Source of the DNA: a virus
Lineage: Duplodnaviria > Heunggongvirae > Uroviricota > Caudoviricetes
IMG/VR virus record: IMGVR_UViG_2529293216_000013
Length of the DNA stretch: 35,441 nucleotides
Strand: one strand, 5' to 3'
A program made the translations under genes and the position numbers. This document shows positions 1 to 35,441 of the stretch, one piece after another. How positions within the stretch are numbered: the first letter of the stretch is position 1; each line of letters begins with the position of its first letter. The notes under the pieces are model-generated. The model saw only the letters and a list, made by a program, of their open reading frames with translations. It was not told the origin of the DNA and did no database searches.

Positions 1-8274: not shown

Positions 8275-8613
8275 CTATTTCCCTGAATTTACGACGAAAC
8301 TGTTCGAGCGGGCTGAAGCACTCATGCTCATAGCCTTCGCGGAGGTAGATAACCCGTTGTGTTTCCGGTTCCCAACGAATGACTCTGACGGGCACTCCGT
8401 AGTGATCTTTGAACCAGCGGTTAACTTGTCGCAAAGGACTGTCTCCTTTTGCCTGTTGAAATCACCCACAGCCCACTCTGCAAAGCTGTGGGTTACAATT
8501 TCCCTGTCACCTGGTACATTCACTGCATAGCAATACTCCACCTTCGCTTTTCCACCCGGTACAGGAAGTGCAATCAGTTGCGAGCGACGGTAGTGTGTTG
8601 TTAAACTGTTCAT
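8275..8613 (-). CDS. Hypothetical ORF between CII-like and O-like genes; frame ambiguous
   Basis: 112 aa ORF in one frame; a second minus-strand frame (8255..8434) has AAGGAG plus TTG start and a more protein-like product ([58 protein letters not shown]) ending in overlap with the O start. Confidence 0.3.
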
Positions 8614-9161
8614 GCGTTAGTTTCTCCACAGTCACGACACGCCACGGCGCCCGGAGCTGCACACTCGCGGGCGTCATTACTTTCTGAAATGCAAAAAATT
8701 TTGTAGACCAGTGCTGCATGCTCCTGCAGCTTCGAAATTGAGAGGTACAGCTCGTCGTTAATTGCTGTCTTCTCATGCGGTTCCACTACACCGTCTTCAA
8801 TTGCTGAACGAATCTGTTTTGAATAACTGCCGATCTGTTCAATGACCTCCAGCAGGCGTTGGTTGATATCGGCGTTGTCCACATCCTCGACATCAGGAAG
8901 AGACACAAAGACGCCATTTGCAGACTGCGCCACAGCGTCAGCAATGAAGTGAGTTCCACCAGCACGTTGCAAAATCATTGCCCATCCCAGCGGGAAAATC
9001 TGATCGCCATCGGCACGAAGGCGGTTAAATAATGCGTTCTCTGTTACATCCAGCCAGTCAGCAGCTTCAGCGTACCCCCCCGGCAACGCTGCGATAGTTT
9101 TTCTGACAGCTTTCACGTACCACTCAGGCTGTTTTTCTACTTTCCAGTGATGCTTACCCAC
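8610..9161 (-). CDS. CII/YdaT-like prophage regulatory protein (putative)
   Basis: 183 aa; immediately downstream of the Cro-like gene with overlapping start/stop; family assignment from memory only. Confidence 0.4.
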
Positions 9162-9414
9162 GGTTCACCTCCTGTTCCTGTGGTTTAAACCCATTCTGGT
9201 TTTGGCTAGATTGAAAACGTGCCGGATAAAGAATCTGCATTTCGCTGACTTCACCCTTAAAAAAATTGGCTAAACGTTCTGCAAGCTCGATAGATGGAAT
9301 CTGCTCCAGCCTCTCAATACGACTCAACGTCGCTGGATTGACTTGAACACCCGCAGCAACATGCTGCAAAGTGAAACCATGCGCCTTACGCACATTTCGT
9401 AATGGTGATTGCAT
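9154..9414 (-). CDS. Cro-like HTH repressor (XRE family)
   Basis: 86 aa; HTH GFTLQHVAAGVQVNPATLSRIERLEQIPSIELAERLANFF; divergent from cI across an operator-rich 97 bp spacer. Confidence 0.65.
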   Translation of the reverse strand: MQSPLRNVRKAHGFTLQHVAAGVQVNPATLSRIERLEQIPSIELAERLANFFKGEVSEMQILYPARFQSSQNQNGFKPQEQEVNRG

Positions 9415-9424
9415 ACGCCCTCCA

Positions 9425-9495
9425 AATATTGCGCGTTATGCATGTTATTTCACGCAATTATTTTGCGCAAGTTGATTTGCTTATCACGCAATAAA
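9425..9495. promoter_or_regulatory. Right operator/promoter region (OR-like) between cro-like and cI
   Basis: Repeated half-site motifs ATTGCGCG, CACGCAAT (twice) and palindromic TTGCGCAA in the divergent intergenic region. Confidence 0.5.
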
Positions 9496-9511
9496 GAAAT
9501 GTAATAAACGC

Positions 9512-10204
9512 ATGAACATAGGAAACCGAGTCAGACAACTTCGCCAAGCGAAGAACATGAAAATCGCCGATCTCGCTGAAGCGATAGGAGTAGATGCGGC
9601 GAACATCTCGCGCTTAGAAACGGGTAAGCAAAAACAATTTACCGAACAAACACTGAGTAATATTGCCAAGAGCTTAGGTGTTGATATTGCTGATCTCTTT
9701 ACCTCTGCCCACAAAAGTAATACTGTATATAAAAACAGTAATAATGAGGATGTTGCGCAGGTGAAGGATGTGTTCCGTATTGAAATGCTGGATATCAGTG
9801 CCAGTGCGGGAAATGGCCTTATCCAGGGCGGTGATGTCATTGATGTGATTCATGCCATCGAATACAGAACTGATAATGCTGTATCAATGTTCGGCGGACG
9901 ACCAGCCAATCACATCAAAGTTATCAACGTTCGTGGGGACAGTATGTGTCCAACCATTGAGCCAGGAGATCTCATCTTCGTTGATGTCAGCATCAATCAG
10001 TTTGATGGTGATGGTATATATGTCTTTGGTTTTGATGACAAAATATACGTTAAAAGACTTCAAATGATTCCTGACAAACTGCTGGTGATTTCTGATAACC
10101 AGATTTACCGTGAATGGGGAATTACTAGCGAAAACGAACACCGATTCATGGTCTTTGGAAAGGTCTTAATCAGTCAGTCGCAAACCCTTAAGAGACATAA
10201 TTAA
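9512..10204 (+). CDS. cI: CI-type prophage repressor (HTH plus S24 LexA-like autopeptidase domain)
   Basis: 230 aa; N-terminal HTH (MKIADLAEAIGVDAANISRLETGK); C-terminal S24 motifs VRGDSMCPTIEPGDLIFVD and YVKRL (Ser/Lys dyad). Confidence 0.85.
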   Translation: MNIGNRVRQLRQAKNMKIADLAEAIGVDAANISRLETGKQKQFTEQTLSNIAKSLGVDIADLFTSAHKSNTVYKNSNNEDVAQVKDVFRIEMLDISASAGNGLIQGGDVIDVIHAIEYRTDNAVSMFGGRPANHIKVINVRGDSMCPTIEPGDLIFVDVSINQFDGDGIYVFGFDDKIYVKRLQMIPDKLLVISDNQIYREWGITSENEHRFMVFGKVLISQSQTLKRHN

Positions 10205-10223
10205 CCTCAATATCCCATCCATC

Positions 10224-10248
10224 GGCCACCGAAAGGTGGCTTTTTATT
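10224..10248 (+). terminator. Rho-independent terminator downstream of cI
   Basis: GGCCACC-gaaa-GGTGGC hairpin followed by TTTTTATT. Confidence 0.65.
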
Positions 10249-10256
10249 ACCTATAA

Positions 10257-10295
10257 ATTTGCATATCTCGCAAATACCACTTGCATATCTCGCAA
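10257..10295. promoter_or_regulatory. Left operator-like tandem dyads (OL-like)
   Basis: Two copies of TTGCATATCTCGCAA (inverted TTGC...GCAA arms), sharing the TCxCGCAA core with the OR-region sites. Confidence 0.45.
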
Positions 10296-10502
10296 TTTAA
10301 TTTTATCTTTTATTCCAGACCAACTACAGGATTACAACAAAATCTGGTTGCAACACGGTGCATGTGTCGTAAGCAGTCAGTAAATGTCAAAAACGAACAG
10401 GCAGGACGCCCACGAAGTAGCCGCCTGGGGCATATGAAGTCCAGGATGATTCGTTGAGTCATGTTGTGCCACTAGGCACTCATGTTAAAGCAGGTGTATG
10501 AA

Positions 10503-10778
10503 ATGAAAGTCCAGATTTTAAACAATAACTGTGAAGTCGTTTGGTCATACGACATAGCCGCCCCTGTAGATCAGAGCGGCGATAGCTGGACCAATGGGAA
10601 ACATCAGATTATGGCTGGAGTTGTGTTCTCTTTACGCCGTGCTTTAGAACAGGCTGAAGTCTTTCCATCAGACCCTGAATGGAAATGGCCTTTTTCTATT
10701 TGTCCAAATTCGGAGAGTACATTTCAGAAAATTGGTCAGAAAGTCGCACTCGAAGAGCATCAGCCAACTGTTTCCTGA
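10503..10778 (+). CDS. Hypothetical protein downstream of cI (rex-position cargo?)
   Basis: ORF with AGGTG Shine-Dalgarno before ATG at 10503; no recognisable motif; 3' end overlaps a convergent ORF. Confidence 0.3.
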   Translation: MKVQILNNNCEVVWSYDIAAPVDQSGDSWTNGKHQIMAGVVFSLRRALEQAEVFPSDPEWKWPFSICPNSESTFQKIGQKVALEEHQPTVS

Positions 10779-10941
10779 TTTTTTCAGGTAACTCGTCGGC
10801 ATCGCAGAAACAACAACGCTCGATCATGTTGAAAGCCGATTCGTAGAACTGTTTTTGCTGAGTGTCGCTGAGACAGGAAAAGAGCGACGTTACGATGATT
10901 TTATTAATTGCATTATCAAGTTCTTTTTCATCAAAAGTCAT
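10696..10941 (-). CDS. Hypothetical small protein (81 aa)
   Basis: Protein-like composition (MTFDEKELDNAINKII...); convergent 83 bp overlap with the previous ORF, so one of the two may be spurious. Confidence 0.3.
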   Translation of the reverse strand: MTFDEKELDNAINKIIVTSLFSCLSDTQQKQFYESAFNMIERCCFCDADELPEKIRKQLADALRVRLSDQFSEMYSPNLDK

Positions 10942-11442
10942 TTGATTTTCCTTTTATGTATACGGGCTTAAAAGGATACCACCGAGCCTGAAGTGGTGAA
11001 AAGACAGGCACATAACAGCTAAGTATTTTCAACCAGAGAGAATCCTTAGCGTTGTGGTGAATGCGGCTCAGCGCACGCGGGTTAAGGTTGAGGCTGACAG
11101 TCGACCTTCTGTGGATACCCACCCGCCTGGTGTGCAACCTTCGCCAGGCACCGGGAGGCACCCGGCACCACAACTTTATGCTGTGTGTAGTCTTAGCGGT
11201 ACCAGCTTGTACCCTTGCTTCCGGCTGGTACCGTCCTTTTTACAAAACAGAGAAGAGCATCACCGGACGACGGGCTCATAACCCAATCCATCCGGGCGGC
11301 TGCCACCGCAGGTGTATAGCGCGGCGATTTTTTTGATACCGATTTGCATTTCATTTGATACCGCTGAAAAACGCCGATACGCAACTTATTTGATACTAAA
11401 TCGGCGCTTTTCTTTTGAGTTTTAGAATGAGTTTTTAAGCGC

Positions 11443-12180
11443 TCATTCACTCTCTTTCAAACCAGTTTTAACTGTTTGTGGTTTTGGGTAAGGCTGGACT
11501 TTGAATAGCTTTGTGTTGAGGCGTTTTCTGGCCCTCTTGTTCAGAAACCGGATGTAACGAAACTGTCGGAACTTATGAACACTGGCTCTGTCAATATTAG
11601 CCCTCAGATGTTCACCTCGTTGTCCGCCTCGTTTAATGGCATTCCTGCAAATCTCGTGATACCACTCGCCATCAAGTTCATAGAATATTGATTCATGGCT
11701 GCCTACATAATCAAAATTGCTTGCCTGATACACGACACCAAGACAGCCACAACGCTCATCTGCAAACGACTGAACCCACTGTACCTGCGGATAAAGCTGC
11801 CTGATTAGCTTGAGCGCGTAACTGATTGCCCTTGATTCGGAGTTTCTCGGCATACAGTCATGCAGCCATAGCCGGTTAAGCTCCATATATTCTCGGTTCT
11901 GCGTACCCGTTACGACGCGTGCACCACTGTTTGGGTTAAGGGCGTAACCCCATTGCATTACGCCAACAAGTTCCCGTTCTGAAAATATGCCCAGATGAAG
12001 GTAGGAGTTATTTACGAAACGGTGGCTGTAATGTTTATTGACGATGACCAGTCTGGCCAGCCAGCAACTTATTGTCTCAACCCGCAACTCACGGGAGCCA
12101 TAACCAACGATATTGTCGTTATAGCGAATAAGTTCAGGCGTGCTGATGATTCGGGATGTGACTTGCTTTCTGTTCCCCAC
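11443..12180 (-). CDS. mom: Mom-like DNA modification protein (GNAT-fold acyltransferase family), putative
   Basis: 245 aa; GNAT-like C-terminal signature [12 protein letters not shown]; start overlapped by a Com-like zinc-finger gene exactly as in phage Mu com/mom. Confidence 0.5.
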
Positions 12181-12334
12181 GACAGGATTTCCTTGTGTAT
12201 GTGGGGTGCTCTGTGGCGCTCGGAGATGTGATTTGATTGAGGGTTTTACAGCGCGGACATTTTACTTCCAGATAACTGAAACTGGCCCGTGCCAGTAGCT
12301 TATTGCAGTGTCGGCACCGTATGTTTCGATACAT
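12134..12334 (-). CDS. com: Com-like zinc-finger translational activator
   Basis: [34 protein letters not shown]...EHPT resembles Mu Com (IRCKNCNKLL...IRCPRCK...EHPT) as recalled; AGGAGG upstream of the internal ATG; 3' end overlaps mom start. Confidence 0.6.
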
Positions 12335-12364
12335 GACCGCATAACCTCCTGCTTTGTTGTTGAT

Positions 12365-12400
12365 GCCTTTCTCATGCAATCGATCGACAAAAACGATCGA
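12365..12400. promoter_or_regulatory. GATC-rich putative com/mom promoter region
   Basis: Two CGATCG sites (GATC at 12371..12374 and 12384..12387) plus TCGAT repeats within about 30 bp upstream of com. Confidence 0.3.
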
Positions 12401-12448
12401 TTCGATTTGTTTAATTGATACAACAAATAGATTGAAAAGTCATCAACA

Positions 12449-12913
12449 ATGATTCAGGGAGGTGATTATTTACTTAAAGAAAACGAAGAGTTAGGTGGTG
12501 AAAACGATCATAAAATGATCATTTTATTGACTTTTTATACAGTGAAGGTAGGATCACGCGTATATGTAGTATGTTTCAAATCAACAGGATACTACATAAA
12601 AGTGAAACCCAGCATAGCTGGAACTATGCTGGGTCAATCTGTAAAAACTTGCATCAATGCTTTACTTCGAGCTCGTGGCGTATCCTATGATATTCCCCGG
12701 TCTCCTGTAAAGCAGAGATGCATAAAAAGGAGATCTTTATCATGGATGAAAGAGCCTGTTTGCCCTGCCTGTAAGACTCCCTTACAGCTCATCTATCGCC
12801 GTTCTCGATCTCAAAATGGCAAGACATACAAACCCAAAAATGCTTCCTGTTTCAGGATGCTGATATGTCCTGCCTGTTCTCCCAGGAGGGAAAATACACA
12901 AAACGTGCATTAA
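12449..12913 (+). CDS. Hypothetical protein with C-terminal double CPAC zinc-ribbon motif
   Basis: ...VCPACKTPLQ...(26 aa)...ICPACSP; N-terminal part is low-complexity and may not be coding. Confidence 0.25.
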   Translation: MIQGGDYLLKENEELGGENDHKMIILLTFYTVKVGSRVYVVCFKSTGYYIKVKPSIAGTMLGQSVKTCINALLRARGVSYDIPRSPVKQRCIKRRSLSWMKEPVCPACKTPLQLIYRRSRSQNGKTYKPKNASCFRMLICPACSPRRENTQNVH

Positions 12914-12951
12914 CAAACTCACCCGGCAGGGAAACCTGCCGGTCGGTATTG

Positions 12952-13197
12952 TTACATCATAGTACCGTCAGTTCCGGGCTGAACCGGCTCTGGTTGCTCT
13001 ACGGGTTGAGGATCATTTTCCGTGCTGTTTTCAGCCGGAGAACGGCCAACCATTCGGGCCAGCACTTCATCAACATATGCGTCGATTTGTGCCTCAAAAT
13101 CCTTGCGAACCTGCGCCTTCAGCACGCGGTTCACTTCTTCAGAATAAAGTGCCTGTTTGACAAGCTCTTCAGTAACCGTGCCTTTAATCTCTGGCAT
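12952..13197 (-). CDS. Hypothetical acidic small protein (81 aa)
   Basis: AAGGAG Shine-Dalgarno 7 nt before ATG; acidic, Pro/Glu-rich C-terminus. Confidence 0.4.
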   Translation of the reverse strand: MPEIKGTVTEELVKQALYSEEVNRVLKAQVRKDFEAQIDAYVDEVLARMVGRSPAENSTENDPQPVEQPEPVQPGTDGTMM

Positions 13198-13232
13198 GAA
13201 TATTCTCCTTTTGCAGGTATATTGCCCCGTTA

Positions 13233-13415
13233 TCAGAGCGGGGTCGGGTCGTTTGGGGATGACGGTGCCTGTGCTGTTTTACTGAGTTTTTCAGCTGCCG
13301 CATCATCAATTTTACGGCGAATATAATTTCTGATGACCTTATAACCACCGCTCACCAGATATAACGCACTGACCACAGCGCAGAAATAAAGCAGCATTGT
13401 ATGAACGAATGTCAT
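13233..13415 (-). CDS. Hypothetical small membrane protein (60 aa, one TM)
   Basis: Hydrophobic segment MLLYFCAVVSALYLVSGG followed by basic stretch. Confidence 0.35.
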   Translation of the reverse strand: MTFVHTMLLYFCAVVSALYLVSGGYKVIRNYIRRKIDDAAAEKLSKTAQAPSSPNDPTPL

Positions 13416-13561
13416 ATAACCTTACCTTTGATATTGACTACATAATTCGTTATCGGGTAAAAACATCGAAGCGACTGATAACCACTCCTTCGGGAGTATT
13501 TTTATTTTCCTTTATGGGTTAGGTAGCTCCCGCCAGCCATATCATGACCGGCGGGATTTTT

Positions 13562-15601
13562 TTATTCTGTTACCGCTTTTTTCACTTCCACCACAATGCT
13601 GTCAATCAGCACCGGGTAAGTTGCATTTTTTGTGATATCCGTTACGCGGAGTTTGTCCACCGGGAAAGTTCCTACTGGTGACTGCGTCAGGGTAAACGCG
13701 GCACCATCCTGACCATCAATAACCGGAATAACCTGAAGGCTGTTATTTCCTGCAAAACGGAAGGCCAGCGTATGCCATTCATTATCAAATGCACCAAAGG
13801 TTCCCAGTTTCTGGTTATTTGTTGCCACTTTTGCATTGTGGTACATCACATTCAGGTCTTTTGCGTCTGTCTGGATGTAGAACGATGCCAGCAGATTATT
13901 CCCTGCATCCCCTGTCAGGGTGACACCCTGCGGCAGAGAGGAAACCGGCCAGTAAAGCCCCATGACATACTGGTTTGCCACCAGGTCGCCAGGTACTTTA
14001 AAACGACAACTGATTAAACCACCATTTTTCAGCAGTTCAGCACCAGTACCGGCATCATGATCCAGATACCAGGATGATTTACCTGTTTCCTTGGTCAGTT
14101 TCATTGCCTTACCACCTGTGCCTCCTGCATCACTGATAATTTCAGCTTTACCGCCAGCCGGCTCCCAGCCCTGGGCTTTCAGATTTCCTTCTGACTCACT
14201 GACACGATAAGACAGCAGTGTTGTGGTTACTGCTTCAGTTTCTGAAGGTGACGGCACTGGTGCTTCAGTTTCAGAAGATGGAACATCGGCTTTTACTGTG
14301 GTTCGCCCCGCATGAGTCAGAACTGCCGTGGCCAGACGGTCGGAAATAATCCCACGACGTGCCCATGAACTGAAATGGCTGGCCCGGTCCGCAGATGTCC
14401 AGGTGGCGGCACTGTTACGCCACGTTGAGCCGTAATAACCAATGGATTCAATATCCGGGTCTTCTGCCGGATTGTTGGTGGGTACATTCGCGTCATTTTC
14501 ATCTGTCATTAATGGAACGAAATGAATGTTTTTATCTGTTTTGTTTTTGTAGCCGCCATAGATTGCCTGGTATGCCGGTTCATTTTTCTGTTTCCAGAAA
14601 TACGTGGTATCGCCACAAATCCACGGAACGCCAGCAGCACTGCCACCGGTACACTGTTCCGCCTGTTCAGCCAGGTCTGCGCGGAATTTTTCCACCATCG
14701 CCAGAAACAGCGCGGAATGCTCCGTCGGCTTCGCATCAATATCAAACTCGCCCTGCATCCACACCACAGCAAGCAGGCGGTTTTTCGGGTTCTTCGCCAG
14801 TGCCGCTTTTGTCCGGCTGATTAAGTCCTTATACAGCGGCTTATCCACACCCCAGCGGGCTGAGTCCTCTGAAGCACCCGTGCTGTCACTGTACGTGCCG
14901 TCAGCACCCGCCGTGAATGCAGAACCACCACGGCAGCAGGGAACCAGCAGAATCCCCGCATCTGCCGGAATAAACGGCAGCAGTTTTTTGGCAATGTGAA
15001 GCCCCTGACCCACGGTGCCATATTGCCCTTTAGCCACATCCGCTTTCGGGTGATTTTTTCCACTCATATCCTGCACATCATGCAGACAGTGGTCGGCCAG
15101 AATGATGTCGTTATACTGACAGGCTTTACCTCCCGGCGTGACTGTACTGCGACGGGCTAACTGCATAATACGCGGTTCGGGGCGGTCATATGTCTCCGGC
15201 AGTGGCAGACCTTCACCGTAAGCCATACCGTTTGACTGACCAGCAAGAACCACCACGTAATACCAGGAAGGGGAGCTGGAAGCAGTTTCATTTCCTGACG
15301 GACGGGTATGTGTTTCAGCATTATCCCAGTCTGACGGTTCAGCAGTACCGGCAACATCAGCACTTAACGGAATGACCGCACCAATACCCGCTCCGGTAAT
15401 TTCCACACTCGGATCACCGGATACTGGCCTTACCCACAGGCAATCCCGTGTATTAAAACTGATGAGACAGTCAGCAAATGTCATTCCTCCTTTTGTTTCG
15501 GCCGGAGGAAAGGGAGCCTCAAGAAATGCCGCTGTACCACCGGAAACTTTAACAGTAAAGTTTCCGGGCATTGATGATAGTTGAACCCATTTGGACGTCA
15601 T
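13562..15601 (-). CDS. Prophage sialate O-acetylesterase-like protein (NanS-p-like, SASA/SGNH esterase core)
   Basis: 679 aa; motif VVVLAGQSNGMAYGEG (GQSN catalytic Ser motif); size and architecture resemble NanS-p paralogs of E. coli prophages. Confidence 0.65.
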   Translation of the reverse strand: MTSKWVQLSSMPGNFTVKVSGGTAAFLEAPFPPAETKGGMTFADCLISFNTRDCLWVRPVSGDPSVEITGAGIGAVIPLSADVAGTAEPSDWDNAETHTRPSGNETASSSPSWYYVVVLAGQSNGMAYGEGLPLPETYDRPEPRIMQLARRSTVTPGGKACQYNDIILADHCLHDVQDMSGKNHPKADVAKGQYGTVGQGLHIAKKLLPFIPADAGILLVPCCRGGSAFTAGADGTYSDSTGASEDSARWGVDKPLYKDLISRTKAALAKNPKNRLLAVVWMQGEFDIDAKPTEHSALFLAMVEKFRADLAEQAEQCTGGSAAGVPWICGDTTYFWKQKNEPAYQAIYGGYKNKTDKNIHFVPLMTDENDANVPTNNPAEDPDIESIGYYGSTWRNSAATWTSADRASHFSSWARRGIISDRLATAVLTHAGRTTVKADVPSSETEAPVPSPSETEAVTTTLLSYRVSESEGNLKAQGWEPAGGKAEIISDAGGTGGKAMKLTKETGKSSWYLDHDAGTGAELLKNGGLISCRFKVPGDLVANQYVMGLYWPVSSLPQGVTLTGDAGNNLLASFYIQTDAKDLNVMYHNAKVATNNQKLGTFGAFDNEWHTLAFRFAGNNSLQVIPVIDGQDGAAFTLTQSPVGTFPVDKLRVTDITKNATYPVLIDSIVVEVKKAVTE

Positions 15602-15700
15602 AATAATCAGCCTGTTCCTGAATAAACTGAATTATCATATCCACAGACCGATAAACGCCATTTTGCGTTAATTCAGTAAAGGCCCAACAAAGAGAGCGTC

Positions 15701-16261
15701 TTATTTTTCCGAAACGCTCGCAGGATAATAACGATAAAGGGTTGAAAGGCCGATATCAAAAATAAGTGCCACCTGTCTTCGACTGACACCCCCGGCCAGT
15801 AAACGCCCGACCTGCTCGTATTGTTCCTGCGTGAGACGACGGGGTCTGCCGCCGGTTCGTCCCCTTTCACGGGCAGCTGCAAGACCAGCCCGTGTCCGTT
15901 CGACAATTAATTCACGCTCCATTTCTGCCAGCGCACCCATTATGTGAAAAAAGAAGCGCCCCATGGGGGTTGACGTATCAATGTTGTCAGTAAGACTACG
16001 AAAATTTATCCCCTGTTGCTGTAATTCATCTGTCAGCGCAACAAGGTGGCGCATACTGCGCCCCAGCCTGTCCAGTTTCCAGACCATCAGTGTGTCACCG
16101 GGTTTTAGTTTCTTCAGTGCCCGCTTCAGTCCCGGCCGCTGTGTCGTTTTACCACTCATTTTATCTTCAAAAATCTGCTCACATCCTGCACATTCCAGCG
16201 CATTTCTTTGTAAACCTGTGTTCTGGTCATTTGTTGATACGCGTATATAGCCAATCAGCAT
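15701..16261 (-). CDS. pin: Serine recombinase DNA invertase (Pin/Hin/Gin/Cin family), copy 1
   Basis: 186 aa; MLIGYIRVSTNDQNTGLQRNALECAGCEQIFEDK...GRSMRHL...C-terminal HTH; close match to e14 Pin as recalled. Confidence 0.9.
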   Translation of the reverse strand: MLIGYIRVSTNDQNTGLQRNALECAGCEQIFEDKMSGKTTQRPGLKRALKKLKPGDTLMVWKLDRLGRSMRHLVALTDELQQQGINFRSLTDNIDTSTPMGRFFFHIMGALAEMERELIVERTRAGLAAARERGRTGGRPRRLTQEQYEQVGRLLAGGVSRRQVALIFDIGLSTLYRYYPASVSEK

Positions 16262-16687
16262 GTATTTACCTTCCTTAAAAAGAGGTGGAAAGGCCTTTTA
16301 AAGCAGATATACGGCATCCCTGAAACCTTCGGTTTACGGGATACTGTAAACAGGGCCGCGAATGCCCTGCCATCGAACGGAGCGGCTGTTGCAGCGAATA
16401 AACTCGCCACTCCAAGAAATATTAATGGTGTCCCATTTGACGGAACGCAGGATATAAATATTACATCGGGGATGACGCAGTCTGTGGCTGACTCACGTTA
16501 TGTTCAAAGCATTCGAAGAGGTTCAAGGTCAACGATTGGAATGCAATATAATATTTTTGAGGTTCCTGACGGATGCGTACTTACAGGGCTTGATGTCGCT
16601 GGTGATGGTAATGCAACGGTAACCGCATATTATCGACCTGTTCAGTTTCTGATAGATGGTTCGTGGAAAACAGCTTCCAGCGCATAA
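16262..16687 (+). CDS. Tail fibre variable C-terminal segment (Sv), 5'-truncated (no constant part)
   Basis: Open frame from 16238 without start codon; ...LATPRNINGVPFDGTQDINITSGMTQSVADSRYVQ...AYYRPVQFLIDGSWKTASSA. Confidence 0.55.
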   Translation, partial: VFTFLKKRWKGLLKQIYGIPETFGLRDTVNRAANALPSNGAAVAANKLATPRNINGVPFDGTQDINITSGMTQSVADSRYVQSIRRGSRSTIGMQYNIFEVPDGCVLTGLDVAGDGNATVTAYYRPVQFLIDGSWKTASSA

Positions 16688-17715
16688 AAGTGCAGTAGTT
16701 CAAAAAACAGATTATCTGAATAAATATATGATGATTTTGTCTTTTCAACAAAAACAAGGTGAAATAATGGAGCTTATTAACGTAAAACGATATTACCCGG
16801 AACACAAACCCTATGGTGAGGATGTTCAGTATTTCCAGAGTGAGGACGGAAGGGATTTTTATGAATCTATCCCGCTTTTCACAAAGAAATACAAACTCTG
16901 TATTTCGCCTGTAACGGGTATTATCTGCTCTGTTGCTGAAGATGTCTCTGCTTTATATCCGGCAGGTTTTACTGTTGTTGAAGTGGACGAACTGCCGGAA
17001 GGTGTGAATATTGACGGTAACTGGCAGTTTTCTGATGGCCTGATATCAAAGGTGCCGGTAAACTGGAAGACGGTTGCTGAAAAGCGCCGCTCATCGCTGC
17101 TCCAGGAAGCCAACGAAACTGTGGATGACTGGAAAACGGAATTAAAACTGGACATGATTAGCGATGAAAATAAATTACAGCTGACGCGCTGGATGGCGTA
17201 TATCCGACAGCTTAAAGAAATGCACTTTAATGATATTGCCAGTGAGGGGCATTACCAGGCGATTCCCTGGCCGGAAAAACCGGAATAATTCAGAGGGTGC
17301 ATTCAGCACCCTTTTCTGTGGTTTACACTGAACTTACCGTTCTCCAGGCATTATTAATATAAATCTGAACCGGGCGATAATAGACCCCACCGATATTGTC
17401 CGCAGACCGGGAGCCGGTTTCCTGCACGTTAATTCCGGAAAGCATACAACCGGAAGGTGCGCTGTAATTCCATGACATTTCATTGCCTCCGGGTGAATGA
17501 TAGCTCTGTGCTCCAAGCTGAACATTCTGTACATACCGGCCATCTGCGGTTGACTGCGTCATTCCTGACGTGATGTTGATATCCAGCGTTCCGTCAAAAG
17601 GAACACCATTAATATTTCTTGGGGTGGCGAGTCTGTTTGCTGCCACGGCGGTTCCACCCGATGGCAGGGCATCAGCAGCCTTATTTACCGTTTCCCGTAA
17701 ACCAACGTTTAAGAA
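16318..17715. mobile_element. Invertible tail-fibre segment (G/P-segment-like) between inverted crossover sites
   Basis: gix/cix-like sites AAACCTTCGGTTTACGGGA near 16320..16343 and inverted partial copy near 17692..17712; both lie inside tail-fibre reading frames at the conserved ...GLR(D/E)TVN(R/K)AA(N/D)ALP... junction. Confidence 0.55.
16767..17288 (+). CDS. Tail fibre assembly protein (Tfa/U-like)
   Basis: Start MELINVKRYYPEHKP with Shine-Dalgarno; C-terminus ...LTRWMAYIRQLKEMHFNDIASEGHYQAIPWPEKPE typical of Tfa chaperones. Confidence 0.7.
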   Translation: MELINVKRYYPEHKPYGEDVQYFQSEDGRDFYESIPLFTKKYKLCISPVTGIICSVAEDVSALYPAGFTVVEVDELPEGVNIDGNWQFSDGLISKVPVNWKTVAEKRRSSLLQEANETVDDWKTELKLDMISDENKLQLTRWMAYIRQLKEMHFNDIASEGHYQAIPWPEKPE

Positions 17716-17745
17716 AATGCAGAGATTATGGCTAACTGGCATCAT
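17323..17745 (-). CDS. Alternative tail fibre variable C-terminal segment (Sv')
   Basis: Shares ...LATPRNINGVPFDGTLDINITSGMTQSTADGRYVQ... with Sv, then diverges; ends ...VYYRPVQIYINNAWRTVSSV. Confidence 0.55.
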   Translation of the reverse strand: MMPVSHNLCIFLNVGLRETVNKAADALPSGGTAVAANRLATPRNINGVPFDGTLDINITSGMTQSTADGRYVQNVQLGAQSYHSPGGNEMSWNYSAPSGCMLSGINVQETGSRSADNIGGVYYRPVQIYINNAWRTVSSV

Positions 17746-17772
17746 CCCCGGTTTTTACTCAGGGGAATGCTC

Positions 17773-18327
17773 ATGCTTATTGGCTATGTCCGCGTATCAA
17801 CAAATAACCAGAATACGGAATTACAGCGTAATGCGCTGGAGTGTGCAGGATGTGAGCTGATTTTTGAAGACAAGATAAGCGGTACAAAGTCCGACAGACC
17901 AGGACTGAAAAAGCTGCTCAGGACATTATCGGCAGGTGACACGCTGGTGGTCTGGAAACTGGACCGACTGGGGCGCAGTATGCGGCATCTTGTCGTGCTG
18001 GTGGAGGAGTTGCGCGAACGAGGCATCAACTTTCGTAGTCTGACGGATTCAATTGATACCAGTACCCCAATGGGGCGCTTTTTCTTTCATGTGATGGGTG
18101 CCCTGGCTGAAATGGAGCGTGAACTGATTGTTGAACGAACAAAAGCTGGACTGGAAGCAGCTCGCGCACAGGGACGAATTGGTGGACGTCGTCCCAAACT
18201 TACACCAGAACAATGGGCGCAGGCCGGGCGATTAATTGCATCAGGCGTTCCTCGCCAAAAGGTGGCGATCATCTATGATGTTGGTATATCGACACTGTAT
18301 AAGAAGTTTCCGGTCGGAGATAAATGA
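17773..18327 (+). CDS. pin: Serine recombinase DNA invertase (Pin family), copy 2
   Basis: Start MLIGYVRVSTNNQNTELQRNALECAGCELIFEDK...; roughly 80% identical to copy 1, opposite orientation. Confidence 0.9.
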   Translation: MLIGYVRVSTNNQNTELQRNALECAGCELIFEDKISGTKSDRPGLKKLLRTLSAGDTLVVWKLDRLGRSMRHLVVLVEELRERGINFRSLTDSIDTSTPMGRFFFHVMGALAEMERELIVERTKAGLEAARAQGRIGGRRPKLTPEQWAQAGRLIASGVPRQKVAIIYDVGISTLYKKFPVGDK

Positions 18328-18387
18328 AACCGTAGCACGTCGTATGCAAGAAGATCGTGCTGCGGTTTATGCTTATCACTTAAAGAC

Positions 18388-19257
<870 letters not shown>

Positions 19258-19337
19258 CTAAGTCTTTGAATTTACATAGTACAAAAAAGATACTTTTCCT
19301 CATAATGTGAATTAATTTTATGTTTCGTTTGATGATT

Positions 19338-19403
19338 GGACCGGTCTCGAAAACCGGAGTAGGGGCAACTCTACCGGGGGGGCAAATCCCCCTCTCTCCG
19401 CCA
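19338..19403 (+). tRNA. Degenerate 3' fragment of tRNA-Ser (serU-like, anticodon CGA); probable prophage att scar, not a functional tRNA
   Basis: GGACCGGTCTCGAAAACCGGAGTAGGGGCAACTCTACCGGGGGGGCAAATCCCCCTCTCTCCGCCA matches the tRNA-Ser(CGA) 3' two-thirds as recalled, with a damaged T-loop (GGGCAAATCC instead of GGTTCAAATCC); 5' acceptor/D-arm absent. Confidence 0.6.
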
Positions 19404-19976
19404 CTTTATCAATGACTTATCTCCCGACTTCCCGCCTTGCTTTTCCTAAACAGAACAATCGTAGAATATTCTTGAAGGGTTAGATCGTCACTGTTTTCTG
19501 TTCGATACTGTGACATTCAGCACTTGATTCGCTATGGATCTGACAGGAAGGTTTCGAGCGAAAATCTGCAGTTATTCAGTCGTTTTCTTATCGGTCACCA
19601 TTATTCTTTTAGACATTGATCCTACAAAGCTGCCGCAAAGTTGGTGGTGGGAACTGAAGTTGCGTAGAGAAGGGGTCAATACCCGGAGGCAAACATGGGC
19701 TGGCAAAAGTGTAGCGGTATTAGGCGCAGCTATTTAGCCTAGTTATGTTTTATGAAAACTTGATATCATATAAGTGTCTTACTTATTGGCTGTAAATAAG
19801 TTTTTCCTAAGGAATTGTTTCTTGAGTATCATTTGTAACTGTAACGGAATTTATAATCCTTTGCTTTATTGTTACGGTATTTTTTATCACACCCTATTTT
19901 TAGTGGTTTTTTATACTGAAGTTTGGCAAAGTGAACTTTATATACATATACTTCATCCTGGTTTCAGTTAAATTGG

Positions 19977-20729
19977 GTGGATGATATGGCAACTACATGT
20001 TCAGTTATATTGATTTTGGAGTCCTTTGATGTTTATTTCGGAAAAGAGAGTGTGTTTCTGGAGAGAGGTTCATCTGTACTTGTCGACTCTAGCTCTAGAG
20101 ATTTTTTCCTGACATATCCTGAAAGAGTGATAGTGGCGGATTTTGGCGCTGAGTTTATTAGTCGCTATTTGAAAGCTAATAACTTAAGGGATATTTCTGA
20201 TTGTAGGGAATATCCATCTTATTTAAAAATAAACTTTGCTGACTTCAGTTTAATTAAAGGATTAATTAGTTGGGCTAATCACTGTGCTGAATACATAGAA
20301 ATTTTTGATGAGTCTATTGCTTTTACATGTCTCTCTGCATTTTCTTCTGAAAAACAATTTGGAGTATTTCTGTTTGGATGTTTGAAAAGCACAGGGGCTA
20401 AAGTTAAAACGATTATTCATACGGATTTATCTGCACCATGGCGTCTTAAGGATATATCATCAAGATTATATCTCAGCGAAAGTTTACTAAAGAGGAAATT
20501 GAAAGAAGAGGGGGTATCATTCAGTAAGATCATACTTGATGAGAGGATGCAAATGGCTGAATATTTACTCAGCACTCGTTGTTATCCTATTAGTAAAGTA
20601 GCTAAGGTCTGTGGTTATGCCAGTGTCTCATACTTTACTTATGTATTTAGACGTTATTTTGGTGTTTCTCCAAGTCAATACTCTCAGAGGAGTTCAGAAA
20701 GTAAAATTCTTACTCACCAGGGAATCTGA
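19977..20729 (+). CDS. AraC-family transcriptional regulator (AppY-like, AT-rich)
   Basis: 250 aa; C-terminal dual HTH WRLKDISSRLYLSESLLKRKLKEEGVSFSKIILDERMQMAEYLL...VAKVCGYASVSYFTYVFRRYFGVSPSQY resembles AppY as recalled. Confidence 0.7.
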   Translation: MDDMATTCSVILILESFDVYFGKESVFLERGSSVLVDSSSRDFFLTYPERVIVADFGAEFISRYLKANNLRDISDCREYPSYLKINFADFSLIKGLISWANHCAEYIEIFDESIAFTCLSAFSSEKQFGVFLFGCLKSTGAKVKTIIHTDLSAPWRLKDISSRLYLSESLLKRKLKEEGVSFSKIILDERMQMAEYLLSTRCYPISKVAKVCGYASVSYFTYVFRRYFGVSPSQYSQRSSESKILTHQGI

Positions 20730-20770
20730 TCATTGTTCTTGCCCCCTTATTTCCAGACAGGGGGTGTATC

Positions 20771-21214
20771 TTAAGTTAACGTTACCCGCTGACGTCGATA
20801 TTCTCGCGGAGAGCGATAACCCAACGCACTGTGCGGATGGTTTTCATTGTAATGTTCGATCGCCACTGCAAGATTATGCAATGCCGTTCTTACATTCGGT
20901 TTCGGCATGAACGCGATATAGTCTTCCTTCATCGTTTTCACGAACCTTTCTGCAATTCCATTACTCTGAGGACTGCTGATTGCCGTTGTGCAGGGCTCCA
21001 GATTCAACTCTCTGGCGAACTGCCGTGTTTCATGCGCTCTATACGCTGAACCGTTATCTGTCAGCCACTGGATGGACTGTTCCGGTACTTTATCGCCAAA
21101 GCGTTTTTCTATCGCTCCTAACATGACATCCTGCACTGTCGCTTTATCGTAACCTCCCGTGCTTGCGGCCCAGTCTATGGCTTCACGATCGCAACAGTCC
21201 AGGGCGATTCATCT
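20771..21214 (-). mobile_element. IS3-family (IS2-like) transposase remnant: C-terminal DDE-domain portion only
   Basis: ...[50 protein letters not shown]...[14 protein letters not shown] matches IS2 OrfB C-terminus; no ATG, frame closed upstream by a stop near 21215. Confidence 0.7.
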
Positions 21215-21483
21215 GGGCCAATCCTCGCTCATAACAGGCATTCACTTCAGTCATGGCAGAAAGGTATGCATGCTGGAGAAGTCGTGAAAGAAAAGAAGAC
21301 TGCTGCGCCGTTTGTCGTCACGTTTATCTTCATTGGCTATGCAAGTCGTAATACAAGGTGGGACAAAACTGAGACACATAAGGCCTCGCAATGGCTTGCA
21401 AGGCTTTACATGTTTTGATGTGGTGGGACGTGTGAGCGCAGTGTTGATGGGGTAATGCTTTGAATTAGAAGCGGATTCTTATA

Positions 21484-21529
21484 ATTCGTAATGCGAAGGT
21501 CGTAGGTTCGACTCCTATTATCGGCACCA
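21484..21529 (+). tRNA. 3' fragment (about 46 nt) of tRNA-Thr (thrW-like); attL core of the P4-like element
   Basis: ATTCGTAATGCGAAGGTCGTAGGTTCGACTCCTATTATCGGCACCA matches the thrW 3' half as recalled; upstream sequence does not match the tRNA 5' half. Confidence 0.65.
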
Positions 21530-21691
21530 TCTCAACTTCCTCAAACGTCCGTATTAGTCCATAAAATCTCTGATTTATAACATTTTTTATTCTTTTAAGT
21601 CCATAGTAGTCCGTAACCATCCAGTAGAATCCGGTACTGAATGTGTATAGGATTGTGTATATGTTCCTGTTCGGTCTGGATTCCTATACAC

Positions 21692-22873
21692 ATGCCTTTA
21701 AACGATATGCAGATTCGCCGCGCTAAGCCTGAAGCTAAAGCCTATACATTTGGAGATGGGCTAGGGTTGTCATTACTTATAGAACCTAATGGAAGCAAGA
21801 GTTGGCGGTTCCGCTATCGCTATGCCGGCAAACCCAAAATGATCTCGCTTGGTGTTTACCCAACGATCACCCTTGCCGATGCTCGTTCCCGTCGTGATGA
21901 AGCTCGAAAACTTGTGGCAGAAGGAAAGAACCCTAGTGAGGTTCGAAAAGAGCAAAAGCTAGCTATGCAAACAGAGTCAGAGAACGCCTTCGAAAAGATA
22001 GCCAGAGAGTGGCATCAACTTAAATCTGCTAAATGGTCGGCGGGATATGCATCAGACATCATGGAAGCGTTTAAGAACGACATTTTTCCTTATGTCGGAA
22101 CAAGGCCTGTGGGAGAGATTAAACCGCTAGAGCTGCTGAACGTTCTGCGTAAAATTGAGAAACGTGGTGCGTTGGAGAAAATGCGCAAAGTGCGGCAGCG
22201 TTGCTCCGAAGTGTTTCGCTACGCAATTGCAACGGGTAGGGCGGAGTACAATCCTGCGGCTGATCTCTCCAGCGCTCTCGAAGTACACCAATCCAATCAT
22301 TTCCCATTCCTAAAAGCTGATGAGATACCTGATTTTCTACGTGCCTTAGAGGGTTACTCCGGGAGTAAGCTTGTCCAGATAGCCACGAAATTACTGATGA
22401 TTACGGGTGTGAGAACCATCGAATTACGCGCGGCATTATGGCAAGAATTTGATCTGGATAACGCTATTTGGGAAATTCCTGCTGAAAGGATGAAAATGCG
22501 TAGGCCACATCTTGTGCCCTTATCATCTCAAGCGGTAGATTTACTCAATGAACTCAAGATCATGACAGGGAACTATCGTTATGTTTTTCCAGGGCGGAAC
22601 GATCCGAATAGGCCAATGAGCGAAGCGAGTATAAATCAAGCCATTAAGCGTATTGGGTATGGAGGAAAAGTCACTGGACATGGTTTTCGTCATACCCTTT
22701 CTACAATCCTGCATGAGCAAGGTTTTGAGAGTGCTTGGATTGAAATCCAGTTGGCTCATGTAGATAAAAATTCTATTAGGGGGACTTATAACCATGCTCA
22801 ATATTTTAGTGGAAGGAAGTCTATGATGGACTGGTACAGTAATTTGATATTTGAAAGACTAAAAAGGAGTTAA
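21692..22873 (+). CDS. int: P4-type tyrosine integrase
   Basis: N-terminus MPLNDMQIRRAKPEAKAYTFGDGLGLSLLIEPNGSKSWRFRYRYAGK...; C-terminal catalytic region HGFRHT...; adjacent to tRNA fragment. Confidence 0.85.
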   Translation: MPLNDMQIRRAKPEAKAYTFGDGLGLSLLIEPNGSKSWRFRYRYAGKPKMISLGVYPTITLADARSRRDEARKLVAEGKNPSEVRKEQKLAMQTESENAFEKIAREWHQLKSAKWSAGYASDIMEAFKNDIFPYVGTRPVGEIKPLELLNVLRKIEKRGALEKMRKVRQRCSEVFRYAIATGRAEYNPAADLSSALEVHQSNHFPFLKADEIPDFLRALEGYSGSKLVQIATKLLMITGVRTIELRAALWQEFDLDNAIWEIPAERMKMRRPHLVPLSSQAVDLLNELKIMTGNYRYVFPGRNDPNRPMSEASINQAIKRIGYGGKVTGHGFRHTLSTILHEQGFESAWIEIQLAHVDKNSIRGTYNHAQYFSGRKSMMDWYSNLIFERLKRS

Positions 22874-22876
22874 TTT

Positions 22877-23293
22877 GTGTCTCAACCACTTTCGGAAATA
22901 TTGACATGGGATGATGAACAATGGGAGGTATTTGTCCATGATTGGCTTATTGTCTGTAAATCAGATGATTACCCGTGGAGCGAACGTTTGGGAGGAGCTG
23001 GAGATAAAGGTAGAGACGTTGTTGGATATAAATCGGATCCTAACGTAGAAGGTTATTCTTGGGATAATTATCAATGCAAACTGTACAAAAAAAGTTTAGG
23101 GTTCTCTGATGTTGTAGTTGAGTTTGGAAAACTTATCTATTTTACTCTGAATGGTGATTATCCCATCCCTCAGAAGTACTTTTTTGTGGCACCCTATGAT
23201 TTATCTACTACATTTTCTAATTTATTGAAAAATAAAAACGAGCTTAAAAAAGCAGTCCTTGATTCATGGGATTCAGCAATTTCAAAAAAATAA
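22877..23293 (+). CDS. Mrr-like PD-(D/E)xK nuclease domain protein, 5' segment of candidate defence effector (LmuA-like); frame breaks in A7 tract
   Basis: GTG start with AAAAAGGAG Shine-Dalgarno 4 nt after int stop; motif GGAGDKGRDVVGY...YQCKLYKK resembles Mrr catalytic core GDGGIDG...QCKRYK; about 28% GC. Confidence 0.5.
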   Translation: MSQPLSEILTWDDEQWEVFVHDWLIVCKSDDYPWSERLGGAGDKGRDVVGYKSDPNVEGYSWDNYQCKLYKKSLGFSDVVVEFGKLIYFTLNGDYPIPQKYFFVAPYDLSTTFSNLLKNKNELKKAVLDSWDSAISKK

Positions 23294-23883
23294 CTAAAAA
23301 GATTGATATTCCATTAGATGATGAAATAAAAAAATATATTGAGGATTTTGATTTTAGTATTTTTTACTCTCTACCCTTATCATTGATTTTAAATGATATT
23401 GCAAATACACACCTTTATTTTAAGTACTTTAACGAGCTGTATGTCGTGAGAATCCCTCCAAATGAAATTCCAACATACAATTCAAAAAAAGAGTCTGTAT
23501 ATGTTAATGCACTGCTTCAAGCCTATTCAGAGCATGGAAATAAAACTTATAGTTCTTTCTTAGAGCTTGATGATCCATACAGACGACACTTTAATAATAG
23601 TAGAAATGATTTTTATTTTGCATCTTCGCTTGAGGTTTTTGTCCGCGAAGTATTTAAAGATGATGTATTCAAAGCATTGAAATGTTACATTTCATCTTCA
23701 ATTGAACCCGTCTTTTATGAAGACCATAATTATGCATTTATTAGGTGTAATGCAGTCTTGAAGCAGGCTGTTCTGACACCAATTGCACATTCAGTACTAT
23801 CAAAAATATGTGAAGCAAATGATAAAAAAGGAATATGCCATCATTTGGTTAATGATGGTGAAGTAATTTGGACGGTGAGATAA
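23266..23883 (+). CDS. 3' segment of the same candidate effector gene (C-terminal domain, function unknown)
   Basis: Frame is +1 relative to previous ORF and fuses with it if the A7 tract at 23284..23290 is read as A8 (...DSWDSAISKKITKKIDIPLDDEIKK...). Confidence 0.45.
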   Translation: MGFSNFKKITKKIDIPLDDEIKKYIEDFDFSIFYSLPLSLILNDIANTHLYFKYFNELYVVRIPPNEIPTYNSKKESVYVNALLQAYSEHGNKTYSSFLELDDPYRRHFNNSRNDFYFASSLEVFVREVFKDDVFKALKCYISSSIEPVFYEDHNYAFIRCNAVLKQAVLTPIAHSVLSKICEANDKKGICHHLVNDGEVIWTVR

Positions 23884-24341
23884 TGGTTAGAATTTATAAT
23901 TCAAGTTTAGAAGTGGCATGTCGAATGGCGAAAGTGCTCGTCGCTATTTATCCTTCTTCATTAAGCCTTGAACGGCTTATTTGTTTTGATTTTATTTTAG
24001 TAAATCTTAAGGATTTTTTACCTGAAGAGATTAGTCTTCATCCTCCAATACCCCGTAGAGATGCTCAGTTAGCCCTAAAACGAGAGATTGTTTTAGAATC
24101 ATTGGCTTTGTTGCAAGGCTATGAACTAGCCTCAAAAATTTATACACATCGTGGTTTTGTATATAAAGCTTCTGAAAAAACATATGCATTTACAAATTCT
24201 CTACATAATGAATATGTTGCGCAGATGGAGCATAATATAAATTTGGTGGTTAAGTTATATAGTGATATTCCTGATGAGCAGTTGCAATCAATTATAAAAA
24301 ATAAAATTGGCAAATATGATATGGAATTTAATTATGAATGA
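23883..24341 (+). CDS. Small middle component of candidate defence operon (LmuC-like position)
   Basis: ATG overlaps upstream stop (TAATG); 3' end overlaps next gene start (ATGAATGA); AT-rich; no recognisable motif. Confidence 0.45.
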   Translation: MVRIYNSSLEVACRMAKVLVAIYPSSLSLERLICFDFILVNLKDFLPEEISLHPPIPRRDAQLALKREIVLESLALLQGYELASKIYTHRGFVYKASEKTYAFTNSLHNEYVAQMEHNINLVVKLYSDIPDEQLQSIIKNKIGKYDMEFNYE

Positions 24342-24966
24342 CAATTTTTTTACGTTCAGAAAAATAAAGGTAACCGGATTCAATAAATTAGATGCTATAA
24401 TTGAATTTGGTTCTAAATTGACTATTTTATATGGTGGTTCTGACTCTGGAAAAACATACATATATTATTTGATTCGATATTTATTAGGGAGTGAAAAACT
24501 AAAAAATAAAGATATCGATCATGCTCAAGGTTATGATTTAGCCTATCTGGAATTTAATTTTCAAGGTAGGGTAATGACAATTGAGAGGTCTCTTCAGGAT
24601 AGCGCCCATTACAGATTATATGATTCGAGCATTGAAAATGTTAGTGAAGCTAATCTGTTGATGGTTTTTTCCAAAAGTGCTTCGTCTAAAAAGAGTTTTT
24701 CATCATACTTTTATGGTAGGTTGAATTTCAAAGAGGCTAAAGTAAGAACAAACTTAAGTAATACTCTTCATAAATTTAATCTTAATAATGTTTTTGAATT
24801 TTTTTGTATTGATGAATTAAGAGTGTTAACTGAGAAGTCGTTAATTCTTTCTGATATTCCTAGCGAGGAGACAAAAAGAAAGTCTGAATTTAAATTCCTT
24901 TTAACTCAGAGAGATGATACTAACTCCTTAGCAGAAAAACCAAATAAAAAAGCAAGATATTTTTAA
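24334..24966 (+). CDS. SMC/Rad50-like ABC ATPase, N-terminal head segment with Walker A (LmuB-like)
   Basis: FRKIKVTGFNKLDAIIEFGSKLTILYGGSDSGKTYIYYLIRYLLG (Walker A GGSDSGKT); ends at in-frame TAA 24964..24966, after which the same frame stays open. Confidence 0.5.
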   Translation: MNDNFFTFRKIKVTGFNKLDAIIEFGSKLTILYGGSDSGKTYIYYLIRYLLGSEKLKNKDIDHAQGYDLAYLEFNFQGRVMTIERSLQDSAHYRLYDSSIENVSEANLLMVFSKSASSKKSFSSYFYGRLNFKEAKVRTNLSNTLHKFNLNNVFEFFCIDELRVLTEKSLILSDIPSEETKRKSEFKFLLTQRDDTNSLAEKPNKKARYF

Positions 24967-24996
24967 AAAAATCAAATTGCAAATATTTATGAGGAA

Positions 24997-25587
24997 TTGA
25001 AAGCGCAATTAATTTATCCTGAATATGATCAAGTCATTGTTTCAAGAGAACTTGAGAAAGTAGAGCAAGATATTGAATCATCGAAAGATATATTGAAAGG
25101 TATTGTTGATGCACTTGATGATAAGAAGCAATTATTAAAAGAGTTAAGTGATGAATTATATTCAATCAGTGACAGGGAAAAATACTTATCATTACTCATT
25201 GAAAGATTTAGTCTTCTTAAAGACCAATACTTTATAGATCTACAAAGAATAGATGTTGTATCACAGGCGAATTTCTATTTAAATAATTTTGCAGATATTT
25301 ATTGTGAGTTCTGTAATACACCGCAAAAAAAAGAAAATGAAATATCATATGATGATTGTTTTTTGTCGTGTAATGCAGAAAAATTGAAAATCAAAAGCCA
25401 GCTGAAAGGATTAATTGAATCAATCGGATCTAATGTTCGCGAACATGAATTAATTATGTTAAGAAAAAATGATGTTAATGAAATTTATCAATCAGAAAAA
25501 AGTGATTTTAAGACGTTAGAAGATAAAAATATAAAACAATACATTCATCTCTTGAATCACTTTATGAATATAAAGACAATCTTTTAA
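24997..25587 (+). CDS. Coiled-coil segment of the ATPase with CxxC hook-like motif (same frame as previous segment, no ATG)
   Basis: Heptad-rich sequence; YCEFCNTPQKK...C...C near the middle; frame continuous with 24334..24966 apart from one TAA. Confidence 0.45.
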   Translation: MKAQLIYPEYDQVIVSRELEKVEQDIESSKDILKGIVDALDDKKQLLKELSDELYSISDREKYLSLLIERFSLLKDQYFIDLQRIDVVSQANFYLNNFADIYCEFCNTPQKKENEISYDDCFLSCNAEKLKIKSQLKGLIESIGSNVREHELIMLRKNDVNEIYQSEKSDFKTLEDKNIKQYIHLLNHFMNIKTIF

Positions 25588-34541: not shown

Positions 34542-35441
34542 TTAAGCCAATTGCTGCCGCCATTCCTTAACGTGGTCAATCAGAGCGCGGAGCTTTGGTG
34601 CAATATTGCGACGCTGTGGGAAATACAGATAGAAGCCCGGAAATTGTGGAAGAAAGTCATCAAGCAGAGATACAAGCTTACCGCTTTCAATATACGGCCT
34701 GAAAGTTTCCTGAGTGGCAATTGTTATTCCTCCGCCGGCAAGAGCCAGCCTCAACATCAGACGCAGATCATTAGTCGTAATCTGCGGTTCAATCGCAAGG
34801 TCGAAAGCTCTCCCGTTTTCTTCAAATGGCCAGCGATAAGGCGCAACCTCCGGGGACTGACGCCAGCCGATACACTTATGATTCACAAGTTCACGCGGAT
34901 GAACAGGTGTGCTGTTGGCTGCGAGATAGGAGGGAGAGGCAACGACCATTTCACGCTGCCTGCCGGTAAGGGGCACAGCAATCATGTCTTTTTCAATGAC
35001 CTCTCCGAGCCTTACGCCAGCATCGTAACCTGCGGCCACGATATCGAATTCCTCATCCGTGACAACAATATCAAGCGTAACGGCTGGATTGGCTGCTGCA
35101 AACGAAGCGATTAGCGGACCTGAAAGAAATTCTTCAGCTATTGACGTCACCGCGATTCTGAGAAGTCCGCGTGGCACATGGTCAGAAACCATCTCTTCGA
35201 ACGCTGCCTCAATACCGGATAAAGGTAATGACAGCGATTTATGCAGCCGTTCTCCCGCTTCTGTCAAATTAACTGAGCGCGTGGTCCGCATTACAAGCAT
35301 TGTCCCGAATGCATCTTCAAGGCGTCTTATTCCCTGACTGACCGCTGAACGGGTAACGCCCAGCCGTGCGGCGGCTTTACTAAAATTACTCTCTTCTGCT
35401 ACCGCGATAAAAATGGGTAAAAGATTAAGATCGATTTTCAT
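34542..35441 (-). CDS. LysR-family transcriptional regulator (299 aa)
   Basis: N-terminal HTH FIAVAEESNFSKAAARLGVTRSAVSQGIRRLEDAFGTMLVMRTTRSVNLTEAG; start ATG at window end 35441..35439. Confidence 0.85.
   Translation of the reverse strand: MKIDLNLLPIFIAVAEESNFSKAAARLGVTRSAVSQGIRRLEDAFGTMLVMRTTRSVNLTEAGERLHKSLSLPLSGIEAAFEEMVSDHVPRGLLRIAVTSIAEEFLSGPLIASFAAANPAVTLDIVVTDEEFDIVAAGYDAGVRLGEVIEKDMIAVPLTGRQREMVVASPSYLAANSTPVHPRELVNHKCIGWRQSPEVAPYRWPFEENGRAFDLAIEPQITTNDLRLMLRLALAGGGITIATQETFRPYIESGKLVSLLDDFLPQFPGFYLYFPQRRNIAPKLRALIDHVKEWRQQLA

Follow-up and report, generated by a model that had tools for sequence, protein, structure and literature searches.

The cI repressor gene of this prophage is flanked by repeated dyads, two in the cro-cI gap and two after the cI terminator, and the question that the locus raises is whether these are operators of a single repressor and what the downstream pair controls. 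A sequence-only reading had taken them for OR and OL operators of one repressor, had seen no obvious leftward operon after the OL-like sites, and had suggested loss or replacement of the left arm. Binding, footprint or transcript-start data for CI and Cro were not found in the searchable literature, nor was an operator definition for SfV, SfII or e14 in the literature searched. The SfII GenBank record annotates only a terminator here, with operator sites absent, and the SfV record annotates only a cro-cI 'putative operator region'. From the comparisons made across the window (the whole stretch of DNA that was analysed, 35,441 bp), we propose, with a probability of roughly 85%, that the dyads are the OR and OL of an ordinary lambdoid switch of the SfII/SfV type; the operon that would be under its control is cut by the end of a Mu-like prophage.

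The early region and its repressor

Judged by sequence identity, positions 1-11315 of the window are the early region of a SfII/SfV-type (e14-like, N-less) lambdoid prophage. The region is 99% identical to phage SfII, as is the DNA of the cI region, and matches the prophage that sits at tRNA-Thr in O157:H7 with 100% identity, with annotations for cI, cro and a CII-like gene. Repressor, Cro and terminator are placed as follows.

9154-9414, minus strand: cro-like gene, 86 aa (Pfam HTH_3, E 5e-10; annotated as Cro in SfII)
9512-10204, plus strand: cI repressor gene, 230 aa, HTH and S24 autocleavage domain (Pfam HTH_3, Peptidase_S24)
10224-10247, plus strand: intrinsic terminator of cI, a 7-bp stem with 5 GC pairs and then a T run (annotated in SfII)

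Within 9512-10201, Pfam matches HTH_3 at E 1e-11 and Peptidase_S24 at E 6e-19, and both the Ala-Gly (ASAGNG) and the GDSM serine motif are visible in the CI translation. The locus has the parts of a lambdoid switch, namely a repressor with HTH and S24 domains, a divergent cro with a dyad-bearing gap, and a second site past cI. The CII-like protein of the prophage matches Pfam Phage_CP76. The recognition helix of CI, A-N-(I/V)-S-R-(L/V)-E-T-G-K-Q-K, is kept in relatives with 66-92% CI identity. By analogy, Cro very probably recognises the same dyad as CI; a recognition-helix pattern common to the two proteins (SR-E) is seen by eye only, and BLASTP did not align the N-terminal domain of CI with Cro.

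The IMG/VR scan returned only 99-100% identical repressors, the CI protein being identical in at least 78 of the 80 loci kept, and was used for variation in the flanks; the scan of genome_contigs supplied the diverged set.

A dyad confined to the two sides of cI

The 15-bp dyad TTGC(N7)GCAA/T, with the consensus TTGCRTAWYWCGCAA, occupies the following positions, two in the cro-cI gap and two after the cI terminator.

9429-9443: putative OR operator, cro side, TTGCGCGTTATGCAT; 17.2 bits; kept in place in 8 relatives; lies over the predicted PR start
9477-9491: putative OR operator, cI side, TTGCTTATCACGCAA; 19.4 bits, the window's best; kept in relatives
10259-10273: putative OL distal operator, TTGCATATCTCGCAA; 18.4 bits; about -50 from the predicted PL start
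10281-10295: putative OL proximal (cI-distal) operator, TTGCATATCTCGCAA; 18.4 bits; covers the predicted PL -35 and spacer

With up to 3 mismatches allowed, the 15-mer has four occurrences on both strands of the 35,441-bp window, all of them inside 9429-10295. The scores come from a 15-bp weight matrix built solely on the cro-cI intergenic sites of seven relatives from other genera (66-92% CI identity), and its top four matches in the window are 9477, then 10281 and 10259 with equal scores, then 9429; the fifth-ranked reaches 11.8 bits. Four matches of at least 16 bits were observed against 0.06 expected per window (100 shuffles, with a maximum of one in any shuffle). The dyad is not found at similar density elsewhere, as the four best matches of the window are the two OR and the two OL sites. 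The short core TCNCGCAA alone is not enriched in the window (9 found, 5.7 expected), so that only the full 15-bp dyad is informative.

The strings quoted in the sequence-only reading are all present in the cro-cI gap and downstream of cI: CACGCAAT at 9451-9458 and 9485-9492, TTGCGCAA at 9463-9470, ATTGCGCG at 9428-9435, and TTGCATATCTCGCAA at both downstream sites. Two of its OR elements, TTGCGCAA and the copy of CACGCAAT at 9451-9458, fall short of a full dyad.

Elements of the cro-cI gap

The gap measures 97 bp and its two dyads are 48 bp apart. The following elements lie in it or beside it.

9442-9470, minus strand: predicted PR, -35 TTGCGC (9470-9465), 17-nt spacer, -10 TAACAT (9447-9442); 7/12 in the consensus scan
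9477-9505, plus strand: tentative PRM, TTGCTT-17-TGTAAT, whose transcript would begin with the A of the cI ATG and so be a leaderless cI mRNA
9463-9477: possible third, weak operator, the palindrome TTGCGCAA plus a weak right half; overlaps the predicted PR -35
9379-9393: candidate extra operator in cro codons 8-12, ATGCGCCTTACGCAC; the window's fifth matrix match, at 11.8 bits; uncertain

Transcription from PR would start near 9435. Five of the seven genome_contigs relatives (L090-L094) carry TTGCGC-17-TAATAT at the PR position and the remaining two (L088, L089) keep the TAACAT of the window; the PR of SfV, TTGAAG-16-TAATAT, has the same relation to that phage's own operator. On the cI side, TGTAAT lies 6-7 nt upstream of the cI ATG, without a Shine-Dalgarno sequence, and is conserved in 8 relatives, and SfV has TTTAAT 6 nt upstream of its cI ATG; the TGTAAT hexamer lacks the usual A at -11. 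The dyad at 9477-9491, which is 87% identical to the downstream dyads, overlaps the -35 of this predicted cI promoter. The placement of the strongest OR site there would mean simple negative autoregulation, not lambda-like activation.

The element at 9463-9477 is centred about -42 relative to the cI start. Its TTGCGCAA, a palindrome of 8 bp, falls on the likely PR -35, its TTGCGCAAGT is invariant in all relatives, and a 22-bp palindrome at 9456-9477 includes the element. A third operator here is no more than possible: both 9463-9477 and 9456-9470 stay under 3 bits in the window, and only L090 has a good dyad (14.6 bits). The copy of CACGCAAT at 9451-9458 is a solitary half-site, which the more distant relatives do not conserve. 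The equivalents of 9379-9393 score 11-17 bits in relatives, and 13-17 in five more distant ones; the encoded peptide (V/L)RK(A/S)(H/Q) is likewise conserved, and coding constraint may therefore explain the conservation of this site.

The downstream pair and the predicted PL

In the window the two downstream dyads are identical to each other and 22 bp apart. The cI-distal copy lies on a promoter-like element that reads rightward, as cI does; this promoter would be PL, and the pair OL.

10281-10309, plus strand: predicted PL, TTGCAT-17-TATCTT, directed away from cI, start near 10316

This candidate agrees with the consensus at 7/12 and on its own is not significant; the window holds about 25 such 7/12 matches per kb, so that promoters were called by their conservation, not by their score. 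An automated scan called no promoter at OR or OL. Six diverged relatives retain the geometry TTGCNN-17-TAT(C/G)(T/A/G)T, and SfV has at the homologous position a promoter TTGACA-16-CATAAT (11/12) in the same direction, with its own dyads lying over it. Across 56 distinct post-cI sequences that adjoin an identical CI repressor, changes concentrate at the middle of the dyad, in the spacer and in the flank upstream, and the half-sites and the TATCTT box are fixed. The proximal operator is nearly invariant in this set; the distal one is polymorphic at its centre (10265-10268) with its half-sites fixed, and is deleted in the natural variant L028.

Five of the seven genome_contigs relatives (L088, L089, L090, L093 and L094) also have two post-cI sites, at 54-59 and 78-82 bp after cI and 22-24 bp apart, and so does mEp460, with a site at the OL-proximal offset of 78-82 bp. 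One post-cI site remains in L092 and none in L091, both of which are prophage remnants that end just after cI. The two-site arrangement, 54-82 bp after cI, thereby extends to relatives from Citrobacter, Trabulsiella and Buttiauxella, in which the two downstream copies differ from each other and both keep their half-sites.

The heteroimmune phages SfV and SfIV have their flanks in common with the window and a different cI and cro. In each of them, the locus examined has the dyad TGTAC(N7)RWACA only as a pair in the cro-cI gap, at a distance of 50 bp, and a pair right behind the cI terminator, at a distance of 20 bp; TTGC-N7-GCAW is absent from both loci. The window and SfII show the reverse pattern, with TTGC-N7-GCAW present and TGTAC-N7-RWACA absent. 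The operators co-vary with repressor specificity in these heteroimmune phages. The proposal that one operator family flanks cI is supported by the independent matrix scan, the SfV/SfIV covariation, the pattern in the 56 variants and the two-site layout of the relatives. Motif, location, covariation with immunity type and conservation pattern, all observed in our analysis, agree in pointing to OR and OL operators for one repressor.

The operon past the putative OL and its truncation

The claim that no obvious leftward operon follows the OL-like sites did not survive the comparison: an operon is present, made up of a leader, a 91-aa gene and an STnc100-like sRNA, and is followed by foreign DNA.

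10316-10502, plus strand: untranslated leader of the predicted PL transcript, almost invariant in the 56 variants
10503-10778, plus strand: first gene of the predicted PL operon, 91 aa, SfV orf33 homologue (PHROG 3195, E 4e-65)
11021-11243, plus strand: STnc100-like sRNA with its own terminator hairpin (Rfam RF02076, full-length model match)
11313-17709, minus strand: right-end fragment of a Mu-like prophage with mom, com, invertase and invertible tail-fibre segment; severs the predicted PL operon

A stretch of the leader, 10393-10456, is common to the heteroimmune SfV and SfIV, and the part at 10296-10392 is immunity-specific, with about 95 bp extra in the window relative to SfV. The leader hairpin CCTGG/CCAGG becomes CCGGT/ACCGG in some relatives; on the minus strand this stretch is a terminator-like hairpin (10413-10397). 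A regulatory RNA (put- or nut-like) in the leader was considered and rejected, the folding of 10316-10480 not being distinctive (z = -0.6); no Rfam element was found in 10200-11020. The 91-aa gene is annotated in O157:H7 and SfV; the ORF has no Pfam match, and PHROG 3195 is a group of unknown function. The sRNA match scores 43 bits (E 1e-7), below the Rfam gathering score of 47, and at gathering thresholds 9000-11400 gave no match. The STnc100 and PasD families are related (bioRxiv 10.64898/2026.05.13.724894).

The operon is not of the lambda-type, N-dependent early-left kind, and SfII, SfV and SfIV are without N, cII and cIII (SfIV paper, PMC3851460). Where relatives are intact, as are phage SfII and the tRNA-Thr prophage of O157:H7, the operon runs on via yfdR, yfdT and xis to int, with about 8 genes up to xis and int. 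Identity to the native SfII-like prophage ends in the window at 11315, and 11312-17709 is 100% identical to the O157:H7 Mu-like prophage, which places the junction at 11312-11316, about 1 kb past OL. Elsewhere in the window yfdR, xis and int were not found, ARAGORN found no tRNA genes in it, and the sole trace of the left arm is a 47-bp att/tRNA-Thr repeat at 21484-21530. The suggestion of a lost or replaced left arm was right in effect, the arm being cut at 11312-11316 by the Mu-like end, although its premise that no operon follows was not. As the Mu-like insertion has cut the int/xis arm off from the predicted PL, the prophage in the window is probably unable to excise normally.

Discussion

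The results of the current study suggest how this switch may operate. CI would recognise the 15-bp dyad TTGC-N7-GCA(A/T) at both OR and OL. In the lysogen, CI dimers on OL would occlude PL, with binding there probably cooperative because the dyad centres are two helical turns apart, and PR would be silenced by CI on OR; both PR and PL would be released once the S24 domain of CI undergoes RecA-stimulated autocleavage. What we infer from this arrangement are the promoters, their start sites, the cooperativity and any loop between OL and OR across ~0.8 kb.

An OR combined with a two-site OL/PL is ordinary, textbook lambdoid regulation. The likeness to lambda extends to a CI with an HTH and a RecA-cleavable S24 domain, a divergent cro, one operator family on both sides of cI, an OL downstream of cI that overlaps a promoter (here predicted) co-oriented with cI, a probably leaderless cI mRNA, and operators that swap along with cI and cro between heteroimmune relatives. 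The lambda immunity region has OR1-3 with PR/PRM and OL1-3 with PL, whereas two strong OR and two OL sites are found here; the dyads are 15 bp long, not 17 bp, OL and OR are 0.8 kb apart in place of 2.4 kb, no rex genes lie between them, and the strongest OR site is on the cI promoter -35. Unlike lambda, moreover, the prophage has no N, nutL, cIII or lambda-type cII (PMC3851460). SfV and SfIV are closer, with the same gene order and flanks, a spacing of 48-50 bp between the two OR dyads and of 20-22 bp between the two dyads after the cI terminator, and a predicted PR -10 that abuts the cro-side operator. They differ in the dyad itself, TGTAC-N7-RWACA (17 bp) against TTGC-N7-GCAW (15 bp), and SfV in having a PL near consensus where that predicted for the window is 7/12. 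The Stx phage 933W is another lambdoid switch with only two operators at OL; reportedly, its OR has three sites, it has an N antiterminator, and its operators are unrelated in sequence to those here.

A further reading, in which the SfII/SfV group has a minimal '2+2' switch whose logic departs from that of lambda, with a purely self-repressing CI and stable lysogeny dependent on a four-dimer OL-OR loop, is speculative and in our estimate rather unlikely. The layout on which it draws consists of two strong OR dyads 48-50 bp apart, of which one covers the start of PR and the other the -35 of the promoter for a leaderless cI mRNA, and a two-site OL 0.8 kb off; a possible site inside cro, the lack of N-type antitermination and the immunity-specific leader at 10296-10392 are its further parts.

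Other explanations of the downstream dyads concern what they control, if anything. In coliphage 186, a few hundred bp separate the main switch from the CI flanking sites FL and FR, which overlap no early promoter; the promoters of 186 are face to face and its CI is not an S24 protein. The downstream dyads might likewise be auxiliary CI sites that overlap no promoter and reinforce or tune OR repression by looping, given that both phages have repressor sites away from the main switch and a CP76-family (186-type) CII, that ~0.8 kb is a distance suited to looping, and that the putative PL is a weak consensus match (7/12). We nevertheless consider this improbable. Unlike those of 186, the sites here overlap a conserved promoter-like element, whose TTGCNN-17-TATNNT geometry persists in six diverged relatives and whose TATCTT box is invariant in the 56 variants; the heteroimmune SfV has an 11/12 promoter under its own dyads in the same place, and the co-oriented operon, from the orf33 homologue to xis and int, has no other candidate promoter in intact relatives.

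It is very improbable, in our view, that the pair is a tandem duplication of 22 bp without selective value, or is bound by some other protein (a host factor, for instance, or the CII-like activator), and resembles OR by coincidence. The two copies are identical in the window and L028 has lost one, as tandem repeats would, but in relatives the copies differ from each other with the half-sites kept in both, variation among the 56 sequences spares the half-sites, the motif shifts at both loci together with cI and cro in SfV/SfIV, and such matrix scores are expected by chance only 0.06 times per window. A leftward, minus-strand promoter under the dyads, giving an RNA antisense to cI, is barely credible: the dyads are symmetric, TTGCGA could serve as a minus-strand -35 and there is a 7/12 minus-strand candidate at 10323-10294, yet no conserved minus-strand -10 lies at the right distance, the transcript would meet the cI terminator hairpin directly, and the strong promoter of SfV faces the opposite way.

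Read as OR and OL of an ordinary lambdoid switch, the dyads yield a map of operators and promoters that can be put to the test. The immunity type concerned is very common among E. coli, Shigella and some Stx phages, and relatives of the CI repressor are encoded in at least 446 IMG/VR stretches. Such a map is useful for prophage annotation, for predicting common immunity among prophages and for judging inducibility.

Results

Probable operators on both sides of cI

Positions 1-11315 of the window hold the early region of a lambdoid prophage of the SfII/SfV type. The part from 9100 to 11315 is 99% identical to Shigella phage SfII, and 100% identical to a tRNA-Thr prophage adjoining proA that many E. 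coli O157:H7 genomes carry. Read in the orientation of the window, the SfII and O157:H7 records annotate on the minus strand a Q-like antiterminator, further genes including a replication protein, a CII-like protein (YmfL) and cro, and on the plus strand cI, followed by a terminator. The features of the immunity region are as follows, with operators and promoters assigned from sequence.

8610-9161, gene of the CII-like protein (Pfam Phage_CP76, 186-type CII)
9154-9414, minus strand, cro (Pfam HTH_3)
9379-9393, candidate extra operator ATGCGCCTTACGCAC within cro (codons 8-12), 50 bp away from the cro-side operator
9429-9443, putative OR operator, cro side
9470-9442, minus strand, predicted PR: -35 TTGCGC (9470-9465), 17-nt spacer, -10 TAACAT (9447-9442), start about 9435
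9477-9491, putative OR operator, cI side
9512-10204, plus strand, cI (Pfam HTH_3 and Peptidase_S24)
10224-10241, hairpin of the cI terminator, followed by a T run (terminator scan)
10259-10273, putative OL operator, distal
10281-10295, putative OL operator, proximal
10281-10309, plus strand, predicted PL: -35 TTGCAT (10281-10286, the start of the proximal dyad), 17 nt, -10 TATCTT (10304-10309), start about 10316

The sequence-only reading had proposed that one operator core is shared by the cro-cI gap and the stretch past the cI terminator, and all the strings it quoted were found in place. A search with the dyad TTGCATATCTCGCAA, allowing up to three mismatches, gave four matches in the window, all within 9429-10295. 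The repeat finder returned 10259-10273 and 10281-10295 as identical copies with starts 22 bp apart, and grouped 9477-9491 with both at 87% identity. The spaced motif TTGC-N7-GCAA has four matches in the window: 9477, 10259, 10281 and an unrelated position, 31972. The 8-mer core TCNCGCAA by itself is not enriched (9 found versus 5.7 expected).

For comparison, eight loci with CI 66-100% identical to that of the window were taken from other genomes, belonging to Shigella, Citrobacter, Pseudescherichia, Klebsiella, Trabulsiella and Buttiauxella. A 15-bp weight matrix was built only from the two cro-cI gap dyads of the seven non-identical loci, and the whole window was scanned on both strands. The top four matches were 9477-9491 (19.4 bits), 10281-10295 and 10259-10273 (18.4 bits each) and 9429-9443 (17.2 bits), and the fifth, the candidate inside cro, reached 11.8 bits; four matches of at least 16 bits compare with 0.06 expected from 100 shuffles. 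Therefore, a matrix trained on the gap in other genera recovers the sites across cI.

The dyad also covaries with immunity type, which further supports one operator family on both sides of cI. The heteroimmune Shigella phages SfV and SfIV have flanking genes in common with the window and unrelated cI and cro genes. In both, a 17-bp dyad, TGTAC-N7-RWACA, forms two pairs, one with copies 50 bp apart in the cro-cI gap and one with copies 20 bp apart right after the cI terminator. Elsewhere in the SfV and SfIV loci (10 kb and 5 kb) this dyad was not found, and TTGC-N7-GCAW was found nowhere in them; for the window and SfII the pattern is exactly reversed. Homology between the window and SfV restarts at about 10393, past the dyads and the leader's first 95 nt, which places the dyads at the border of an exchangeable immunity module. 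In hybrids of the lambda-434 type, OL likewise lies at the edge of the exchanged module.

Conservation of the sites after cI

IMG/VR holds at least 446 stretches with relatives of the window CI. Among the 80 loci kept, CI is 99-100% identical, and the 256 bp 3' of cI occur in 56 distinct versions. Changes cluster at the distal dyad's centre (10265-10268), in the 7-bp spacer (10274-10278), in the flank (10252-10257) and at a single position in the middle of the proximal dyad, and TTGCA, CGCAA and TTTAATTTTATCTTTT are essentially unchanging. Fixed half-sites around a variable centre would be expected of an operator whose outer half-sites are contacted by a helix-turn-helix dimer. One natural variant, L028, has lost a 22-bp repeat unit and retains a single OL dyad.

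In the diverged relatives the two sites after cI are unlike each other (TTGCGCATTACGCAT and TTGCGCATTTCGCAA in Buttiauxella, TTGCATATCTCGCAA and TTGCATAATGCGCAA in mEp460); the half-sites are kept, 54-59 and 78-82 bp past cI, with a spacing of 22-24 bp. The recognition-helix region of CI, A-N-(I/V)-S-R-(L/V)-E-T-G-K-Q-K, is kept in the proteins of all compared relatives.

Predicted promoters and additional sites

Predicted PL matches the consensus at 7 of 12 positions; matches of this quality turn up about 25 times per kb, so the score alone is meaningless, and a promoter scan did not call it. Conservation is what supports this prediction: its geometry recurs despite divergence in L088, L089, L090 (TATCAT), L093 (TATGGT), L094 and mEp460. 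At the homologous place SfV has TTGACA-16-CATAAT (11 of 12), directed as PL and overlapped by its own dyads. Predicted PR reads TTGCGC-17-TAATAT in five relatives (L090-L094) and has TAACAT, as in the window, in L088 and L089. Its start is covered by the cro-side operator, and the SfV -10 stands in the same relation to its operator.

All relatives keep a TGTAAT 6-7 nt 5' of the cI ATG, with no ribosome-binding site, and SfV has TTTAAT at an equal distance. Tentatively, this points to a cI mRNA without a leader, like that of lambda. The TGTAAT, a putative -10, lacks the usual A at -11; its -35 may be TTGCTT within the cI-side operator, a position that would perhaps make CI a simple self-repressor.

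Between the OR dyads lies an invariant palindrome, TTGCGCAA(GT) (9463-9470), which occupies the position of the PR -35 and precedes the cI start by about 42 bp. It may act as a third, weak operator; it reaches a dyad-level score in one relative only. All relatives have an equivalent of the dyad inside cro at its position, and the more distant ones score better (13-17 bits in L090-L094 versus about 11 in L088 and L089). Since the peptide encoded there, (V/L)RK(A/S)(H/Q), is conserved too, this dyad may be a coding coincidence.

The transcription unit after OL

The absence of an obvious operon after the OL-like sites, as previously noted, is not borne out, because a co-oriented unit of leader, 91-aa gene and small RNA follows them.

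10503-10778, plus strand, 91-aa gene preceded by AGGTG, homologue of SfV orf33 (PHROG 3195)
11021-11243, plus strand, STnc100-like sRNA (Rfam RF02076; full-length match, 43 bits versus a gathering score of 47, E 1e-7)
11443-12180, minus strand, mom, in a Mu-like right end

The leader is near-invariant across the 56 variants. Its segment 10393-10456 is common to SfV, SfIV and also Buttiauxella, and forms one hairpin with a compensatory change (CCTGG/CCAGG versus CCGGT/ACCGG). On the minus strand, a terminator-like hairpin is followed by TTCGTTTTT (10413-10397) and may halt leftward transcripts ahead of PL and cI. The 91-aa ORF overlaps a convergent ORF (10696-10941, minus strand, PHROG 3311) by 83 bp; both families are of unknown function, records differ in which one is annotated, and at most one may be real.

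The STnc100-like sRNA ends in its own terminator hairpin, GGTACCAGC...GCTGGTACC plus a T run. The same stretch is annotated as CDS SfII_35 in SfII and as a frameshifted pseudogene by PGAP, calls that the sRNA makes probably wrong. The unit extends further in SfII and the O157:H7 prophage, where yfdR, two small genes, xis and finally int follow. A comparison of SfIV, SfII and SfV reported that N, cII and cIII are absent from these phages (PMC3851460).

Truncation of the left arm

The suggestion that the left arm was lost or replaced holds in part: the unit begins after OL, and it is then cut by a Mu-like right end, with the xis-int part not found within the window. Identity to the native SfII-like prophage stops at 11315, and 11312-17709 matches the right end of the O157:H7 Mu-like prophage at 100% identity, comprising mom, com, an esterase-like gene, a recombinase and part of the invertible tail-fibre segment. 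This right end (TGTATAGCGCGGCG..., with repeated TTTGATACC motifs) is inserted in the PL operon of the SfII-like prophage (junction 11312-11316). The Mu-like prophage matching 11313-17709 normally lies in nadB, and the 11313 junction is absent from all 5,426 complete E. coli RefSeq genomes searched.

From 17684 the sequence again follows the SfII-like prophage, matching its tail-fibre end at 100% identity, up to a 47-bp att repeat (21484-21530), past which another island follows. The second joint (17684-17709) consists of 26 nt common to both parents, TTTACCGTTTCCCGTAAACCAACGTT, which we take to resemble a Gin/Pin-type (gix/pix) crossover site, as judged from the Mu gix sequence. This resemblance suggests a roughly 30-kb inversion, in which an invertase would have recombined the invertible segments of two different prophages. 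In the simplest history, a Mu-like insertion into the PL operon would have been followed by this inversion.

Genuine lost left arms are those of L091 (Pseudescherichia) and L092 (Klebsiella spallanzanii), prophage remnants that end directly 3' of cI and keep no more of OL than half a site or one site. L091 also has a 20-bit operator-like site at position 574, about 850 bp from OR on the cro side. In the window, isrK Hfq-binding RNA and C4 antisense RNA (29407-29484 and 29553-29640, plus strand; Rfam, above gathering scores) belong to a separate island, whose start is the integrase gene at 21641-22873.

Discussion

On the sequence evidence, the switch in the window very probably works like lambda OR/OL; every testable feature of that family was found bar a statistically convincing PL. 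The layout comprises two strong OR sites 48-50 bp apart and a two-site OL only 0.8 kb away, all 15-bp dyads; phage 933W provides a precedent for a two-site OL. Lambda has an N-dependent left operon, whereas the system in the window is not of that type. SfV and SfIV share the layout variant with another dyad sequence. We found no published definition of these operators in the literature searched, and therefore count them as a new case of a known switch type. The observation is correct but unsurprising, and is useful for annotation.

Follow-up and report, generated by a model that had tools for sequence, protein, structure and literature searches.

Two prophages meet within the 35,441-nucleotide stretch of DNA analysed here (the window), as judged from homology: an SfV-like prophage covers positions 1-11312 and a Mu-like prophage begins at 11313. 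The hairpins and repeats that an earlier note had grouped into one structured non-coding element are real, yet they form no single element. They are an STnc100-type RNA on one side of the junction and a Mu-like prophage end on the other. We are highly confident in the identity of both parts, the STnc100-family RNA and the Mu-like right end. The best explanation overall is a prophage junction that carries an RNA module of the pL operon; with a leader role for the RNA included, we give it about an even chance.

The half-kilobase had been described as GC-rich. This is true of 11050-11350, to which a GC content of 0.53-0.62 is confined; the flanks at 10850-11000 and 11350-11450 stand at 0.33-0.39. 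Nor does the stretch form a single unit: homology to SfV-like phages ends at 11315 and homology to a Mu-like prophage begins at 11313, a prophage-in-prophage junction that cuts the SfV-like early-left operon right before orf32. For annotation, the region is accounted for, with no hidden gene. Records of SfV-type phages call the RNA region just a “terminator” or spurious hypothetical proteins.

An STnc100-family RNA in an SfV-like prophage

By homology and predicted fold, the GC-rich core at 11013-11241 on the plus strand is a divergent member of the STnc100/EcOnc27/PasD family of prophage RNAs, here termed subtype 2. In EHEC, STnc100 also goes by the names EcOnc27 and sRNA103. The RF02076 covariance model aligns over positions 1-206 with 11021-11243 of the window (plus strand) at 43.0 bits (E = 1.1e-7), which is below the gathering score of 47 bits. 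The copy surfaced in a scan by E-value, and a Rfam scan at gathering thresholds gives no match in the region. Family blocks are present as GUGGUGAAU at 11054-11062 and an exact 22-mer, CACCGGGAGGCACCCGGCACCA, at 11149-11170. The 5' GGUGAAU motif and a 20-nt core are common to the window RNA and more than 200 relatives.

With canonical STnc100 (RF02076) the window copy shares the GGUGAAU motif, the core ACCGGGAGGCACCCGGCACC, helices P1, P2, P4 and P5, and a 3' intrinsic terminator; these helices and the terminator hairpin all appear in its minimum free energy (MFE) fold. Both also lie in Enterobacterales prophages, on the strand of the surrounding operon. The strong structure that the earlier note had seen stands up against shuffling: the segment 11013-11245 folds at -93.7 kcal/mol compared with -74.9 +/- 4.3 for 200 dinucleotide shuffles (z = -4.35), none of which (0/200) folds as stably. 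Its suggestion of a small RNA is borne out by the homology to STnc100 and by helices that are kept through compensatory changes.

The two forms differ in several respects. P2 is UGCG/CGCA in the window copy and CCCC/GGGG in canonical STnc100, and the window copy, unlike the canonical form, has an extra P0 hairpin and a conserved upstream block, H(-1). The window copy follows cI in the early-left operon, whereas canonical copies occupy the moron site of the lambdoid late region, between Q/pR' and the lysis genes, or follow stx2B. Canonical STnc100 has a sigma-70 promoter, while none was found adjoining the window copy. The PasD1 and PasD2 RNAs of EPEC prophages are Hfq-associated and share structure and ancestry with STnc100 (Zhu, Shabalina, Storz; bioRxiv 10.64898/2026.05.13.724894). 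PasD lies in the late region next to Q and LpxR genes, and its published consensus structure has no pseudoknot, whereas one is predicted for the window RNA.

The region of the RNA module matches SfV at 98.8% identity, and many O157:H7 chromosomes carry it unchanged (100%). The element is absent from Sakai Sp1 and K-12 CPS-53; thus published EHEC and K-12 expression data omit the window copy.

Architecture and covariation of the RNA

The subtype 2 module at 11013-11241 (plus strand) comprises P0, a predicted pseudoknotted four-way junction, a linker and an intrinsic terminator. Just 5' of it, about 40 nt from the start of a minus-strand gene at 10696-10941, lies the conserved 35-nt H(-1) block (10978-11012, plus strand), in which ACCAC (10978-10982) faces GUGGU (10993-10997), followed by GAAAAGACAGGCACA. 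This block has counterparts at 94% identity in lambda (34394-34428), P22, HK620 and Stx1 phages; in P22 it adjoins the annotated sieB promoter. It also precedes subtype-2 modules in Lelliottia, Pantoea and Buttiauxella genomes.

The P0 hairpin (11018-11050; GCUAAG 11018-11023 with CUUAGC 11045-11050) is part of the MFE fold and directly abuts P1. Its equivalents (GGUAAGAGCAUUG / CAGUGCUCUUUCC) carry two-sided, pairing-preserving changes in the P1-like phage JL22, sal3, L069, L089 and lambda. The UGCUCUU(U) just upstream of subtype-2 domains resembles rrn boxA, but a boxA/nut-like site was rejected: the motif is the 3' strand of P0, and in JL22, sal3 and L089 its pairing with GGUAAGAGCAUUG is preserved by compensatory changes. 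A sigma-54 promoter at the same UGCUCUU motif was also rejected, as the GG-to-GC spacing differs between copies.

Helix P1 closes the domain: its 5' strand GUUGUGGUG (11051-11059) pairs with CACCACAAC (11166-11174), and AAU (11060-11062) forms the junction. Outer pairs of P1 vary among GC/AU/GU and CG/UA/UG in an RNAalifold consensus built from 34 relatives, and a U-A pair becomes C-G in the P1 phage copy. The P2 hairpin (11062-11075; UGCG/CGCA, also in the MFE fold) presents the loop GCUCAG with the family-conserved GCG, and its CG pairs change to GC or UA in 6-9 of the 34 sequences. The P3 helix (11077-11126; GCGGGU 11077-11082 with ACCCGC 11121-11126) holds the pseudoknot 5' strand and a variable insert. 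Its pair types are CG/UG/GC and GC/AU/UA (RNAalifold pairs 34-36 / 99-101), and equivalents read GCGGAA/UUCCGC in L021 and CGGGGAA/UUCCCCG in the P1 phage copy.

P4 (11125-11149) is the hairpin first noticed as GCCTGG...CCAGGC, its arms at 11125-11132 and 11142-11149. In every relative a predicted hairpin runs right up to the core, and the stem sequences are diverse. The P4 loop (11133-11141) contains CAACCUU (11135-11141), which is predicted to pair with the pseudoknot 5' strand AAGGUUG (11084-11090). The near-invariant core ACCGGGAGGCACCCGGCACC follows at 11150-11169 and makes up P5 and the start of the P1 3' strand. P5 (11151-11165) is the CCGGG-aggca-CCCGG hairpin of the earlier note (11151-11155 / 11161-11165). 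The core is found without a mismatch in at least 120 IMG/VR contigs and in no fewer than 120 genome contigs. Among relatives gathered via the 5' motif, the exact 22-mer is found in 73/112, and the others are mostly one flanking base off.

The single-stranded linker UUUAUGCUGUGUGUAGUCUUAG (11175-11196), unpaired in the MFE fold, separates the domain from the terminator. Its motif UGCUGUGU(G)AAGUC-like is kept in ST64B, sal3, L021, L059, L069 and L089 despite differing flanking hairpins. A pairing of linker UGCUGUGUG with upstream CACAUAACAGC is plausible in the window and was rejected because it is not kept in ST64B or L069. The intrinsic terminator (11197-11241) was correctly recognised as GGTACCAGC...GCTGGTACC: a 10-bp stem (11197-11206 / 11224-11233) with a 17-nt loop, then UCC, a spacer of 2-3 nt, and U5 at 11237-11241 (TTTTT in the DNA). 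The Rfam alignment has it as its 3' hairpin, and the MFE fold contains it; a consensus terminator scan missed it because its loop exceeds 8 nt. Beyond it, a hairpin CCGGA...UCCGG at 11263-11295 (plus strand) is the final conserved SfV-type sequence before the junction. Within it lies GGGCUCAUAACCC, which resembles the anticodon arm of tRNA-Met (CAU), and the outer stem of the hairpin covaries (CCGGA/UCCGG versus CCUGA/UCAGG). The hairpin aligns with ST64B and with Klebsiella phage Chronis, where it stands just after tRNA-Asn; ARAGORN finds no tRNA or tmRNA in the window.

Across more than 200 relatives, the common predicted architecture is a four-way junction closed by a 5'/3' helix, with a covarying pseudoknot and a near-invariant core. 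The alignment check for compensatory base changes finds them in P1, P2 and P3 (alignment of 34) and, sequence by sequence, in P4 and the pseudoknot, whose pairing is kept; the latter two were analysed individually because MAFFT misses the structural register of P4. The pseudoknot is well supported by comparison among relatives. The strand after P2 stays complementary to the P4 loop through about 38 different sequences, with strand variants such as UGGUUAU/AUAACCA, AGACUGACAAA/UUUGUCAGUCU, CCAGUC/GACUGG and UGCCAGGUC/GACCUGGCA. A test of the longest contiguous complement gave 7.2 for own pairs against a null of 5.9, and 5.7 against 4.1. This signal is blurred because many members share CCAG-type strands, so duplex energy was used instead. 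Against shuffled loops, duplex energy has a mean z of -2.1 over 48 non-identical cases, with p < 0.05 in 26; the window pseudoknot itself has dG = -15.4 versus -8.9 +/- 2.4 shuffled (p = 0.017).

These patterns bear on the suggestion that the stretch is the remnant of a decayed or frameshifted protein gene, or an ordinary terminator with chance hairpins in a spacer. We regard this as very improbable. Open reading frames of 75-91 amino acids do cross the region; the FRIK944 RefSeq annotation places a “frameshifted hypothetical protein” there, and hypothetical proteins are annotated at this place in several phage records. Two minus-strand frames have partial matches to PHROG families of unknown function, one of them to phrog_3651 at E = 4.5e-28. 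We take these frames to be mis-called over conserved DNA: the PHROG families cover just the conserved DNA, on either strand. The frames had been judged implausible from the outset, and in agreement with this, those over the stretch have no Pfam family match. In ST64B the terminator hairpin is replaced by one that makes the segment 22 nt longer than in the window, which is not a multiple of 3. This change would break any reading frame and keeps the hairpin, and therefore a decayed gene finds no support. Conservation instead tracks base pairing, including the pseudoknot, and variation is paired and compensatory. The element also occurs in hundreds of unrelated contexts with changed flanks, and the fold is far more stable than its shuffles.

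Operon context and proposed mode of action

The window RNA lies in sense within the early-left (pL) operon of the SfV-like prophage, of which we read 10950-11312 as the leader region. A cI-type repressor gene at 9512-10204 is followed by a duplicated operator, TTGCATATCTCGCAA, at 10259-10295, relatives of which are found in the cI-cro gap. Gene order is as in SfV and ST64B: cI, orf33, RNA, orf32/yfdP, yfdQ, yfdR ... xis, int. A consensus scan of 10200-12500 lists no plus-strand sigma-70-like site. Upstream of H(-1), a weak promoter may exist, with a candidate near GGGCTTAAAAG (10964-10974) that is common to L021 and L069. Canonical copies have a near-consensus sigma-70 promoter directly upstream (TTGACx-17-TAAATT), with the start placed at GUGGUGAAU.

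Neighbouring genes run in the direction of the RNA in family members generally: holin in 68/68 cases, endolysin in 60/60, NanS-p in 64/64, orf32-like genes in 26/26 and Q-type genes in 44/45. Nine of the 20 subtype-2 relatives lack a terminator. Terminator-less copies, which include the one upstream of tciA in the P1-like JL22 and those of Lelliottia, Pseudescherichia, Scandinavium, Buttiauxella and Klebsiella, stand 30-120 nt before, or between, co-directional open reading frames. P0 and the P1 5' strand survive in decayed form in the late leader of lambda, right after tR'.

We tentatively favour a primarily cis-acting leader with a small RNA as by-product, and rate its probability somewhat below one half. 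The RNA would be made as part of the rightward pL transcript, since no promoter of its own is detectable, as soon as the TTGCATATCTCGCAA operators at 10259-10295 are free of repressor. The domain would fold co-transcriptionally, and its invariant core would dock a conserved host component. Action in cis on the transcript could then affect RNA polymerase at or after the terminator, or the processing or stability of the message. Polymerases stopping at 11241 would release a 3' end with the full STnc100 architecture, and this terminated RNA, like its relatives, could also bind Hfq and act in trans. The P5 sequence is invariant on both sides of the stem, which points to a conserved partner and not to variable mRNA targets.

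Action in cis is favoured by the missing promoter, the co-orientation, the terminator-less relatives, the decayed lambda copy and the invariance of P5. Against it, canonical relatives are discrete genes with a promoter, 90% of them with a terminator-like hairpin, and the window copy keeps its terminator together with a conserved unpaired stretch that is a possible small RNA seed. The Rfam score also lies under the gathering threshold, and it is canonical relatives that are known as discrete, Hfq-bound small RNAs.

The main rival is a purely trans-acting small RNA: a stand-alone, Hfq-dependent gene of the STnc100/EcOnc27/PasD family carried as a prophage “moron”. Here the 5' domain would merely stabilise the molecule, the unpaired UGCUGUGUG would be the seed for host or phage mRNAs and the U-tail would bind Hfq. 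We consider this unlikely, although it remains a serious contender. Family membership itself speaks for it, as do the U5-tract terminator, the conserved unpaired linker and the terminator-like hairpin that closely follows 189/211 canonical copies (median 56 nt). Relatives are expressed, bound by Hfq and alter mRNA levels. Canonical relatives in EHEC are RNAs of ~160-210 nt, with one Northern blot included (PMC5331693), and crosslink to Hfq as EcOnc27 (PMC4104026, PMC12711010); their overexpression changes fimZ/espA mRNA levels (PMC5331693, PMC4104026, PMC12711010). PasD has RIL-seq targets (bioRxiv 10.64898/2026.05.13.724894). Such a profile is typical of a trans-acting small RNA. However, the consensus scan lists no promoter-like site before the window copy. 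The terminator-less subtype-2 relatives lie inside operons, and therefore the function of the domain does not need release as a small RNA. Co-orientation with neighbours is 100% but for that single Q-type gene, whereas other prophage small RNAs at the same sites, AsxR among them, are antisense (PMC4104026). Finally, conservation peaks in a base-paired hairpin and not in the putative seed.

A second rival is processive antitermination or Rho resistance, analogous to HK022 put. The nascent domain would then bind RNA polymerase or a Nus factor and allow read-through of 11197-11241 and of later terminators into orf32...xis-int. To our knowledge, SfV-type phages have no recognised N protein. The position fits such a role: the RNA follows pL within the early-left operon and immediately precedes an intrinsic terminator. 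In other phages the RNA lies in terminator-rich late-operon leaders, and in P1 in the leader of the tciA-ban operon. The core is invariant across Enterobacterales, as the ligand of a host machine would be, and co-orientation with neighbouring genes is strict. HK022 put and the HK639 putL-like RNA are likewise structured early-leader RNAs of lambdoid phages upstream of terminators, and put RNAs are ligands of host RNA polymerase (PMC9378689). However, put is a two-stem RNA of ~70 nt, whereas the window element is a predicted ~125-nt four-way junction with a pseudoknot. Neither put nor the HK639 putL-like RNA has the core or any sequence or motif similarity that we could find: the core is absent from the HK022 genome, where the best fuzzy matches are random, and the HK639 RNA (L133 9188-9313) is unrelated to the window RNA. 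Moreover, HK639 has its own putL and, at another site, a canonical STnc100 copy. Before lysis genes, canonical copies carry promoters that look strong and constitutive, and a factor-independent antiterminator there would kill lysogens. Terminated RNAs are seen to build up (PMC5331693), and an antiterminator that needs no other factor is hard to reconcile with efficient termination in lysogens. The boxA-like UGCUCUU is one strand of P0. Antitermination of this kind is thus improbable in our assessment.

A cis-acting leader of the preferred kind would have parallels elsewhere. Lambda pR'-6S RNA-tR' and StxS are short operon-leader RNAs with an intrinsic terminator and lytic genes downstream, and in the case of StxS the terminated product itself is reportedly able to act as a regulator. 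The lambda 6S RNA region has no homology to the domain, however, and lambda lacks the invariant core; lambda Q works via a DNA site, not through an RNA of the window type.

That the domain represents an unrecognised class of cis-acting phage leader RNA, and is not primarily an Hfq small RNA, is a stronger proposal that we hold to be quite unlikely. If true, a pseudoknotted, cloverleaf-like junction would dock RNA polymerase, a Nus factor or the ribosome through its invariant hairpin, and leader RNA would control elongation, termination or processing of lytic operons. The class would extend over P1 and Enterobacterales prophages in their hundreds, the lambda late leader keeping a decayed member, and the “sRNAs” of EHEC and Salmonella would be terminated leader transcripts. 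STnc100/EcOnc27 adjoins stx2, and sequence variants there have recently been tied to HUS risk. In the literature consulted, we did not find the pseudoknot, the core hairpin invariant on both strands in many genera, the strict co-orientation with lytic operons or the terminator-less intra-operon subtype, a relation of the window copy. Our findings make the partner of the domain and its possible action in cis directly testable.

The Mu-like prophage end

The Mu-like right end (attR-type, 11313-11442) opens with 5'-TGTATAGCG at 11313, 70 bp past the RNA terminator. Its terminus, 5'-TGTATAGCGCGG, is followed by three repeats and then the 3' flank of mom. The SfV sequence diverges exactly at this terminus, which joins SfV-type DNA in the window and fbpC, hyfE or an amidohydrolase gene in other E. 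coli.

The three TTTGATAC(C/T) repeats listed in the earlier note are present, but they are not part of the same element as the hairpins; they are Mu-like end repeats. They take the form GC(N)7-8TTTGATAC at 11324-11339, 11346-11361 and 11381-11396, and the TTTGATAC(C/T) copies end at 11339, 11361 and 11396 (spacing 22 and 35 nt). By comparison with Mu, the TTTGATAC repeats are putative transposase end sites of a separate Mu-like prophage. In a complete copy, the other end reads 5'-TGTA (TGTAACC...), with three TTTGATAC repeats inverted and MuA- and MuB-type genes beside them.

Just inside the end, mom occupies 11443-12180 on the minus strand (Pfam Mom PF25680, E = 4e-77) and com 12134-12379 (Com zinc ribbon PF10122, E = 3e-12). 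The mom DNA is 71% identical to that of Mu and D108. The arrangement matches Mu attR with its R1-R3 MuA sites: a 5'-TG terminus, three end repeats with the first two 22 bp apart, mom and com just inside the end, varied insertion genes, and MuA/MuB genes with inverted repeats at the opposite end. The window repeat TTTGATAC nevertheless differs from the MuA-site consensus of Mu.

A minus-strand terminator had also been proposed just after mom. The consensus scan lists none there, and the sole candidate is weak (11366-11378 / 11400-11412), the third repeat falling within its 21-nt loop. Compared for a 5-bp target-site duplication, the flanks of the fbpC insertion, ...GTCACG|TGTAACC and ...TACA|CGCATCG, show no clean 5-bp repeat; the window includes one end only. 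The Mu-like part is apparently just a segment in the window, because 17684-30885 matches Sakai Sp1/Sp2.

STnc100 membership and spread of the core

The RNA module (11013-11241, +), which adjoins the end of a Mu-like prophage, belongs to a known prophage RNA family, with a sub-threshold score and an unusual position. Rfam reported nothing for the region at gathering thresholds; in an E-value scan, STnc100 (RF02076) matched over its full length at 11021-11243 (+), with 43.0 bits, short of the gathering score of 47 (E = 1.1e-7). An earlier note had described 10950-11440 as GC-rich and full of hairpins, and suggested that it could code for a small RNA or be what is left of a decayed gene. The covariance-model match supports the small RNA. 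All hairpins and repeats it named are present on reading 10200-12200, and its three hairpins are P4, P5 and the terminator of the STnc100 model. High G+C holds for 11050-11350 (0.53-0.62) and fails in the flanks (0.33-0.47). The minimum free energy of the RNA (11013-11245) is -93.7 kcal/mol vs -74.9 +/- 4.3 for dinucleotide shuffles (z = -4.35), and 0 of 200 shuffles matched its stability. None of the ORFs crossing the region (75, 91, 80 and 85 aa) matches Pfam, and in PHROG they hit only families of unknown function, over part of the length. A decayed protein gene, or hairpins formed by chance, is essentially excluded; the stretch is real as a finding and largely explained.

At least 120 IMG/VR contigs contain an exact match to the 22-nt core CACCGGGAGGCACCCGGCACCA (11149-11170). 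The 20-nt form is carried by at least 120 genome contigs, which come from Escherichia, Shigella, Salmonella, Klebsiella, Enterobacter, Citrobacter, Kosakonia, Raoultella, Pantoea, Erwinia, Rahnella and other genera. A few Streptomyces and MAG matches, apparently fortuitous or due to contamination, were dropped from later counts. Tandem STnc100 domains, two or three of them spaced 220-560 nt apart, occur in some genomes of Superficieibacter, Citrobacter and Enterobacter and in some viral contigs (records L214 6374-6916, L255 3814-4737, L209 3540-3779 and L082 7214-7502). In the L082 pair, the sole pair inspected, each copy has its own terminator.

Conserved fold, pseudoknot and invariant core

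The module has a conserved fold. For the structural comparison we used 53 non-redundant representatives together with the copies of ST64B and the P1-like phage JL22; 34 of these sequences were aligned for a consensus. The RNAalifold consensus contains P1 (GGUG/CACC plus variable outer pairs), P2, a short P3 and P5. Two-sided changes occur in 8 of 20 consensus pairs, the compensatory signal that the earlier note had proposed seeking by comparative alignment. The P1 columns 7-150 are GC in 18 sequences, AU in 12 and GU in 3, and the P2 columns 21-29 are CG in 25, GC in 6 and UA in 3. In the P1 phage copy, GUGGUG...CACCAC has become GCGGUG...CACCGC. P4 was folded sequence by sequence because the MAFFT alignment was out of register there; every copy has a hairpin ending directly at the core, with diverse stem sequences.

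The P4 loop takes part in a pseudoknot. In nearly all copies, the strand right 3' of P2 is complementary to this loop, through about 38 different sequence pairs; in the window copy, AAGGUUG (11084-11090) faces CAACCUU (11135-11141). Compared with shuffled loops, the duplex energy has a mean z of -2.1 across 48 non-identical cases, and 26 of these reach p < 0.05 vs about 2.4 expected. The Rfam RF02076 structure line, as given in the match, carries no pseudoknot, and the published PasD/STnc100 consensus is an RNAalifold fold, a method unable to show pseudoknots (bioRxiv 10.64898/2026.05.13.724894). In the minimum-free-energy fold of the window copy, the 5' pseudoknot strand (within 11084-11110) AAGGUUGA pairs locally with UCGACCUU (11103-11110) instead of the P4 loop. 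This pairing, kept only in part in ST64B, is a possible alternative conformation.

Both strands of P5 are conserved in sequence, beyond mere pairing, because the core is kept in relatives gathered by the 5' motif: it is exact in 73 of 112, and in most of the remainder the change is confined to a flanking base. Together with the intra-operon subtype, the pseudoknot and the invariant core provide useful leads and do not amount to a new kind of element.

Genomic settings and possible mode of action

Canonical copies, the ordinary STnc100/EcOnc27-type relatives, have the sequence GUGGUGAAUCCCCCUGUGCGGAGGGGC. They usually follow a near-consensus sigma-70 promoter (TTGACx-17-TAAATT), positioned for a start at the first G, and in 90% a terminator-like hairpin comes within 320 nt behind them (median 56 nt). 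On one side they have Q-type genes and on the other holin, endolysin or NanS-p genes, whose strand they share in every case. In five E. coli-type copies (L020, L043, L061, L068, L073), the P1 3' strand CACCAUG is followed after two bases by CAUG(G/A)UG, which duplicates the P1 5' strand and could compete with P1, and then by a conserved GAUACAGA motif ahead of the terminator.

EDL933 has 11 predicted STnc100 copies, which are transcribed, one of them Northern-confirmed (PMC5331693). One copy, located after stx2B, overlaps EcOnc27, which crosslinks to Hfq and is convergent with AsxR at the pR' moron site (PMC4104026). Variants at this copy are associated with HUS, and overexpression raises fimZ and espA mRNAs (PMC12711010). 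STnc100 has also been detected in outer-membrane vesicles (PMC12370729), and it shares a common structure and ancestry with PasD (bioRxiv 10.64898/2026.05.13.724894). The cited literature establishes no mechanism for the family.

The window copy, GUGGUGAAUGCGGCUCAGCGCACGCGGG, is of a second subtype, with an extra hairpin, P0, immediately 5' of P1. The P0 helix is kept with compensatory changes in sal3, JL22, L069, L089 and lambda. The copy lies ~740 nt downstream of two exact TTGCATATCTCGCAA operators (10259-10295, downstream of cI), which have relatives in the cI-cro gap, and it is therefore within the early-left operon, in sense orientation. Another subtype-2 copy (L089) occupies the same place after a cI-type repressor. 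Elsewhere the subtype occurs in the tciA-ban leader of a P1-like phage, in a moron that separates portal from terminase genes (L021, L059, L069) and, in several other genera, between co-directional ORFs. Nine of 20 subtype-2 copies lack any terminator.

We tentatively read the module as a co-transcribed leader element. It would be transcribed as part of the operon leader and work in cis via a conserved host partner, while its terminated transcript would be an STnc100-type RNA that may additionally act through Hfq. This reading is favoured because the domain also occurs inside operons without a terminator, is always co-oriented with lytic genes, has a sequence-invariant hairpin as its most conserved part, and has no detectable promoter in front of the window copy. 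The main rival, a plain trans-acting Hfq sRNA, is supported by how canonical copies behave and is somewhat less likely. A put-like processive antiterminator would be a specific form of the cis idea; it is improbable, as the module has no similarity to put, terminated RNAs accumulate, and promoters ahead of lysis genes look constitutive.

In the lambda late leader the module survives in decayed form, its core lost. Right after tR', the leader reads CACAACAGGTAAGAGCATTG ... CAGTGCTCTTTCCGTTGTGCTGAAT with a ...GGCCTTTTACAC tail (L296 985-1215, lambda J02459 about 44785-45015). It retains helix P0, GUUGUGCUGAAU as the P1 5' strand, and GGCCUUUUACAC, a tail that resembles a terminator.

Prophage junction and neighbouring elements

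Similarity searches divide the stretch into an SfV-type part up to 11315 and a Mu-like part from 11313. Positions 10900-11315 share 98.8% identity with Shigella phage SfV and 100% with many O157:H7 chromosomes; these matches always end at 11315. SfV and strain FRIK944 have the order cro, cI, terminator, orf33, RNA region, orf32/yfdP, yfdQ, yfdR ... xis, int, tRNA-Thr. From 11313 on, the window matches hundreds of E. coli genomes with a different flanking gene each time (fbpC, hyfE, an amidohydrolase gene, J, nadB and others). Three such junctions, aligned with the window and SfV, share the terminus 5'-TGTATAGCGCGGCGATTTTTTTGATACC, exactly where SfV diverges; TGT at 11313-11315 is common to both by chance. 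In a complete copy of the Mu-like prophage, genes for a Mu-type transposase and a MuB-type ATPase lie at the other end, which starts 5'-TGTAACC and carries three TTTGATAC repeats. Given this shared terminus and the complete copy's genes and repeats, the three TTTGATAC repeats in the window (11324-11339, 11346-11361, 11381-11396), mom (Pfam Mom, 4e-77) and the accompanying com, also a profile match, are the right end of a Mu-like transposable prophage, inserted about 70 bp past the terminator of the SfV-type region. The flanks of the fbpC insertion (...GTCACG/TGTAACC and ...TACA/CGCATCG; L301 4716-4720, L134 1500-1503) show no clean 5-bp target duplication of the kind expected of Mu-type transposition. 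The 11313 junction seems specific to the source strain, because no phage-collection record and 0 of 5,426 complete E. coli genomes cover at least 80% of 10900-11460.

Just before the module, a 35-nt block (10978-11012) forms a hairpin, ACCAC...GUGGU, followed by GAAAAGACAGGCACA. It is 94% identical to lambda 34394-34428 and likewise to P22, HK620 and Stx1 phages; in P22 its counterpart is immediately upstream of the annotated sieB promoter. The block lies about 40 nt upstream of a conserved small minus-strand phage gene (10696-10941, phrog_3311, 81 aa), whose position is that of sieB in P22. This gene is convergent with a conserved plus-strand one (10482-10778, phrog_3195, 98 aa), with an 83-nt overlap, between pL and the module. 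The TTGCATATCTCGCAA pair and the related TTGC-N7-GCAA sites in the cI-cro gap (9429-9491) probably serve this prophage's repressor as OL and OR operators.

A hairpin at 11263-11295 encloses GGGCUCAUAACCC, identical to the anticodon stem-loop of tRNA-Met(CAU); ARAGORN does not call it a tRNA. ST64B conserves the hairpin, as does Klebsiella phage Chronis, there just 3' of tRNA-Asn, and its outer stem covaries. Two further Rfam matches reach the gathering threshold, isrK (29407-29484, 71.9 bits) and C4 antisense RNA (29553-29640, 84 bits). Positions 17684-30885 match O157:H7 Sakai 306.8-320 kb at 99% identity, a segment made up of the end of Sp1 and the P4-like prophage Sp2. SfV-like, Mu-like, Sp1-tail and P4-like DNA is thus combined in the window as a mosaic.

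Follow-up and report, generated by a model that had tools for sequence, protein, structure and literature searches.

In a 35,441-nucleotide stretch of caudoviral DNA (the window; IMG/VR record IMGVR_UViG_2529293216_000013), two genes resembling com and mom of phage Mu are located close to a lambda-like repressor gene, which raises the question of how a Mu-type DNA-modification operon came to be placed beside a lambdoid immunity region. The first-pass annotation had proposed a com-mom module embedded in a lambdoid prophage by module exchange. The homology and coupling of the two genes stand, but recombination of a module into a lambdoid genome does not. The locus is best read as the com-mom operon of an Sp18-type Mu-like prophage, placed by transposition into a resident prophage and then by inversion between a gix and a pix site (probability about 0.9). 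Both open reading frames of the pair are present on the minus strand, and the Com-like zinc-finger frame overlaps the start of a 245-aa protein, as had been described:

11443..12180, minus strand: mom, predicted Mom-family adenine-modifying enzyme (245 aa, GTG start)
12134..12334, minus strand: com, predicted zinc-ribbon translational activator of mom (66 aa)

The com open reading frame extends over 12134..12379, and translation from the likely ATG at 12334 gives a 66-aa product that contains the stretches VKCPRCK and EHPT. The com stop codon (12134-12136) lies inside mom. The resulting overlap of 47 nt (50 nt in Mu, counted from the homologous GTG) and the Mu-type start agree with the overlapping, apparently translationally coupled arrangement that had been suggested.

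The window Mom matches the Pfam family Mom (PF25680) over all of its profile (positions 1-202 of 202; E = 4e-77, 258.9 bits, cut-off 27.1) and the PHROGs family "Mom-like DNA modification protein" (1.4e-83). Com matches Zn_ribbon_Com (PF10122; E = 3.2e-12, 46.1 bits, cut-off 22.9) and "gpCom control of modification" (1.4e-12), so that both proteins exceed the curated Pfam cut-offs. Mom residues 5-233 align with the structure of Mu Mom (PDB 8bv8; E = 4.5e-124), and identity to Mu Mom is 79.2% by alignment and 79.5% by tblastn to Mu. The structure of Mu Mom has been solved and has a GNAT fold (PMC13219725); the mechanism, solved in 2026, and the essential residues, among them R111, S124, D149 and R151, are described in the same paper. 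All ten important residues of Mu Mom (Y28, W48, H58, Y59, R111, S124, D149, R151, Y159 and W181, Mu numbering) are kept, their equivalents in the window protein including R103, S116, D141, R143, W40, H50, Y51, Y151 and W173. The HTH-like insertion of Mu Mom (~175-209) aligns without gaps. The GNAT-like signature noted in the first-pass annotation thus holds, because the fold is inherited by homology from 8bv8 at 79% identity. Com is 44% identical to Mu Com, in which Cys6, Cys9, Cys26 and Cys29 are the zinc ligands (PMC3299994); all four are kept, as C7, C10, C26 and C29. The proposed relationship to both Mu proteins is therefore borne out by strong alignments (Mom 79%, Com 44%). Loci whose DNA is 100% identical to that of mom carry the annotation WP_000528251.1 ("protein mom"), and com in these identical loci is annotated WP_001310452.1 ("Com family"). 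Judged by their sequences, both genes are real, intact copies of the anti-restriction pair com/mom of phage Mu, and no evidence contradicting this identification was found in the analysis.

A Com-binding hairpin in the translation-initiation region of mom had been anticipated, and both a candidate motif and a hairpin were found there:

12205..12221, minus strand: predicted Com target on the mRNA, GAGCGCCACAGAGCACC, with CC-ACA-GAG at 12216..12209, directly 5' of the inhibitory hairpin
12175..12206, minus strand: predicted translation-inhibition hairpin, in which CCCCAC (12206-12201) pairs with GUGGGG (12180-12175)

SELEX has yielded the motif GAGNNCC(N)2-3GAGNNCC and the loop motif CC(N)2-3GAG for Com (PMC6483171). 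The CC-ACA-GAG of the window fits both, and its position is homologous to that of GCCUGCGAGCAU in Mu, in which the CC(N)3GAG motif likewise stands directly 5' of the GUG hairpin. The GUG start of mom lies in the 3' arm of the hairpin and an AAGGA Shine-Dalgarno sequence in its loop; the hairpin is present in the minimum-free-energy and centroid folds alike, and Mu RNA folds in the same way. The hairpin loop is 20 nt in the window as against 11 nt in Mu, and the outer pair is C-G as against U-A. A first covariation alignment was uninformative, with Mu and D108 identical over the leader region and pAEv1818 devoid of com; 11 distinct com loci from IMG/VR were used afterwards. The Com-target motif is kept in these 11 diverse loci, which differ in their downstream genes, and all alignment cells of the hairpin (100%) are paired, with a single compensatory pair (C-G/U-A). 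The stem of the Com target is weaker than that of Mu, with two invariant pairs and a mismatched third pair across the 11 loci. Support for the leader RNA comes mainly from conservation, although this is confounded in part by the need to encode EHPT in Com and Met-Gly in the target. An Rfam scan of 11250..12550 matched no curated family to the mom leader and returned two sub-threshold chance matches (a snoRNA and a group II intron fragment).

A candidate control region is located upstream of com:

12378..12402, strand not assigned: upstream control region with a 9-bp inverted repeat, AATCGATCG-N7-CGATCGATT, and two GATC sites (12382-85 and 12395-98)

In alignment with Mu, the GATC pair falls on the GATC cluster that precedes com, and the region presumably has the Dam/OxyR role that is established for Mu. 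A scan for sigma-70 promoters upstream of com found none, as is expected for an activator-dependent promoter, and a by-eye search of the same region for a Mu C-type operator (TTAT-N6-ATAA) found none. Mu has three GATC sites as against two in the window, where 27 nt fewer separate the GATC cluster from the com ATG. In view of these differences and of the two negative searches, the promoter architecture may differ from that of Mu.

By homology with Mu, transcription of the operon would take place late in lytic growth, from a weak promoter that lies upstream of com, depends on an activator and is presumably gated by Dam methylation at the two GATC sites. The first protein to be translated would be Com, whose zinc ribbon has four cysteines; it would bind CC-ACA-GAG just 5' of the hairpin that hides the mom GUG and Shine-Dalgarno sequence, and open the hairpin. 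Mom, as a GNAT-fold enzyme, would then move glycine from Gly-tRNA(Gly) onto the N6 position of adenines in double-stranded DNA, and the glycine adduct would rearrange to N6-carbamoylmethyl-adenine, which would block many restriction enzymes.

The two genes lie at the end of a 6.4-kb fragment (11315..17709), which represents the right end of a transposable Mu-like prophage of the Sp18 type. This fragment contains the following features:

11315..11442, minus strand: right end (attR) of the Mu-like element, ending ...GCGCTATA-3' at 11315
12449..15601, both strands: cargo block between com and the invertase gene, from Pfam and the annotation of identical loci
15701..16261, minus strand: gin-like serine DNA invertase gene of the Mu-like element (Resolvase and HTH_7 domains)
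16316..17691, strand not assigned: gixR (16316-16342) and the invertible tail-fibre (G-like) segment, with alternative tail-fibre C-termini and an assembly gene

Three direct GTATCAAA repeats (11332-39, 11354-61 and 11389-96) are present near the right end. The element ends at 11315: four other genomic copies share the sequence exactly inward from this position and have unrelated flanks, and the resident prophage without the insertion reads through the site (empty site versus five copies). A Mu-like TG...CA terminus at 11313 was considered and ruled out, since the five copies compared place the end at 11315 (TATAGCG...). The cargo block encodes a 154-aa hypothetical protein (plus strand), a DUF826 protein, a DUF1378 protein and a 679-aa SASA esterase/DUF6645 protein (all three on the minus strand). 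The gin-like invertase is 76% identical to Mu Gin and 73% identical to the neighbouring PinE of the resident prophage. The gene order is that of the Mu right end (tail fibre, invertible segment, gin, com, mom, attR), with the cargo inserted between gin and com. The G-like segment occurs flipped in strain War.

The com-mom region was detected in 233 of 5426 complete E. coli genomes, with varying flanking genes, and 150 genomes hold at least 80% of a 7-kb block-spanning query in one piece; the copies listed align only to the Mu-like part of the query (91% of it), at 99.9-100% identity. Sp18-type Mu-like prophages, which occupy many unrelated chromosomal sites, have a right end that matches 11315..17709 with 100% identity. 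Identical copies, in which Mom and Com are annotated, span many O157, O26 and other STEC genomes. The window element and the Sp18-type prophage thus appear to be the same element. Sp18 has been reported to encode Mom and its regulator at the position equivalent to that in Mu (PMC3299994), and Sp18-type phages have been described as transposable and often inserted in prophages (PMC10132054, PMC7430833, PMC2669165).

The DNA on both sides of this fragment belongs to a single resident prophage:

1..11314, minus strand: early and lysis region of the resident tRNA-Thr prophage (lambdoid early genes), inverted relative to pinE
17773..18327, plus strand: pinE, resident-prophage invertase gene beside pixR (Resolvase and HTH_7 domains; annotated pinE in FRIK2455)

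Positions 1..11314 are 100% identical to FRIK2455 309891->298577, and the two flanks (1..11315 and 17684..35441) match a single FRIK2455 prophage region at 100% identity, but in opposite orientations. The same resident prophage occurs without the Mu-like block in many O157 genomes. Its remnants vary in O157, with a 20.3-kb gap in FRIK2455 and a 6.4-kb gap in F1273. The cI-like repressor that had been pointed out does lie close by: a protein with S24 peptidase and HTH domains is encoded at 9512..10204 (plus strand), at a distance of 1.1 kb from where the Mu-like DNA ends.

The other boundary of the fragment is a recombined invertase site:

17692..17717, plus strand: hybrid invertase crossover site, TTCCCGTAAACC-AA-CGTTTAAGAAAA, with a left half from the Mu-like gixL and a right half from the resident-prophage pixR

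In a three-way alignment, the window agrees with the Mu-like sequence as far as 17709, and with the resident prophage from 17699 onwards. The two parents share 11 bp (17699-17709, AAACCAACGTT), and there is no homology outside the 26-bp site. The cores of gixL and pixR are identical (AA), and the junction is a precise half-site hybrid. By its sequence, the site belongs to the Din family of crossover sites, having the 26-bp 12-2-12 layout, an AAACC-NN-GGTTT-like core and an adjoining invertase gene; pinE lies 56 bp away. Both the gin-like invertase and PinE (73% mutual identity) are encoded in the window, and Din-family invertases complement one another. The block is thus a 6.4-kb Mu-like right end bounded by a transposon terminus at 11315 and a hybrid gix/pix site; the earlier picture of com and mom embedded by module exchange and flanked on both sides by lambdoid DNA through mosaic joints is not borne out.

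According to the preferred reading, a Mu-like phage would have inserted itself by transposition in the early-left part of the resident tRNA-Thr prophage, with its right end now at 11315. A Gin/Pin-family invertase would then have recombined gixL with the inversely oriented pixR beside the resident pinE, inverting a block composed of the G segment, gin, the cargo, com, mom, attR and the resident prophage DNA up to pixR. This inversion would have detached the mom end from the remaining ~32 kb of the Mu-like phage. Com and mom would stand beside a lambda-like repressor because a transposable phage jumped into the resident prophage and an inversion then split it. The predicted reciprocal junction would read ...CCGCTTCTCCCAAACC-AA-CGTTATCGATAAAAGCGCC..., joined to the constant part of the Mu-like tail fibre, and on the opposite strand ...TTATCGATAACG-TT-GGTTTGGGAGAAGCGG..., the reverse complement of CCGCTTCTCCCAAACC-AA-CGTTATCGATAA; either of the two invertases may have acted. 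Homologous recombination at the right junction was ruled out, since identity outside the 26-bp site is at the random level, and an inversion by replicative transposition between two Mu copies was ruled out by the position of the junction at gix/pix rather than at a Mu end. Counting against the inversion, the reciprocal junction, the Mu-like left end, the transposase genes and the 5-bp target duplication lie beyond the window. The window arrangement was not found among the 5426 complete E. coli genomes, so the model is drawn from a single sequence.

Three other explanations were weighed. Acquisition of a com-mom cassette by a lambdoid phage through modular (mosaic) exchange, giving that phage its own anti-restriction function, would account for the 1.1-kb distance to the cI-like repressor and has a precedent in the mom of Aeromonas phage pAEv1818 (70% identity), which is located in a lambdoid context between a Q antiterminator gene and a holin gene. 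However, complete Mu-like prophages have a right end identical (100%) to the whole of 11315..17709, with gin, the G segment and the terminus included; the block is bounded by a transposon end on one side and a crossover site of the Din type on the other, not by recombination joints in lambdoid homology; and the resident prophage occurs without Mu-like DNA in many O157 genomes. Mosaic exchange is thereby hardly credible, being refuted in practice by the identical Mu-like copies, the hybrid site and the transposon end. It is also very improbable that the joins are assembly artefacts, produced by a chimeric contig in which the tRNA-Thr prophage was fused with a Mu-like prophage. STEC genomes rich in prophages are easily mis-assembled, and neither junction occurs in any complete E. 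coli genome of the collection; yet the 11 bp shared at 17699-17709 are too short to mislead an assembler, one join coincides exactly with the central dinucleotide of two genuine, inversely oriented invertase sites, as the enzymology predicts, and the other falls exactly at the transposon terminus.

The Mu-like DNA could also be a dead remnant that arose by a deletion, or by a rearrangement different from one gix x pix inversion; the remainder of the Mu-like phage would in that case be lost, and mom would lack its activator. The window shows no more than 6.4 kb of the element, whose left part lies outside it, and the resident-prophage remnants of O157 differ in size (20.3-kb gap in FRIK2455, 6.4-kb gap in F1273). 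The left flank is nevertheless inverted relative to the right flank in comparison with every reference, and a simple deletion therefore cannot explain the window. Moreover, gixL and pixR were inversely oriented, and an inversion is what serine invertases produce from two such sites. No mutations separate the fragment from intact copies, which indicates a recent event and also counts against a dead remnant. This explanation is considered unlikely.

Beyond the inversion itself, a tentative and rather unlikely extension is that the G segment of the Sp18 lineage is locked, since the gixL core is AA and gixR reads AAACC-TTC-GGTTT. The site compatible with gixL would then be the AA-core pix of a resident e14-like prophage, and invertase cross-talk of the transposable phage with resident prophages would produce recurrent, reversible large inversions. 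The orientation of the G segment is alike in 182 of ~185 close copies. If this were true, cross-talk inversions would split and re-join STEC prophages and switch the Mu-like phage, together with mom, between competent and crippled states.

The com-mom finding as originally put forward adds little that is new; the gene pair of the Sp18-type prophage is already known from RefSeq annotation and a mention in the literature. The inter-prophage inversion is a modestly interesting by-product of its analysis. For annotation, the locus illustrates that a gene adjoining a lambdoid immunity region need not belong to that phage, transposable Mu-like phages often being located within other prophages. For genome plasticity, the hybrid gix/pix site records a clean site-specific recombination between two prophages. 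For O157, homologous recombination between prophage repeats has been described (PMC7430833); the inversion mechanism here is a different one, and it would disable two prophages at once.

In comparison with known systems, the window operon has the gene order and GTG-GGx start of the Mu com-mom operon, which also lies at the extreme right end adjoining attR. In Mu the cargo block is absent and the gin-com spacer is 94 bp, whereas com and gin are separated by 3.2 kb in the window. The window element ends in ...TATA as against ...TTCA in Mu, and its GTATCAAA end repeats differ from the consensus bound by the Mu transposase MuA. The window Mom has a 12-aa C-terminal extension relative to Mu Mom; D108 Mom is also annotated at 245 aa. 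[quoted passage not shown] The Com-coupled gene of these phages encodes a DNA methyltransferase, whereas that of the window is a true mom by homology. In Com-coupled relatives from IMG/VR, the motif and hairpin are conserved as in the window. With Sp18 of E. coli O157:H7 Sakai and related Mu-like STEC prophages (for example Phi804-3 and the inserts in the Stx phages LC727881 and LC727895), the window element appears to be one and the same; the window differs from these prophages in keeping only the right 6.4 kb, cut at gixL and fused to the pixR of another prophage. The Din-family systems Mu Gin/gix, e14 Pin/pix, P1 Cin and Salmonella Hin use the same 12-2-12 AAACC-NN-GGTTT sites and, as here, have an invertase gene beside one site and alternative tail-fibre C-termini inside the segment. 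The partners in the present case would come from two prophages, 18-38 kb apart, and their recombination would yield, instead of a tail-fibre switch, a large inversion that splits both.

Over window positions 11315..17709 the sequence (7-kb query) matches complete Mu-like prophages at their right end with 100% identity, in the gene order attR, mom, com, a cargo block, a gin-like invertase gene, an invertible tail-fibre segment, and tail fibre and baseplate genes. The element is apparently the Sp18-type Mu-like phage carried by O157:H7 Sakai and other STEC. Phages of this type are reported to be transposable, packaged and frequently inserted within other prophages (PMC2669165, PMC7430833, PMC10132054), and genes for Mom and its regulator are stated to lie in Sp18 where Mu has them (PMC3299994). 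Among 5426 complete E. coli genomes, 233 carry the com-mom region, each beside different genes (nadB, fbpC, hyfE, terB, phage portal and J genes, and others).

11315: end of the Mu-like element, ...GCGCTATA-3' on the mom strand, from the window and four other copies compared with the uninterrupted target
Last 80 bp of the element: three direct GTATCAAA repeats, at the place expected for transposase-binding sites
12449..15601: 3.2-kb cargo block between com and the gin-like gene
15701..16261: gin-like invertase gene, product 76% identical to Mu Gin

The end repeats depart in sequence from the Mu consensus, and Mu has only a 94-bp spacer in place of the cargo. The cargo encodes a 154-aa hypothetical protein (plus strand, no Pfam match), DUF826, DUF1378 and a 679-aa SASA sialate-O-acetylesterase/DUF6645 protein. 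The DNA of the esterase gene is ~78-81% identical to a yjhS/NanS-p-like gene of Stx phages.

Positions 1..11315 are 100% identical to the early/lysis region of an O157:H7 tRNA-Thr prophage (e.g., FRIK2455 309891->298577) and also contain cro-like, replication, Dam-family methyltransferase, RusA, Q-like and lysis genes. Positions 17684..35441 are 100% identical to FRIK2455 330196->347953, which begins just upstream of pinE in the same prophage. These two resident flanks stand in opposite relative orientation.

9512..10204: S24/HTH repressor gene, early region of the resident prophage
17773..18327: pinE, product 73% identical to the gin-like protein
21641..22873: integrase gene of a P4-like satellite
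23266..24966: genes annotated 'ABC-three component system' and an AAA ATPase gene, directly after the satellite integrase
26563..28141, minus strand: ogr/delta, psu and sid-like gene of the satellite
30387..32777: alpha primase-helicase gene of the satellite

The P4-like satellite prophage (Sp2-type) occupies 21641..32777, and its genes at 23266..24966 apparently lie in a defence hotspot. A LEM-3-like GIY-YIG domain protein is encoded immediately downstream of pinE at the resident prophage edge (18388..19212, minus strand). The resident prophage has its own Dam-family N6-adenine methyltransferase (6180..6866, minus strand; PF05869, 5e-45), so two prophages have each contributed an adenine-modifying enzyme to the region, and the two enzymes are unrelated.

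At the right junction, a three-way alignment is decisive. The window tracks the Mu-like element as far as 17709 and agrees with the resident prophage from 17699 onwards, and the sole stretch common to both parents is 11 bp, AAACCAACGTT. The junction forms a composite invertase crossover site.

17692..17717: 26-bp hybrid crossover site, TTCCCGTAAACC-AA-CGTTTAAGAAAA

The left half of this site is that of gixL of the Mu-like element (TTCCCGTAAACC-AA-CGTTATCGATAA) and the right half is that of pixR of the resident prophage (TTCTCCCAAACC-AA-CGTTTAAGAAAA). No homology was found in this alignment outside the 26-bp site, which excludes RecA-type recombination and also makes it unlikely that the two parents were joined by an assembly artefact. 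The first-pass annotation had read the com-mom block as module exchange into a lambdoid phage. This reading is not borne out, as the block is the right end of Mu-like prophages and its right edge is the hybrid gix/pix site.

Worked back from the orientations, the arrangement is best explained (probability roughly 0.9 for this history together with the assignment of com-mom to an Sp18-type element) by transposition into the resident prophage followed by inversion between gixL and pixR. The Mu-like phage would have inserted with attR facing FRIK2455 position 298577, thereby placing gixL and pixR in inverted orientation, separated by ~18-38 kb (a distance that varies with how large the resident prophage is). 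A serine invertase acting on this pair could then have inverted precisely the block observed, and both candidate invertases (gin-like and pinE) are encoded in the window. The same arrangement was found in 0 of 5426 complete E. coli genomes. In the present genome the com-mom operon is detached from the left part of the Mu-like element, which comprises the repressor, transposase, late activator, and head and tail genes. Because attR would be flipped relative to attL, neither transposition nor packaging of the element in one piece should be possible until the inversion is reversed. Should the separated part provide the late activator in trans, Mom could still be produced.

In the common Sp18 lineage, to which the window belongs, gixL (17692..17717 region) has an AA core and gixR (16316-16342) reads AAACC-TTC-GGTTT (G-segment loci noted: window 16316..16342 and 17692..17717; compared loci L002 and L089). 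The gin gene and invertible segment are in one orientation in 182 of ~185 close E. coli copies, and in strain War a variant with a flipped segment carries a GA core at each gix site. The differing gixL and gixR cores, the near-uniform orientation and the flipped GA/GA variant suggest that in the common lineage the G segment may be locked, in which case gixL would still be compatible with the AA-core pixR.

The operon itself consists of two overlapping open reading frames on the minus strand at 11443..12400.

12134..12379, minus strand: ORF of com; most plausible start ATG at 12334, 66 aa
11443..12180, minus strand: mom; GTG start, 245 aa

A GGAGG sits 10 nt 5' of the com ATG, and the com stop codon lies 47 nt within mom. 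The first-pass annotation described the overlapping pair accurately, leaving the strand unstated, and was right in its gene calls and in the analogy to Mu. The 245-aa protein has a full-length match to Pfam Mom (PF25680) with 258.9 bits (cut-off, 27.1 bits). It also matches 'Mom-like DNA modification protein' in PHROGs (1.4e-83) and the Mu Mom crystal-structure sequence 8bv8 ('methylcarbamoylase mom'; E 4.5e-124, residues 5-233). Aligned globally, it is identical to Mu Mup55 at 183/231 positions (79.2%), and the HTH-like insertion is gap-free. Y28, W48, H58, Y59, R111, S124, D149, R151, Y159 and W181, the full set of residues reported essential or important in Mu Mom (PMC13219725), are all conserved. 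The 66-aa protein matches Zn_ribbon_Com (PF10122) with 46.1 bits (cut-off, 22.9 bits) and the PHROG 'gpCom control of modification'. It is 44% identical to Mu Com, and its four cysteines align with C6, C9, C26 and C29, the zinc ligands of Mu Com (PMC3299994). Likeness to Mu Com and Mom and the acyltransferase fold are both upheld by these matches and alignments. The annotations given in identical records are 'protein mom / Mom family adenine methylcarbamoylation protein' (WP_000528251.1) for the 245-aa protein and 'Com family' (WP_001310452.1) for the 66-aa protein. The pair are true Mom and Com family members of an already described phage type, and the operon, as read from its sequence, is intact.

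In Mu, according to Hattman's work (cited in PMC3299994), Dam methylation of the GATC sites prevents OxyR repression and the late activator C switches on the promoter upstream of com.

12378..12402: 9-bp inverted repeat with two GATC sites, upstream of com, aligning with the Mu GATC cluster

The upstream region in the window is 27 nt shorter than that of Mu and one GATC is missing. We infer a promoter for com; no sigma-70-like promoter was detectable upstream of the gene, as expected of an activator-dependent promoter, and no Mu-type C operator was seen there.

When the window is aligned with the Mu right end at the DNA level, the mom start GTG-GGG proves homologous to GTG-GGA of Mu; the crystallised Mu protein, Mom(delta10), is the longer annotated ORF minus its first 10 residues (PMC13219725). 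In the minimum-energy folds of the window and Mu alike, the mom GUG lies within the 3' arm of a hairpin.

12206-12201 and 12180-12175, minus strand: predicted mom hairpin, CCCCAC/GUGGGG, with an AAGGA Shine-Dalgarno in the loop
12221..12205, minus strand: predicted Com target GAGCGCCACAGAGCACC, directly 5' of the hairpin

The equivalent Mu hairpin is UCCCAC/GUGGGA, and Mu carries GCCUGCGAGCAU at the position of GAGCGCCACAGAGCACC. The latter is consistent with two published motifs for Com, GAGNNCC(N)2-3GAGNNCC from SELEX and CC(N)2-3GAG for the loop (PMC6483171). The check proposed in the first-pass annotation, for a Com-binding hairpin at the mom translation start, thereby gave a predicted motif and a hairpin over GUG. 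The Com-target stem is weaker than that of Mu, and only its two loop-closing pairs are invariant. Eighty com-encoding loci were collected from IMG/VR and 11 distinct leader sequences were examined; 11/11 keep CC-NNN-GAG and have the GUG start covered by the CCCCAC/GUGGGG hairpin, with 100% of cells paired (slid controls, 31-56%). The hairpin shows a single compensatory change, U-A in place of C-G as the outer pair of Mu and L081. The leader is strongly conserved. It shows minimal covariation, which coding constraints (EHPT in Com, Met-Gly in the target) confound.

The IMG/VR Com homologues are coupled to mom, a C5-cytosine methyltransferase, N6-adenine methyltransferases or a Dam-like enzyme, in agreement with PMC3299994. 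At five loci (L038, L046, L049, L076 and L084; com at 1501..~1700) the gene for a close Com homologue extends over the start of a C5-cytosine, N6-adenine or Dam-like methyltransferase gene. The leaders examined, those of L038, L046, L049 and L076, retain the CC-NNN-GAG motif and the CCCCAC/GUGGGG hairpin over GUG. Com and its leader thus resemble a portable cassette in which the enzyme can be swapped.

The com-mom gene pair is already known and of low interest, and the hybrid gix/pix junction, apparently an unreported and tidy case of cross-prophage invertase recombination, is worth a note. The window is not a case of mom in a lambdoid context, but such genes do exist. Aeromonas phage pAEv1818, a lambdoid-type siphovirus, carries mom (NC_070759.1 25511..26233, 70% identity) between the Q antiterminator and holin genes with no com upstream, which is the arrangement first proposed for the window.

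Follow-up and report, generated by a model that had tools for sequence, protein, structure and literature searches.

[quoted passage not shown] Dam/OxyR control of mom is a textbook case which, to our knowledge, is known from Mu alone. agn43 (flu) is an autotransporter gene located in a cryptic prophage, and its phase variation has been demonstrated. The OxyR footprints in Mu and agn43 which serve for comparison below are taken from secondary citations and general background.

Mu itself depends on host Dam (PMC4461284, PMC2909390). Its C box (ATTATgccccaATAAC), a poor -35, the spacer and the TAAGAT -10 are all located downstream of the proximal GATC (PMC4461284). In P22 gtr, pairs of GATCs 13 bp apart lie inside OxyR half-sites, and methylation abolishes OxyR binding (PMC2909390); GATC3/4 are at positions -46/-33 from the start (Broadbent et al. 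2010, PMC2909390).

The window is the whole stretch of 35,441 nucleotides analysed here. Its mom gene overlaps the end of com, and both are at the right end of a Mu-like genome, as in the Mu-type Pmom layout (Table 1). RefSeq genomes annotate the product of com as a Com family protein. A literature search found no work on this locus and no paper that mentions ECs4996-4998.

A first-pass annotation drew attention to two CGATCG sites just upstream of com, likened them to the clustered GATC sites of Mu mom, and suggested that a methyltransferase encoded by the same prophage could set their methylation state. The GATC pair probably (we would put it at about 0.7) belongs to a two-part OxyR-type operator (12428-12383, minus strand), of which it would be the methylation-sensitive half and which would control com-mom. 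The best reading of the sequence is a known kind of switch, whose operator would be positioned as in agn43 and gtr rather than as in Mu.

Table 1. Features of the window with their coordinates, and half-sites of the systems used for comparison
Feature	Coordinates	Strand	Sequence	Remarks
Dam-family N6-adenine methyltransferase	6180..6833	-		Pfam PF05869, E 4e-45; in the lambdoid prophage, outside the Mu-like element
Right end of the Sp18-type Mu-like element, junction with the lambdoid prophage	11313..11316		TGTATAGCGCGG...	lambdoid identity to FRIK2455 ends at 11315
mom	11443..12180	-		245 aa; Pfam PF25680 Mom, E 4e-77, full-length match; annotated Mom family protein
com	12134..12334	-		66 aa, zinc-ribbon translational activator homologue; Pfam PF10122 Zn_ribbon_Com, E 1.9e-12; ATG at 12334
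com Shine-Dalgarno	12345..12350	-	AGGAGG	read from the sequence; aligned with Mu GGAGGT
Favoured candidate promoter (predicted)	12360..12390	-	TTGTCG-N19-CATCAA	-35 at 12390-12385, 19-bp spacer, -10 at 12365-12360; predicted start near 12353
Inverted repeat	12378..12402		AATCGATCG-N7-CGATCGATT	perfect, 9 bp; holds both GATCs as arms
Proximal GATC	12382..12385		CGATCG (12381-12386)	corresponds to Mu GATC III
Proximal OxyR-type half-site	12383..12397	-	ATCGTTTTTGTCGAT	bracketed by the GATC pair; 7/10 specified positions of ATAGnTnnnAnCTAT
Distal GATC	12395..12398		CGATCG (12394-12399)	corresponds to Mu GATC II; invariant in 36/36 distinct anchored upstream sequences
Distal OxyR-type half-site	12414..12428	-	ATTTGTTGTATCAAT	without GATC; 7/10 at offset -31
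Alternative candidate promoter (predicted)	12415..12443	-	ATGACT, TATCAA	-35 at 12443-12438, 17-bp spacer, -10 at 12420-12415; start near 12408
agn43, proximal half-site			ATCGTTTATATCGAT	form of the OxyR dimer site ATAGnTnnnAnCTAT
P22 gtr, proximal half-site OxyR(C)			ATCGCTTGTATCGAT	form of ATAGnTnnnAnCTAT
P22 gtr, half-site OxyR(A)			ATCGGTAACAACGAT	form of ATAGnTnnnAnCTAT
Mu, proximal half-site			ATCGGTAATACAGAT	form of ATAGnTnnnAnCTAT
gtr, partner half-site			ATAGATAAAAACTAT	offset -32; 10/10
agn43, partner half-site			ATAGAATAAAACGAT	offset -32; 8/10
Mu, partner half-site			ATAGAAAACGACGAT	offset -31; 7/10

The GATC pair and its OxyR-type half-sites

The two CGATCG sites are indeed present, at 12381 and 12394, inside the interval 12365..12400. 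Their GATCs start 13 bp apart, 64 and 51 nt before the com ATG, and the sites span 48-64 bp upstream of it. The equivalent GATCs of the Sakai-type O157 sequence NC_002695.2 are at 5078641-44 and 5078654-57. The analogy with Mu mom holds more precisely than had been claimed: the sites are the equivalents of Mu GATC II and III, at the same distance of 13 bp, with an OxyR-type half-site between them. As in Mu, they lie upstream of overlapping com and mom genes, the distal half-site is found 31 bp upstream, the proximal half-site has the form ATCG-N7-(C/A)GAT, and the motif ATCAATTAAA is shared, as is GATCGATT after GATC III.

The arrangement as a whole, on the contrary, is not that of Mu. The window has two GATCs where Mu has three, the proximal GATC is at -51 from the com ATG instead of -78, i.e., 27 bp closer, and the late-activator (C) box which lies between GATC III and the -10 in Mu has no counterpart upstream of com. 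That only two GATCs are present is explained by the last letters of the distal half-site, CAAT instead of GATC; in Mu, in agn43 and in the related lineages with three GATCs, the distal half-site ends in GATC I.

The window sequence GATCGTTTTTGTCGATCGAT can be compared with GATCGTTTATATCGATCGAT of agn43, in which the distal half-site is offset by 32 bp, and the sister lineage L040 (GATCGTTTTTATCGATCGATAAG) is identical to agn43 at 22 of 23 positions. As is predicted for the window, the agn43 operator lies across the core promoter or the leader, but agn43 has three GATCs and its distal half-site contains the -10 (TAGAAT). P22 gtr likewise has a 13-bp GATC pair inside one half-site and a GATC-free partner 32 bp upstream. 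It differs in that OxyR(A) is present as a third half-site and holds another GATC pair, which gives two alternative OxyR positions and an activating state; no third OxyR half-site was found in the window.

In the window the 13-bp GATC pair brackets a half-site resembling ATAGnTnnnAnCTAT, a layout common to agn43, gtr A and C, and Mu, and this 15-mer is close to the half-sites of agn43, gtr and Mu at which Dam blocks OxyR in experiments; position 10 of this half-site is G instead of A. A second half-site is present at the distance of 31-32 bp, start to start, leaving 16 bp between the two, although a score of 7/10 occurs at 0.4% of window positions. Another partner, the contiguous half-site ATCAATTAAACAAAT (N7 register), scores only 6/10 and was replaced by the 31-bp register common to the verified sites. 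The overall match to the OxyR consensus is modest (14/20). Several unrelated sites in the window reach 13-14 out of 20, so that the motif score proves nothing by itself, and it was rejected as a stand-alone proof. The case for OxyR depends instead on the geometry, the resemblance to verified sites and the conservation.

GATC is scarcer in the window than expected (99 occurrences, compared to 132 +/- 10 in shuffles), and adjacent GATCs at most 13 bp apart occur three times, compared to about 3.5 expected from simple arithmetic on the counts. According to first-order Markov models, the probability of at least two GATCs in the 114-bp intergenic stretch is 0.056-0.084. The density of GATCs near com is thus within chance, and clustering, which is not significant on its own, was dropped as an argument for function. 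The exact spacing, the inverted repeat and, above all, the conservation of the pair at a fixed distance from com do exceed chance: a pair at exactly 13 bp has a probability of 0.0009-0.002. That of the perfect 9-bp inverted repeat is 0.002-0.004.

Conservation among com loci

Homologues of com and their flanks were compared in 80 IMG/VR loci and in 80 loci taken from one genome per species. The 13-bp pair is present in 69 of the 80 IMG/VR loci, which are not independent and represent only about nine lineages, and in all four Enterobacterales representatives (Citrobacter braakii, Salmonella enterica, Apirhabdus and an Enterobacteriaceae MAG). The remaining 76 representative loci, from Haemophilus, Acinetobacter, Moraxella, Eikenella, Methylophaga and others, all lack it. 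This distribution, kept among relatives and restricted to Enterobacterales, is the one expected of an operator tied to hosts with Dam and OxyR.

In the lineage of the window and in two others, the pair is at -64/-51 or -65/-52 from the com start, even though Com is just 60-76% identical across these lineages and the flanks are otherwise unalignable. The proximal GATC is 50-57 nt from the com ATG in the window and in 68 IMG/VR loci. The anchored alignment of 36 distinct sequences has a sole invariant block, cGATCg.t.....cGATCgaT, and mostly unconserved flanks. The T6 of the bracketed 15-mer is kept in nearly all lineages. The central 7 bp of the site vary from one lineage to another, and even flip orientation (T-rich or A-rich). 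A partner half-site at the 31-bp offset, scoring 7-8, is found in eight of ten com lineages, and within the lineage of the window the conserved block begins exactly at the distal half-site, with different cargo genes upstream.

The largest of these lineages has a third GATC, 18 bp upstream of the pair. Wherever a third GATC is present, the sites are spaced 18/13 or 19/13, which equals the spacing in Mu (18/13; L004 2160, 2178, 2191) and in agn43 (19/13). The Mu-type relatives L078, L094 and L110 retain the Mu layout with a C-type box.

Among 5426 complete E. coli genomes, 233 carry the putative operator, and many of these are STEC. The allele of the window is the most frequent in E. coli, with an identity of at least 99% in 175 of 235 records. 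The operator is conserved across many genomic contexts. The data indicate that the putative operator is a conserved, portable part of the com-mom cassettes across enterobacterial Mu-like prophages. If this is confirmed, a family of candidate phase-variable loci would be added to EHEC genomes.

Some loci depart from this pattern. The GATC II-III block is deleted in L073, L076 and L077, from IMG/VR, and in L090 (a 'Vagococcus sp.' contig which is probably enterobacterial DNA), while the downstream TGnTATCAT -10 and com are kept; these variants are predicted to be OxyR-blind alleles. In L039, L041 and L042, half-site-like elements bearing GATC follow each other at steps of 31 and 32 bp, about 130 bp upstream of com. 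The GATCs of L041 and L042, at -128, -96, -65 and -52, give an arrangement that resembles the three-half-site switch of gtr, with an outermost element which scores 4-6/10. Loci with two GATCs, three GATCs, three half-sites and operator deletions would, if OxyR control is confirmed, form a natural series for the effects of OxyR position on repression.

Promoter placement and the proposed switch

GATC III is just 47 bp away from the com ATG. By geometry the putative operator has to overlap the core promoter or the leader of a transcript whose start is only predicted, with two candidates, and there is no room downstream for a Mu-type C box, -35, 19-bp spacer and -10. A search of the com strand for a CATAACC-type Mu C box (CATAACCCC) found none; the only nearby match of this type was rejected, since it lies on the opposite strand and across the com Shine-Dalgarno, with a spacing that does not fit. 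The Sp18 late box CCGCAAArCCyGCC-N16-TAyGCT, derived from two promoters only (Plys and PI), is absent upstream of com.

A generic promoter scan returned nothing on the com strand in the intergenic region. A crude PWM found no convincing sigma-70 promoter in the allele of the window, and the same PWM also misses the true Pmom of Mu. The candidate TTGTCG-N19-CATCAA is favoured: with a start near 12353, it would place the GATCs at about -45/-32, like GATC3/4 of P22 gtr. Its -35 overlaps GATC III. It is the top match of the PWM in L016 and L020 and not in the window allele, which carries the weakest hexamer, CATCAA (three of six matches, outside the top PWM matches). In sister alleles the -10 hexamer is TATCAT, as in L016 and L020, or TATCAA, and the spacer is constant in length and variable in sequence; sister lineages have a good -10 starting 7 nt after GATC III, either TATACT or the extended form TGnTATCAT.

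The alternative candidate, further upstream, has an ATGAC which is kept between the window and L022/L023 despite differing upstream flanks. Its start, near 12408, would put the GATC pair in the transcribed leader, by analogy with agn43.

Among the sister alleles, the stretch of about 16 nt between GATCGATT and the candidate -10 (12366-12381 in the window, minus strand) is hypervariable with a constant length in L016, L020, L022, L023 and L034. The -10 alternates between TATCAT, TATCAA and CATCAA in otherwise near-identical alleles, and the leader of L022 has an extra CAACAA repeat.

The proposed switch would work as follows. When both GATCs are unmethylated, or possibly hemimethylated, host OxyR would bind ATTTGTTGTATCAAT and ATCGTTTTTGTCGAT, and the bound OxyR would block the transcription of com-mom because the operator, it is proposed, overlaps the core promoter or the transcript start. 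Methylation of both GATCs by host Dam would exclude OxyR and make com-mom transcribable. Bound OxyR is expected to repress under either promoter placement. We infer OxyR binding, methylation sensitivity, repression and the position of the promoter from the sequence.

In Enterobacterales, the majority form of the locus is the short architecture, with the operator probably over the promoter and without an activator box. The com-mom genes could even be an autonomous Dam/OxyR-gated cassette, heritably ON or OFF in lysogens, like agn43 and gtr, and not strictly late lytic; this extension of the proposal is speculative and quite unlikely. If it is true, one epigenetic switch controls another DNA modifier, Mom, which would lead to subpopulations with hypermodified DNA.

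The Sp18 lysis and head late promoters (L005 10640-10690 and 18558-18600) share the sequence TCCTGAaATyCCGCAAArCCyGCC-N16-TAyGCT, which is unlike the CATAACCCC box of Mu. A copy with one mismatch is found upstream of the gene of the C homologue (L005 10151). This late box is a candidate binding site for the Mor/C-type activators of Sp18.

Other readings of the site and the mosaic make-up of the window

The GATC pair might be sensitive to Dam and yet independent of OxyR. Methylation could alter -35 recognition where the -35 (TTGTCGATC) overlaps a GATC, as at the IS10 transposase promoter; SeqA could be recruited to the hemimethylated sites following replication; or the 9-bp inverted repeat could be the site of a dimeric regulator encoded by the phage. 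The perfect palindrome AATCGATCG-N7-CGATCGATT would suit any symmetric dimer, the candidate -35 is overlapped by GATC III, and the OxyR match is only 7/10 per half-site, with comparable scores arising by chance. On the other hand, the 13-bp spacing, T6 and the second half-site at 31/32 bp reproduce the geometry of the verified OxyR/Dam sites (PMC2909390). A sequence-specific phage regulator is unlikely because the central 7 bp vary and flip orientation, and the site is common to lineages which have different late regulators. The three variants, taken together, seem unlikely.

The suggestion that the lambdoid-type methyltransferase (Table 1) sets the methylation state of the region upstream of com depends on the origin of each part of the window, which is a three-part mosaic of a lambdoid prophage, the right end of an Sp18-type Mu-like prophage and e14/Sp2-like prophage sequence. 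Positions 1-11315 are 100% identical to the lambdoid prophage beside thrW/proA in O157:H7 FRIK2455, and in other O157 genomes the lambdoid sequence is uninterrupted through the junction point. The Mu-like prophage contributes its right end, from about 11313 to about 17700, which is 100% identical to Sakai Sp18, whose annotated feature terminates at the equivalent of about 11310. This part contains mom, com, a 154-aa ORF, DUF826, DUF1378, a SASA/DUF6645 esterase and gin. Past about 17700 the sequence runs on into the pinE side of the e14/Sp2-like prophage.

The methyltransferase and the com-mom genes are therefore in different mobile elements, separated by the junction near 11313, and the earlier statement that the same prophage carries both has to be withdrawn. 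No single element holds the methyltransferase together with the GATC operator. In FRIK2455 the enzyme is annotated as 'phage N-6-adenine-methyltransferase' within the uninterrupted lambdoid prophage, and the complete Sp18 of Sakai has no annotated methyltransferase. The correction matters for annotation: the neighbouring Dam-like gene and com-mom do not form one circuit.

The enzyme is a genuine member of the PF05869 Dam family, Dam homologues have been reported in STEC prophages (PMC6602927), and over-produced Dam locks the switches of agn43 and gtr (PMC2909390); if the enzyme is specific for GATC, a burst of it at lambdoid induction could therefore act in trans. Against this, the Sakai copy of Sp18 sits in sorM, a long way from any gene of this kind, the operator has been kept in many different genomic settings, and host Dam suffices in Mu. 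A circuit with the lambdoid enzyme within the same element is excluded, and a trans effect is conceivable only if the enzyme targets GATC. Control of the com upstream region by this enzyme is highly unlikely.

Several observations concern the junctions themselves. The Mu-like right end (TGTATAGCGCGGCGA..., window 11300-11320) interrupts a lambdoid gene, annotated in FRIK2455 as a frameshifted hypothetical, and this insertion site is other than sorM, the location of Sp18 in Sakai. At the opposite end, positions 17684-17710 form a hybrid invertase crossover site with a core (17699-17709, AAACCAACGTT) common to both halves. The left half is identical to the G-segment site of Sp18, which is Mu-like, and the right half to the site beside pinE of the e14/Sp2-like prophage. 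It appears that a Gin/Pin-type invertase recombined the sites of two different prophages. If this is so, the outcome would be an inversion of about 30 kb and a Mu-like prophage cut in two, of which only the right 6.4 kb remains in the window.

A module of lambdoid (Stx-phage) type, with the SASA/DUF6645 esterase, DUF1378 and DUF826, lies at 12952-15601 (minus strand), between gin and com. Its presence within the Mu-like prophage points to recombination between a Mu-like and a lambdoid phage. An STnc100-like sRNA match (Rfam RF02076) is found in the lambdoid prophage at 11021-11243 on the plus strand, some 70 bp away from the point where the Mu-like element is inserted; it covers the full-length model with an E value of 2.5e-7, and its score of 43 bits is below the gathering score of 47.

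The inverted repeat may also be read at the RNA level. From an upstream start, it would form a 9-bp hairpin in the com leader, as part of a larger fold masking the ribosome-binding site. An upstream promoter candidate exists. The 141 nt from 12470 to 12330 (minus strand) have a predicted fold of -41.5 kcal/mol (z = -3.9) in which the CGAUCG hairpin is intact, and a CACCUCC (12464-12458) predicted to pair with the com Shine-Dalgarno could silence read-through transcripts. However, this anti-Shine-Dalgarno and the long-range arms are missing in the sister alleles L020, L022 and L023, and an Rfam search gave no relevant family. The hairpin arms never vary and so give no covariation, and conservation concerns the GATC tetranucleotides and the distance between them rather than pairing potential in general. 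The RNA reading is scarcely probable.

A chance cluster without function would fit the probability of about 0.06-0.08 for at least two GATCs in 114 bp and the three close pairs of the window, which agree with the expectation, but the comparative data argue strongly against pure chance, with an exact spacing at P of about 0.001-0.002 and a pair kept unchanged in about nine lineages and missing outside Enterobacterales, and this reading can practically be set aside.

Other GATCs are found further upstream of com. The interval 12382-12555, with five GATCs in 174 bp, is the densest in the window (P 0.002-0.006 for five in 266 bp). Three of these, at 12506, 12517 and 12552, are spaced by 11 and 35 bp, not 13; they are restricted to the Sp18-type insertion, show no conservation alongside com, and were rejected as parts of the operator. 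The perfect 18-bp palindrome ATAAAATGATCATTTTAT (12511-12528) is centred on one of them, and one falls within a plus-strand promoter-like TTGACT-16-TAGGAT (window 12506-12555).

The annotated 154-aa ORF in this region (12449-12913, plus strand) has neither a Shine-Dalgarno sequence nor a Pfam family. Its single match is PHROG 26524, of unknown function, over residues 1-104. In sister loci a different divergent ORF occupies the same slot (1951-2244 in L023). The last 55 codons (12746-12913) could encode a separate CxxC...CxxC zinc-ribbon peptide, and a strong terminator-like hairpin, a 13-bp stem followed by a T run, lies inside the ORF on the minus strand (12606-12635).

Follow-up and report, generated by a model that had tools for sequence, protein, structure and literature searches.

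The region described here lies in a window of 35,441 nucleotides (the whole stretch of DNA that was analysed) and is centred on a gene for a sialate O-acetylesterase, around which the genes run in the order Gin-type invertase, esterase, DUF1378, DUF826, com, mom and phage end. Its features, with the evidence for each in brackets, are the following:

16324-17710, no strand assigned: invertible tail-fibre segment (inverted repeats; annotation of the identical RM10386 region)
15701-16261, minus strand: Gin-type serine invertase (Resolvase and HTH_7 matches; 75% identity to Mu Gin)
13562-15601, minus strand: NanS-p-family sialate O-acetylesterase gene (ORF together with PDB, Pfam and PHROG matches)
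15362-15601, minus strand: N-terminal orphan module of the esterase (N-module), aa 1-80, predicted all-beta (Pfam, HMMER, AF2)
15266-15361, minus strand: linker 1, aa 81-112, rich in S/T/P/D/E/N and predicted disordered (pLDDT, DNA homology)
14312-15265, minus strand: SASA/SGNH-like esterase domain, aa 113-430 (identity to NanS 3PT5, motif blocks)
14228-14311, minus strand: linker 2, aa 431-458, a SETEA-type repeat (comparison with protein P0063)
13565-14227, minus strand: C-terminal lectin-like jelly-roll domain (DUF6645), aa 459-679 (6YP6, Pfam)
13528-13556, no strand assigned: GC-rich hairpin directly past the esterase stop codon (direct reading of the sequence)
13233-13415, minus strand: DUF1378 small membrane-type ORF, 60 aa, second gene of the cassette (Pfam DUF1378, 1.2e-38)
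12952-13197, minus strand: DUF826 ORF, 81 aa, third gene of the cassette (Pfam DUF826, 2.8e-15)
12923-12942, minus strand: hairpin CCGGCAGG-TTTC-CCTGCCGG followed by a T-rich stretch, past the DUF826 stop codon (direct reading)
12335-12951, no strand assigned: spacer between the cassette and com (sequence comparison)
12134-12334, minus strand: com, translational regulator of mom (Zn_ribbon_Com, 3.2e-12; 47% identity to Mu Com; RefSeq annotation)
11443-12180, minus strand: mom, DNA modification (Pfam Mom, 4e-77; 79% identity to Mu Mom)
11313-11400, no strand assigned: right end of the Mu-like prophage (match boundaries)

The esterase gene is an intact frame with an ATG start in the ORF list of the window, and a preliminary description of this DNA, which had placed a 679-aa product with a GQSN motif at 13562-15601, was exact as to both the coordinates and the motif (aa 121-124). 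The protein is identical to RefSeq WP_010917876.1 and to the product of an annotated gene of strain RM10386; public collections hold it as 'sialate O-acetylesterase' or 'DUF6645 domain-containing protein', and it occurs unchanged in hundreds of genomes. Its best PHROG match is phrog_143 (1027 bits, E reported as 0). The alignments to NanS and NanS-p that had been proposed as a check bear out the assignment to the NanS-p-like sialate O-acetylesterases: NanS/YjhS (PDB 3PT5) matches aa 104-428 with 58% identity (186/320, E 1.9e-118), the C-terminal domain of NanS-p (6YP6) matches aa 459-674 with 79% identity (171/216, E 1e-111), and lambdoid NanS-p proteins are 78-81% identical to the window esterase over aa ~106-678. 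Pfam gives 46.0 bits to SASA (PF03629; gathering cut-off 24.8) and 231 bits to DUF6645 (E 2.4e-69). Closer similarity to a structural tail protein had been named as an outcome that would speak against this assignment; the only tail-annotated match was a weak one to phrog_25867 (E 4.4e-5), over aa 210-311, which form part of the esterase domain.

All four catalytic sequence blocks of NanS, as defined in PMC10792757, are kept in the window esterase. GQSN (nucleophile Ser123, nt 15233-15235) aligns with GQSNA 17-21 of 3PT5, RGGSAF (aa 224-229, block II) and MQGEFD (aa 282-287, block III) are identical to the blocks of that structure, and R406-A-S-H409-F-S (His409, nt 14375-14377) aligns with R-S-S-H301-F-S, so that Ser123, His409 and Arg406 are the equivalents of the three NanS residues. 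According to a structural survey of SGNH-like folds (PMC10792757), NanS operates with Ser19 and His301, the role of the acid being taken by a main-chain oxygen at the Arg position. Therefore, a Ser-His-Asp triad, which had initially been proposed as a check, is unsuitable as a test: its Ser and His are in place, and the Asp is the wrong residue to expect since a main-chain oxygen does the work of the acid in NanS.

The C-terminal domain of NanS-p has a lectin-like fold for which carbohydrate binding has been proposed (Franke et al. 2020, as presented in PMC8065619 and PMC10462455). In the window esterase, this domain is joined to the esterase domain by linker 2, in which a 10-aa deletion, seen on comparing P0063 with the window protein, yields the abundant 669-aa allele, and which reaches a dN/dS of ~1.2 against RM9245. 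Among the domains compared, dN/dS is 0.10-0.12 in the N-module, 0.10-0.20 in SASA and 0.14-0.19 in the C-terminal domain, values that indicate purifying selection. No hydrophobic stretch was found at the N-terminus of the protein.

It is in its first residues that the window esterase departs from its lambdoid relatives. Pfam searches with the full protein and with aa 1-112 returned neither DUF1737 nor any match for the N-module at E<=1, the N-terminus of VT1-Sakai NanS-p serving as positive control (DUF1737 at 7.5e-13), and BLASTP alignments to lambdoid NanS-p did not begin before about aa 100-106. AF2 modelling from four sequences predicted five beta strands for the N-module (pLDDT 70-85), with pLDDT dropping below 50 from aa 80 on, i.e. 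in linker 1; such a predicted all-beta fold differs from that of DUF1737, a helix plus three strands. Judged by these comparisons, the first ~110 aa constitute an unrelated module in place of the DUF1737 of lambdoid NanS-p. An exhaustive HMMER search recovered relatives of the N-module that are all fused to GQSN esterases, and the module occupies the same Mu-type slot in Salmonella (29% identical) and in Shigella and E. coli DEC6C (59% identical). Its dN/dS against alleles carrying a different payload, i.e. a different esterase-lectin part, is 0.10, an estimate from 8 substitutions. Word-indexed homologue searches with the N-module retrieved truncated copies of its own protein family only, and Foldseek comparison of its model with PDB and BFVD gave nothing at E<0.001. 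Small cupin-like barrels and uncharacterised phage proteins of ~90 aa resembled it weakly and were not counted as evidence of kinship. Two loci, one in Proteus and one in a Bacillota MAG, picked up in a contig scan with the N-module alignment, were discarded as GQSN-driven, their match being to the start of the esterase only; likewise, the hit to P0005, a 1445-aa repeat protein (E 3e-8), was set aside as a compositional match to the linker/strand region.

The gene is prophage-borne, as the preliminary description had it, and its carrier is the right end of a Mu-like prophage of the Sp18 type. The invertase is encoded on the same strand immediately upstream, 99 nt away, and abuts the invertible segment, whose two ends are 183-nt inverted repeats (16324-16506 and 17528-17710). 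On its plus strand the segment bears a tail-fibre assembly gene and a C-terminal fragment of a tail fibre; another such fragment (17323-17745) is on the minus strand. The location beside a tail-fibre inversion module and outside the Q-to-lysis locus was thus correctly recognised: neither a Q antiterminator nor a lysis gene is adjacent, and the nearest lysis genes belong to another prophage (window 1-11315). Repeats of TTTGATAC start at 11332, 11354 and 11389, all three occurrences in the window falling at the prophage right end, and we infer that they are putative transposase-binding sites; the junction with thrW-prophage DNA lies at about 11313-11316. Because the window holds only the right-hand 6.4 kb of the Mu-like phage, the transposase A/B and the head and tail genes are absent from it. 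Relatives 100% identical over the region are Mu-like prophages with a gpT-family head and a Mu-type tail, and the DEC6C relative encodes MuA and MuB. The host genes that flank these relatives differ, which places them at many different chromosomal sites, and Sp18 and Phi804-3 have been reported at different loci (PMC7430833). A survey of 5426 complete E. coli genomes found gin and com adjacent in none and the N-module beside a recombinase in 205; the Mu-like carrier of the esterase is present in ~4% of complete E. coli genomes, mostly STEC. Within the Sp18-type lineage, the esterase gene thus has its regular and fixed position downstream of the invertase. As a separate observation, the Mu-like prophage in the window is split by an inversion, putatively one of ~38 kb that involves the Mu-like G segment and the pinE segment; therefore, particles may not form in this strain in this orientation.

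The esterase gene is the first of a cassette of three, followed by the DUF1378 ORF, 53-54% identical to the ORF found after nanS-p in VT1-Sakai and phage 1720a-02, and by the DUF826 ORF, 47% identical to its lambdoid counterparts. The hairpin past the esterase stop codon (13528-13556) has its A-run on the gene strand and would therefore be a terminator in the sense of the opposite strand, and the hairpin past DUF826 (12923-12942) is a plausible end of the cassette transcript. In the region as a whole, terminator-like sites were modestly enriched over shuffled sequences (13 versus 5.9 +/- 2.8 expected), and a promoter scan gave no excess over shuffles (5 found, 7.0 expected). The 0.6-kb spacer between DUF826 and com is conserved at 96.6-98.9% among relatives and contains a hairpin with a 13-bp stem (12606-12635, minus strand), GATC-containing palindromes just upstream of com and a doubtful plus-strand ORF (12449-12913) that is frameshifted in three related genomes; no remnant of a holin or endolysin gene and no DNA match to lambdoid loci or to Mu were found in it.

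Comparison of alleles points to linker 1 as the place where the protein has been repeatedly recombined. DNA homology to lambdoid nanS-p begins at 15267/15263, the allele swap with respect to strain 7_12_30A begins at ~15300-15270, and the recurrent recombination junction, ...SSSPSWYY, closes the linker. The N-module remains 97.5% identical among E. coli alleles while the payload falls to 67% and 40%. On the far side, the DUF1378 ORF lies within the tract of low identity, and the DUF826 ORF, with 97-100% DNA identity across payload types, falls outside the swap and on the side of the conserved backbone. These patterns indicate that the esterase, the lectin domain and DUF1378 are swapped as one block by recombination at the linker. 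Related payloads occur behind DUF1737 variants, at ~80% identity in lambdoid phages and 95% in a P2-like one. P0067 was considered as a possible native Mu-like phage gene of the DUF1737 type and rejected: it is lambdoid-like in the 5' half and window-like in the 3' half, and therefore either arose by recombination between paralogues or is a chimera of draft assembly.

It is thus quite probable that the locus encodes an esterase of the NanS-p family that is active, belongs to a cassette fixed in a Mu-like prophage and has a swapped N-terminal module. Its product would be a three-part protein, composed of an all-beta N-module of ~80 aa with a disordered linker, a NanS-type SASA domain and a lectin-like C-terminal domain. 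NanS-p enzymes are active esterases on Neu5,9Ac2 and mucin that aid growth of the lysogen, the activity having been demonstrated for lambdoid NanS-p and NanS only (PMC8065619). By analogy with this family, the window enzyme would strip O-acetyl groups off Neu5,9Ac2 and O-acetylated mucin sialoglycans, its lectin-like domain directing it to glycans, and the lysogen population could use the de-acetylated sialic acid. Having no signal peptide, the enzyme would reach its substrate upon phage lysis of the cell or together with released particles. The most likely route of expression is read-through from farther upstream, either from gin or from the tail-fibre genes, given that the different contexts share no conserved upstream sequence beyond about 25 nt.

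What the N-module contributes is less certain. The lambdoid phi24B gp84 has been described as a capsid-decoration protein anchored by DUF1737 (bioRxiv 10.64898/2026.04.10.717836), and the N-module may in the same way be an adaptor linking the exchangeable payload to the Mu-type particle or to some other phage-specific partner, a function to which we give slightly less than an even chance. More tentatively still, NanS-p-type N-terminal domains at large could be interchangeable virion-docking adaptors, with one esterase-lectin payload circulating among lambdoid, P2-like and Mu-like phages and joined in each to a front end specific to the chassis, either a DUF1737 variant or the beta-module found here; DUF1737-type NanS-p occurs in lambdoid phages with different heads as well as in a P2-like phage, and it is therefore not established that each capsid type strictly has an adaptor of its own. 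The classical view of NanS-p as an enzyme of benefit to the lysogen (PMC8065619) suggests instead a soluble moron product freed on lysis, whose N-terminal ~110 aa would be the remnant of a fusion partner from the time of entry and would have no docking role. This agrees with the position of the gene outside the head and tail gene blocks, with an N-module that has no homologue of known function or significant fold match, and with a chromosomal NanS that functions without any such domain. We nevertheless consider it rather unlikely. A mere remnant would hardly be kept over the deep divergence that separates the Salmonella module, always fused to an esterase and always in the same slot, nor would it be expected to evolve at a dN/dS of about 0.1 and to stay intact while the payload is replaced with a breakpoint exactly at the linker; moreover, the equivalent position of the lambdoid protein is the reported capsid anchor.

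The neighbourhood of the gene raises a further possibility, namely a tail-associated enzyme whose N-module binds the baseplate or tail fibres and which de-O-acetylates O-antigen or sialic-acid capsule for adsorption, in the manner of tailspikes with SGNH esterases. The esterase gene directly follows the tail-fibre module, in RM9245, where no invertase intervenes, it even stands right behind the tail-fibre and DUF4376 genes, on their strand, and receptor de-acetylation has been raised as an open possibility for NanS-p (PMC8065619). However, NanS-p proteins of lambdoid and P2-like phages, whose tails are quite different, share 78-95% identity with the catalytic and lectin domains, no trimerisation or tail-fibre-like sequence was seen in the esterase, and the weak PHROG 'tail protein' match is limited to the esterase fold. 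The sole experimental localisation of a family member is to the capsid (bioRxiv 10.64898/2026.04.10.717836), and a tail enzyme appears improbable. Least credible of all is a decaying passenger from which active enzyme is no longer made: a frameshifted copy does exist in E. coli DEC6C and databases contain many partial proteins, mostly at contig ends, but the window copy is full-length with complete catalytic blocks, hundreds of genomes carry it unchanged, and its dN/dS lies well under 1 across N-module, esterase and lectin domain.

In Shiga-toxin-producing E. coli, NanS-p esterases are believed to assist in the use of gut mucin as food. The literature searched places them in lambdoid prophages only; here, the same payload is fixed in a transposable Mu-like prophage, which adds copies of nanS-p to be counted or deleted in functional studies. 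The exchanged N-terminal module is in addition a natural experiment on the purpose of the N-terminal domain. If the adaptor function proposed above holds, the display of a mucin-directed sialate esterase would extend to Mu-type particles, and should the N-module dock to such particles, this display would be convergent in three unrelated phage architectures; such convergence would suggest that in mucus the phage itself benefits, and not the lysogen alone.

Chromosomal NanS (YjhS), whose gene is part of the nanCMS sialic-acid regulon, consists of one domain of about 330 aa, to which the phage-borne window esterase adds the N-module, two linkers and the lectin-like domain. The tailspikes of P22-family phages combine a conserved particle-binding N-terminus with exchangeable catalytic parts, and the pattern of lineage-conserved N-module, linker and exchanged payload is alike; this is an analogy only, as those tailspikes have no sequence or fold relation to the window esterase and particle binding by the N-module is putative here. 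The NanS-p proteins of lambdoid and Stx phages (933W Z1466/L0105, VT1-Sakai H0032, phi24B vb_24B_21/gp84) are likewise prophage-borne and without signal peptide, and the order nanS-p, DUF1378, DUF826, then S, of VT1-Sakai and 1720a-02 recurs up to DUF826 in the window cassette with the same spacing. Nevertheless, their genes lie between Q/stx and the holin gene S, whereas that of the window lies between the Gin-type invertase and com-mom, and they begin with DUF1737, the reported capsid-binding domain of phi24B gp84, whereas the window esterase lacks DUF1737 and begins with the unrelated N-module. The esterase of a P2-like prophage (P0096, at locus L019; DUF1737-SASA-DUF6645) has a payload 95% identical to that of the window esterase behind a diverged DUF1737 N-terminus, and its gene follows the lysis genes in a phage of the P2 type. 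Finally, the right end of phage Mu itself (G segment, gin, com, mom) has the gene order and orientation found here, including an invertible tail-fibre segment with inverted repeats, but only 94 bp separate gin from com in Mu, as compared with about 3.4 kb in the window phage, where the esterase cassette and the 0.6-kb spacer have their place.

Our analysis of the window identified, on a Mu-like prophage, an intact gene under constraint that encodes the full NanS-type active site and the lectin-like domain of NanS-p. The 679-aa ORF with a GQSN motif reported in the preliminary description was recovered at exactly 13562..15601 on the minus strand, opening with ATG and bearing GQSN at aa 121-124; it contains LAGQSNGMAYGEG, and no other long ORF occurs in this interval, the overlapping ORFs on both strands being all ≤141 aa. 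Pfam placed a SASA carbohydrate-esterase domain at aa 116-312, which scores 46 bits where the cut-off is 24.8, and DUF6645 at aa 524-642 (E 2.4e-69), and did not find DUF1737 in this protein. Among solved structures, NanS/YjhS 3PT5 aligns with aa 104-428 (E 1.9e-118, 58% identity, 186/320) and the NanS-p C-terminal domain 6YP6 with aa 459-674 (E 1e-111, 79% identity, 171/216). These identities, together with the presence of every SASA/NanS feature that can be read from sequence, bear out the suggestion that the protein is NanS-p-like. The active site of NanS consists of the blocks GQSNA 17-21, RGGSAF 120-125, MQGEFD 178-183 and R-x-S-H301-F-S, the acid role in 3PT5 being played by a main-chain oxygen and not by an Asp side chain (survey of SGNH-like folds, PMC10792757). 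All four blocks are kept in the window esterase (GQSN 121, RGGSAF 224, MQGEFD 282, R406-A-S-H409-F-S). The Ser-His-Asp triad put forward earlier as a check is thus the wrong criterion for this family; the NanS-defining residues are intact. No hydrophobic stretch was found at the N-terminus of the protein, which therefore has no Sec signal peptide. An identical protein is already public, in a 90% cluster of 1046 members, as 'sialate O-acetylesterase' or 'DUF6645 domain-containing protein', and the enzyme identity is thus known from database annotation. Linker 2 (window 14228-14311, aa 431-458), which joins the two domains, carries a SETEA-type repeat; here the commonest public allele (P0063, 669 aa) is 10 residues shorter, and its dN/dS against strain RM9245 is ~1.2, unlike that of the domains.

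The gene belongs to window ~11313-17709, which shows 99.95% DNA identity to the right end of a Mu-like prophage of STEC strains such as O26 RM10386. In these relatives the esterase protein is identical to that of the window, and the genes run on into Mu-type tail, baseplate and gpT-family head. The order is as follows:

15701-16261, minus strand: Gin-type invertase, 75% identity to Mu Gin
13562..15601, minus strand: esterase
13233-13415, minus strand: DUF1378 ORF (Pfam 1.2e-38)
12952-13197, minus strand: DUF826 ORF (Pfam 2.8e-15)
0.6 kb between the DUF826 ORF and com: spacer
12134-12334, minus strand: com
11443-12180, minus strand: mom, 79% identity to Mu Mom
after mom: phage end (right end of the Mu-like prophage), three TTTGATAC repeats

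The gene therefore lies, as had been noticed, beside the tail-fibre inversion module and outside the Q-to-lysis locus, because its carrier is an Sp18-type Mu-like phage; gin and com are separated by 94 bp in prototype Mu and by ~3.4 kb here. Sp18 has been described as Mu-like, seemingly intact and equipped with an invertible region for host specificity (PMC2669165), and the Mu-like prophage has been reported to be able to transpose (PMC7430833). In other strains the same Mu-like phage sits in further prophages, namely in a lambdoid portal gene in O26 RM10386 (locus L001 12983-14011) and in Stx1a and Stx2c phages in LC727895 and LC727881 (locus L002 2997-3000); together with the window, these cases suggest that it is often found inside resident prophages.

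The window itself is a mosaic of three parts. Positions 1-11315 correspond, in reverse complement, to FRIK2455 298577-309891, where the thrW-integrated prophage of O157:H7 has its early and lysis region; the first junction with the Mu-like right end falls at 11313-11316, and 17684-35441 picks up just upstream of pinE of the thrW prophage (FRIK2455 330196 onward). The Mu-like and pinE-side matches share 26 bp (17684-17709), within a 183-nt inverted-repeat arm holding the Gin/Pin crossover sites. In the simplest model, a Mu-like phage would have inserted beside the early region of the thrW prophage, and Gin/Pin recombination between the invertible-segment sites of both prophages would then have inverted ~38 kb, which would have split the Mu-like prophage and left a hybrid invertible segment with an invertase gene on each side. 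This arrangement was found in none of 5426 complete E. coli genomes. The Gin-type invertase and PinE (17773-18327, plus strand) are 73% identical as proteins, their genes forming a 414-nt, 76% inverted repeat that flanks one hybrid invertible segment, with the tail-fibre constant part on neither side. A LEM-3-like GIY-YIG nuclease gene (18388-19212, minus strand) adjoins pinE, and 'ABC-three component system' genes (FRIK2455 annotation) follow a P4-like integrase at ~22877-24966 (plus strand); both are candidate defence genes unrelated to the esterase.

In lambdoid phages (VT1-Sakai, phage 1720a-02) the order is stx, nanS-p, a ~60-aa ORF, an 81-aa ORF and holin S. The two small ORFs there fall into the same Pfam families as the DUF1378 and DUF826 ORFs of the window, are arranged and spaced alike, and are 53% and 47% identical to them. 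The esterase-DUF1378-DUF826 unit is thus one that the lambdoid late region has too, but it was not recently copied from the phages compared; neither a holin nor an endolysin remnant was found 3' of the window cassette. The cassette is fixed in the Mu-like lineage. Of the 5426 complete E. coli genomes, 205 contain the DNA of the N-terminal region and gin junction. Wherever a record was listed, and throughout the 207 records that matched over at least 80% of the query, the match lies under a DUF6645 protein, and a recombinase accompanies the esterase in all of them but RM9245, where the invertase is absent. A synthetic query joining the gin 3' end to the com 5' end, i.e. gin adjoining com, matched 0 of the 5426 genomes, and the P0063 allele always shows the same layout, followed by varying host genes. 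The 0.6-kb spacer has no match in Mu or lambdoid loci. It holds a 154-aa ORF with CxxC pairs (12449-12913, plus strand) that some genome annotations list as a hypothetical protein. Frameshifts interrupt this ORF in the related genomes 7_12_30A, JNEC-KY202 and RM9245, with DNA 97-99% conserved, and it is probably not a gene. Just upstream of com, a GATC-containing palindrome (AATCGATCGACAAAAACGATCGATT, 12378-12402) recalls the Mu mom regulatory region, which is Dam- and OxyR-controlled; a strong hairpin with a 13-bp stem (12606-12635, minus strand) lies farther upstream in the spacer.

Comparison of the window allele with those of strains 7_12_30A and JNEC-KY202 gave the following identities:

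N-module (aa 1-80): 78/80 aa identical; 6 synonymous and 2 non-synonymous changes, dN/dS 0.10
esterase domain (aa 113-430): 213/317 aa identical
C-terminal domain (aa 459-679): 83/206 aa identical
gin, intergenic region and N-module, down to ~15300: DNA identity 95-100% (sliding comparison)
esterase and C-terminal domains, intergenic region and DUF1378, ~15270-13200: DNA identity 23-78% per 100-column window, gaps included (sliding comparison)
DUF826, spacer, com and mom: DNA identity 97-100% (sliding comparison)

The second payload, that of these alleles, retains GQSN, RGGSAF and T-H-F-S; among phages, its closest matches reach just ~62% identity. Conversely, payloads 78-81% identical to that of the window stand behind DUF1737 in lambdoid phages, and a 95%-identical one stands behind a diverged DUF1737, in a DUF1737-SASA-DUF6645 esterase of a P2-like phage (locus L019 8001-9660, E. 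coli draft GCA_052609765.1), directly after lysozyme and LysC genes, which makes this phage a third chassis for the window-type payload. Since the N-module is kept while the payload is swapped, and window-like payloads sit behind DUF1737, recombination has recurrently joined front ends and payloads at the linker that precedes the esterase domain; the front end follows the phage chassis, and esterase, lectin domain and DUF1378 move together as an exchangeable block. The database protein P0067 (locus L015 608-2539, E. coli draft GCA_012426925.1) has an esterase domain whose first half is lambdoid-like, preceded by a lambdoid DUF1737, and whose second half is of the window type. Its gene, 608 nt from a contig end, has DUF1378, DUF826, com and mom after it; either recombination between lambdoid and Mu-like nanS-p paralogues or a chimeric assembly accounts for it.

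Similarity to lambdoid NanS-p, in DNA and protein, starts only at window ~15265 (aa ~100-112). The first ~110 aa gave no Pfam match even at E≤1, the N-terminus of VT1-Sakai being assigned to DUF1737 at 7.5e-13 as a positive control. Among 50,697 phage records the N-module occurred only in two Mu-like phages, both inserted into Stx phages, and an exhaustive HMMER search of 1.84 billion representatives returned five matches. Four of these are fragments from the N-terminus of members of this protein family, two running on into the GQSN esterase start (P0004, P0008) and two ending before it (P0006, frameshifted; P0007, 26 aa); the remaining one is probably compositional. The Salmonella enterica copy, with only 29% identity in the module, comes after a Mu-type tail and baseplate, a tail fibre, an inverted segment and an invertase. 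E. coli DEC6C (locus L008 10001-11578) has a second N-module type with 59% identity, as a multiply frameshifted pseudogene that follows the invertase of a phage encoding MuA, MuB and Gam, and an intact fragment of this type occurs in Shigella sonnei. RM9245 (locus L014 2810-6342) carries a Mu-like prophage without invertase or invertible segment, the esterase coming directly after tail-fibre and DUF4376 genes on the same strand. Conservation between RM9245 and other contexts extends only ~25 nt upstream of the esterase ATG, which would favour read-through expression over a dedicated conserved promoter. An AlphaFold model built on four sequences predicts five beta strands in aa 1-78 (pLDDT 70-85), then a disordered linker, and Foldseek returned no significant match to the N-module model; DUF1737 consists of a helix and three strands (phi24B preprint, bioRxiv 10.64898/2026.04.10.717836).

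The substrates that NanS-p enzymes hydrolyse are Neu5,9Ac2 and mucin sialic acids bearing one, two or three O-acetyl groups, and lysogens can grow on Neu5,9Ac2 thanks to them (PMC8065619); carbohydrate binding has been proposed for their C-terminal domain (PMC8065619; PMC10462455). The window enzyme would perform the same chemistry and would be set free by phage lysis. The gp84 protein of phi24B is processed and decorates the capsid, with DUF1737 as its anchor (bioRxiv 10.64898/2026.04.10.717836). The lineage-specific N-module, conserved while the payload behind it is exchanged, may serve as a functional adaptor that might dock the enzyme to Mu-type particles; this is the likeliest of the readings considered, at somewhat less than even odds. 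The main rival, in which the enzyme is soluble and its N-terminus plays no part in docking, seems less likely to us. A tail-bound, receptor-modifying role, to which the position beside the tail-fibre inversion module might point, is conceivable and quite improbable.

In the literature searched, no paper joins NanS-p with Mu-like phages and none mentions DUF6645. These genes provide a natural domain-swap series for testing the role of the N-terminal domain in phage esterases of this kind. All sequence-testable features of the SASA/NanS family are found in the window esterase, which departs from published NanS-p in two descriptors, the DUF1737 N-terminus and the Q-S location, but has in common with it the catalytic domain, the C-terminal domain and both small ORFs that follow.

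Follow-up and report, generated by a model that had tools for sequence, protein, structure and literature searches.

Overall organization of the locus

The window, i.e., the whole 35,441-nucleotide stretch of DNA analyzed in this study, is scaffold JH962232.1 of E. coli O157:H7 FRIK1999; it contains no runs of N and is a mosaic of two prophages. As a sequence-only reading of this DNA had described, two outward-facing invertase genes flank a segment of about 1.4 kb that carries a variable fiber cassette and an assembly gene (Sv and Tfa) on one strand and a second variable cassette (Sv′) on the other. The first gene, pin1 (15701..16261, minus strand), encodes the 186-aa Gin-like serine DNA invertase of a Mu-like prophage, and the second, pin2 (17773..18327, plus strand), encodes the 184-aa pinE-like serine DNA invertase of a thrW prophage; an identical protein, WP_000905124.1, is annotated as pinE. 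Both genes are intact and are transcribed away from the segment, one on each side.

Resolvase and HTH_7 domains (E about 1e-51) and the GY(I/V)RVST motif are present in both invertases, and pin1 matches the Gin structure 3UJ3 at an E value of 2e-91. The identities to Mu Gin are 73% for pin1 and 78% for pin2. The two genes are related to each other, but their similarity is somewhat lower than the earlier estimate of approximately 80% (73% amino acid identity, 132/181; 76% nucleotide identity over 414 nt). The 199-aa open reading frame (ORF) that begins at 17728 extends pin2 upstream. The 5′ coding regions of pin1 and pin2 align well with Mu gin; a scan of the invertase 5′ regions with the Fis consensus gave no match, but none was obtained in Mu gin itself either. 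A LEM-3-like GIY-YIG gene (18388..19161, minus strand; assigned by Pfam) is the usual right-hand neighbor of pin2 and occupies this position in all normal contexts. Among the longest contigs read, the genomic contexts of pin2 were normal ones only.

Invertible segment and crossover sites

The segment between the crossover cores is 1374 bp long. An inverted repeat (16324-16506 and 17528-17710; 183 nt, 78%) holds both crossover sites, which were found inside the two Sv frames at 16316..16342 and 17692..17717, where crossover sequences had been expected. Sv (16331..16687, plus strand) is a headless variable C-terminal fiber cassette whose frame stays open for no more than 26 codons upstream of the site, and Sv′ (17323..17703, minus strand) is a second headless variable cassette whose frame is open for 10 to 16 codons upstream of the site before a stop. 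Tfa (16767..17288, plus strand), a tail-fiber assembly protein gene (Caudo_TAP, E 2e-18), has the same orientation as Sv. The 139/140-aa ORF reaching 17745 spans the junction described below and is an artefact. Fused to the Mu-like constant part, Sv forms a 295-aa fiber found on 153 contigs and Sv′ a 303-aa fiber found on at least 1000 contigs. The constant fiber part of either prophage is absent from the whole window by tblastn, and neither orientation of the segment can give a complete fiber at this locus; both points had been anticipated.

The crossover sites of the parent prophages are designated here as a (between the Mu-like constant part Sc and the G segment), b (between the G segment and gin), c (between the thrW constant part Sc2 and the G2 segment), and d (between the G2 segment and pinE); the four have a common core, AAAC(C/G) TT GGTTT, and only two of them fall within the window. 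The left crossover site (16316..16342) is the gin-proximal site b of the Mu-like G segment and consists of the outer half ATCCCTGAAACC, the TT core, an extra C, and the inner half GGTTTACGGGAT. The right crossover site (17692..17717) is a hybrid of canonical form, in which the inner half TTCCCGTAAACC derives from Mu-like site a, the core is AA, and the outer half CGTTTAAGAAAA derives from thrW site d. The left site, with its TT core, is in inverted orientation relative to the right site. With the extra C at position 16330, the left site is 27 bp long instead of the usual 26, and the left site of FRIK1999 may be inactivated by this 1-bp insertion; as a consequence of the extra C, local flipping of the segment in FRIK1999 is doubtful and probably blocked. 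The C is missing in SRR8924463, L027, and L008; it sets FRIK1999 apart from SRR8924463 by a difference inside a crossover site that the reading proposed below does not account for.

The orientation of the segment is the same in the FRIK1999, SRR427067, and SRR8924463 assemblies. In native contexts, both parent switches are active, as both orientations exist for G (the 303-aa and 295-aa fibers) and for the G2 segment of the thrW prophage (L010 versus L011). In the R64-type shufflon, the tyrosine recombinase Rci acts on 19-bp sfx repeats in pilV, whereas the enzymes here belong to the serine resolvase/invertase family and the cassettes are phage fiber parts; the term shufflon, which had also been applied to this locus, fits it only loosely.

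Parent prophages

The right end of a Mu-like prophage of the Sp18 type, which sits inside the thrW-integrated prophage, occupies positions 11316 to 17709. From its exact terminus at 11315/11316 inward to 17709, this region shares 99.98% identity with the right end of the Sp18-type prophage in L001. The terminus (11316..11400, minus strand) carries repeated TTGATACCG-type motifs and adjoins thrW-prophage DNA: the identity to L001 starts exactly at the Sp18 end of other genomes, and the identity to the thrW relative (L003) ends at the same base. The mom and com genes (11443..12334, minus strand) are identified from the annotation of L001 and from the Pfam families Mom and Zn_ribbon_Com in L004, and a 679-aa sialate O-acetylesterase-like cargo gene with SASA and DUF6645 domains (13562..15601, minus strand; Pfam) corresponds to WP_010917876.1 in L001. 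The gene order gin-com-mom, ending at a defined terminus beside unrelated DNA, matches the layout of Mu, except that additional cargo genes separate gin from com at the Sp18-type end. The boundary at 11316 is the transposition junction of the Mu-like prophage, and other prophages are frequent insertion targets of Sp18-like Mu phages (PMC10132054).

The rest of the window belongs to the thrW prophage. Positions 17699 to 35441 are its pinE side and are 100% identical to FRIK2455 (NZ_CP015843.2) on the forward strand. Positions 1 to 11315 (minus strand), which extend from a cI-like repressor to Rz, are its early and lysis region and are 100% identical to 309891->298577 of the same sequence on the opposite strand. 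Both parts match a single prophage that FRIK2455 shares with related strains, and the early region is inverted relative to 17699-35441; judging from these alignments, positions 1 to 11315 are part of an inverted interval. The suggestion that the locus is a fusion of two inversion systems was correct, and each flank is 99.98 to 100% identical to its own parent.

Breakpoint at the crossover core

A three-way alignment of the window, L001, and L003 places the breakpoint within 17699-17709, where the parents have only 11 bp in common, AAACCAACGTT. These 11 bp are the center of both parental 26-bp crossover sites, and the central dinucleotide is the same in both. A survey of half-sites across assemblies yielded four outer and four inner half-sites in the parental and the a/d, d/a, b/c, c/b, and c/a combinations, and every recombinant examined was joined at the same TT. 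Similarity amounts to 76 to 78% in the 5′ parts of the Sv cassettes and in the pin genes, where RecA-dependent homologous recombination, or a template switch, could in principle join the parents without an invertase. Such an origin is very unlikely: the breakpoint lies in the 11-bp identity at the crossover core and not in the longer similar stretches, all of the examined recombinants break at one dinucleotide, and the nested contexts show only the combinations permitted for inverted sites.

Replicative transposition of the Mu type can also invert DNA between two Mu copies in an intramolecular reaction; the boundary at 11315/11316 coincides exactly with a Mu-like end, and such phages do transpose (PMC10132054). 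As the sole cause of the rearrangement, however, transposition is highly improbable. It joins Mu ends to target DNA, whereas the junction at 17704 lies within the crossover site of the G segment, at a distance of approximately 6.4 kb from the Mu-like end, joins this site to another crossover site, and has no Mu-like left or right end; transposition accounts only for the entry of the Mu-like prophage. We conclude with high confidence that two different Din-family (Gin/Pin) fiber-inversion systems recombined in a site-specific inversion, and that this locus is one of its two junctions.

Reciprocal product and other recombinants

The reciprocal product predicted by such an inversion exists in SRR8924463 (L007), where the thrW segment lies between two constant fiber parts and has no invertase. 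Its diagnostic protein, P0031 (300 aa), joins the Mu-like Sc to the gp53-like Sv of the thrW prophage. This fusion was predicted first and then found by homology search; an exact look-up of reciprocal fusion proteins built from the FRIK2455 sequence gave no match, and the FRIK2455 cassette is frameshifted. The P0031 gene is located between convergent Mu-like and thrW tail modules and is followed by a co-oriented assembly-protein gene. In P0147, the converse fusion, the sole Tfa gene of the segment is on the opposite strand. SRR8924463 also has the window junction, with 2 nucleotide differences in 4.3 kb. The same two-headed neighborhood occurs on two more contigs, one of which is QOZM01000173.1 from GCA_025331335.1; this 141-kb contig, of which 1.1 kb was viewed, might hold both junctions. 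The reciprocal junction is seen in the near-identical SRR8924463 and not in the assembly of FRIK1999, whose contig starts at window position 1.

The b × c single inversion was seen in L020, L022, L024, and L025, and a reciprocal exchange of G and G2, the double product, was found on one 97.8-kb contig (L008 and L021); the strain with the swap is GCA_011836255.2. All three predicted classes of recombinants, i.e., two single inversions and the reciprocal swap, were seen. All of the recombinants come from draft or SRA-derived assemblies; among 5426 complete E. coli genomes, neither the window junction, the two two-headed arrangements, the uninverted nested parent, nor any other recombinant was found.

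Outside FRIK1999, the hybrid ORF that spans the junction was detected in just two assemblies, the independent SRA assemblies SRR427067 and SRR8924463. FRIK1999 is a draft scaffold and the junction is in no complete genome, as would be expected if assembly or scaffolding had misjoined two prophages at similar pin or Sv sequences. A chimera is nevertheless extremely unlikely: the 11 bp common to the parents at the join are below typical assembler k-mer lengths, both SRA-derived contigs run unbroken across the junction, no N gap is present in the window, and one of the two SRA samples contains the exact reciprocal junction. A native or degenerate single system, i.e., a shufflon that lost its constant fiber gene by deletion and gained a duplicated invertase, would fit the local picture alone (two invertases and zero constant parts) and has a negligible probability, given that the flanks match different prophages at 99.98 to 100% identity over 6 to 18 kb each, that invertases 73% identical are not recent duplicates, and that the constant parts are located at the reciprocal junction.

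The earlier description of the invertases as paralogs and of the locus as decapitated needs to be revised in the same sense. The invertases come from two different prophages, and their 73% identity and different flanks rule out a duplication of the pin gene. Simple deletion of the constant part is ruled out by its presence at the reciprocal junction (L007): the constant parts moved there by reciprocal inversion and flank the segment of the other prophage.

Proposed mechanism

The site-specific inversion can be described in four steps. The Sp18-type transposable Mu-like prophage entered the early region of the thrW-integrated prophage in the same orientation. According to the parent sequences, this nesting placed four cross-compatible sites of alternating orientation within about 40 kb. 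A serine invertase would then pair the inverted sites a and d, cut at the central TT/AA dinucleotide, and exchange strands; the exchange is seen in the junctions, and the acting enzyme could be either pin1 or pin2, presumably with Fis and an enhancer. Roughly 38 kb between a and d were flipped, a figure that assumes a thrW prophage of the length found in FRIK2455. The predicted outcome corresponds to the two observed arrangements: the Mu-like G lies between gin and pinE without a constant part, and G2 lies between two constant parts without an invertase. Both prophages would be split by the inversion, and Sv and Sv′ in the window would be silent cassettes. The large inversion should be reversible, because the hybrid sites are still of the canonical 12-2-12 form.

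Comparison with known inversion systems

The locus resembles the Din-family systems of Mu (Gin/gix), P1 (Cin/cix), and e14 (Pin/pix) in its small serine recombinases, its 12-2-12-like sites in the fiber frame, its Sv/Tfa cassettes on opposite strands, and the exchange at the central dinucleotide. Those systems have one invertase and a constant part outside the segment, whereas two invertases and no constant part are present here, the recombining sites lie about 38 kb apart and come from the separate systems of two prophages, the other product has two constant parts and no invertase, and the left site is 27 bp long. The usual substrates of the Din family measure 1.4 to 4 kb, far less than the inverted interval, which counts against the proposed inversion. 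The Min system of plasmid p15B, reportedly described by Sandmeier et al. in 1990-1994, is said to undergo multiple inversion at six crossover sites. It is similar in that more than two cross-compatible sites allow alternative inversions and reassort the C-terminal cassettes of the fiber, but Min comprises a single locus that has one invertase and a single constant part. The present set has two of each; its four sites came together through the nesting of one prophage in another, and whole prophage halves are inverted.

Invertases are known to act in trans on the segments of other prophages, as in Phi1 and Phi4 of EC958 (PMC4134206) and for PinQ of Qin, which acts on e14 (PMC12529663). As here, the Din-family enzymes are not restricted to their own sites; in those cases, however, both sites belong to one segment, whereas one site from each system is used here, so that inter-prophage DNA is rearranged and cassettes become exchangeable. 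Large chromosomal inversions between prophages of O157:H7 have reportedly been attributed to homologous recombination (Iguchi et al., in 2006); they concern the same pathotype but involve kilobases of homology, in contrast to 11 bp at a recombinase core. In the full-text literature searched, which leaves older subscription-journal papers outside, we saw no case in which crossover sites from two prophages had recombined with each other, and as far as we found, the two reciprocal products have apparently not been caught before. The enzymes and the chemistry are already known; it is the inter-prophage outcome that was absent from the literature searched.

Biological implications

Loci of this type mislead annotation, in which fragments of a "tail fibre" and duplicated pin genes are reported. 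In the enterohemorrhagic strain, the inversion may immobilize both the Mu-like phage and the thrW prophage until the DNA flips back. No part of phage genomes is more mosaic than the tail-fiber tips, whose movement between unrelated phages is only partly understood; an exchange of tips by such a route had already been suggested from sequences in the 1990s. At this locus and its relatives, the crossover sites of invertases serve as portable points at which two co-resident prophages exchange DNA, and the swap gives intact hybrid fiber genes, those of P0031 and P0147. We consider the chances evenly balanced that a Mu-like phage landing in a prophage with a Din-type switch creates a merged system of four sites and two invertases, in which reversible flips of tens of kilobases ground both prophages and two inversions exchange receptor-binding cassettes without homology. 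If this is true, it would be a natural and recurrent route for the horizontal movement of tail-fiber tips between unrelated phages.

Results

In its coordinates, the window coincides with 1-35441 of scaffold JH962232.1 from E. coli FRIK1999 (GCA_000303775.2). When compared against 5426 complete E. coli genomes, the window is a three-part mosaic. Positions 1-11315 are 100% identical, on the opposite strand, to the early/lysis region of the thrW-integrated prophage (roughly 35 kb) of FRIK2455 and related O157:H7 strains. Positions 11315-17709 match the right end of an Sp18-type Mu-like prophage at 99.98% identity, with the genes mom, com, a 679-aa SASA/DUF6645 esterase, a gin-like invertase and the invertible G segment, and positions 17699-35441 are 100% identical, on the forward strand, to the same thrW prophage from pinE onward. 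Neither junction is present in any of the 5426 genomes, and the window contains no N runs. In Mu, nothing lies between gin and com, whereas the Mu-like prophage carries cargo there, i.e., the sialate O-acetylesterase-like gene (SASA + DUF6645; 13562-15601) and DUF1378 and DUF826 genes. A P4-like satellite (integrase, Psu, Ogr/Delta, primase-helicase) is located directly to the right of the thrW prophage (~21700-33000) and carries an ABC-three-component system (CTD6, MC2, AAA ATPase).

Two intact invertase genes with Resolvase and HTH_7 domains, pin1 (15701-16261, minus strand) and pin2 (17773-18327, plus strand), flank the Sv cassette (plus strand, ending at 16687), the Caudo_TAP Tfa gene (16767-17288, plus strand) and the Sv' cassette (17323-17703, minus strand); the ORF listing and Pfam bear out the anatomy proposed in the sequence-only reading. 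The similarity of the invertase pair was also recognized there, but the figure of ~80% is replaced by measured identities of 73% (protein) and 76% (DNA, over 414 nt). The solved Gin structure is matched by pin1 (E 2e-91), and the identities of pin1 and pin2 to Mu Gin are 73% and 78%, respectively. Both crossover sites fall within a 183-nt inverted repeat of 78% identity and, as had been suggested, resemble Mu gix. The claim that neither site is preceded in frame by a constant fibre part holds, as the open frames 5' of the sites close after 26 codons (Sv) and 10-16 codons (Sv'), and none is detectable across the whole 35-kb window. Mu has both U and U'; in contrast, the Sp18-type G segment has one Tfa gene, which is co-oriented with Sv and serves two alternative tips. 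The commoner orientation, Sc+Sv' (303 aa; Sc is the Mu-like constant part), lacks a co-oriented chaperone gene.

At 11315/11316, the Mu-like sequence begins at the exact Sp18 end of other genomes, and that of the thrW prophage ends at this base. This junction is a transposable phage inserted into a resident prophage; Sp18-like phages have been found inserted in other mobile elements in STEC (PMC10132054). Mu transposition as the cause explains only this 11.3-kb junction. At the second junction, the match to the Mu-like parent runs to 17709 and that to the thrW parent begins at 17699; the sole sequence common to both is AAACCAACGTT, an 11-mer that makes up the middle of each system's 26-bp crossover site. 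The Mu-like site a (TTCCCGTAAACC AA CGTTATCGATAA) and the thrW site d (TTCTCCCAAACC AA CGTTTAAGAAAA) have an identical central dinucleotide, and both resemble Mu gix and the crossover-site consensus of Sandmeier as given in PMC4134206. The parents meet in a shared crossover-site core with flanks from two prophages, in agreement with the earlier suggestion of a fusion of two inversion systems.

The geometry requires both prophages, Mu-like and thrW, to point the same way, and the four sites then alternate in orientation: a (Sc/G), b (G/gin), c (Sc2/G2, the thrW-prophage constant part and invertible segment) and d (G2/pinE). Sites a and d are in mutually inverted orientation, and their exchange flips ~38 kb (1375 + 5013 + 31638 bp, assuming the FRIK2455 prophage length). 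The predicted products are (i) gin - b - G - d/a - pinE, which corresponds to the window, and (ii) Mu-like tail genes - Sc - a/d - G2 - c - Sc2 - thrW tail genes, which would be convergent. An exact look-up of the fusion protein predicted for (ii) on the FRIK2455 template gave no match because this template is frameshifted; the gp53-like tip cassette adjoining pinE is frameshifted in FRIK2455 (thrW parent locus L003, 37846-38255) and intact in SRR8924463 (locus L007, 10001-10903) and FRIK944. When the Mu-like constant part was used as the query of a homology search, it retrieved P0031, a 300-aa fibre protein in which the Mu-like Sc is joined at ...DNVGL/GEAAKRD... to the thrW gp53-like tip. 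Its context in SRR8924463 is exactly arrangement (ii), with 4526-10551 of L007 from the Mu-like parent and 10526-20903 from the thrW parent in reverse. The window-type junction is also found in SRR8924463 (locus L005; 2 nt differences from the window in 4.3 kb), and the two-headed neighbourhood is present on two further contigs, one of them in GCA_025331335.1. In this lineage, we take the a x d inversion to be demonstrated; for FRIK1999 itself we infer it, since window position 1 is where its contig begins.

Written as outer half-TT-inner half, the sites comprise four outer and four inner halves, which occur in parental and recombinant combinations and are always joined at TT. A single b x c inversion, in which Sc2 and the Mu-like Sc lie on either side of the Mu-like G, is observed in four ERR runs (L020, ERR11798335; L022, ERR11797960; L024, ERR11798334; L025, ERR11797961) and in similar places; these loci have convergent tail modules without an invertase and encode an Sc2 fusion of 223 aa and a Mu-like Sc fusion of 295 aa. 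The double product is found on a single 97.8-kb contig (GCA_011836255.2, AAQYMI020000018.1), where the Mu-like prophage has G2 between Sc and gin (L008 10532-12420; fibre P0031) and the thrW prophage has G between Sc2 and pinE (L021 10292-11664; fusion protein P0147). This swap is complete and reciprocal, both hybrid fibre genes are intact, and the Mu-like insertion point, unlike that of the window, is before the portal gene of the thrW prophage. A c/a junction (L023 10292-11664; SRR11909393) fuses the thrW Sc2 to the Mu-like G, followed by gin and the esterase; if the Mu-like phage was at its usual distant locus and oppositely oriented, the chromosome between the two prophages would have to be inverted on a megabase scale. 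In GCA_036955825.1 (L009 1-2908), the tip joined to the Mu-like constant part is of Collar type and belongs to yet another element with a Pin gene (neighbours HNH and PmrD), suggesting that a third inversion system took part in an exchange.

Homologous recombination is an unlikely cause, given that every breakpoint is at the same dinucleotide and not in the longer 76-78% similar stretches. An assembly chimera is excluded: the parental overlap is only 11 bp, the junction is continuous on two independent contigs, and its reciprocal product has been found. Flanks 99.98-100% identical to two different prophages contradict the proposal of paralogous invertases and a lost constant part, and the flank identities likewise rule out duplication plus deletion.

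In nature, each parental segment also flips normally: G yields fibres of 303 aa (at least 1000 contigs) and 295 aa (153 contigs), and complete genomes include G2 in either orientation (L010 vs L011). In the 303-aa Mu-like fibre variants P0143 (9 contigs) and P0103, a stretch within the constant part, running up to the crossover site, reads like the normal sequence translated in reverse complement. Site a could here have recombined with a quasi-site in the constant part, inverting the DNA in between. The right, hybrid site of the window is canonical. In the left site (16316-16342), the TT core and the inner half are separated by one additional C (16330), which is missing from the near-identical SRR8924463 contig and many Sp18-type prophages. 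In a spread sample of 60 rows from 187 matching genome records, the C-less form predominated; the extra C was seen in 12 of the 60 (about one fifth), all in one orientation, and all opposite-orientation rows that could be classified were C-less. Because the genomes are related, this survey is no more than suggestive. A serine recombinase should be impaired when the spacing of the half-sites changes by 1 bp, and the extra C may either be a mutation that kills the site or have arisen when an invertase acted aberrantly. The segment orientation is the same in all three assemblies with the window junction, and flipping would have no effect on fibre expression in any case.

Discussion

The enzymes, sites and chemistry of the window system are those of the Gin/Cin/Pin/Hin family. 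Inversion across multiple sites has a precedent in p15B Min. The action of invertases in trans on foreign segments has already been published (PMC4134206; PMC12529663). In the full-text literature searched, we found no report of recombination between crossover sites of two different prophages. Here, such an exchange leads to a large inversion, to a two-invertase locus without a head together with its two-headed partner without an invertase, and to a reciprocal cassette swap. The window locus alone is of moderate interest; it is of greater interest as evidence for the exchange mechanism.

Follow-up and report, generated by a model that had tools for sequence, protein, structure and literature searches.

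The stretch of DNA analysed here (the window, 35,441 nucleotides) carries, from position 17684 to its end at 35441, a segment with 99.97% identity to Escherichia coli O157:H7 FRIK944, and FRIK2455 likewise differs by 0.03%. This segment maps downstream of proA-thrW, a region that is the site of the Sakai prophages Sp1 and Sp2 (PMC8190617). In FRIK2455, the order begins with proA, an intact thrW, a tyrosine integrase, and lambdoid early and lysis genes. It continues with a P27-type terminase, an HK97-type head, a contractile tail, invertible tail-fibre genes, pinE, and a GIY-YIG gene. It ends with a tRNA-Ser fragment (called Ser' here), an AraC-family gene, an IS3 fragment, a 46-nt piece of thrW (thrW'), and the integrase of a P4-like element. 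In the window, thrW' occupies 21484–21529 (plus strand) and is an exact copy of the 3' 46 nt of the thrW tRNA-Thr(CGU) (thrW positions 31–76), beginning in the anticodon stem. It is the sole copy in the window and starts 2081 bp downstream of the end of Ser'. The interval 21208–21483 that precedes it is the right (P) arm of the thrW prophage's own att site. This arm is unlike the phage contexts that carry the neighbouring cassette elsewhere, and it has an 89% match adjoining thrW' in EC21Z-097. thrW' is both the in-place attR of the thrW prophage and the tRNA end beside the P4-like integrase. With thrW and the integrase on the left in FRIK2455 and thrW' on the right, Ser' is internal to the thrW prophage.

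The phage SfV integrates at thrW, and e14 integrates at icd. Phages of the SfV/e14 type have an HK97-like head, a P27-type terminase, a Mu-like contractile tail, and a Pin invertase, and they carry cargo in the interval from the tail fibres to attP. The prophage in the window resembles them in its gene order, in the RefSeq names of its genes (ymfL, ymfQ, ymfR, tfaE, pinE), and in a cargo slot beside pin. As in SfV, the thrW integrase adjoins the tRNA; the likeness to SfV is one of gene order and annotation. The cargo differs, being the GIY-YIG gene and the Ser' cassette here, the gtr genes in SfV, and mcrA in e14. Two plasmid records were considered as excised forms of this prophage and rejected. 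The record pAR-0428-2, taken as an excised circle, turned out to be a linear, misassigned chromosomal contig. The record pA16EC0305-2, taken as proof of excision, is a 35-kb circle that lacks the integrase and the early genes.

Ser' lies at 19338–19403 (plus strand) and has the sequence GGACCGGTCTCGAAAACCGGAGTAGGGGCAACTCTACCGGGGGGGCAAATCCCCCTCTCTCCGCCA. It begins at the end of the D stem, takes in the anticodon, variable, and T arms, and finishes with CCA. Aligned with the last 66 nt of the E. coli K-12 serU tRNA-Ser(CGA), it is identical at 64 of 66 positions (97.0%). The earlier note had described a 66-nt 3' copy of tRNA-Ser(CGA) at exactly this position, and this was confirmed; the identity over the fragment is far above the level of about 85% that the note had set for the alignment. 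Its placement of the fragment was also correct, with the tail-fibre/pinE/GIY-YIG end of the prophage on one side and the AraC gene and IS remnants on the other. A 23-nt piece of Ser' occurs once in the window and in none of 100 shuffles. The reference serU tRNA-Ser(CGA) is 90 nt long, and Ser' lacks its 5' 24 nt. The only mismatches are at fragment positions 44 and 45 (GGGGGTTCAAATCCCCC to GGGGGGGCAAATCCCCC). They fall on T54 and Ψ55 of the T loop, which are universally conserved; T54/T55 is changed to GG, and the conserved T54-Ψ55-C56 is absent (GTTC to GGGC). ARAGORN found no tRNA genes in the whole window, and Rfam at its gathering score gave no tRNA match in the window. Permissive Rfam searches returned a tRNA-Sec-like match and a minus-strand plastid 3'UTR motif, which we rejected as meaningless sub-threshold echoes of tRNA-derived sequence. 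A complete cloverleaf is not present, as only the last 66 of 90 nt are kept. With its 5' 24 nt gone and its T loop mutated, Ser' is not a tRNA gene and has no tRNA function. A promoter and terminator scan of 19150–20050 gave nothing beyond the expectation from shuffled sequence. The single promoter-like site in this interval (19923–19952) is upstream of the AraC gene and outside the scar.

The damage to the T loop, which the earlier note had reported, is real in the window but is a derived state that only part of the copies share. The exact GG form was found in only 105 of 5291 matching records. Four alleles exist among the copies of the cassette, namely TT (the wild type), GT, GG, and a deletion of one G. 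The corresponding G-run forms are GGGGGTT, GGGGGGT, GGGGGGG, and one with a G fewer. Such variation is free decay beside a G run, as expected for an unconstrained, non-functional relic. The GT intermediate occurs behind GIY-YIG-type and Sp14-type arms (see below) alike, which implies recurrent mutation or exchange.

Past CCA, which is where the copy described in the note ends, the match to the serU locus extends through a further 278 bp of the native serU-yodB intergenic spacer, up to position 19681, and the captured spacer (the B' side of the junction) thus occupies 19404–19681 on the plus strand. The combined 344 bp (19338–19681) match the native serU locus in 5405 of 5426 complete E. coli genomes. 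The spacer differs from that of K-12 at 8 of 278 positions. It differs at 7 of 276 positions from the flank of O157's own serU, which is the attR of Sp14, and at only 1 of 278 positions from the native serU flank of strain CFSAN061770. The difference between these two values shows that the spacer was imported from a non-O157 lineage. The copy is thus host DNA in a haplotype foreign to O157. In CFSAN061770, the best spacer match, no yodB is annotated between serU and zinT.

A phage family that integrates at the native serU provides the counterpart of this junction. Window 19000–19681 was joined to the K-12 spacer sequence that continues it, and this chimeric query aligned over its full length with E. 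coli MB15 and RMDEC332, at 98.2% identity. Both strains hold, at the native serU, a complete prophage of the same family as that of the window. The MB15 prophage is complete and measures approximately 39 kb. Its left part has the order mtfA, serU, three ORFs, integrase, and early genes, and its right part has P27-type terminase, contractile tail, pinE, GIY-YIG, Ser', spacer, and yodB. The integrase of this phage type is WP_044325874.1. It is flanked by perfect direct repeats of 68 bp (GGACCGG...CCGCCACT), which equal the 66-nt block of the window plus CT. The repeat starts at the GGACC of the window fragment and stops 2 nt past CCA. Window 17684–19681 is 95.7% identical to positions 45507–47503 of the MB15 serU-prophage locus. 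The last gene of the phage right arm (the P arm side) is a LEM-3-like GIY-YIG gene at 18388–19161 on the minus strand (Pfam PF22945, E 2e-14). Its protein, WP_000355484.1, is identical in the window and beside the Ser' repeat of MB15. The non-coding end of the P arm (19162–19337) abuts the att block and is common to the attR of MB15; it was present in 21 of the 30 IMG/VR copies of the cassette.

Ser' therefore has several features of an attR. Its limits are those of the MB15 direct repeat, the GIY-YIG phage arm lies on its 5' side, and native host flank lies on its 3' side. A partner attL with a cognate integrase is the one element missing, as the left end of the prophage is thrW with an unrelated integrase. 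No second copy of Ser' was found in the window, and neither the window nor the homologous FRIK2455 thrW prophage contained a serU attL or a serU-type integrase. Without them, Ser' is not a live boundary. These comparisons indicate that Ser' is a fossil, attR-type scar of a serU-integrating phage. We also searched the viral contigs in IMG/VR for the free attP (P arm, core, and P' arm) of an MB15-type serU phage, using the core and the P' arm as the query. No attP was found; only attL-type junctions with an intact tRNA were returned.

The prophage Sp14/CP-933U of O157:H7 is also integrated at serU (PMC8190617). Its attR resembles the junction in the window, having a serU block of 61–66 nt that starts in the anticodon stem or directly ahead of it, with the phage P arm on the left and the native spacer on the right. 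The Sp14 block starts 5 nt later than the block of the window and MB15. Unlike the Sp14 attR, the junction in the window lies at thrW inside another prophage, keeps only 278 bp of host flank, and has neither a partner attL nor a cognate integrase. Sp14 is the tccP/espJ prophage, and O157 retains the native order in which the Sp14 attR is followed by yodB. A third class of element is present at the native serU in many genomes. Its repeat is shorter and starts at the equivalent of window position 19390, with approximately 14 nt of the acceptor 3' end. Different integrases thus use serU at two or more sublocations.

On its right, the spacer gives way to the terminal 56 bp of an IS630-family element (19682–19737, plus strand), with the final part of the transposase gene and the right inverted repeat (...GCGCAGCTATTTAG). 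UPEC_U013 has a full-length IS630-family copy with a frameshifted transposase; the remnant matches the right end of that copy at 98.2% identity, and its right repeat is complementary to the left end of the copy (CTAAATAGCTGCGC). The terminal inverted repeat is thus present, and an intact element with transposase and TA target duplication is absent. At the junction (19681/19682), GAGAAGGGGTCAATA is joined to CCCGGAGG, and this junction is common to every copy of the cassette examined. Since it lies inside the IS, within the transposase gene, and not at the tip, it is an illegitimate join and not a simple insertion. The remnant is followed by a gene for an AraC-family regulator of 247 amino acids (19986–20729, plus strand; Pfam HTH_AraC and HTH_18, RefSeq 'AraC family') and by a truncated IS3-family transposase with the integrase core (20771–21207, minus strand; Pfam rve and rve_3). 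Homology to ev099, mEp332, and AR_0369 stops at 21207, which sets the right limit of the cassette. The cassette of 1.87 kb (19342–21207) therefore consists of Ser', the spacer, the IS630 remnant, the AraC regulator, and the IS3 remnant.

PatE is a prophage-encoded regulator of acid resistance and of the LEE, located on O-island 8 of EHEC (PMC10877973). Some lambdoid prophages carry AraC-like regulators at their right end, among them AppY of the K-12 prophage DLP12 and PatE, PsrA, and PsrB of EHEC (PMC10057817, PMC10877973). Like these, the regulator of the cassette belongs to the AraC family and is encoded among prophage cargo, at the end where the tail fibres lie. Its probable identity is PatE (Z0321, O-island 8), and its place in the thrW prophage region is consistent with this. 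The database clusters name it only 'AraC family'.

The cassette is not confined to the thrW prophage. The isolated lambdoid phages ev099, mEp332, and PhiR70_1 carry 19342–21207 with 98.8–99.2% identity, and in all three it lies in the b region, between a tail-fibre assembly gene and attP-int. It was also found in a prophage next to intS-argW, in a prophage at att-lambda, in a remnant near the pao genes, and in a 10-kb Sakai-type Sp1 remnant. The exact junction of spacer and IS630 remnant occurs in 30 IMG/VR contigs. In complete RefSeq records, at least 80% of 19213–19976 is held by 519 (517 genomes), and the part from the IS630 remnant to the AraC gene is held by 647 (645 genomes). The exact junction was found in none of the GTDB species representatives, and the searches gave no evidence of it outside E. 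coli strains. On its left, the cassette is joined to different arms. Among the 30 IMG/VR copies, 15 have the GIY-YIG arm as in the window, six have the variant seen in the Sakai-type Sp1 remnant, eight have a homologue of the Sp14 P arm, and one is unclassified. One right junction behind several genuine serU P arms means a single capture and, after it, at least one exchange of arms.

Related arms are present in two circular, phage-like records, AH02 'plasmid unnamed3' (NZ_CP081704.1, about 22560–22590) and pHNAH212872-4. In these, the same GIY-YIG arm is followed only by GGACCGGTCTC(G/A)AAAACCG, which is the serU anticodon stem-loop, and the break coincides precisely with the 3' end of its stem. 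Next come genes for a cytosine methyltransferase and a type II restriction endonuclease. We considered the AH02 circle as an excised serU or thrW phage and rejected it; its integrase differs, neither a serU nor a thrW core is present, and its 20-nt remnant of Ser' is internal.

We put the probability at roughly 85% that 19338–19681 is the fossil attR of a phage that once resided in the real serU of another E. coli lineage, and that it is now carried as cargo at thrW. The junction is made up of the phage right arm with the GIY-YIG gene, the 66-nt duplicated serU block, and the first 278 bp of host DNA past serU. In its present place, the junction is inert cargo near the right end of an SfV/e14-like thrW prophage. 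Host sequence contiguous with the att block is found inside packaged phage genomes, as expected of captured host DNA.

In specialised transducing phages of the lambda-bio type, aberrant excision brings attR and adjacent host DNA into the phage genome. A serU prophage may have acquired its own attR and the adjacent host DNA through such an excision; illegitimate or IS-associated recombination is the alternative. The attR piece would then have been fused to the segment with the IS630 remnant, the AraC gene, and the IS3 remnant. Recombination among mosaic phages could subsequently have set the block behind various tail modules and beside various integrase/attP modules. The likeness to lambda-bio lies in the att-contiguous host DNA in the b-region position of ev099, mEp332, and PhiR70_1, between the tail-fibre genes and int, and in its origin from a lineage other than the present host. 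Unlike in lambda-bio, the captured piece is short and non-coding, with IS remnants and a regulator gene joined to it. The int/attP of the carrier phages looks functional and has another specificity, so more recombination must have come after the capture. The same spacer-IS630 junction joined to three forms of left arm also means that at least one extra exchange has to be assumed. A progenitor locus, in which the native serU and the 278 bp are followed by an IS630-family element or the AraC gene, was not found in the complete RefSeq genomes.

A different possibility is that Ser' still has a function, either as a secondary att site for serU-specific integrases or as a 344-bp homology anchor for the exchange of arms. 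In Ser', the anticodon stem-loop is whole and the identity block complete. All three forms of left arm precede one identical spacer-IS630 junction, each meeting the att block at its edge or no more than 5 nt from it, and both kinds of arm (GIY-YIG and Sp14 P arm) are also real attR arms at the native serU. In addition, the arm of AH02 and pHNAH212872-4 keeps only the anticodon stem-loop (GGACCGGTCTCNAAAACCG) before the restriction-modification cassette, which is the pattern expected for an exchange inside the anticodon loop. Against a function, the window holds no serU-type integrase, and that of the FRIK2455 thrW prophage is unrelated. We saw no genome with a prophage flanked by cassette copies of Ser', and only two places in 2024CK-00188 are Ser-homologous. 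Decay is free in the T loop but not in the anticodon stem-loop. The searches turned up nothing that directly supports such a role. In the alignment of spacer copies, the informative SNPs are all in the right half, and crossovers are therefore untraceable from them. We consider a functional Ser' unlikely, with about one chance in five, and give the same weight to the related idea that Ser' with its 278 bp is a portable recombination handle through which phages swap tail or accessory arms, or cargo, with serU prophages. If the handle existed, the cassette phages would have 344 bp in common with the right end of every serU-resident prophage and would retain an entire core site on which serU-specific integrases could act. 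It would also explain the three forms of left arm of two kinds, plus the AH02-type relatives with a stem-loop and restriction-modification genes.

The junction could also have arisen by chromosomal rearrangement, in which serU and thrW prophages recombined within one chromosome and later deletions trimmed the host flank to 278 bp. The window itself shows recombination between prophages in this region, and long stretches of homology are common to serU and thrW prophages. However, O157 genomes keep the Sp14 attR intact and followed by yodB, and the spacer copy departs from the resident one (7/276) and matches that of another lineage. The same junctions are packaged in isolated phages, which argues for transfer by phage and not for an intrachromosomal event in this lineage. 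These findings contradict a rearrangement within the O157 lineage, and we regard this explanation as quite improbable. An intrachromosomal event could nevertheless have been the original capture step in some ancestor.

Arrays of elements in tandem are common at tRNA genes, and the scar could in principle have formed in place, by integration of an element at a local serU-like tRNA beside thrW. Ser' would then be the boundary of two independent insertions. Two tRNA 3' fragments do lie approximately 2.1 kb apart, and the kinds of genes differ on either side of Ser'. The window, however, contains neither a tRNA-Ser gene nor its 5' part, and none is present within 20 kb on either side of the FRIK944 match or to the left of thrW in FRIK2455. 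Attached to Ser' are 278 bp of genuine serU-yodB spacer, free phage genomes and other att sites also carry the block, and Ser' lies between the thrW and thrW' repeats. Formation in place is contradicted by these findings and is highly improbable. This bears on several proposals of the earlier note. Its att scar at a serU-like tRNA was rightly recognised as a serU scar, given the repeat and arm of MB15, but integration did not take place locally, as no tRNA-Ser gene belongs here. Its two tRNA integration sites within 2.2 kb are both real as remnants; only thrW' is an in-place att site, and Ser' is imported. As an internal mobile-element boundary, Ser' does separate phage structural and accessory genes from the cargo cassette, yet it is not the edge of an element integrated here. 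The comparison of flanks with the intact tRNA-Ser that the note had suggested gave a match to a native serU attR, with a 278-bp spacer that is foreign to O157. Many lambdoid phages carry tRNA genes, but a remnant of a phage-encoded tRNA-Ser gene, or a chance similarity, has a negligible probability here, since the 66-nt limits equal those of the att direct repeat, the downstream 278 bp are chromosomal spacer, and the matches of 64/66 and over 344 bp are far beyond chance.

As a fossil attR, the scar is an ordinary but unusually traceable relic of phage recombination, and it is a clean, datable marker of phage history. Displaced 3' fragments of tRNA genes and the capture of host DNA by aberrant excision are already textbook knowledge, and this scar is a new documented example; the current understanding of phage integration and recombination is unchanged by it. 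We found no description of this particular scar in the literature searched. It is mainly useful for tracing where the AraC cassette came from and how it spread. With its probable PatE, the cargo at the right end of the O157:H7 thrW prophage (Sp1 region) appears to have arrived as a 1.87-kb cassette that was assembled at the serU of another E. coli lineage and then spread by phages of at least three integration specificities. For annotation, a tRNA fragment in a prophage region need not mean an element boundary or a local site of integration. The scar also gives O157 two copies of a 344-bp stretch, one in its thrW and one in its serU prophage region, and this repeat is a possible substrate for large rearrangements.

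The window is rearranged relative to every complete RefSeq E. coli genome (1–18327, with junctions near 11312 and 17684–17709). Positions 1–11315 are the early and lysis region of the thrW prophage in reversed orientation. From approximately 11312, the right end of a Mu-like (Sp18-like) prophage follows, with a terminal TGTATAGCGCGG and repeated TTTGATAC motifs. Its genes include mom, an ORF of 679 amino acids, and a gin-like invertase (15701–16261, minus strand). The thrW prophage resumes at 17684, where an overlap of 26 bp has a gix/pix-like crossover site; its inverted partner lies next to gin, at about 16313–16338. One invertible tail-fibre segment thus lies between two invertase genes, the gin-like gene and pinE. 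This part of the window is best explained by two steps, the insertion of a Mu-like phage in the thrW prophage and a later Gin/Pin-mediated inversion between the invertible segments of both phages.

To the right of thrW', the P4-type tyrosine integrase of the next element, an Sp2-like satellite, is encoded at 21692–22873 (plus strand; Pfam Arm-DNA-bind_3, Phage_int_M, and Phage_integrase; RefSeq annotation in agreement). No further thrW repeat was found within the window at the far end of this element. A 22-nt imperfect repeat occurs at 21640 and at 34318, 12.7 kb apart, and may mark the ends of the element. Within the element, Rfam gave two matches above the gathering score, isrK (71.9 bits) and C4 antisense RNA (84 bits), at 29407–29484 and 29553–29640, upstream of an Icd-like gene. 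Directly after the integrase, 22877–26153 encodes proteins named 'ABC-three component system' in RefSeq and an AAA ATPase, and this region is likely anti-phage defence cargo in the variable slot of the satellite.

Follow-up and report, generated by a model that had tools for sequence, protein, structure and literature searches.

Gene content and prophage context

The window, by which we mean the whole 35,441-nucleotide stretch of IMG/VR record IMGVR_UViG_2529293216_000013, contains a three-gene operon lodged between an integrase gene and a block of P4 core genes. Upstream lies intS, the P4-type tyrosine integrase gene of prophage Sp2 (positions 21692 to 22873, plus strand; Sakai and EDL933 annotations and the ORF list), whose stop codon falls 3 nt ahead of the first gene of the operon, lmuA. 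The other boundary is formed by delta/ogr (26563 to 26835), psu (26841 to 27392), and sid (27389 to 28141), annotated together on the minus strand (26563 to 28141), and the same layout is found at an orthologous locus in Pantoea. The annotation of strain Sakai names the element "prophage Sp2, P4-like phage," with int, ogr/delta, psu, sid, and primase; the host prophage is the P4-like satellite Sp2 of E. coli O157:H7, and the operon sits where hotspot cargo of such satellites is carried, between the integrase and psu/delta/sid with the P4 core genes present. The operon is 3,277 nt long and 69% A+T, with eight A/T runs of at least 7 nt within its 3.3 kb, and inspection of the window sequence shows that its three genes, in the order lmuA-lmuC-lmuB, overlap and are codirectional.

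The first gene is broken. Its 5' fragment (22877 to 23293, plus strand; delimited by the ORF and by homologue alignment) starts with GTG, runs for 138 codons to a premature TAA, and corresponds to an N-terminal nuclease-like domain with the invariant motifs GAGDKGRD...YQCK; across the alignment of LmuA homologues, GDxGxD and QCK are invariant. The 3' part (23291 to 23883, plus strand; annotated as an ORF at 23266 to 23883) lies in the -1 frame and carries the ABC-3C CTD6 domain (Pfam PF20282; E = 2e-29). Between them lies an A7 tract (23284 to 23290, plus strand) that both the sequence and the orthologue comparison place one base short of an intact frame. A first-pass annotation of this DNA had claimed that this tract breaks the effector and that one added base fuses the two ORFs, and both statements hold: the first ORF ends in TAA directly after the tract and continues in the -1 frame, and the repaired protein of 335 amino acids (junction ...AISKKITKKIDIPLDDEIKK...) is colinear with 24 homologues, among them intact 335-amino-acid orthologues, and matches the PADLOC LmuA profile PDLC03852 end to end (positions 10 to 333 of 336; E = 8e-89).

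The N-terminal domain of the window protein has no Pfam match even at an E value of ≤10, but PF04471 (Mrr_cat) was found on three LmuA homologues (P0080, P0140, and P0157), and by this homologue annotation the effector looks like an Mrr-like PD-(D/E)xK nuclease. An NCBIfam search gave no match, nor did a sequence search of solved structures with LmuA and LmuB; the protein collection held no close (>90%) intact LmuA or LmuB, and a scan of genome contigs with the repaired LmuA recovered a single relative, 32% identical.

The second gene, lmuC (23883 to 24341, plus strand), is intact and encodes a 152-amino-acid ABC-3C middle component 2, with matches to MC2 (Pfam PF20288; E = 5e-30, above the gathering score) and to the PADLOC LmuC profile (E = 3e-36). 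The third, lmuB (24334 to 26153, plus strand), is a pseudogene of an SMC/Rad50-like ABC ATPase split over three ORFs (24334 to 24966, 24997 to 25587, and 25587 to 26153), the first of which retains the Walker A motif GGSDSGKT, the middle one a CxxC motif whose cysteines (C324 and C327) are invariant in the LmuB alignment, and the last ...VVLDSPL.... The repaired product of 606 amino acids aligns with PADLOC LmuB PDLC03863 over positions 3 to 608 of 610 (E = 6e-118), and intact LmuB orthologues of 606 amino acids exist. In the Sakai annotation, lmuB is ECs_0293 and is already marked as a pseudogene. LmuA, LmuC, and LmuB of type II Lamassu/ABC-3C are thus all recognizable, LmuA and LmuB on reconstructed sequences, and the earlier view of the locus as a defense system, comprising effector and ATPase genes, is borne out by the Pfam and PADLOC matches.

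Intact orthologous operons and three lesions

Comparison with orthologous loci, which the first-pass annotation had proposed as a check, recovered intact lmuACB operons in Proteus mirabilis (L003/L004; 89% nucleotide identity) and Pantoea alhagi CP019706.1 (L005-L007; 79%), which supports pseudogenization in the window. Both operons are exactly 3,279 nt long and encode LmuA, LmuC, and LmuB of 335, 152, and 606 amino acids, and the only length differences between them and the window are single bases at 23284 to 23290 and 25525 to 25529. At the first of these sites the orthologues read AATAAAA or AAGAAAA (TCC AAT AAA ATA or TCA AAG AAA ATA), an interrupted tract, so the ancestor of the window allele could have been A8, shortened by slippage, or A3-N-A4 from which the non-A base was lost. 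Either way, a 1-bp deletion in or at the A-run parts the putative nuclease domain of LmuA from its CTD6 docking/oligomerization domain.

The second lesion is of a different kind. The TAA at 24964 to 24966 (plus strand) is a nonsense codon derived from TTA (Leu) by a T-to-A change at 24965, as judged from the orthologues and from E. coli O55:H7. The codon is Leu in all aligned LmuB homologues (TTT TTA AAA in Proteus; TTT CTG AAA in Pantoea), and the run reads T6A6 in Proteus and O55:H7 versus T5A7 in the window. The earlier suggestion that the ATPase be repaired by reading T4A8 is therefore incorrect, and the A7-for-A8 pattern seen at both sites is a coincidence, because the A7 at the second site arose by T-to-A substitution in an A+T-rich operon with many runs. 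This substitution truncates LmuB after 210 residues.

The third lesion is an A5 run (25525 to 25529, plus strand) where the Proteus orthologue has A6 and Pantoea has CTGAAA without an A-run; it represents a 1-bp deletion, and the last 188 codons of lmuB (25587 to 26153) are out of frame with the preceding part. An A4 run at 25533 to 25536 was also considered as the site of this frameshift and was rejected, since the orthologue alignment places the shift at the A5 run. The deletion from A6 to A5 shifts the C-terminal ATPase half of LmuB, the last third of lmuB, out of frame. The statement that the ATPase has a single in-frame TAA was accurate as to the TAA within T5A7 and overlooked this second break; likewise, the option of real inactivating mutations was correct, although two lesions had been counted instead of three and the nature of the second had been misassigned.

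In place of the uninterrupted genes of a working Lamassu system, the window thus has lesions at 23284 to 23290, 24964 to 24966, and 25525 to 25529. We infer that no functional Lamassu complex can form here, because LmuB requires its N- and C-terminal head halves to be joined by a coiled coil, and the broken cluster would then persist as neutral debris. Taken together, these data leave little doubt that a type II ("short") Lamassu/ABC-3C anti-phage operon occupies the Sp2 cargo slot and that it has decayed into a pseudogene cluster through three real, fixed germ-line lesions.

Distribution and variation among E. coli records

The locus is present in 310 E. coli records, all with ≥99% identity and many with 100%, and the serotype is O157:H7 or O55:H7 wherever it is stated. 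At the first site, a 91-base segment spanning the lmuA A7 tract shows no difference in any complete E. coli record carrying the locus (309 of 309), a count obtained with a 91-nt BLAST query because shorter ones (61 to 63 nt, for site 1 and the T6A6 form of site 2) were probably lost to low-complexity masking. The region around the second site is identical in 296 of 307 records and the 61 nt surrounding the third in 306 of 309, and when a fully repaired query was compared with the 310 records, none ranked above the all-broken allele.

These counts bear directly on the leaning of the first-pass annotation toward homopolymer miscalls, an explanation in which both A7 runs would be misread A8 runs and the organism itself would have unbroken genes. 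Sites 1 and 2 do lie within A/T runs, and error-prone long-read assemblies, such as those of ATCC 43888 and of an IMG/VR contig (L020), show indels in these runs. However, the same sequence recurs in complete genomes from hundreds of separate deposits, and the 3,277-bp operon is 100% identical in many separate assemblies, including Sakai, EDL933, and Xuzhou21; site 2 departs from its ancestral state by substitution and not by length, a third lesion is present at 25525 to 25529, and the RefSeq annotation of Sakai had already recorded lmuB as a pseudogene. Together with the invariance of site 1, this refutes homopolymer miscalls, to which we assign next to no probability.

Variation at the second site separates the O157:H7 strains examined from two O55:H7 strains. 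Among the 11 records that differ there, the variants inspected were ATCC 43888, with 19 indels in the operon, and two O55:H7 strains. O55:H7 strains are also the closest relatives found (99.7 to 99.8% identical), and two of them, DEC5B and RM12579, have A7 at site 1 and A5 at site 3 but T at 24965. This comparison shows the order of events: lesions 1 and 3 are common to O55:H7, and lesion 2 was seen only in the O157:H7 strains examined.

Further changes have accumulated in the dead operon. In lmuB, an A8 run at 25325 to 25332 (plus strand) is A7 in EC4115 and 28RC1, a later, lineage-specific decay step, and the operon is one base shorter in about one-quarter of the sampled records, which may reflect this same change. 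Three strains have an IS1203 insertion within lmuB, and SRR7251010 has a 670-bp deletion (24296 to 24965). Branch-specific dN/dS values on the O157 branch (0.07 to 0.13) equal those on the Proteus branch, from which the death of the operon appears to be recent. The pattern is one of stepwise pseudogene decay in an ordinary dead gene cluster.

A scan for the 8-base pattern at site 1 gave two unrelated loci in metagenomes and one related contig in IMG/VR, L020, in which site 1 reads A8, site 3 reads A6, and the TAA of site 2 is unchanged. Across these 3.3 kb it differs by about 25 further indels. Of the four runs that are longer in L020, two are precisely the two frameshift sites, an unlikely coincidence (probability of about 0.006, given equal error-proneness for all 45 runs of at least 5 nt). 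We rejected this contig as evidence for an A8 allele, since it is error-ridden, keeps the TAA, and is unreliable either way.

On/off switching and recoding as rival explanations

Two explanations would keep the operon in use despite its broken frames. In the first, replication slippage in the A-runs, acting as contingency tracts, would turn a costly defense system on and off. Lesions 1 and 3 are indeed each a 1-bp change at an A-run, the lmuB A-runs at 25325, 25463, and 25496 differ in length between lineages, and published work reports that overexpressed Lamassu is toxic. Against this, the variable lmuB runs add frameshifts rather than restoring frame, the lmuA tract is invariant, and no ON allele was found among the 310 records; neither ON and OFF tract lengths nor a single reversible tract, as expected of a phase-variable locus, was observed. 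The ON state would require two slippage events plus reversion of the nonsense codon, and slippage cannot revert a substitution. Orthologues with AATAAAA or AAGAAAA at site 1 further indicate that no switch tract is conserved. Slippage-based switching, which had also been raised in the first-pass annotation, fails for want of any length variation at the lmuA tract or any restored allele ranked in the 310 records, and we consider it exceedingly improbable; it and the miscalls are rejected because site 1 is invariant in 309 of 309 records and no record is restored.

In the second, -1 ribosomal frameshifting or transcriptional slippage at the lmuA A7 tract yields some full-length LmuA from the broken gene. 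The tract forms the heptamer A_AAA_AAA (23284 to 23290) in the X_XXY_YYZ register, with zero-frame codons TCA AAA AAA TAA, and a -1 shift would give a product (...SKKITKK...) identical to that of the A8 repair. The tract is unchanged in all 309 records, but A7 runs elsewhere in the operon (23087, 23328, and 23484) are likewise unchanged in five other aligned strains. No stimulatory structure follows the heptamer: the 80 nt from 23291 to 23370 have a minimum free energy of -5.9 kcal/mol (z = +1.0), and 174 of 200 shuffles of this segment fold at least as well as the native sequence. Programmed -1 frameshifting would also be expected to show a conserved two-ORF arrangement, whereas the orthologues have one uninterrupted 335-codon ORF without a slippery run. 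Finally, any full-length LmuA would have no functional complex to join, since its partner LmuB is lost to both a nonsense codon and a frameshift at a nonslippery site. We regard recoding as very unlikely, and the reading as a pseudogene cluster with three lesions is retained.

Discussion

In this study, we characterized a type II Lamassu operon that has very probably been inactivated within a P4-like satellite and is shared by O157:H7 and O55:H7 strains. Its main value lies in annotation and bookkeeping; Lamassu is a known system, and no new mechanism is revealed. Catalogues of defense systems should not count O157:H7 or O55:H7 as Lamassu-positive, and the RefSeq annotation is at present inconsistent, with lmuB a pseudogene in Sakai versus three lmuB and two lmuA pieces entered as CDSs in PGAP genomes. 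The dated decay series, from two frameshifts to a nonsense codon and then to indels, an IS insertion, and a deletion, could serve as a source of lineage markers.

The O157:H7 lineage carries many lambdoid prophages and a large plasmid. It is conceivable, though improbable, that loss of Lamassu was adaptive rather than neutral, with silencing a precondition for gaining these elements. In a weaker variant of this idea, the retained A_AAA_AAA-TAA site would still yield traces of full-length LmuA. Intact Lamassu strongly restricts lambda-type phage and responds to both phage and plasmid DNA: a LmuB dimer and LmuC hold one LmuA monomer inactive, and once the complex senses phage replication or DNA ends, it frees LmuA, which tetramerizes, cuts DNA, and aborts infection (PMC12663957; bioRxiv 10.1101/2025.06.23.660979). 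Adaptive loss, if true, would be a clear counterexample to the rule that defenses in P4 hotspots are swapped before they are inactivated. The locus is a documented exception to the reported rarity of defense pseudogenes in these hotspots.

Among known systems, the nearest in architecture is the type II Lamassu DdmABC (LmuACB) of Vibrio cholerae, which likewise has three overlapping, codirectional genes, a LmuA effector with CTD6, and a LmuC of the MC2 family. The LmuB proteins of type II Lamassu are also SMC/Rad50-like, of about 600 amino acids, with Walker A, CxxC, and VLDSPL in the C-terminal head, and, according to the structural literature, their Walker B is deviant. The V. cholerae effector is a Cap4 nuclease, whereas the window LmuA looks Mrr-like by its homologues, without a Pfam match of its own, and unlike the V. 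cholerae system, the window copy is inactivated by three lesions. Contingency loci resemble the operon in having frameshifts at A-runs in potentially costly genes, but here there are several independent lesions, including a substitution, with no polymorphism of the lmuA tract and no ON alleles. The Pantoea operon occupies this P4-like slot as well, in the order int - lmuACB - ogr/delta - psu - sid and beside proBA, and it and the Proteus operon differ from the window in that all three genes are uninterrupted. The P4-like satellite hotspots described previously also carry defense cargo between the integrase and psu/delta, and defense pseudogenes were reported to be rare in them, with defenses swapped before inactivation (PMC13586616). 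The window differs from that pattern in that its defense was inactivated in place and has been kept, and is decaying, in all 310 matching records.

A fixed Lamassu pseudogene with three lesions

The operon at window positions 22877-26153 (+ strand) is very probably a real but ordinary case of stepwise pseudogenization, in which three lesions have disabled a defense system. The effector gene lmuA opens with a GTG at 22877, its 5' ORF ends at a TAA at 23291-23293, and a continuation in the -1 frame runs up to 23883; lmuB, encoding the SMC-like ATPase, is split among three ORFs (24334-24966, 24997-25587, and 25587-26153), all on the + strand. With lmuA repaired at its A7 tract (23284-23290) and the lmuB pieces restored to one frame, PADLOC matched the effector to LmuA (E = 8e-89) over model positions 10-333 of 336 and the ATPase to LmuB (E = 6e-118) over positions 3-608 of 610, each as a single unbroken stretch, and the central gene gave an equally unbroken match to LmuC (E = 3e-36). 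Pfam assigned the repaired effector to CTD6 of ABC-3C systems (E = 2e-29) and the small central gene to ABC-3C middle component 2 (E = 5e-30), and the operon is a type II ("short") Lamassu system. The N-terminal domain of LmuA is probably an Mrr-like nuclease, because three homologues carry Pfam Mrr_cat; the assignment comes from these homologues since the domain in the window itself has no Pfam match, and GDxGxD and QCK motifs are invariant in the homologue alignment. In intact Lamassu, cryo-EM shows monomeric LmuA held by an LmuB dimer and LmuC until DNA ends or phage replication are sensed, whereupon LmuA is freed, forms a tetramer, and cleaves DNA (PMC12663957; bioRxiv 10.1101/2025.06.23.660979).

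The first-pass annotation placed the A7 tract and the lmuB TAA (24964-24966), which lies within TTTTTAAAAAAA, accurately, and adding one base at A7 does yield a 335-aa LmuA with the junction ...AISKKITKKIDIPLD.... It also held that the ATPase contains a single in-frame stop, but with the TAA removed the reading still meets a stop at 25585-25587, and a different frame carries the final 188 codons (25587-26153). In the orthologue comparison that it proposed, intact operons are present in Proteus mirabilis and Pantoea alhagi, each exactly 3279 nt versus 3277 nt in the window, with all three genes unbroken and 606-aa LmuB proteins of 87% and 75% amino acid identity, respectively; the Pantoea operon occupies the same P4-like slot. 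At the lmuA site, the window reads TTTC-AAAAAAA-TAAC and the orthologues TCC AAT AAA ATA and TCA AAG AAA ATA, a comparison indicating that one base is missing and that the ancestral run need not have been pure A8. At the TAA, the orthologues have TTT TTA AAA and TTT CTG AAA, from which we infer a TTA-to-TAA transversion at 24965 (T6A6 to T5A7), with the A7 there a by-product of the substitution; the proposed T4A8 repair would encode Lys at a position that is Leu in all aligned homologues. The third lesion, in lmuB at 25525-25529, is a 1-bp deletion, A6 to A5, since Proteus has GGT-AAAAAA-TAT where the window has GAT-AAAAA-TAT.

Conservation in Escherichia coli records with the operon

The operon is present in 310 complete E. 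coli records from 309 genomes, always at 99% identity or more. The 91 nt surrounding the lmuA tract were identical in all 309 records containing them, the 63 nt surrounding the TAA in 296 of 307, and the 61 nt surrounding the A5 tract in 306 of 309. This recurrence of the same broken sequence leaves the homopolymer miscall first suspected with next to no probability and rules out sequencing error in the reference. Slippage-based switching of the operon, also raised earlier, is barely credible: no ON allele was found, the lmuA tract is invariant in length, and even with the fully repaired operon as query the records ranked highest still had the allele broken at every site (6037 bits over a 3277-nt span). 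Ribosomes shifting by -1 on A_AAA_AAA, which is in register and followed by TAA, would make the product of the A8 repair; we consider this very unlikely, as no structure lies downstream (z = +1.0), the orthologues have one continuous ORF and no slippery run, and LmuB is broken beyond repair.

The matches comprised 312 places, of which one is in a record labeled as plasmid and two are in a single genome; a 314-bp partial copy of the operon 3' end in strain F3113 is one of these places. One deviant is the "complete" RefSeq record of ATCC 43888 (NZ_CP041623.1): its 3.3-kb operon contains 19 single-base indels, almost all neighboring genes are flagged as frameshifted, and the record is unsuitable for comparing homopolymers. 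IMG/VR contig IMGVR_UViG_2923272612_000005 has A8 in lmuA and A6 at the third site, keeps the TAA, and shows O55-like SNPs and, within 3.3 kb, ∼25 further homopolymer indels; the stretch equivalent to window 26398-30314 (delta, psu, sid, and the regulatory region) is missing from its related Sp2-like element. The contig may be a noisy assembly or a separate lineage, and it was recorded but left out as evidence.

Order of decay

Two O55:H7 genomes, 99.7 to 99.8% identical to the window over the operon, carry the lmuA A7 and lmuB A5, but their base at 24965 is T and the Leu codon is intact. Both frameshifts therefore predate the O55:H7/O157:H7 split or arrived with the element; the TAA, seen in those O157:H7 strains that were examined but in neither O55:H7 genome, is most likely to have arisen on the O157:H7 branch. 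The dN/dS on the O157 branch (0.07 to 0.13) equals that on the Proteus branch, so selection was still acting on the genes during most of their divergence.

Decay went on after that. An A8-to-A7 change at 25325-25332 occurs in EC4115 and 28RC1, the operon is one base shorter in about a quarter of sampled records, and this tract may be a usable lineage marker within the pseudogene; further single-A changes at 25463 and 25491-96 occur in individual strains. IS1203 (IS3 family) interrupts the first lmuB fragment at about window 24813 (NZ_CP089270.1, locus 2240-3453) in three related O157:H7 strains (M1300706002, 6535NalR, and 6535WT). In SRR7251010, a 670-bp deletion (window 24296-24965) between AAAAAAT(A/C)AAATTG microhomologies joined lmuC in frame with the middle piece of lmuB (protein P0027, 344 aa).

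Genomic setting and relation to known systems

The operon is 100% identical in E. coli O157:H7 Sakai (311992-315268) and EDL933, flanked by an integrase on one side and delta/psu/sid on the other within "prophage Sp2, P4-like phage," and this slot is a known defense cargo position of P4-like satellites (PMC13586616). Upstream of ∼17.7 kb, colinearity with Sakai is lost: window 17684-19500 matches the Sakai Sp1 pin/tail-fiber region at ∼94% identity, window 1-17683 has no alignment in this part of Sakai, and window 13000-17709 is 100% identical to tail-fiber/invertase regions of other lambdoid prophages of O26, O103, and O157 strains. The window's arrangement across 13000-21600 is absent from every complete E. 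coli genome, and the pattern points to prophage-prophage recombination close to the invertible tail-fiber segment beside Sp2.

The Sakai RefSeq record already marks lmuB as a pseudogene, but not the lmuA pieces. PGAP genomes annotate all five pieces, two of lmuA and three of lmuB, as ordinary CDSs ("hypothetical protein" and "AAA family ATPase"), and the NCBI Proteus and Pantoea records call the intact lmuA at only 145 or 201 aa, apparently owing to a missed GTG start.

The Lamassu family is well described, and this operon is one member of it. The sole mildly unusual aspect is a defense pseudogene in a P4 hotspot: a recent survey found such pseudogenes to be rare there (PMC13586616), whereas the Lamassu pseudogene was found here in every record with the element.
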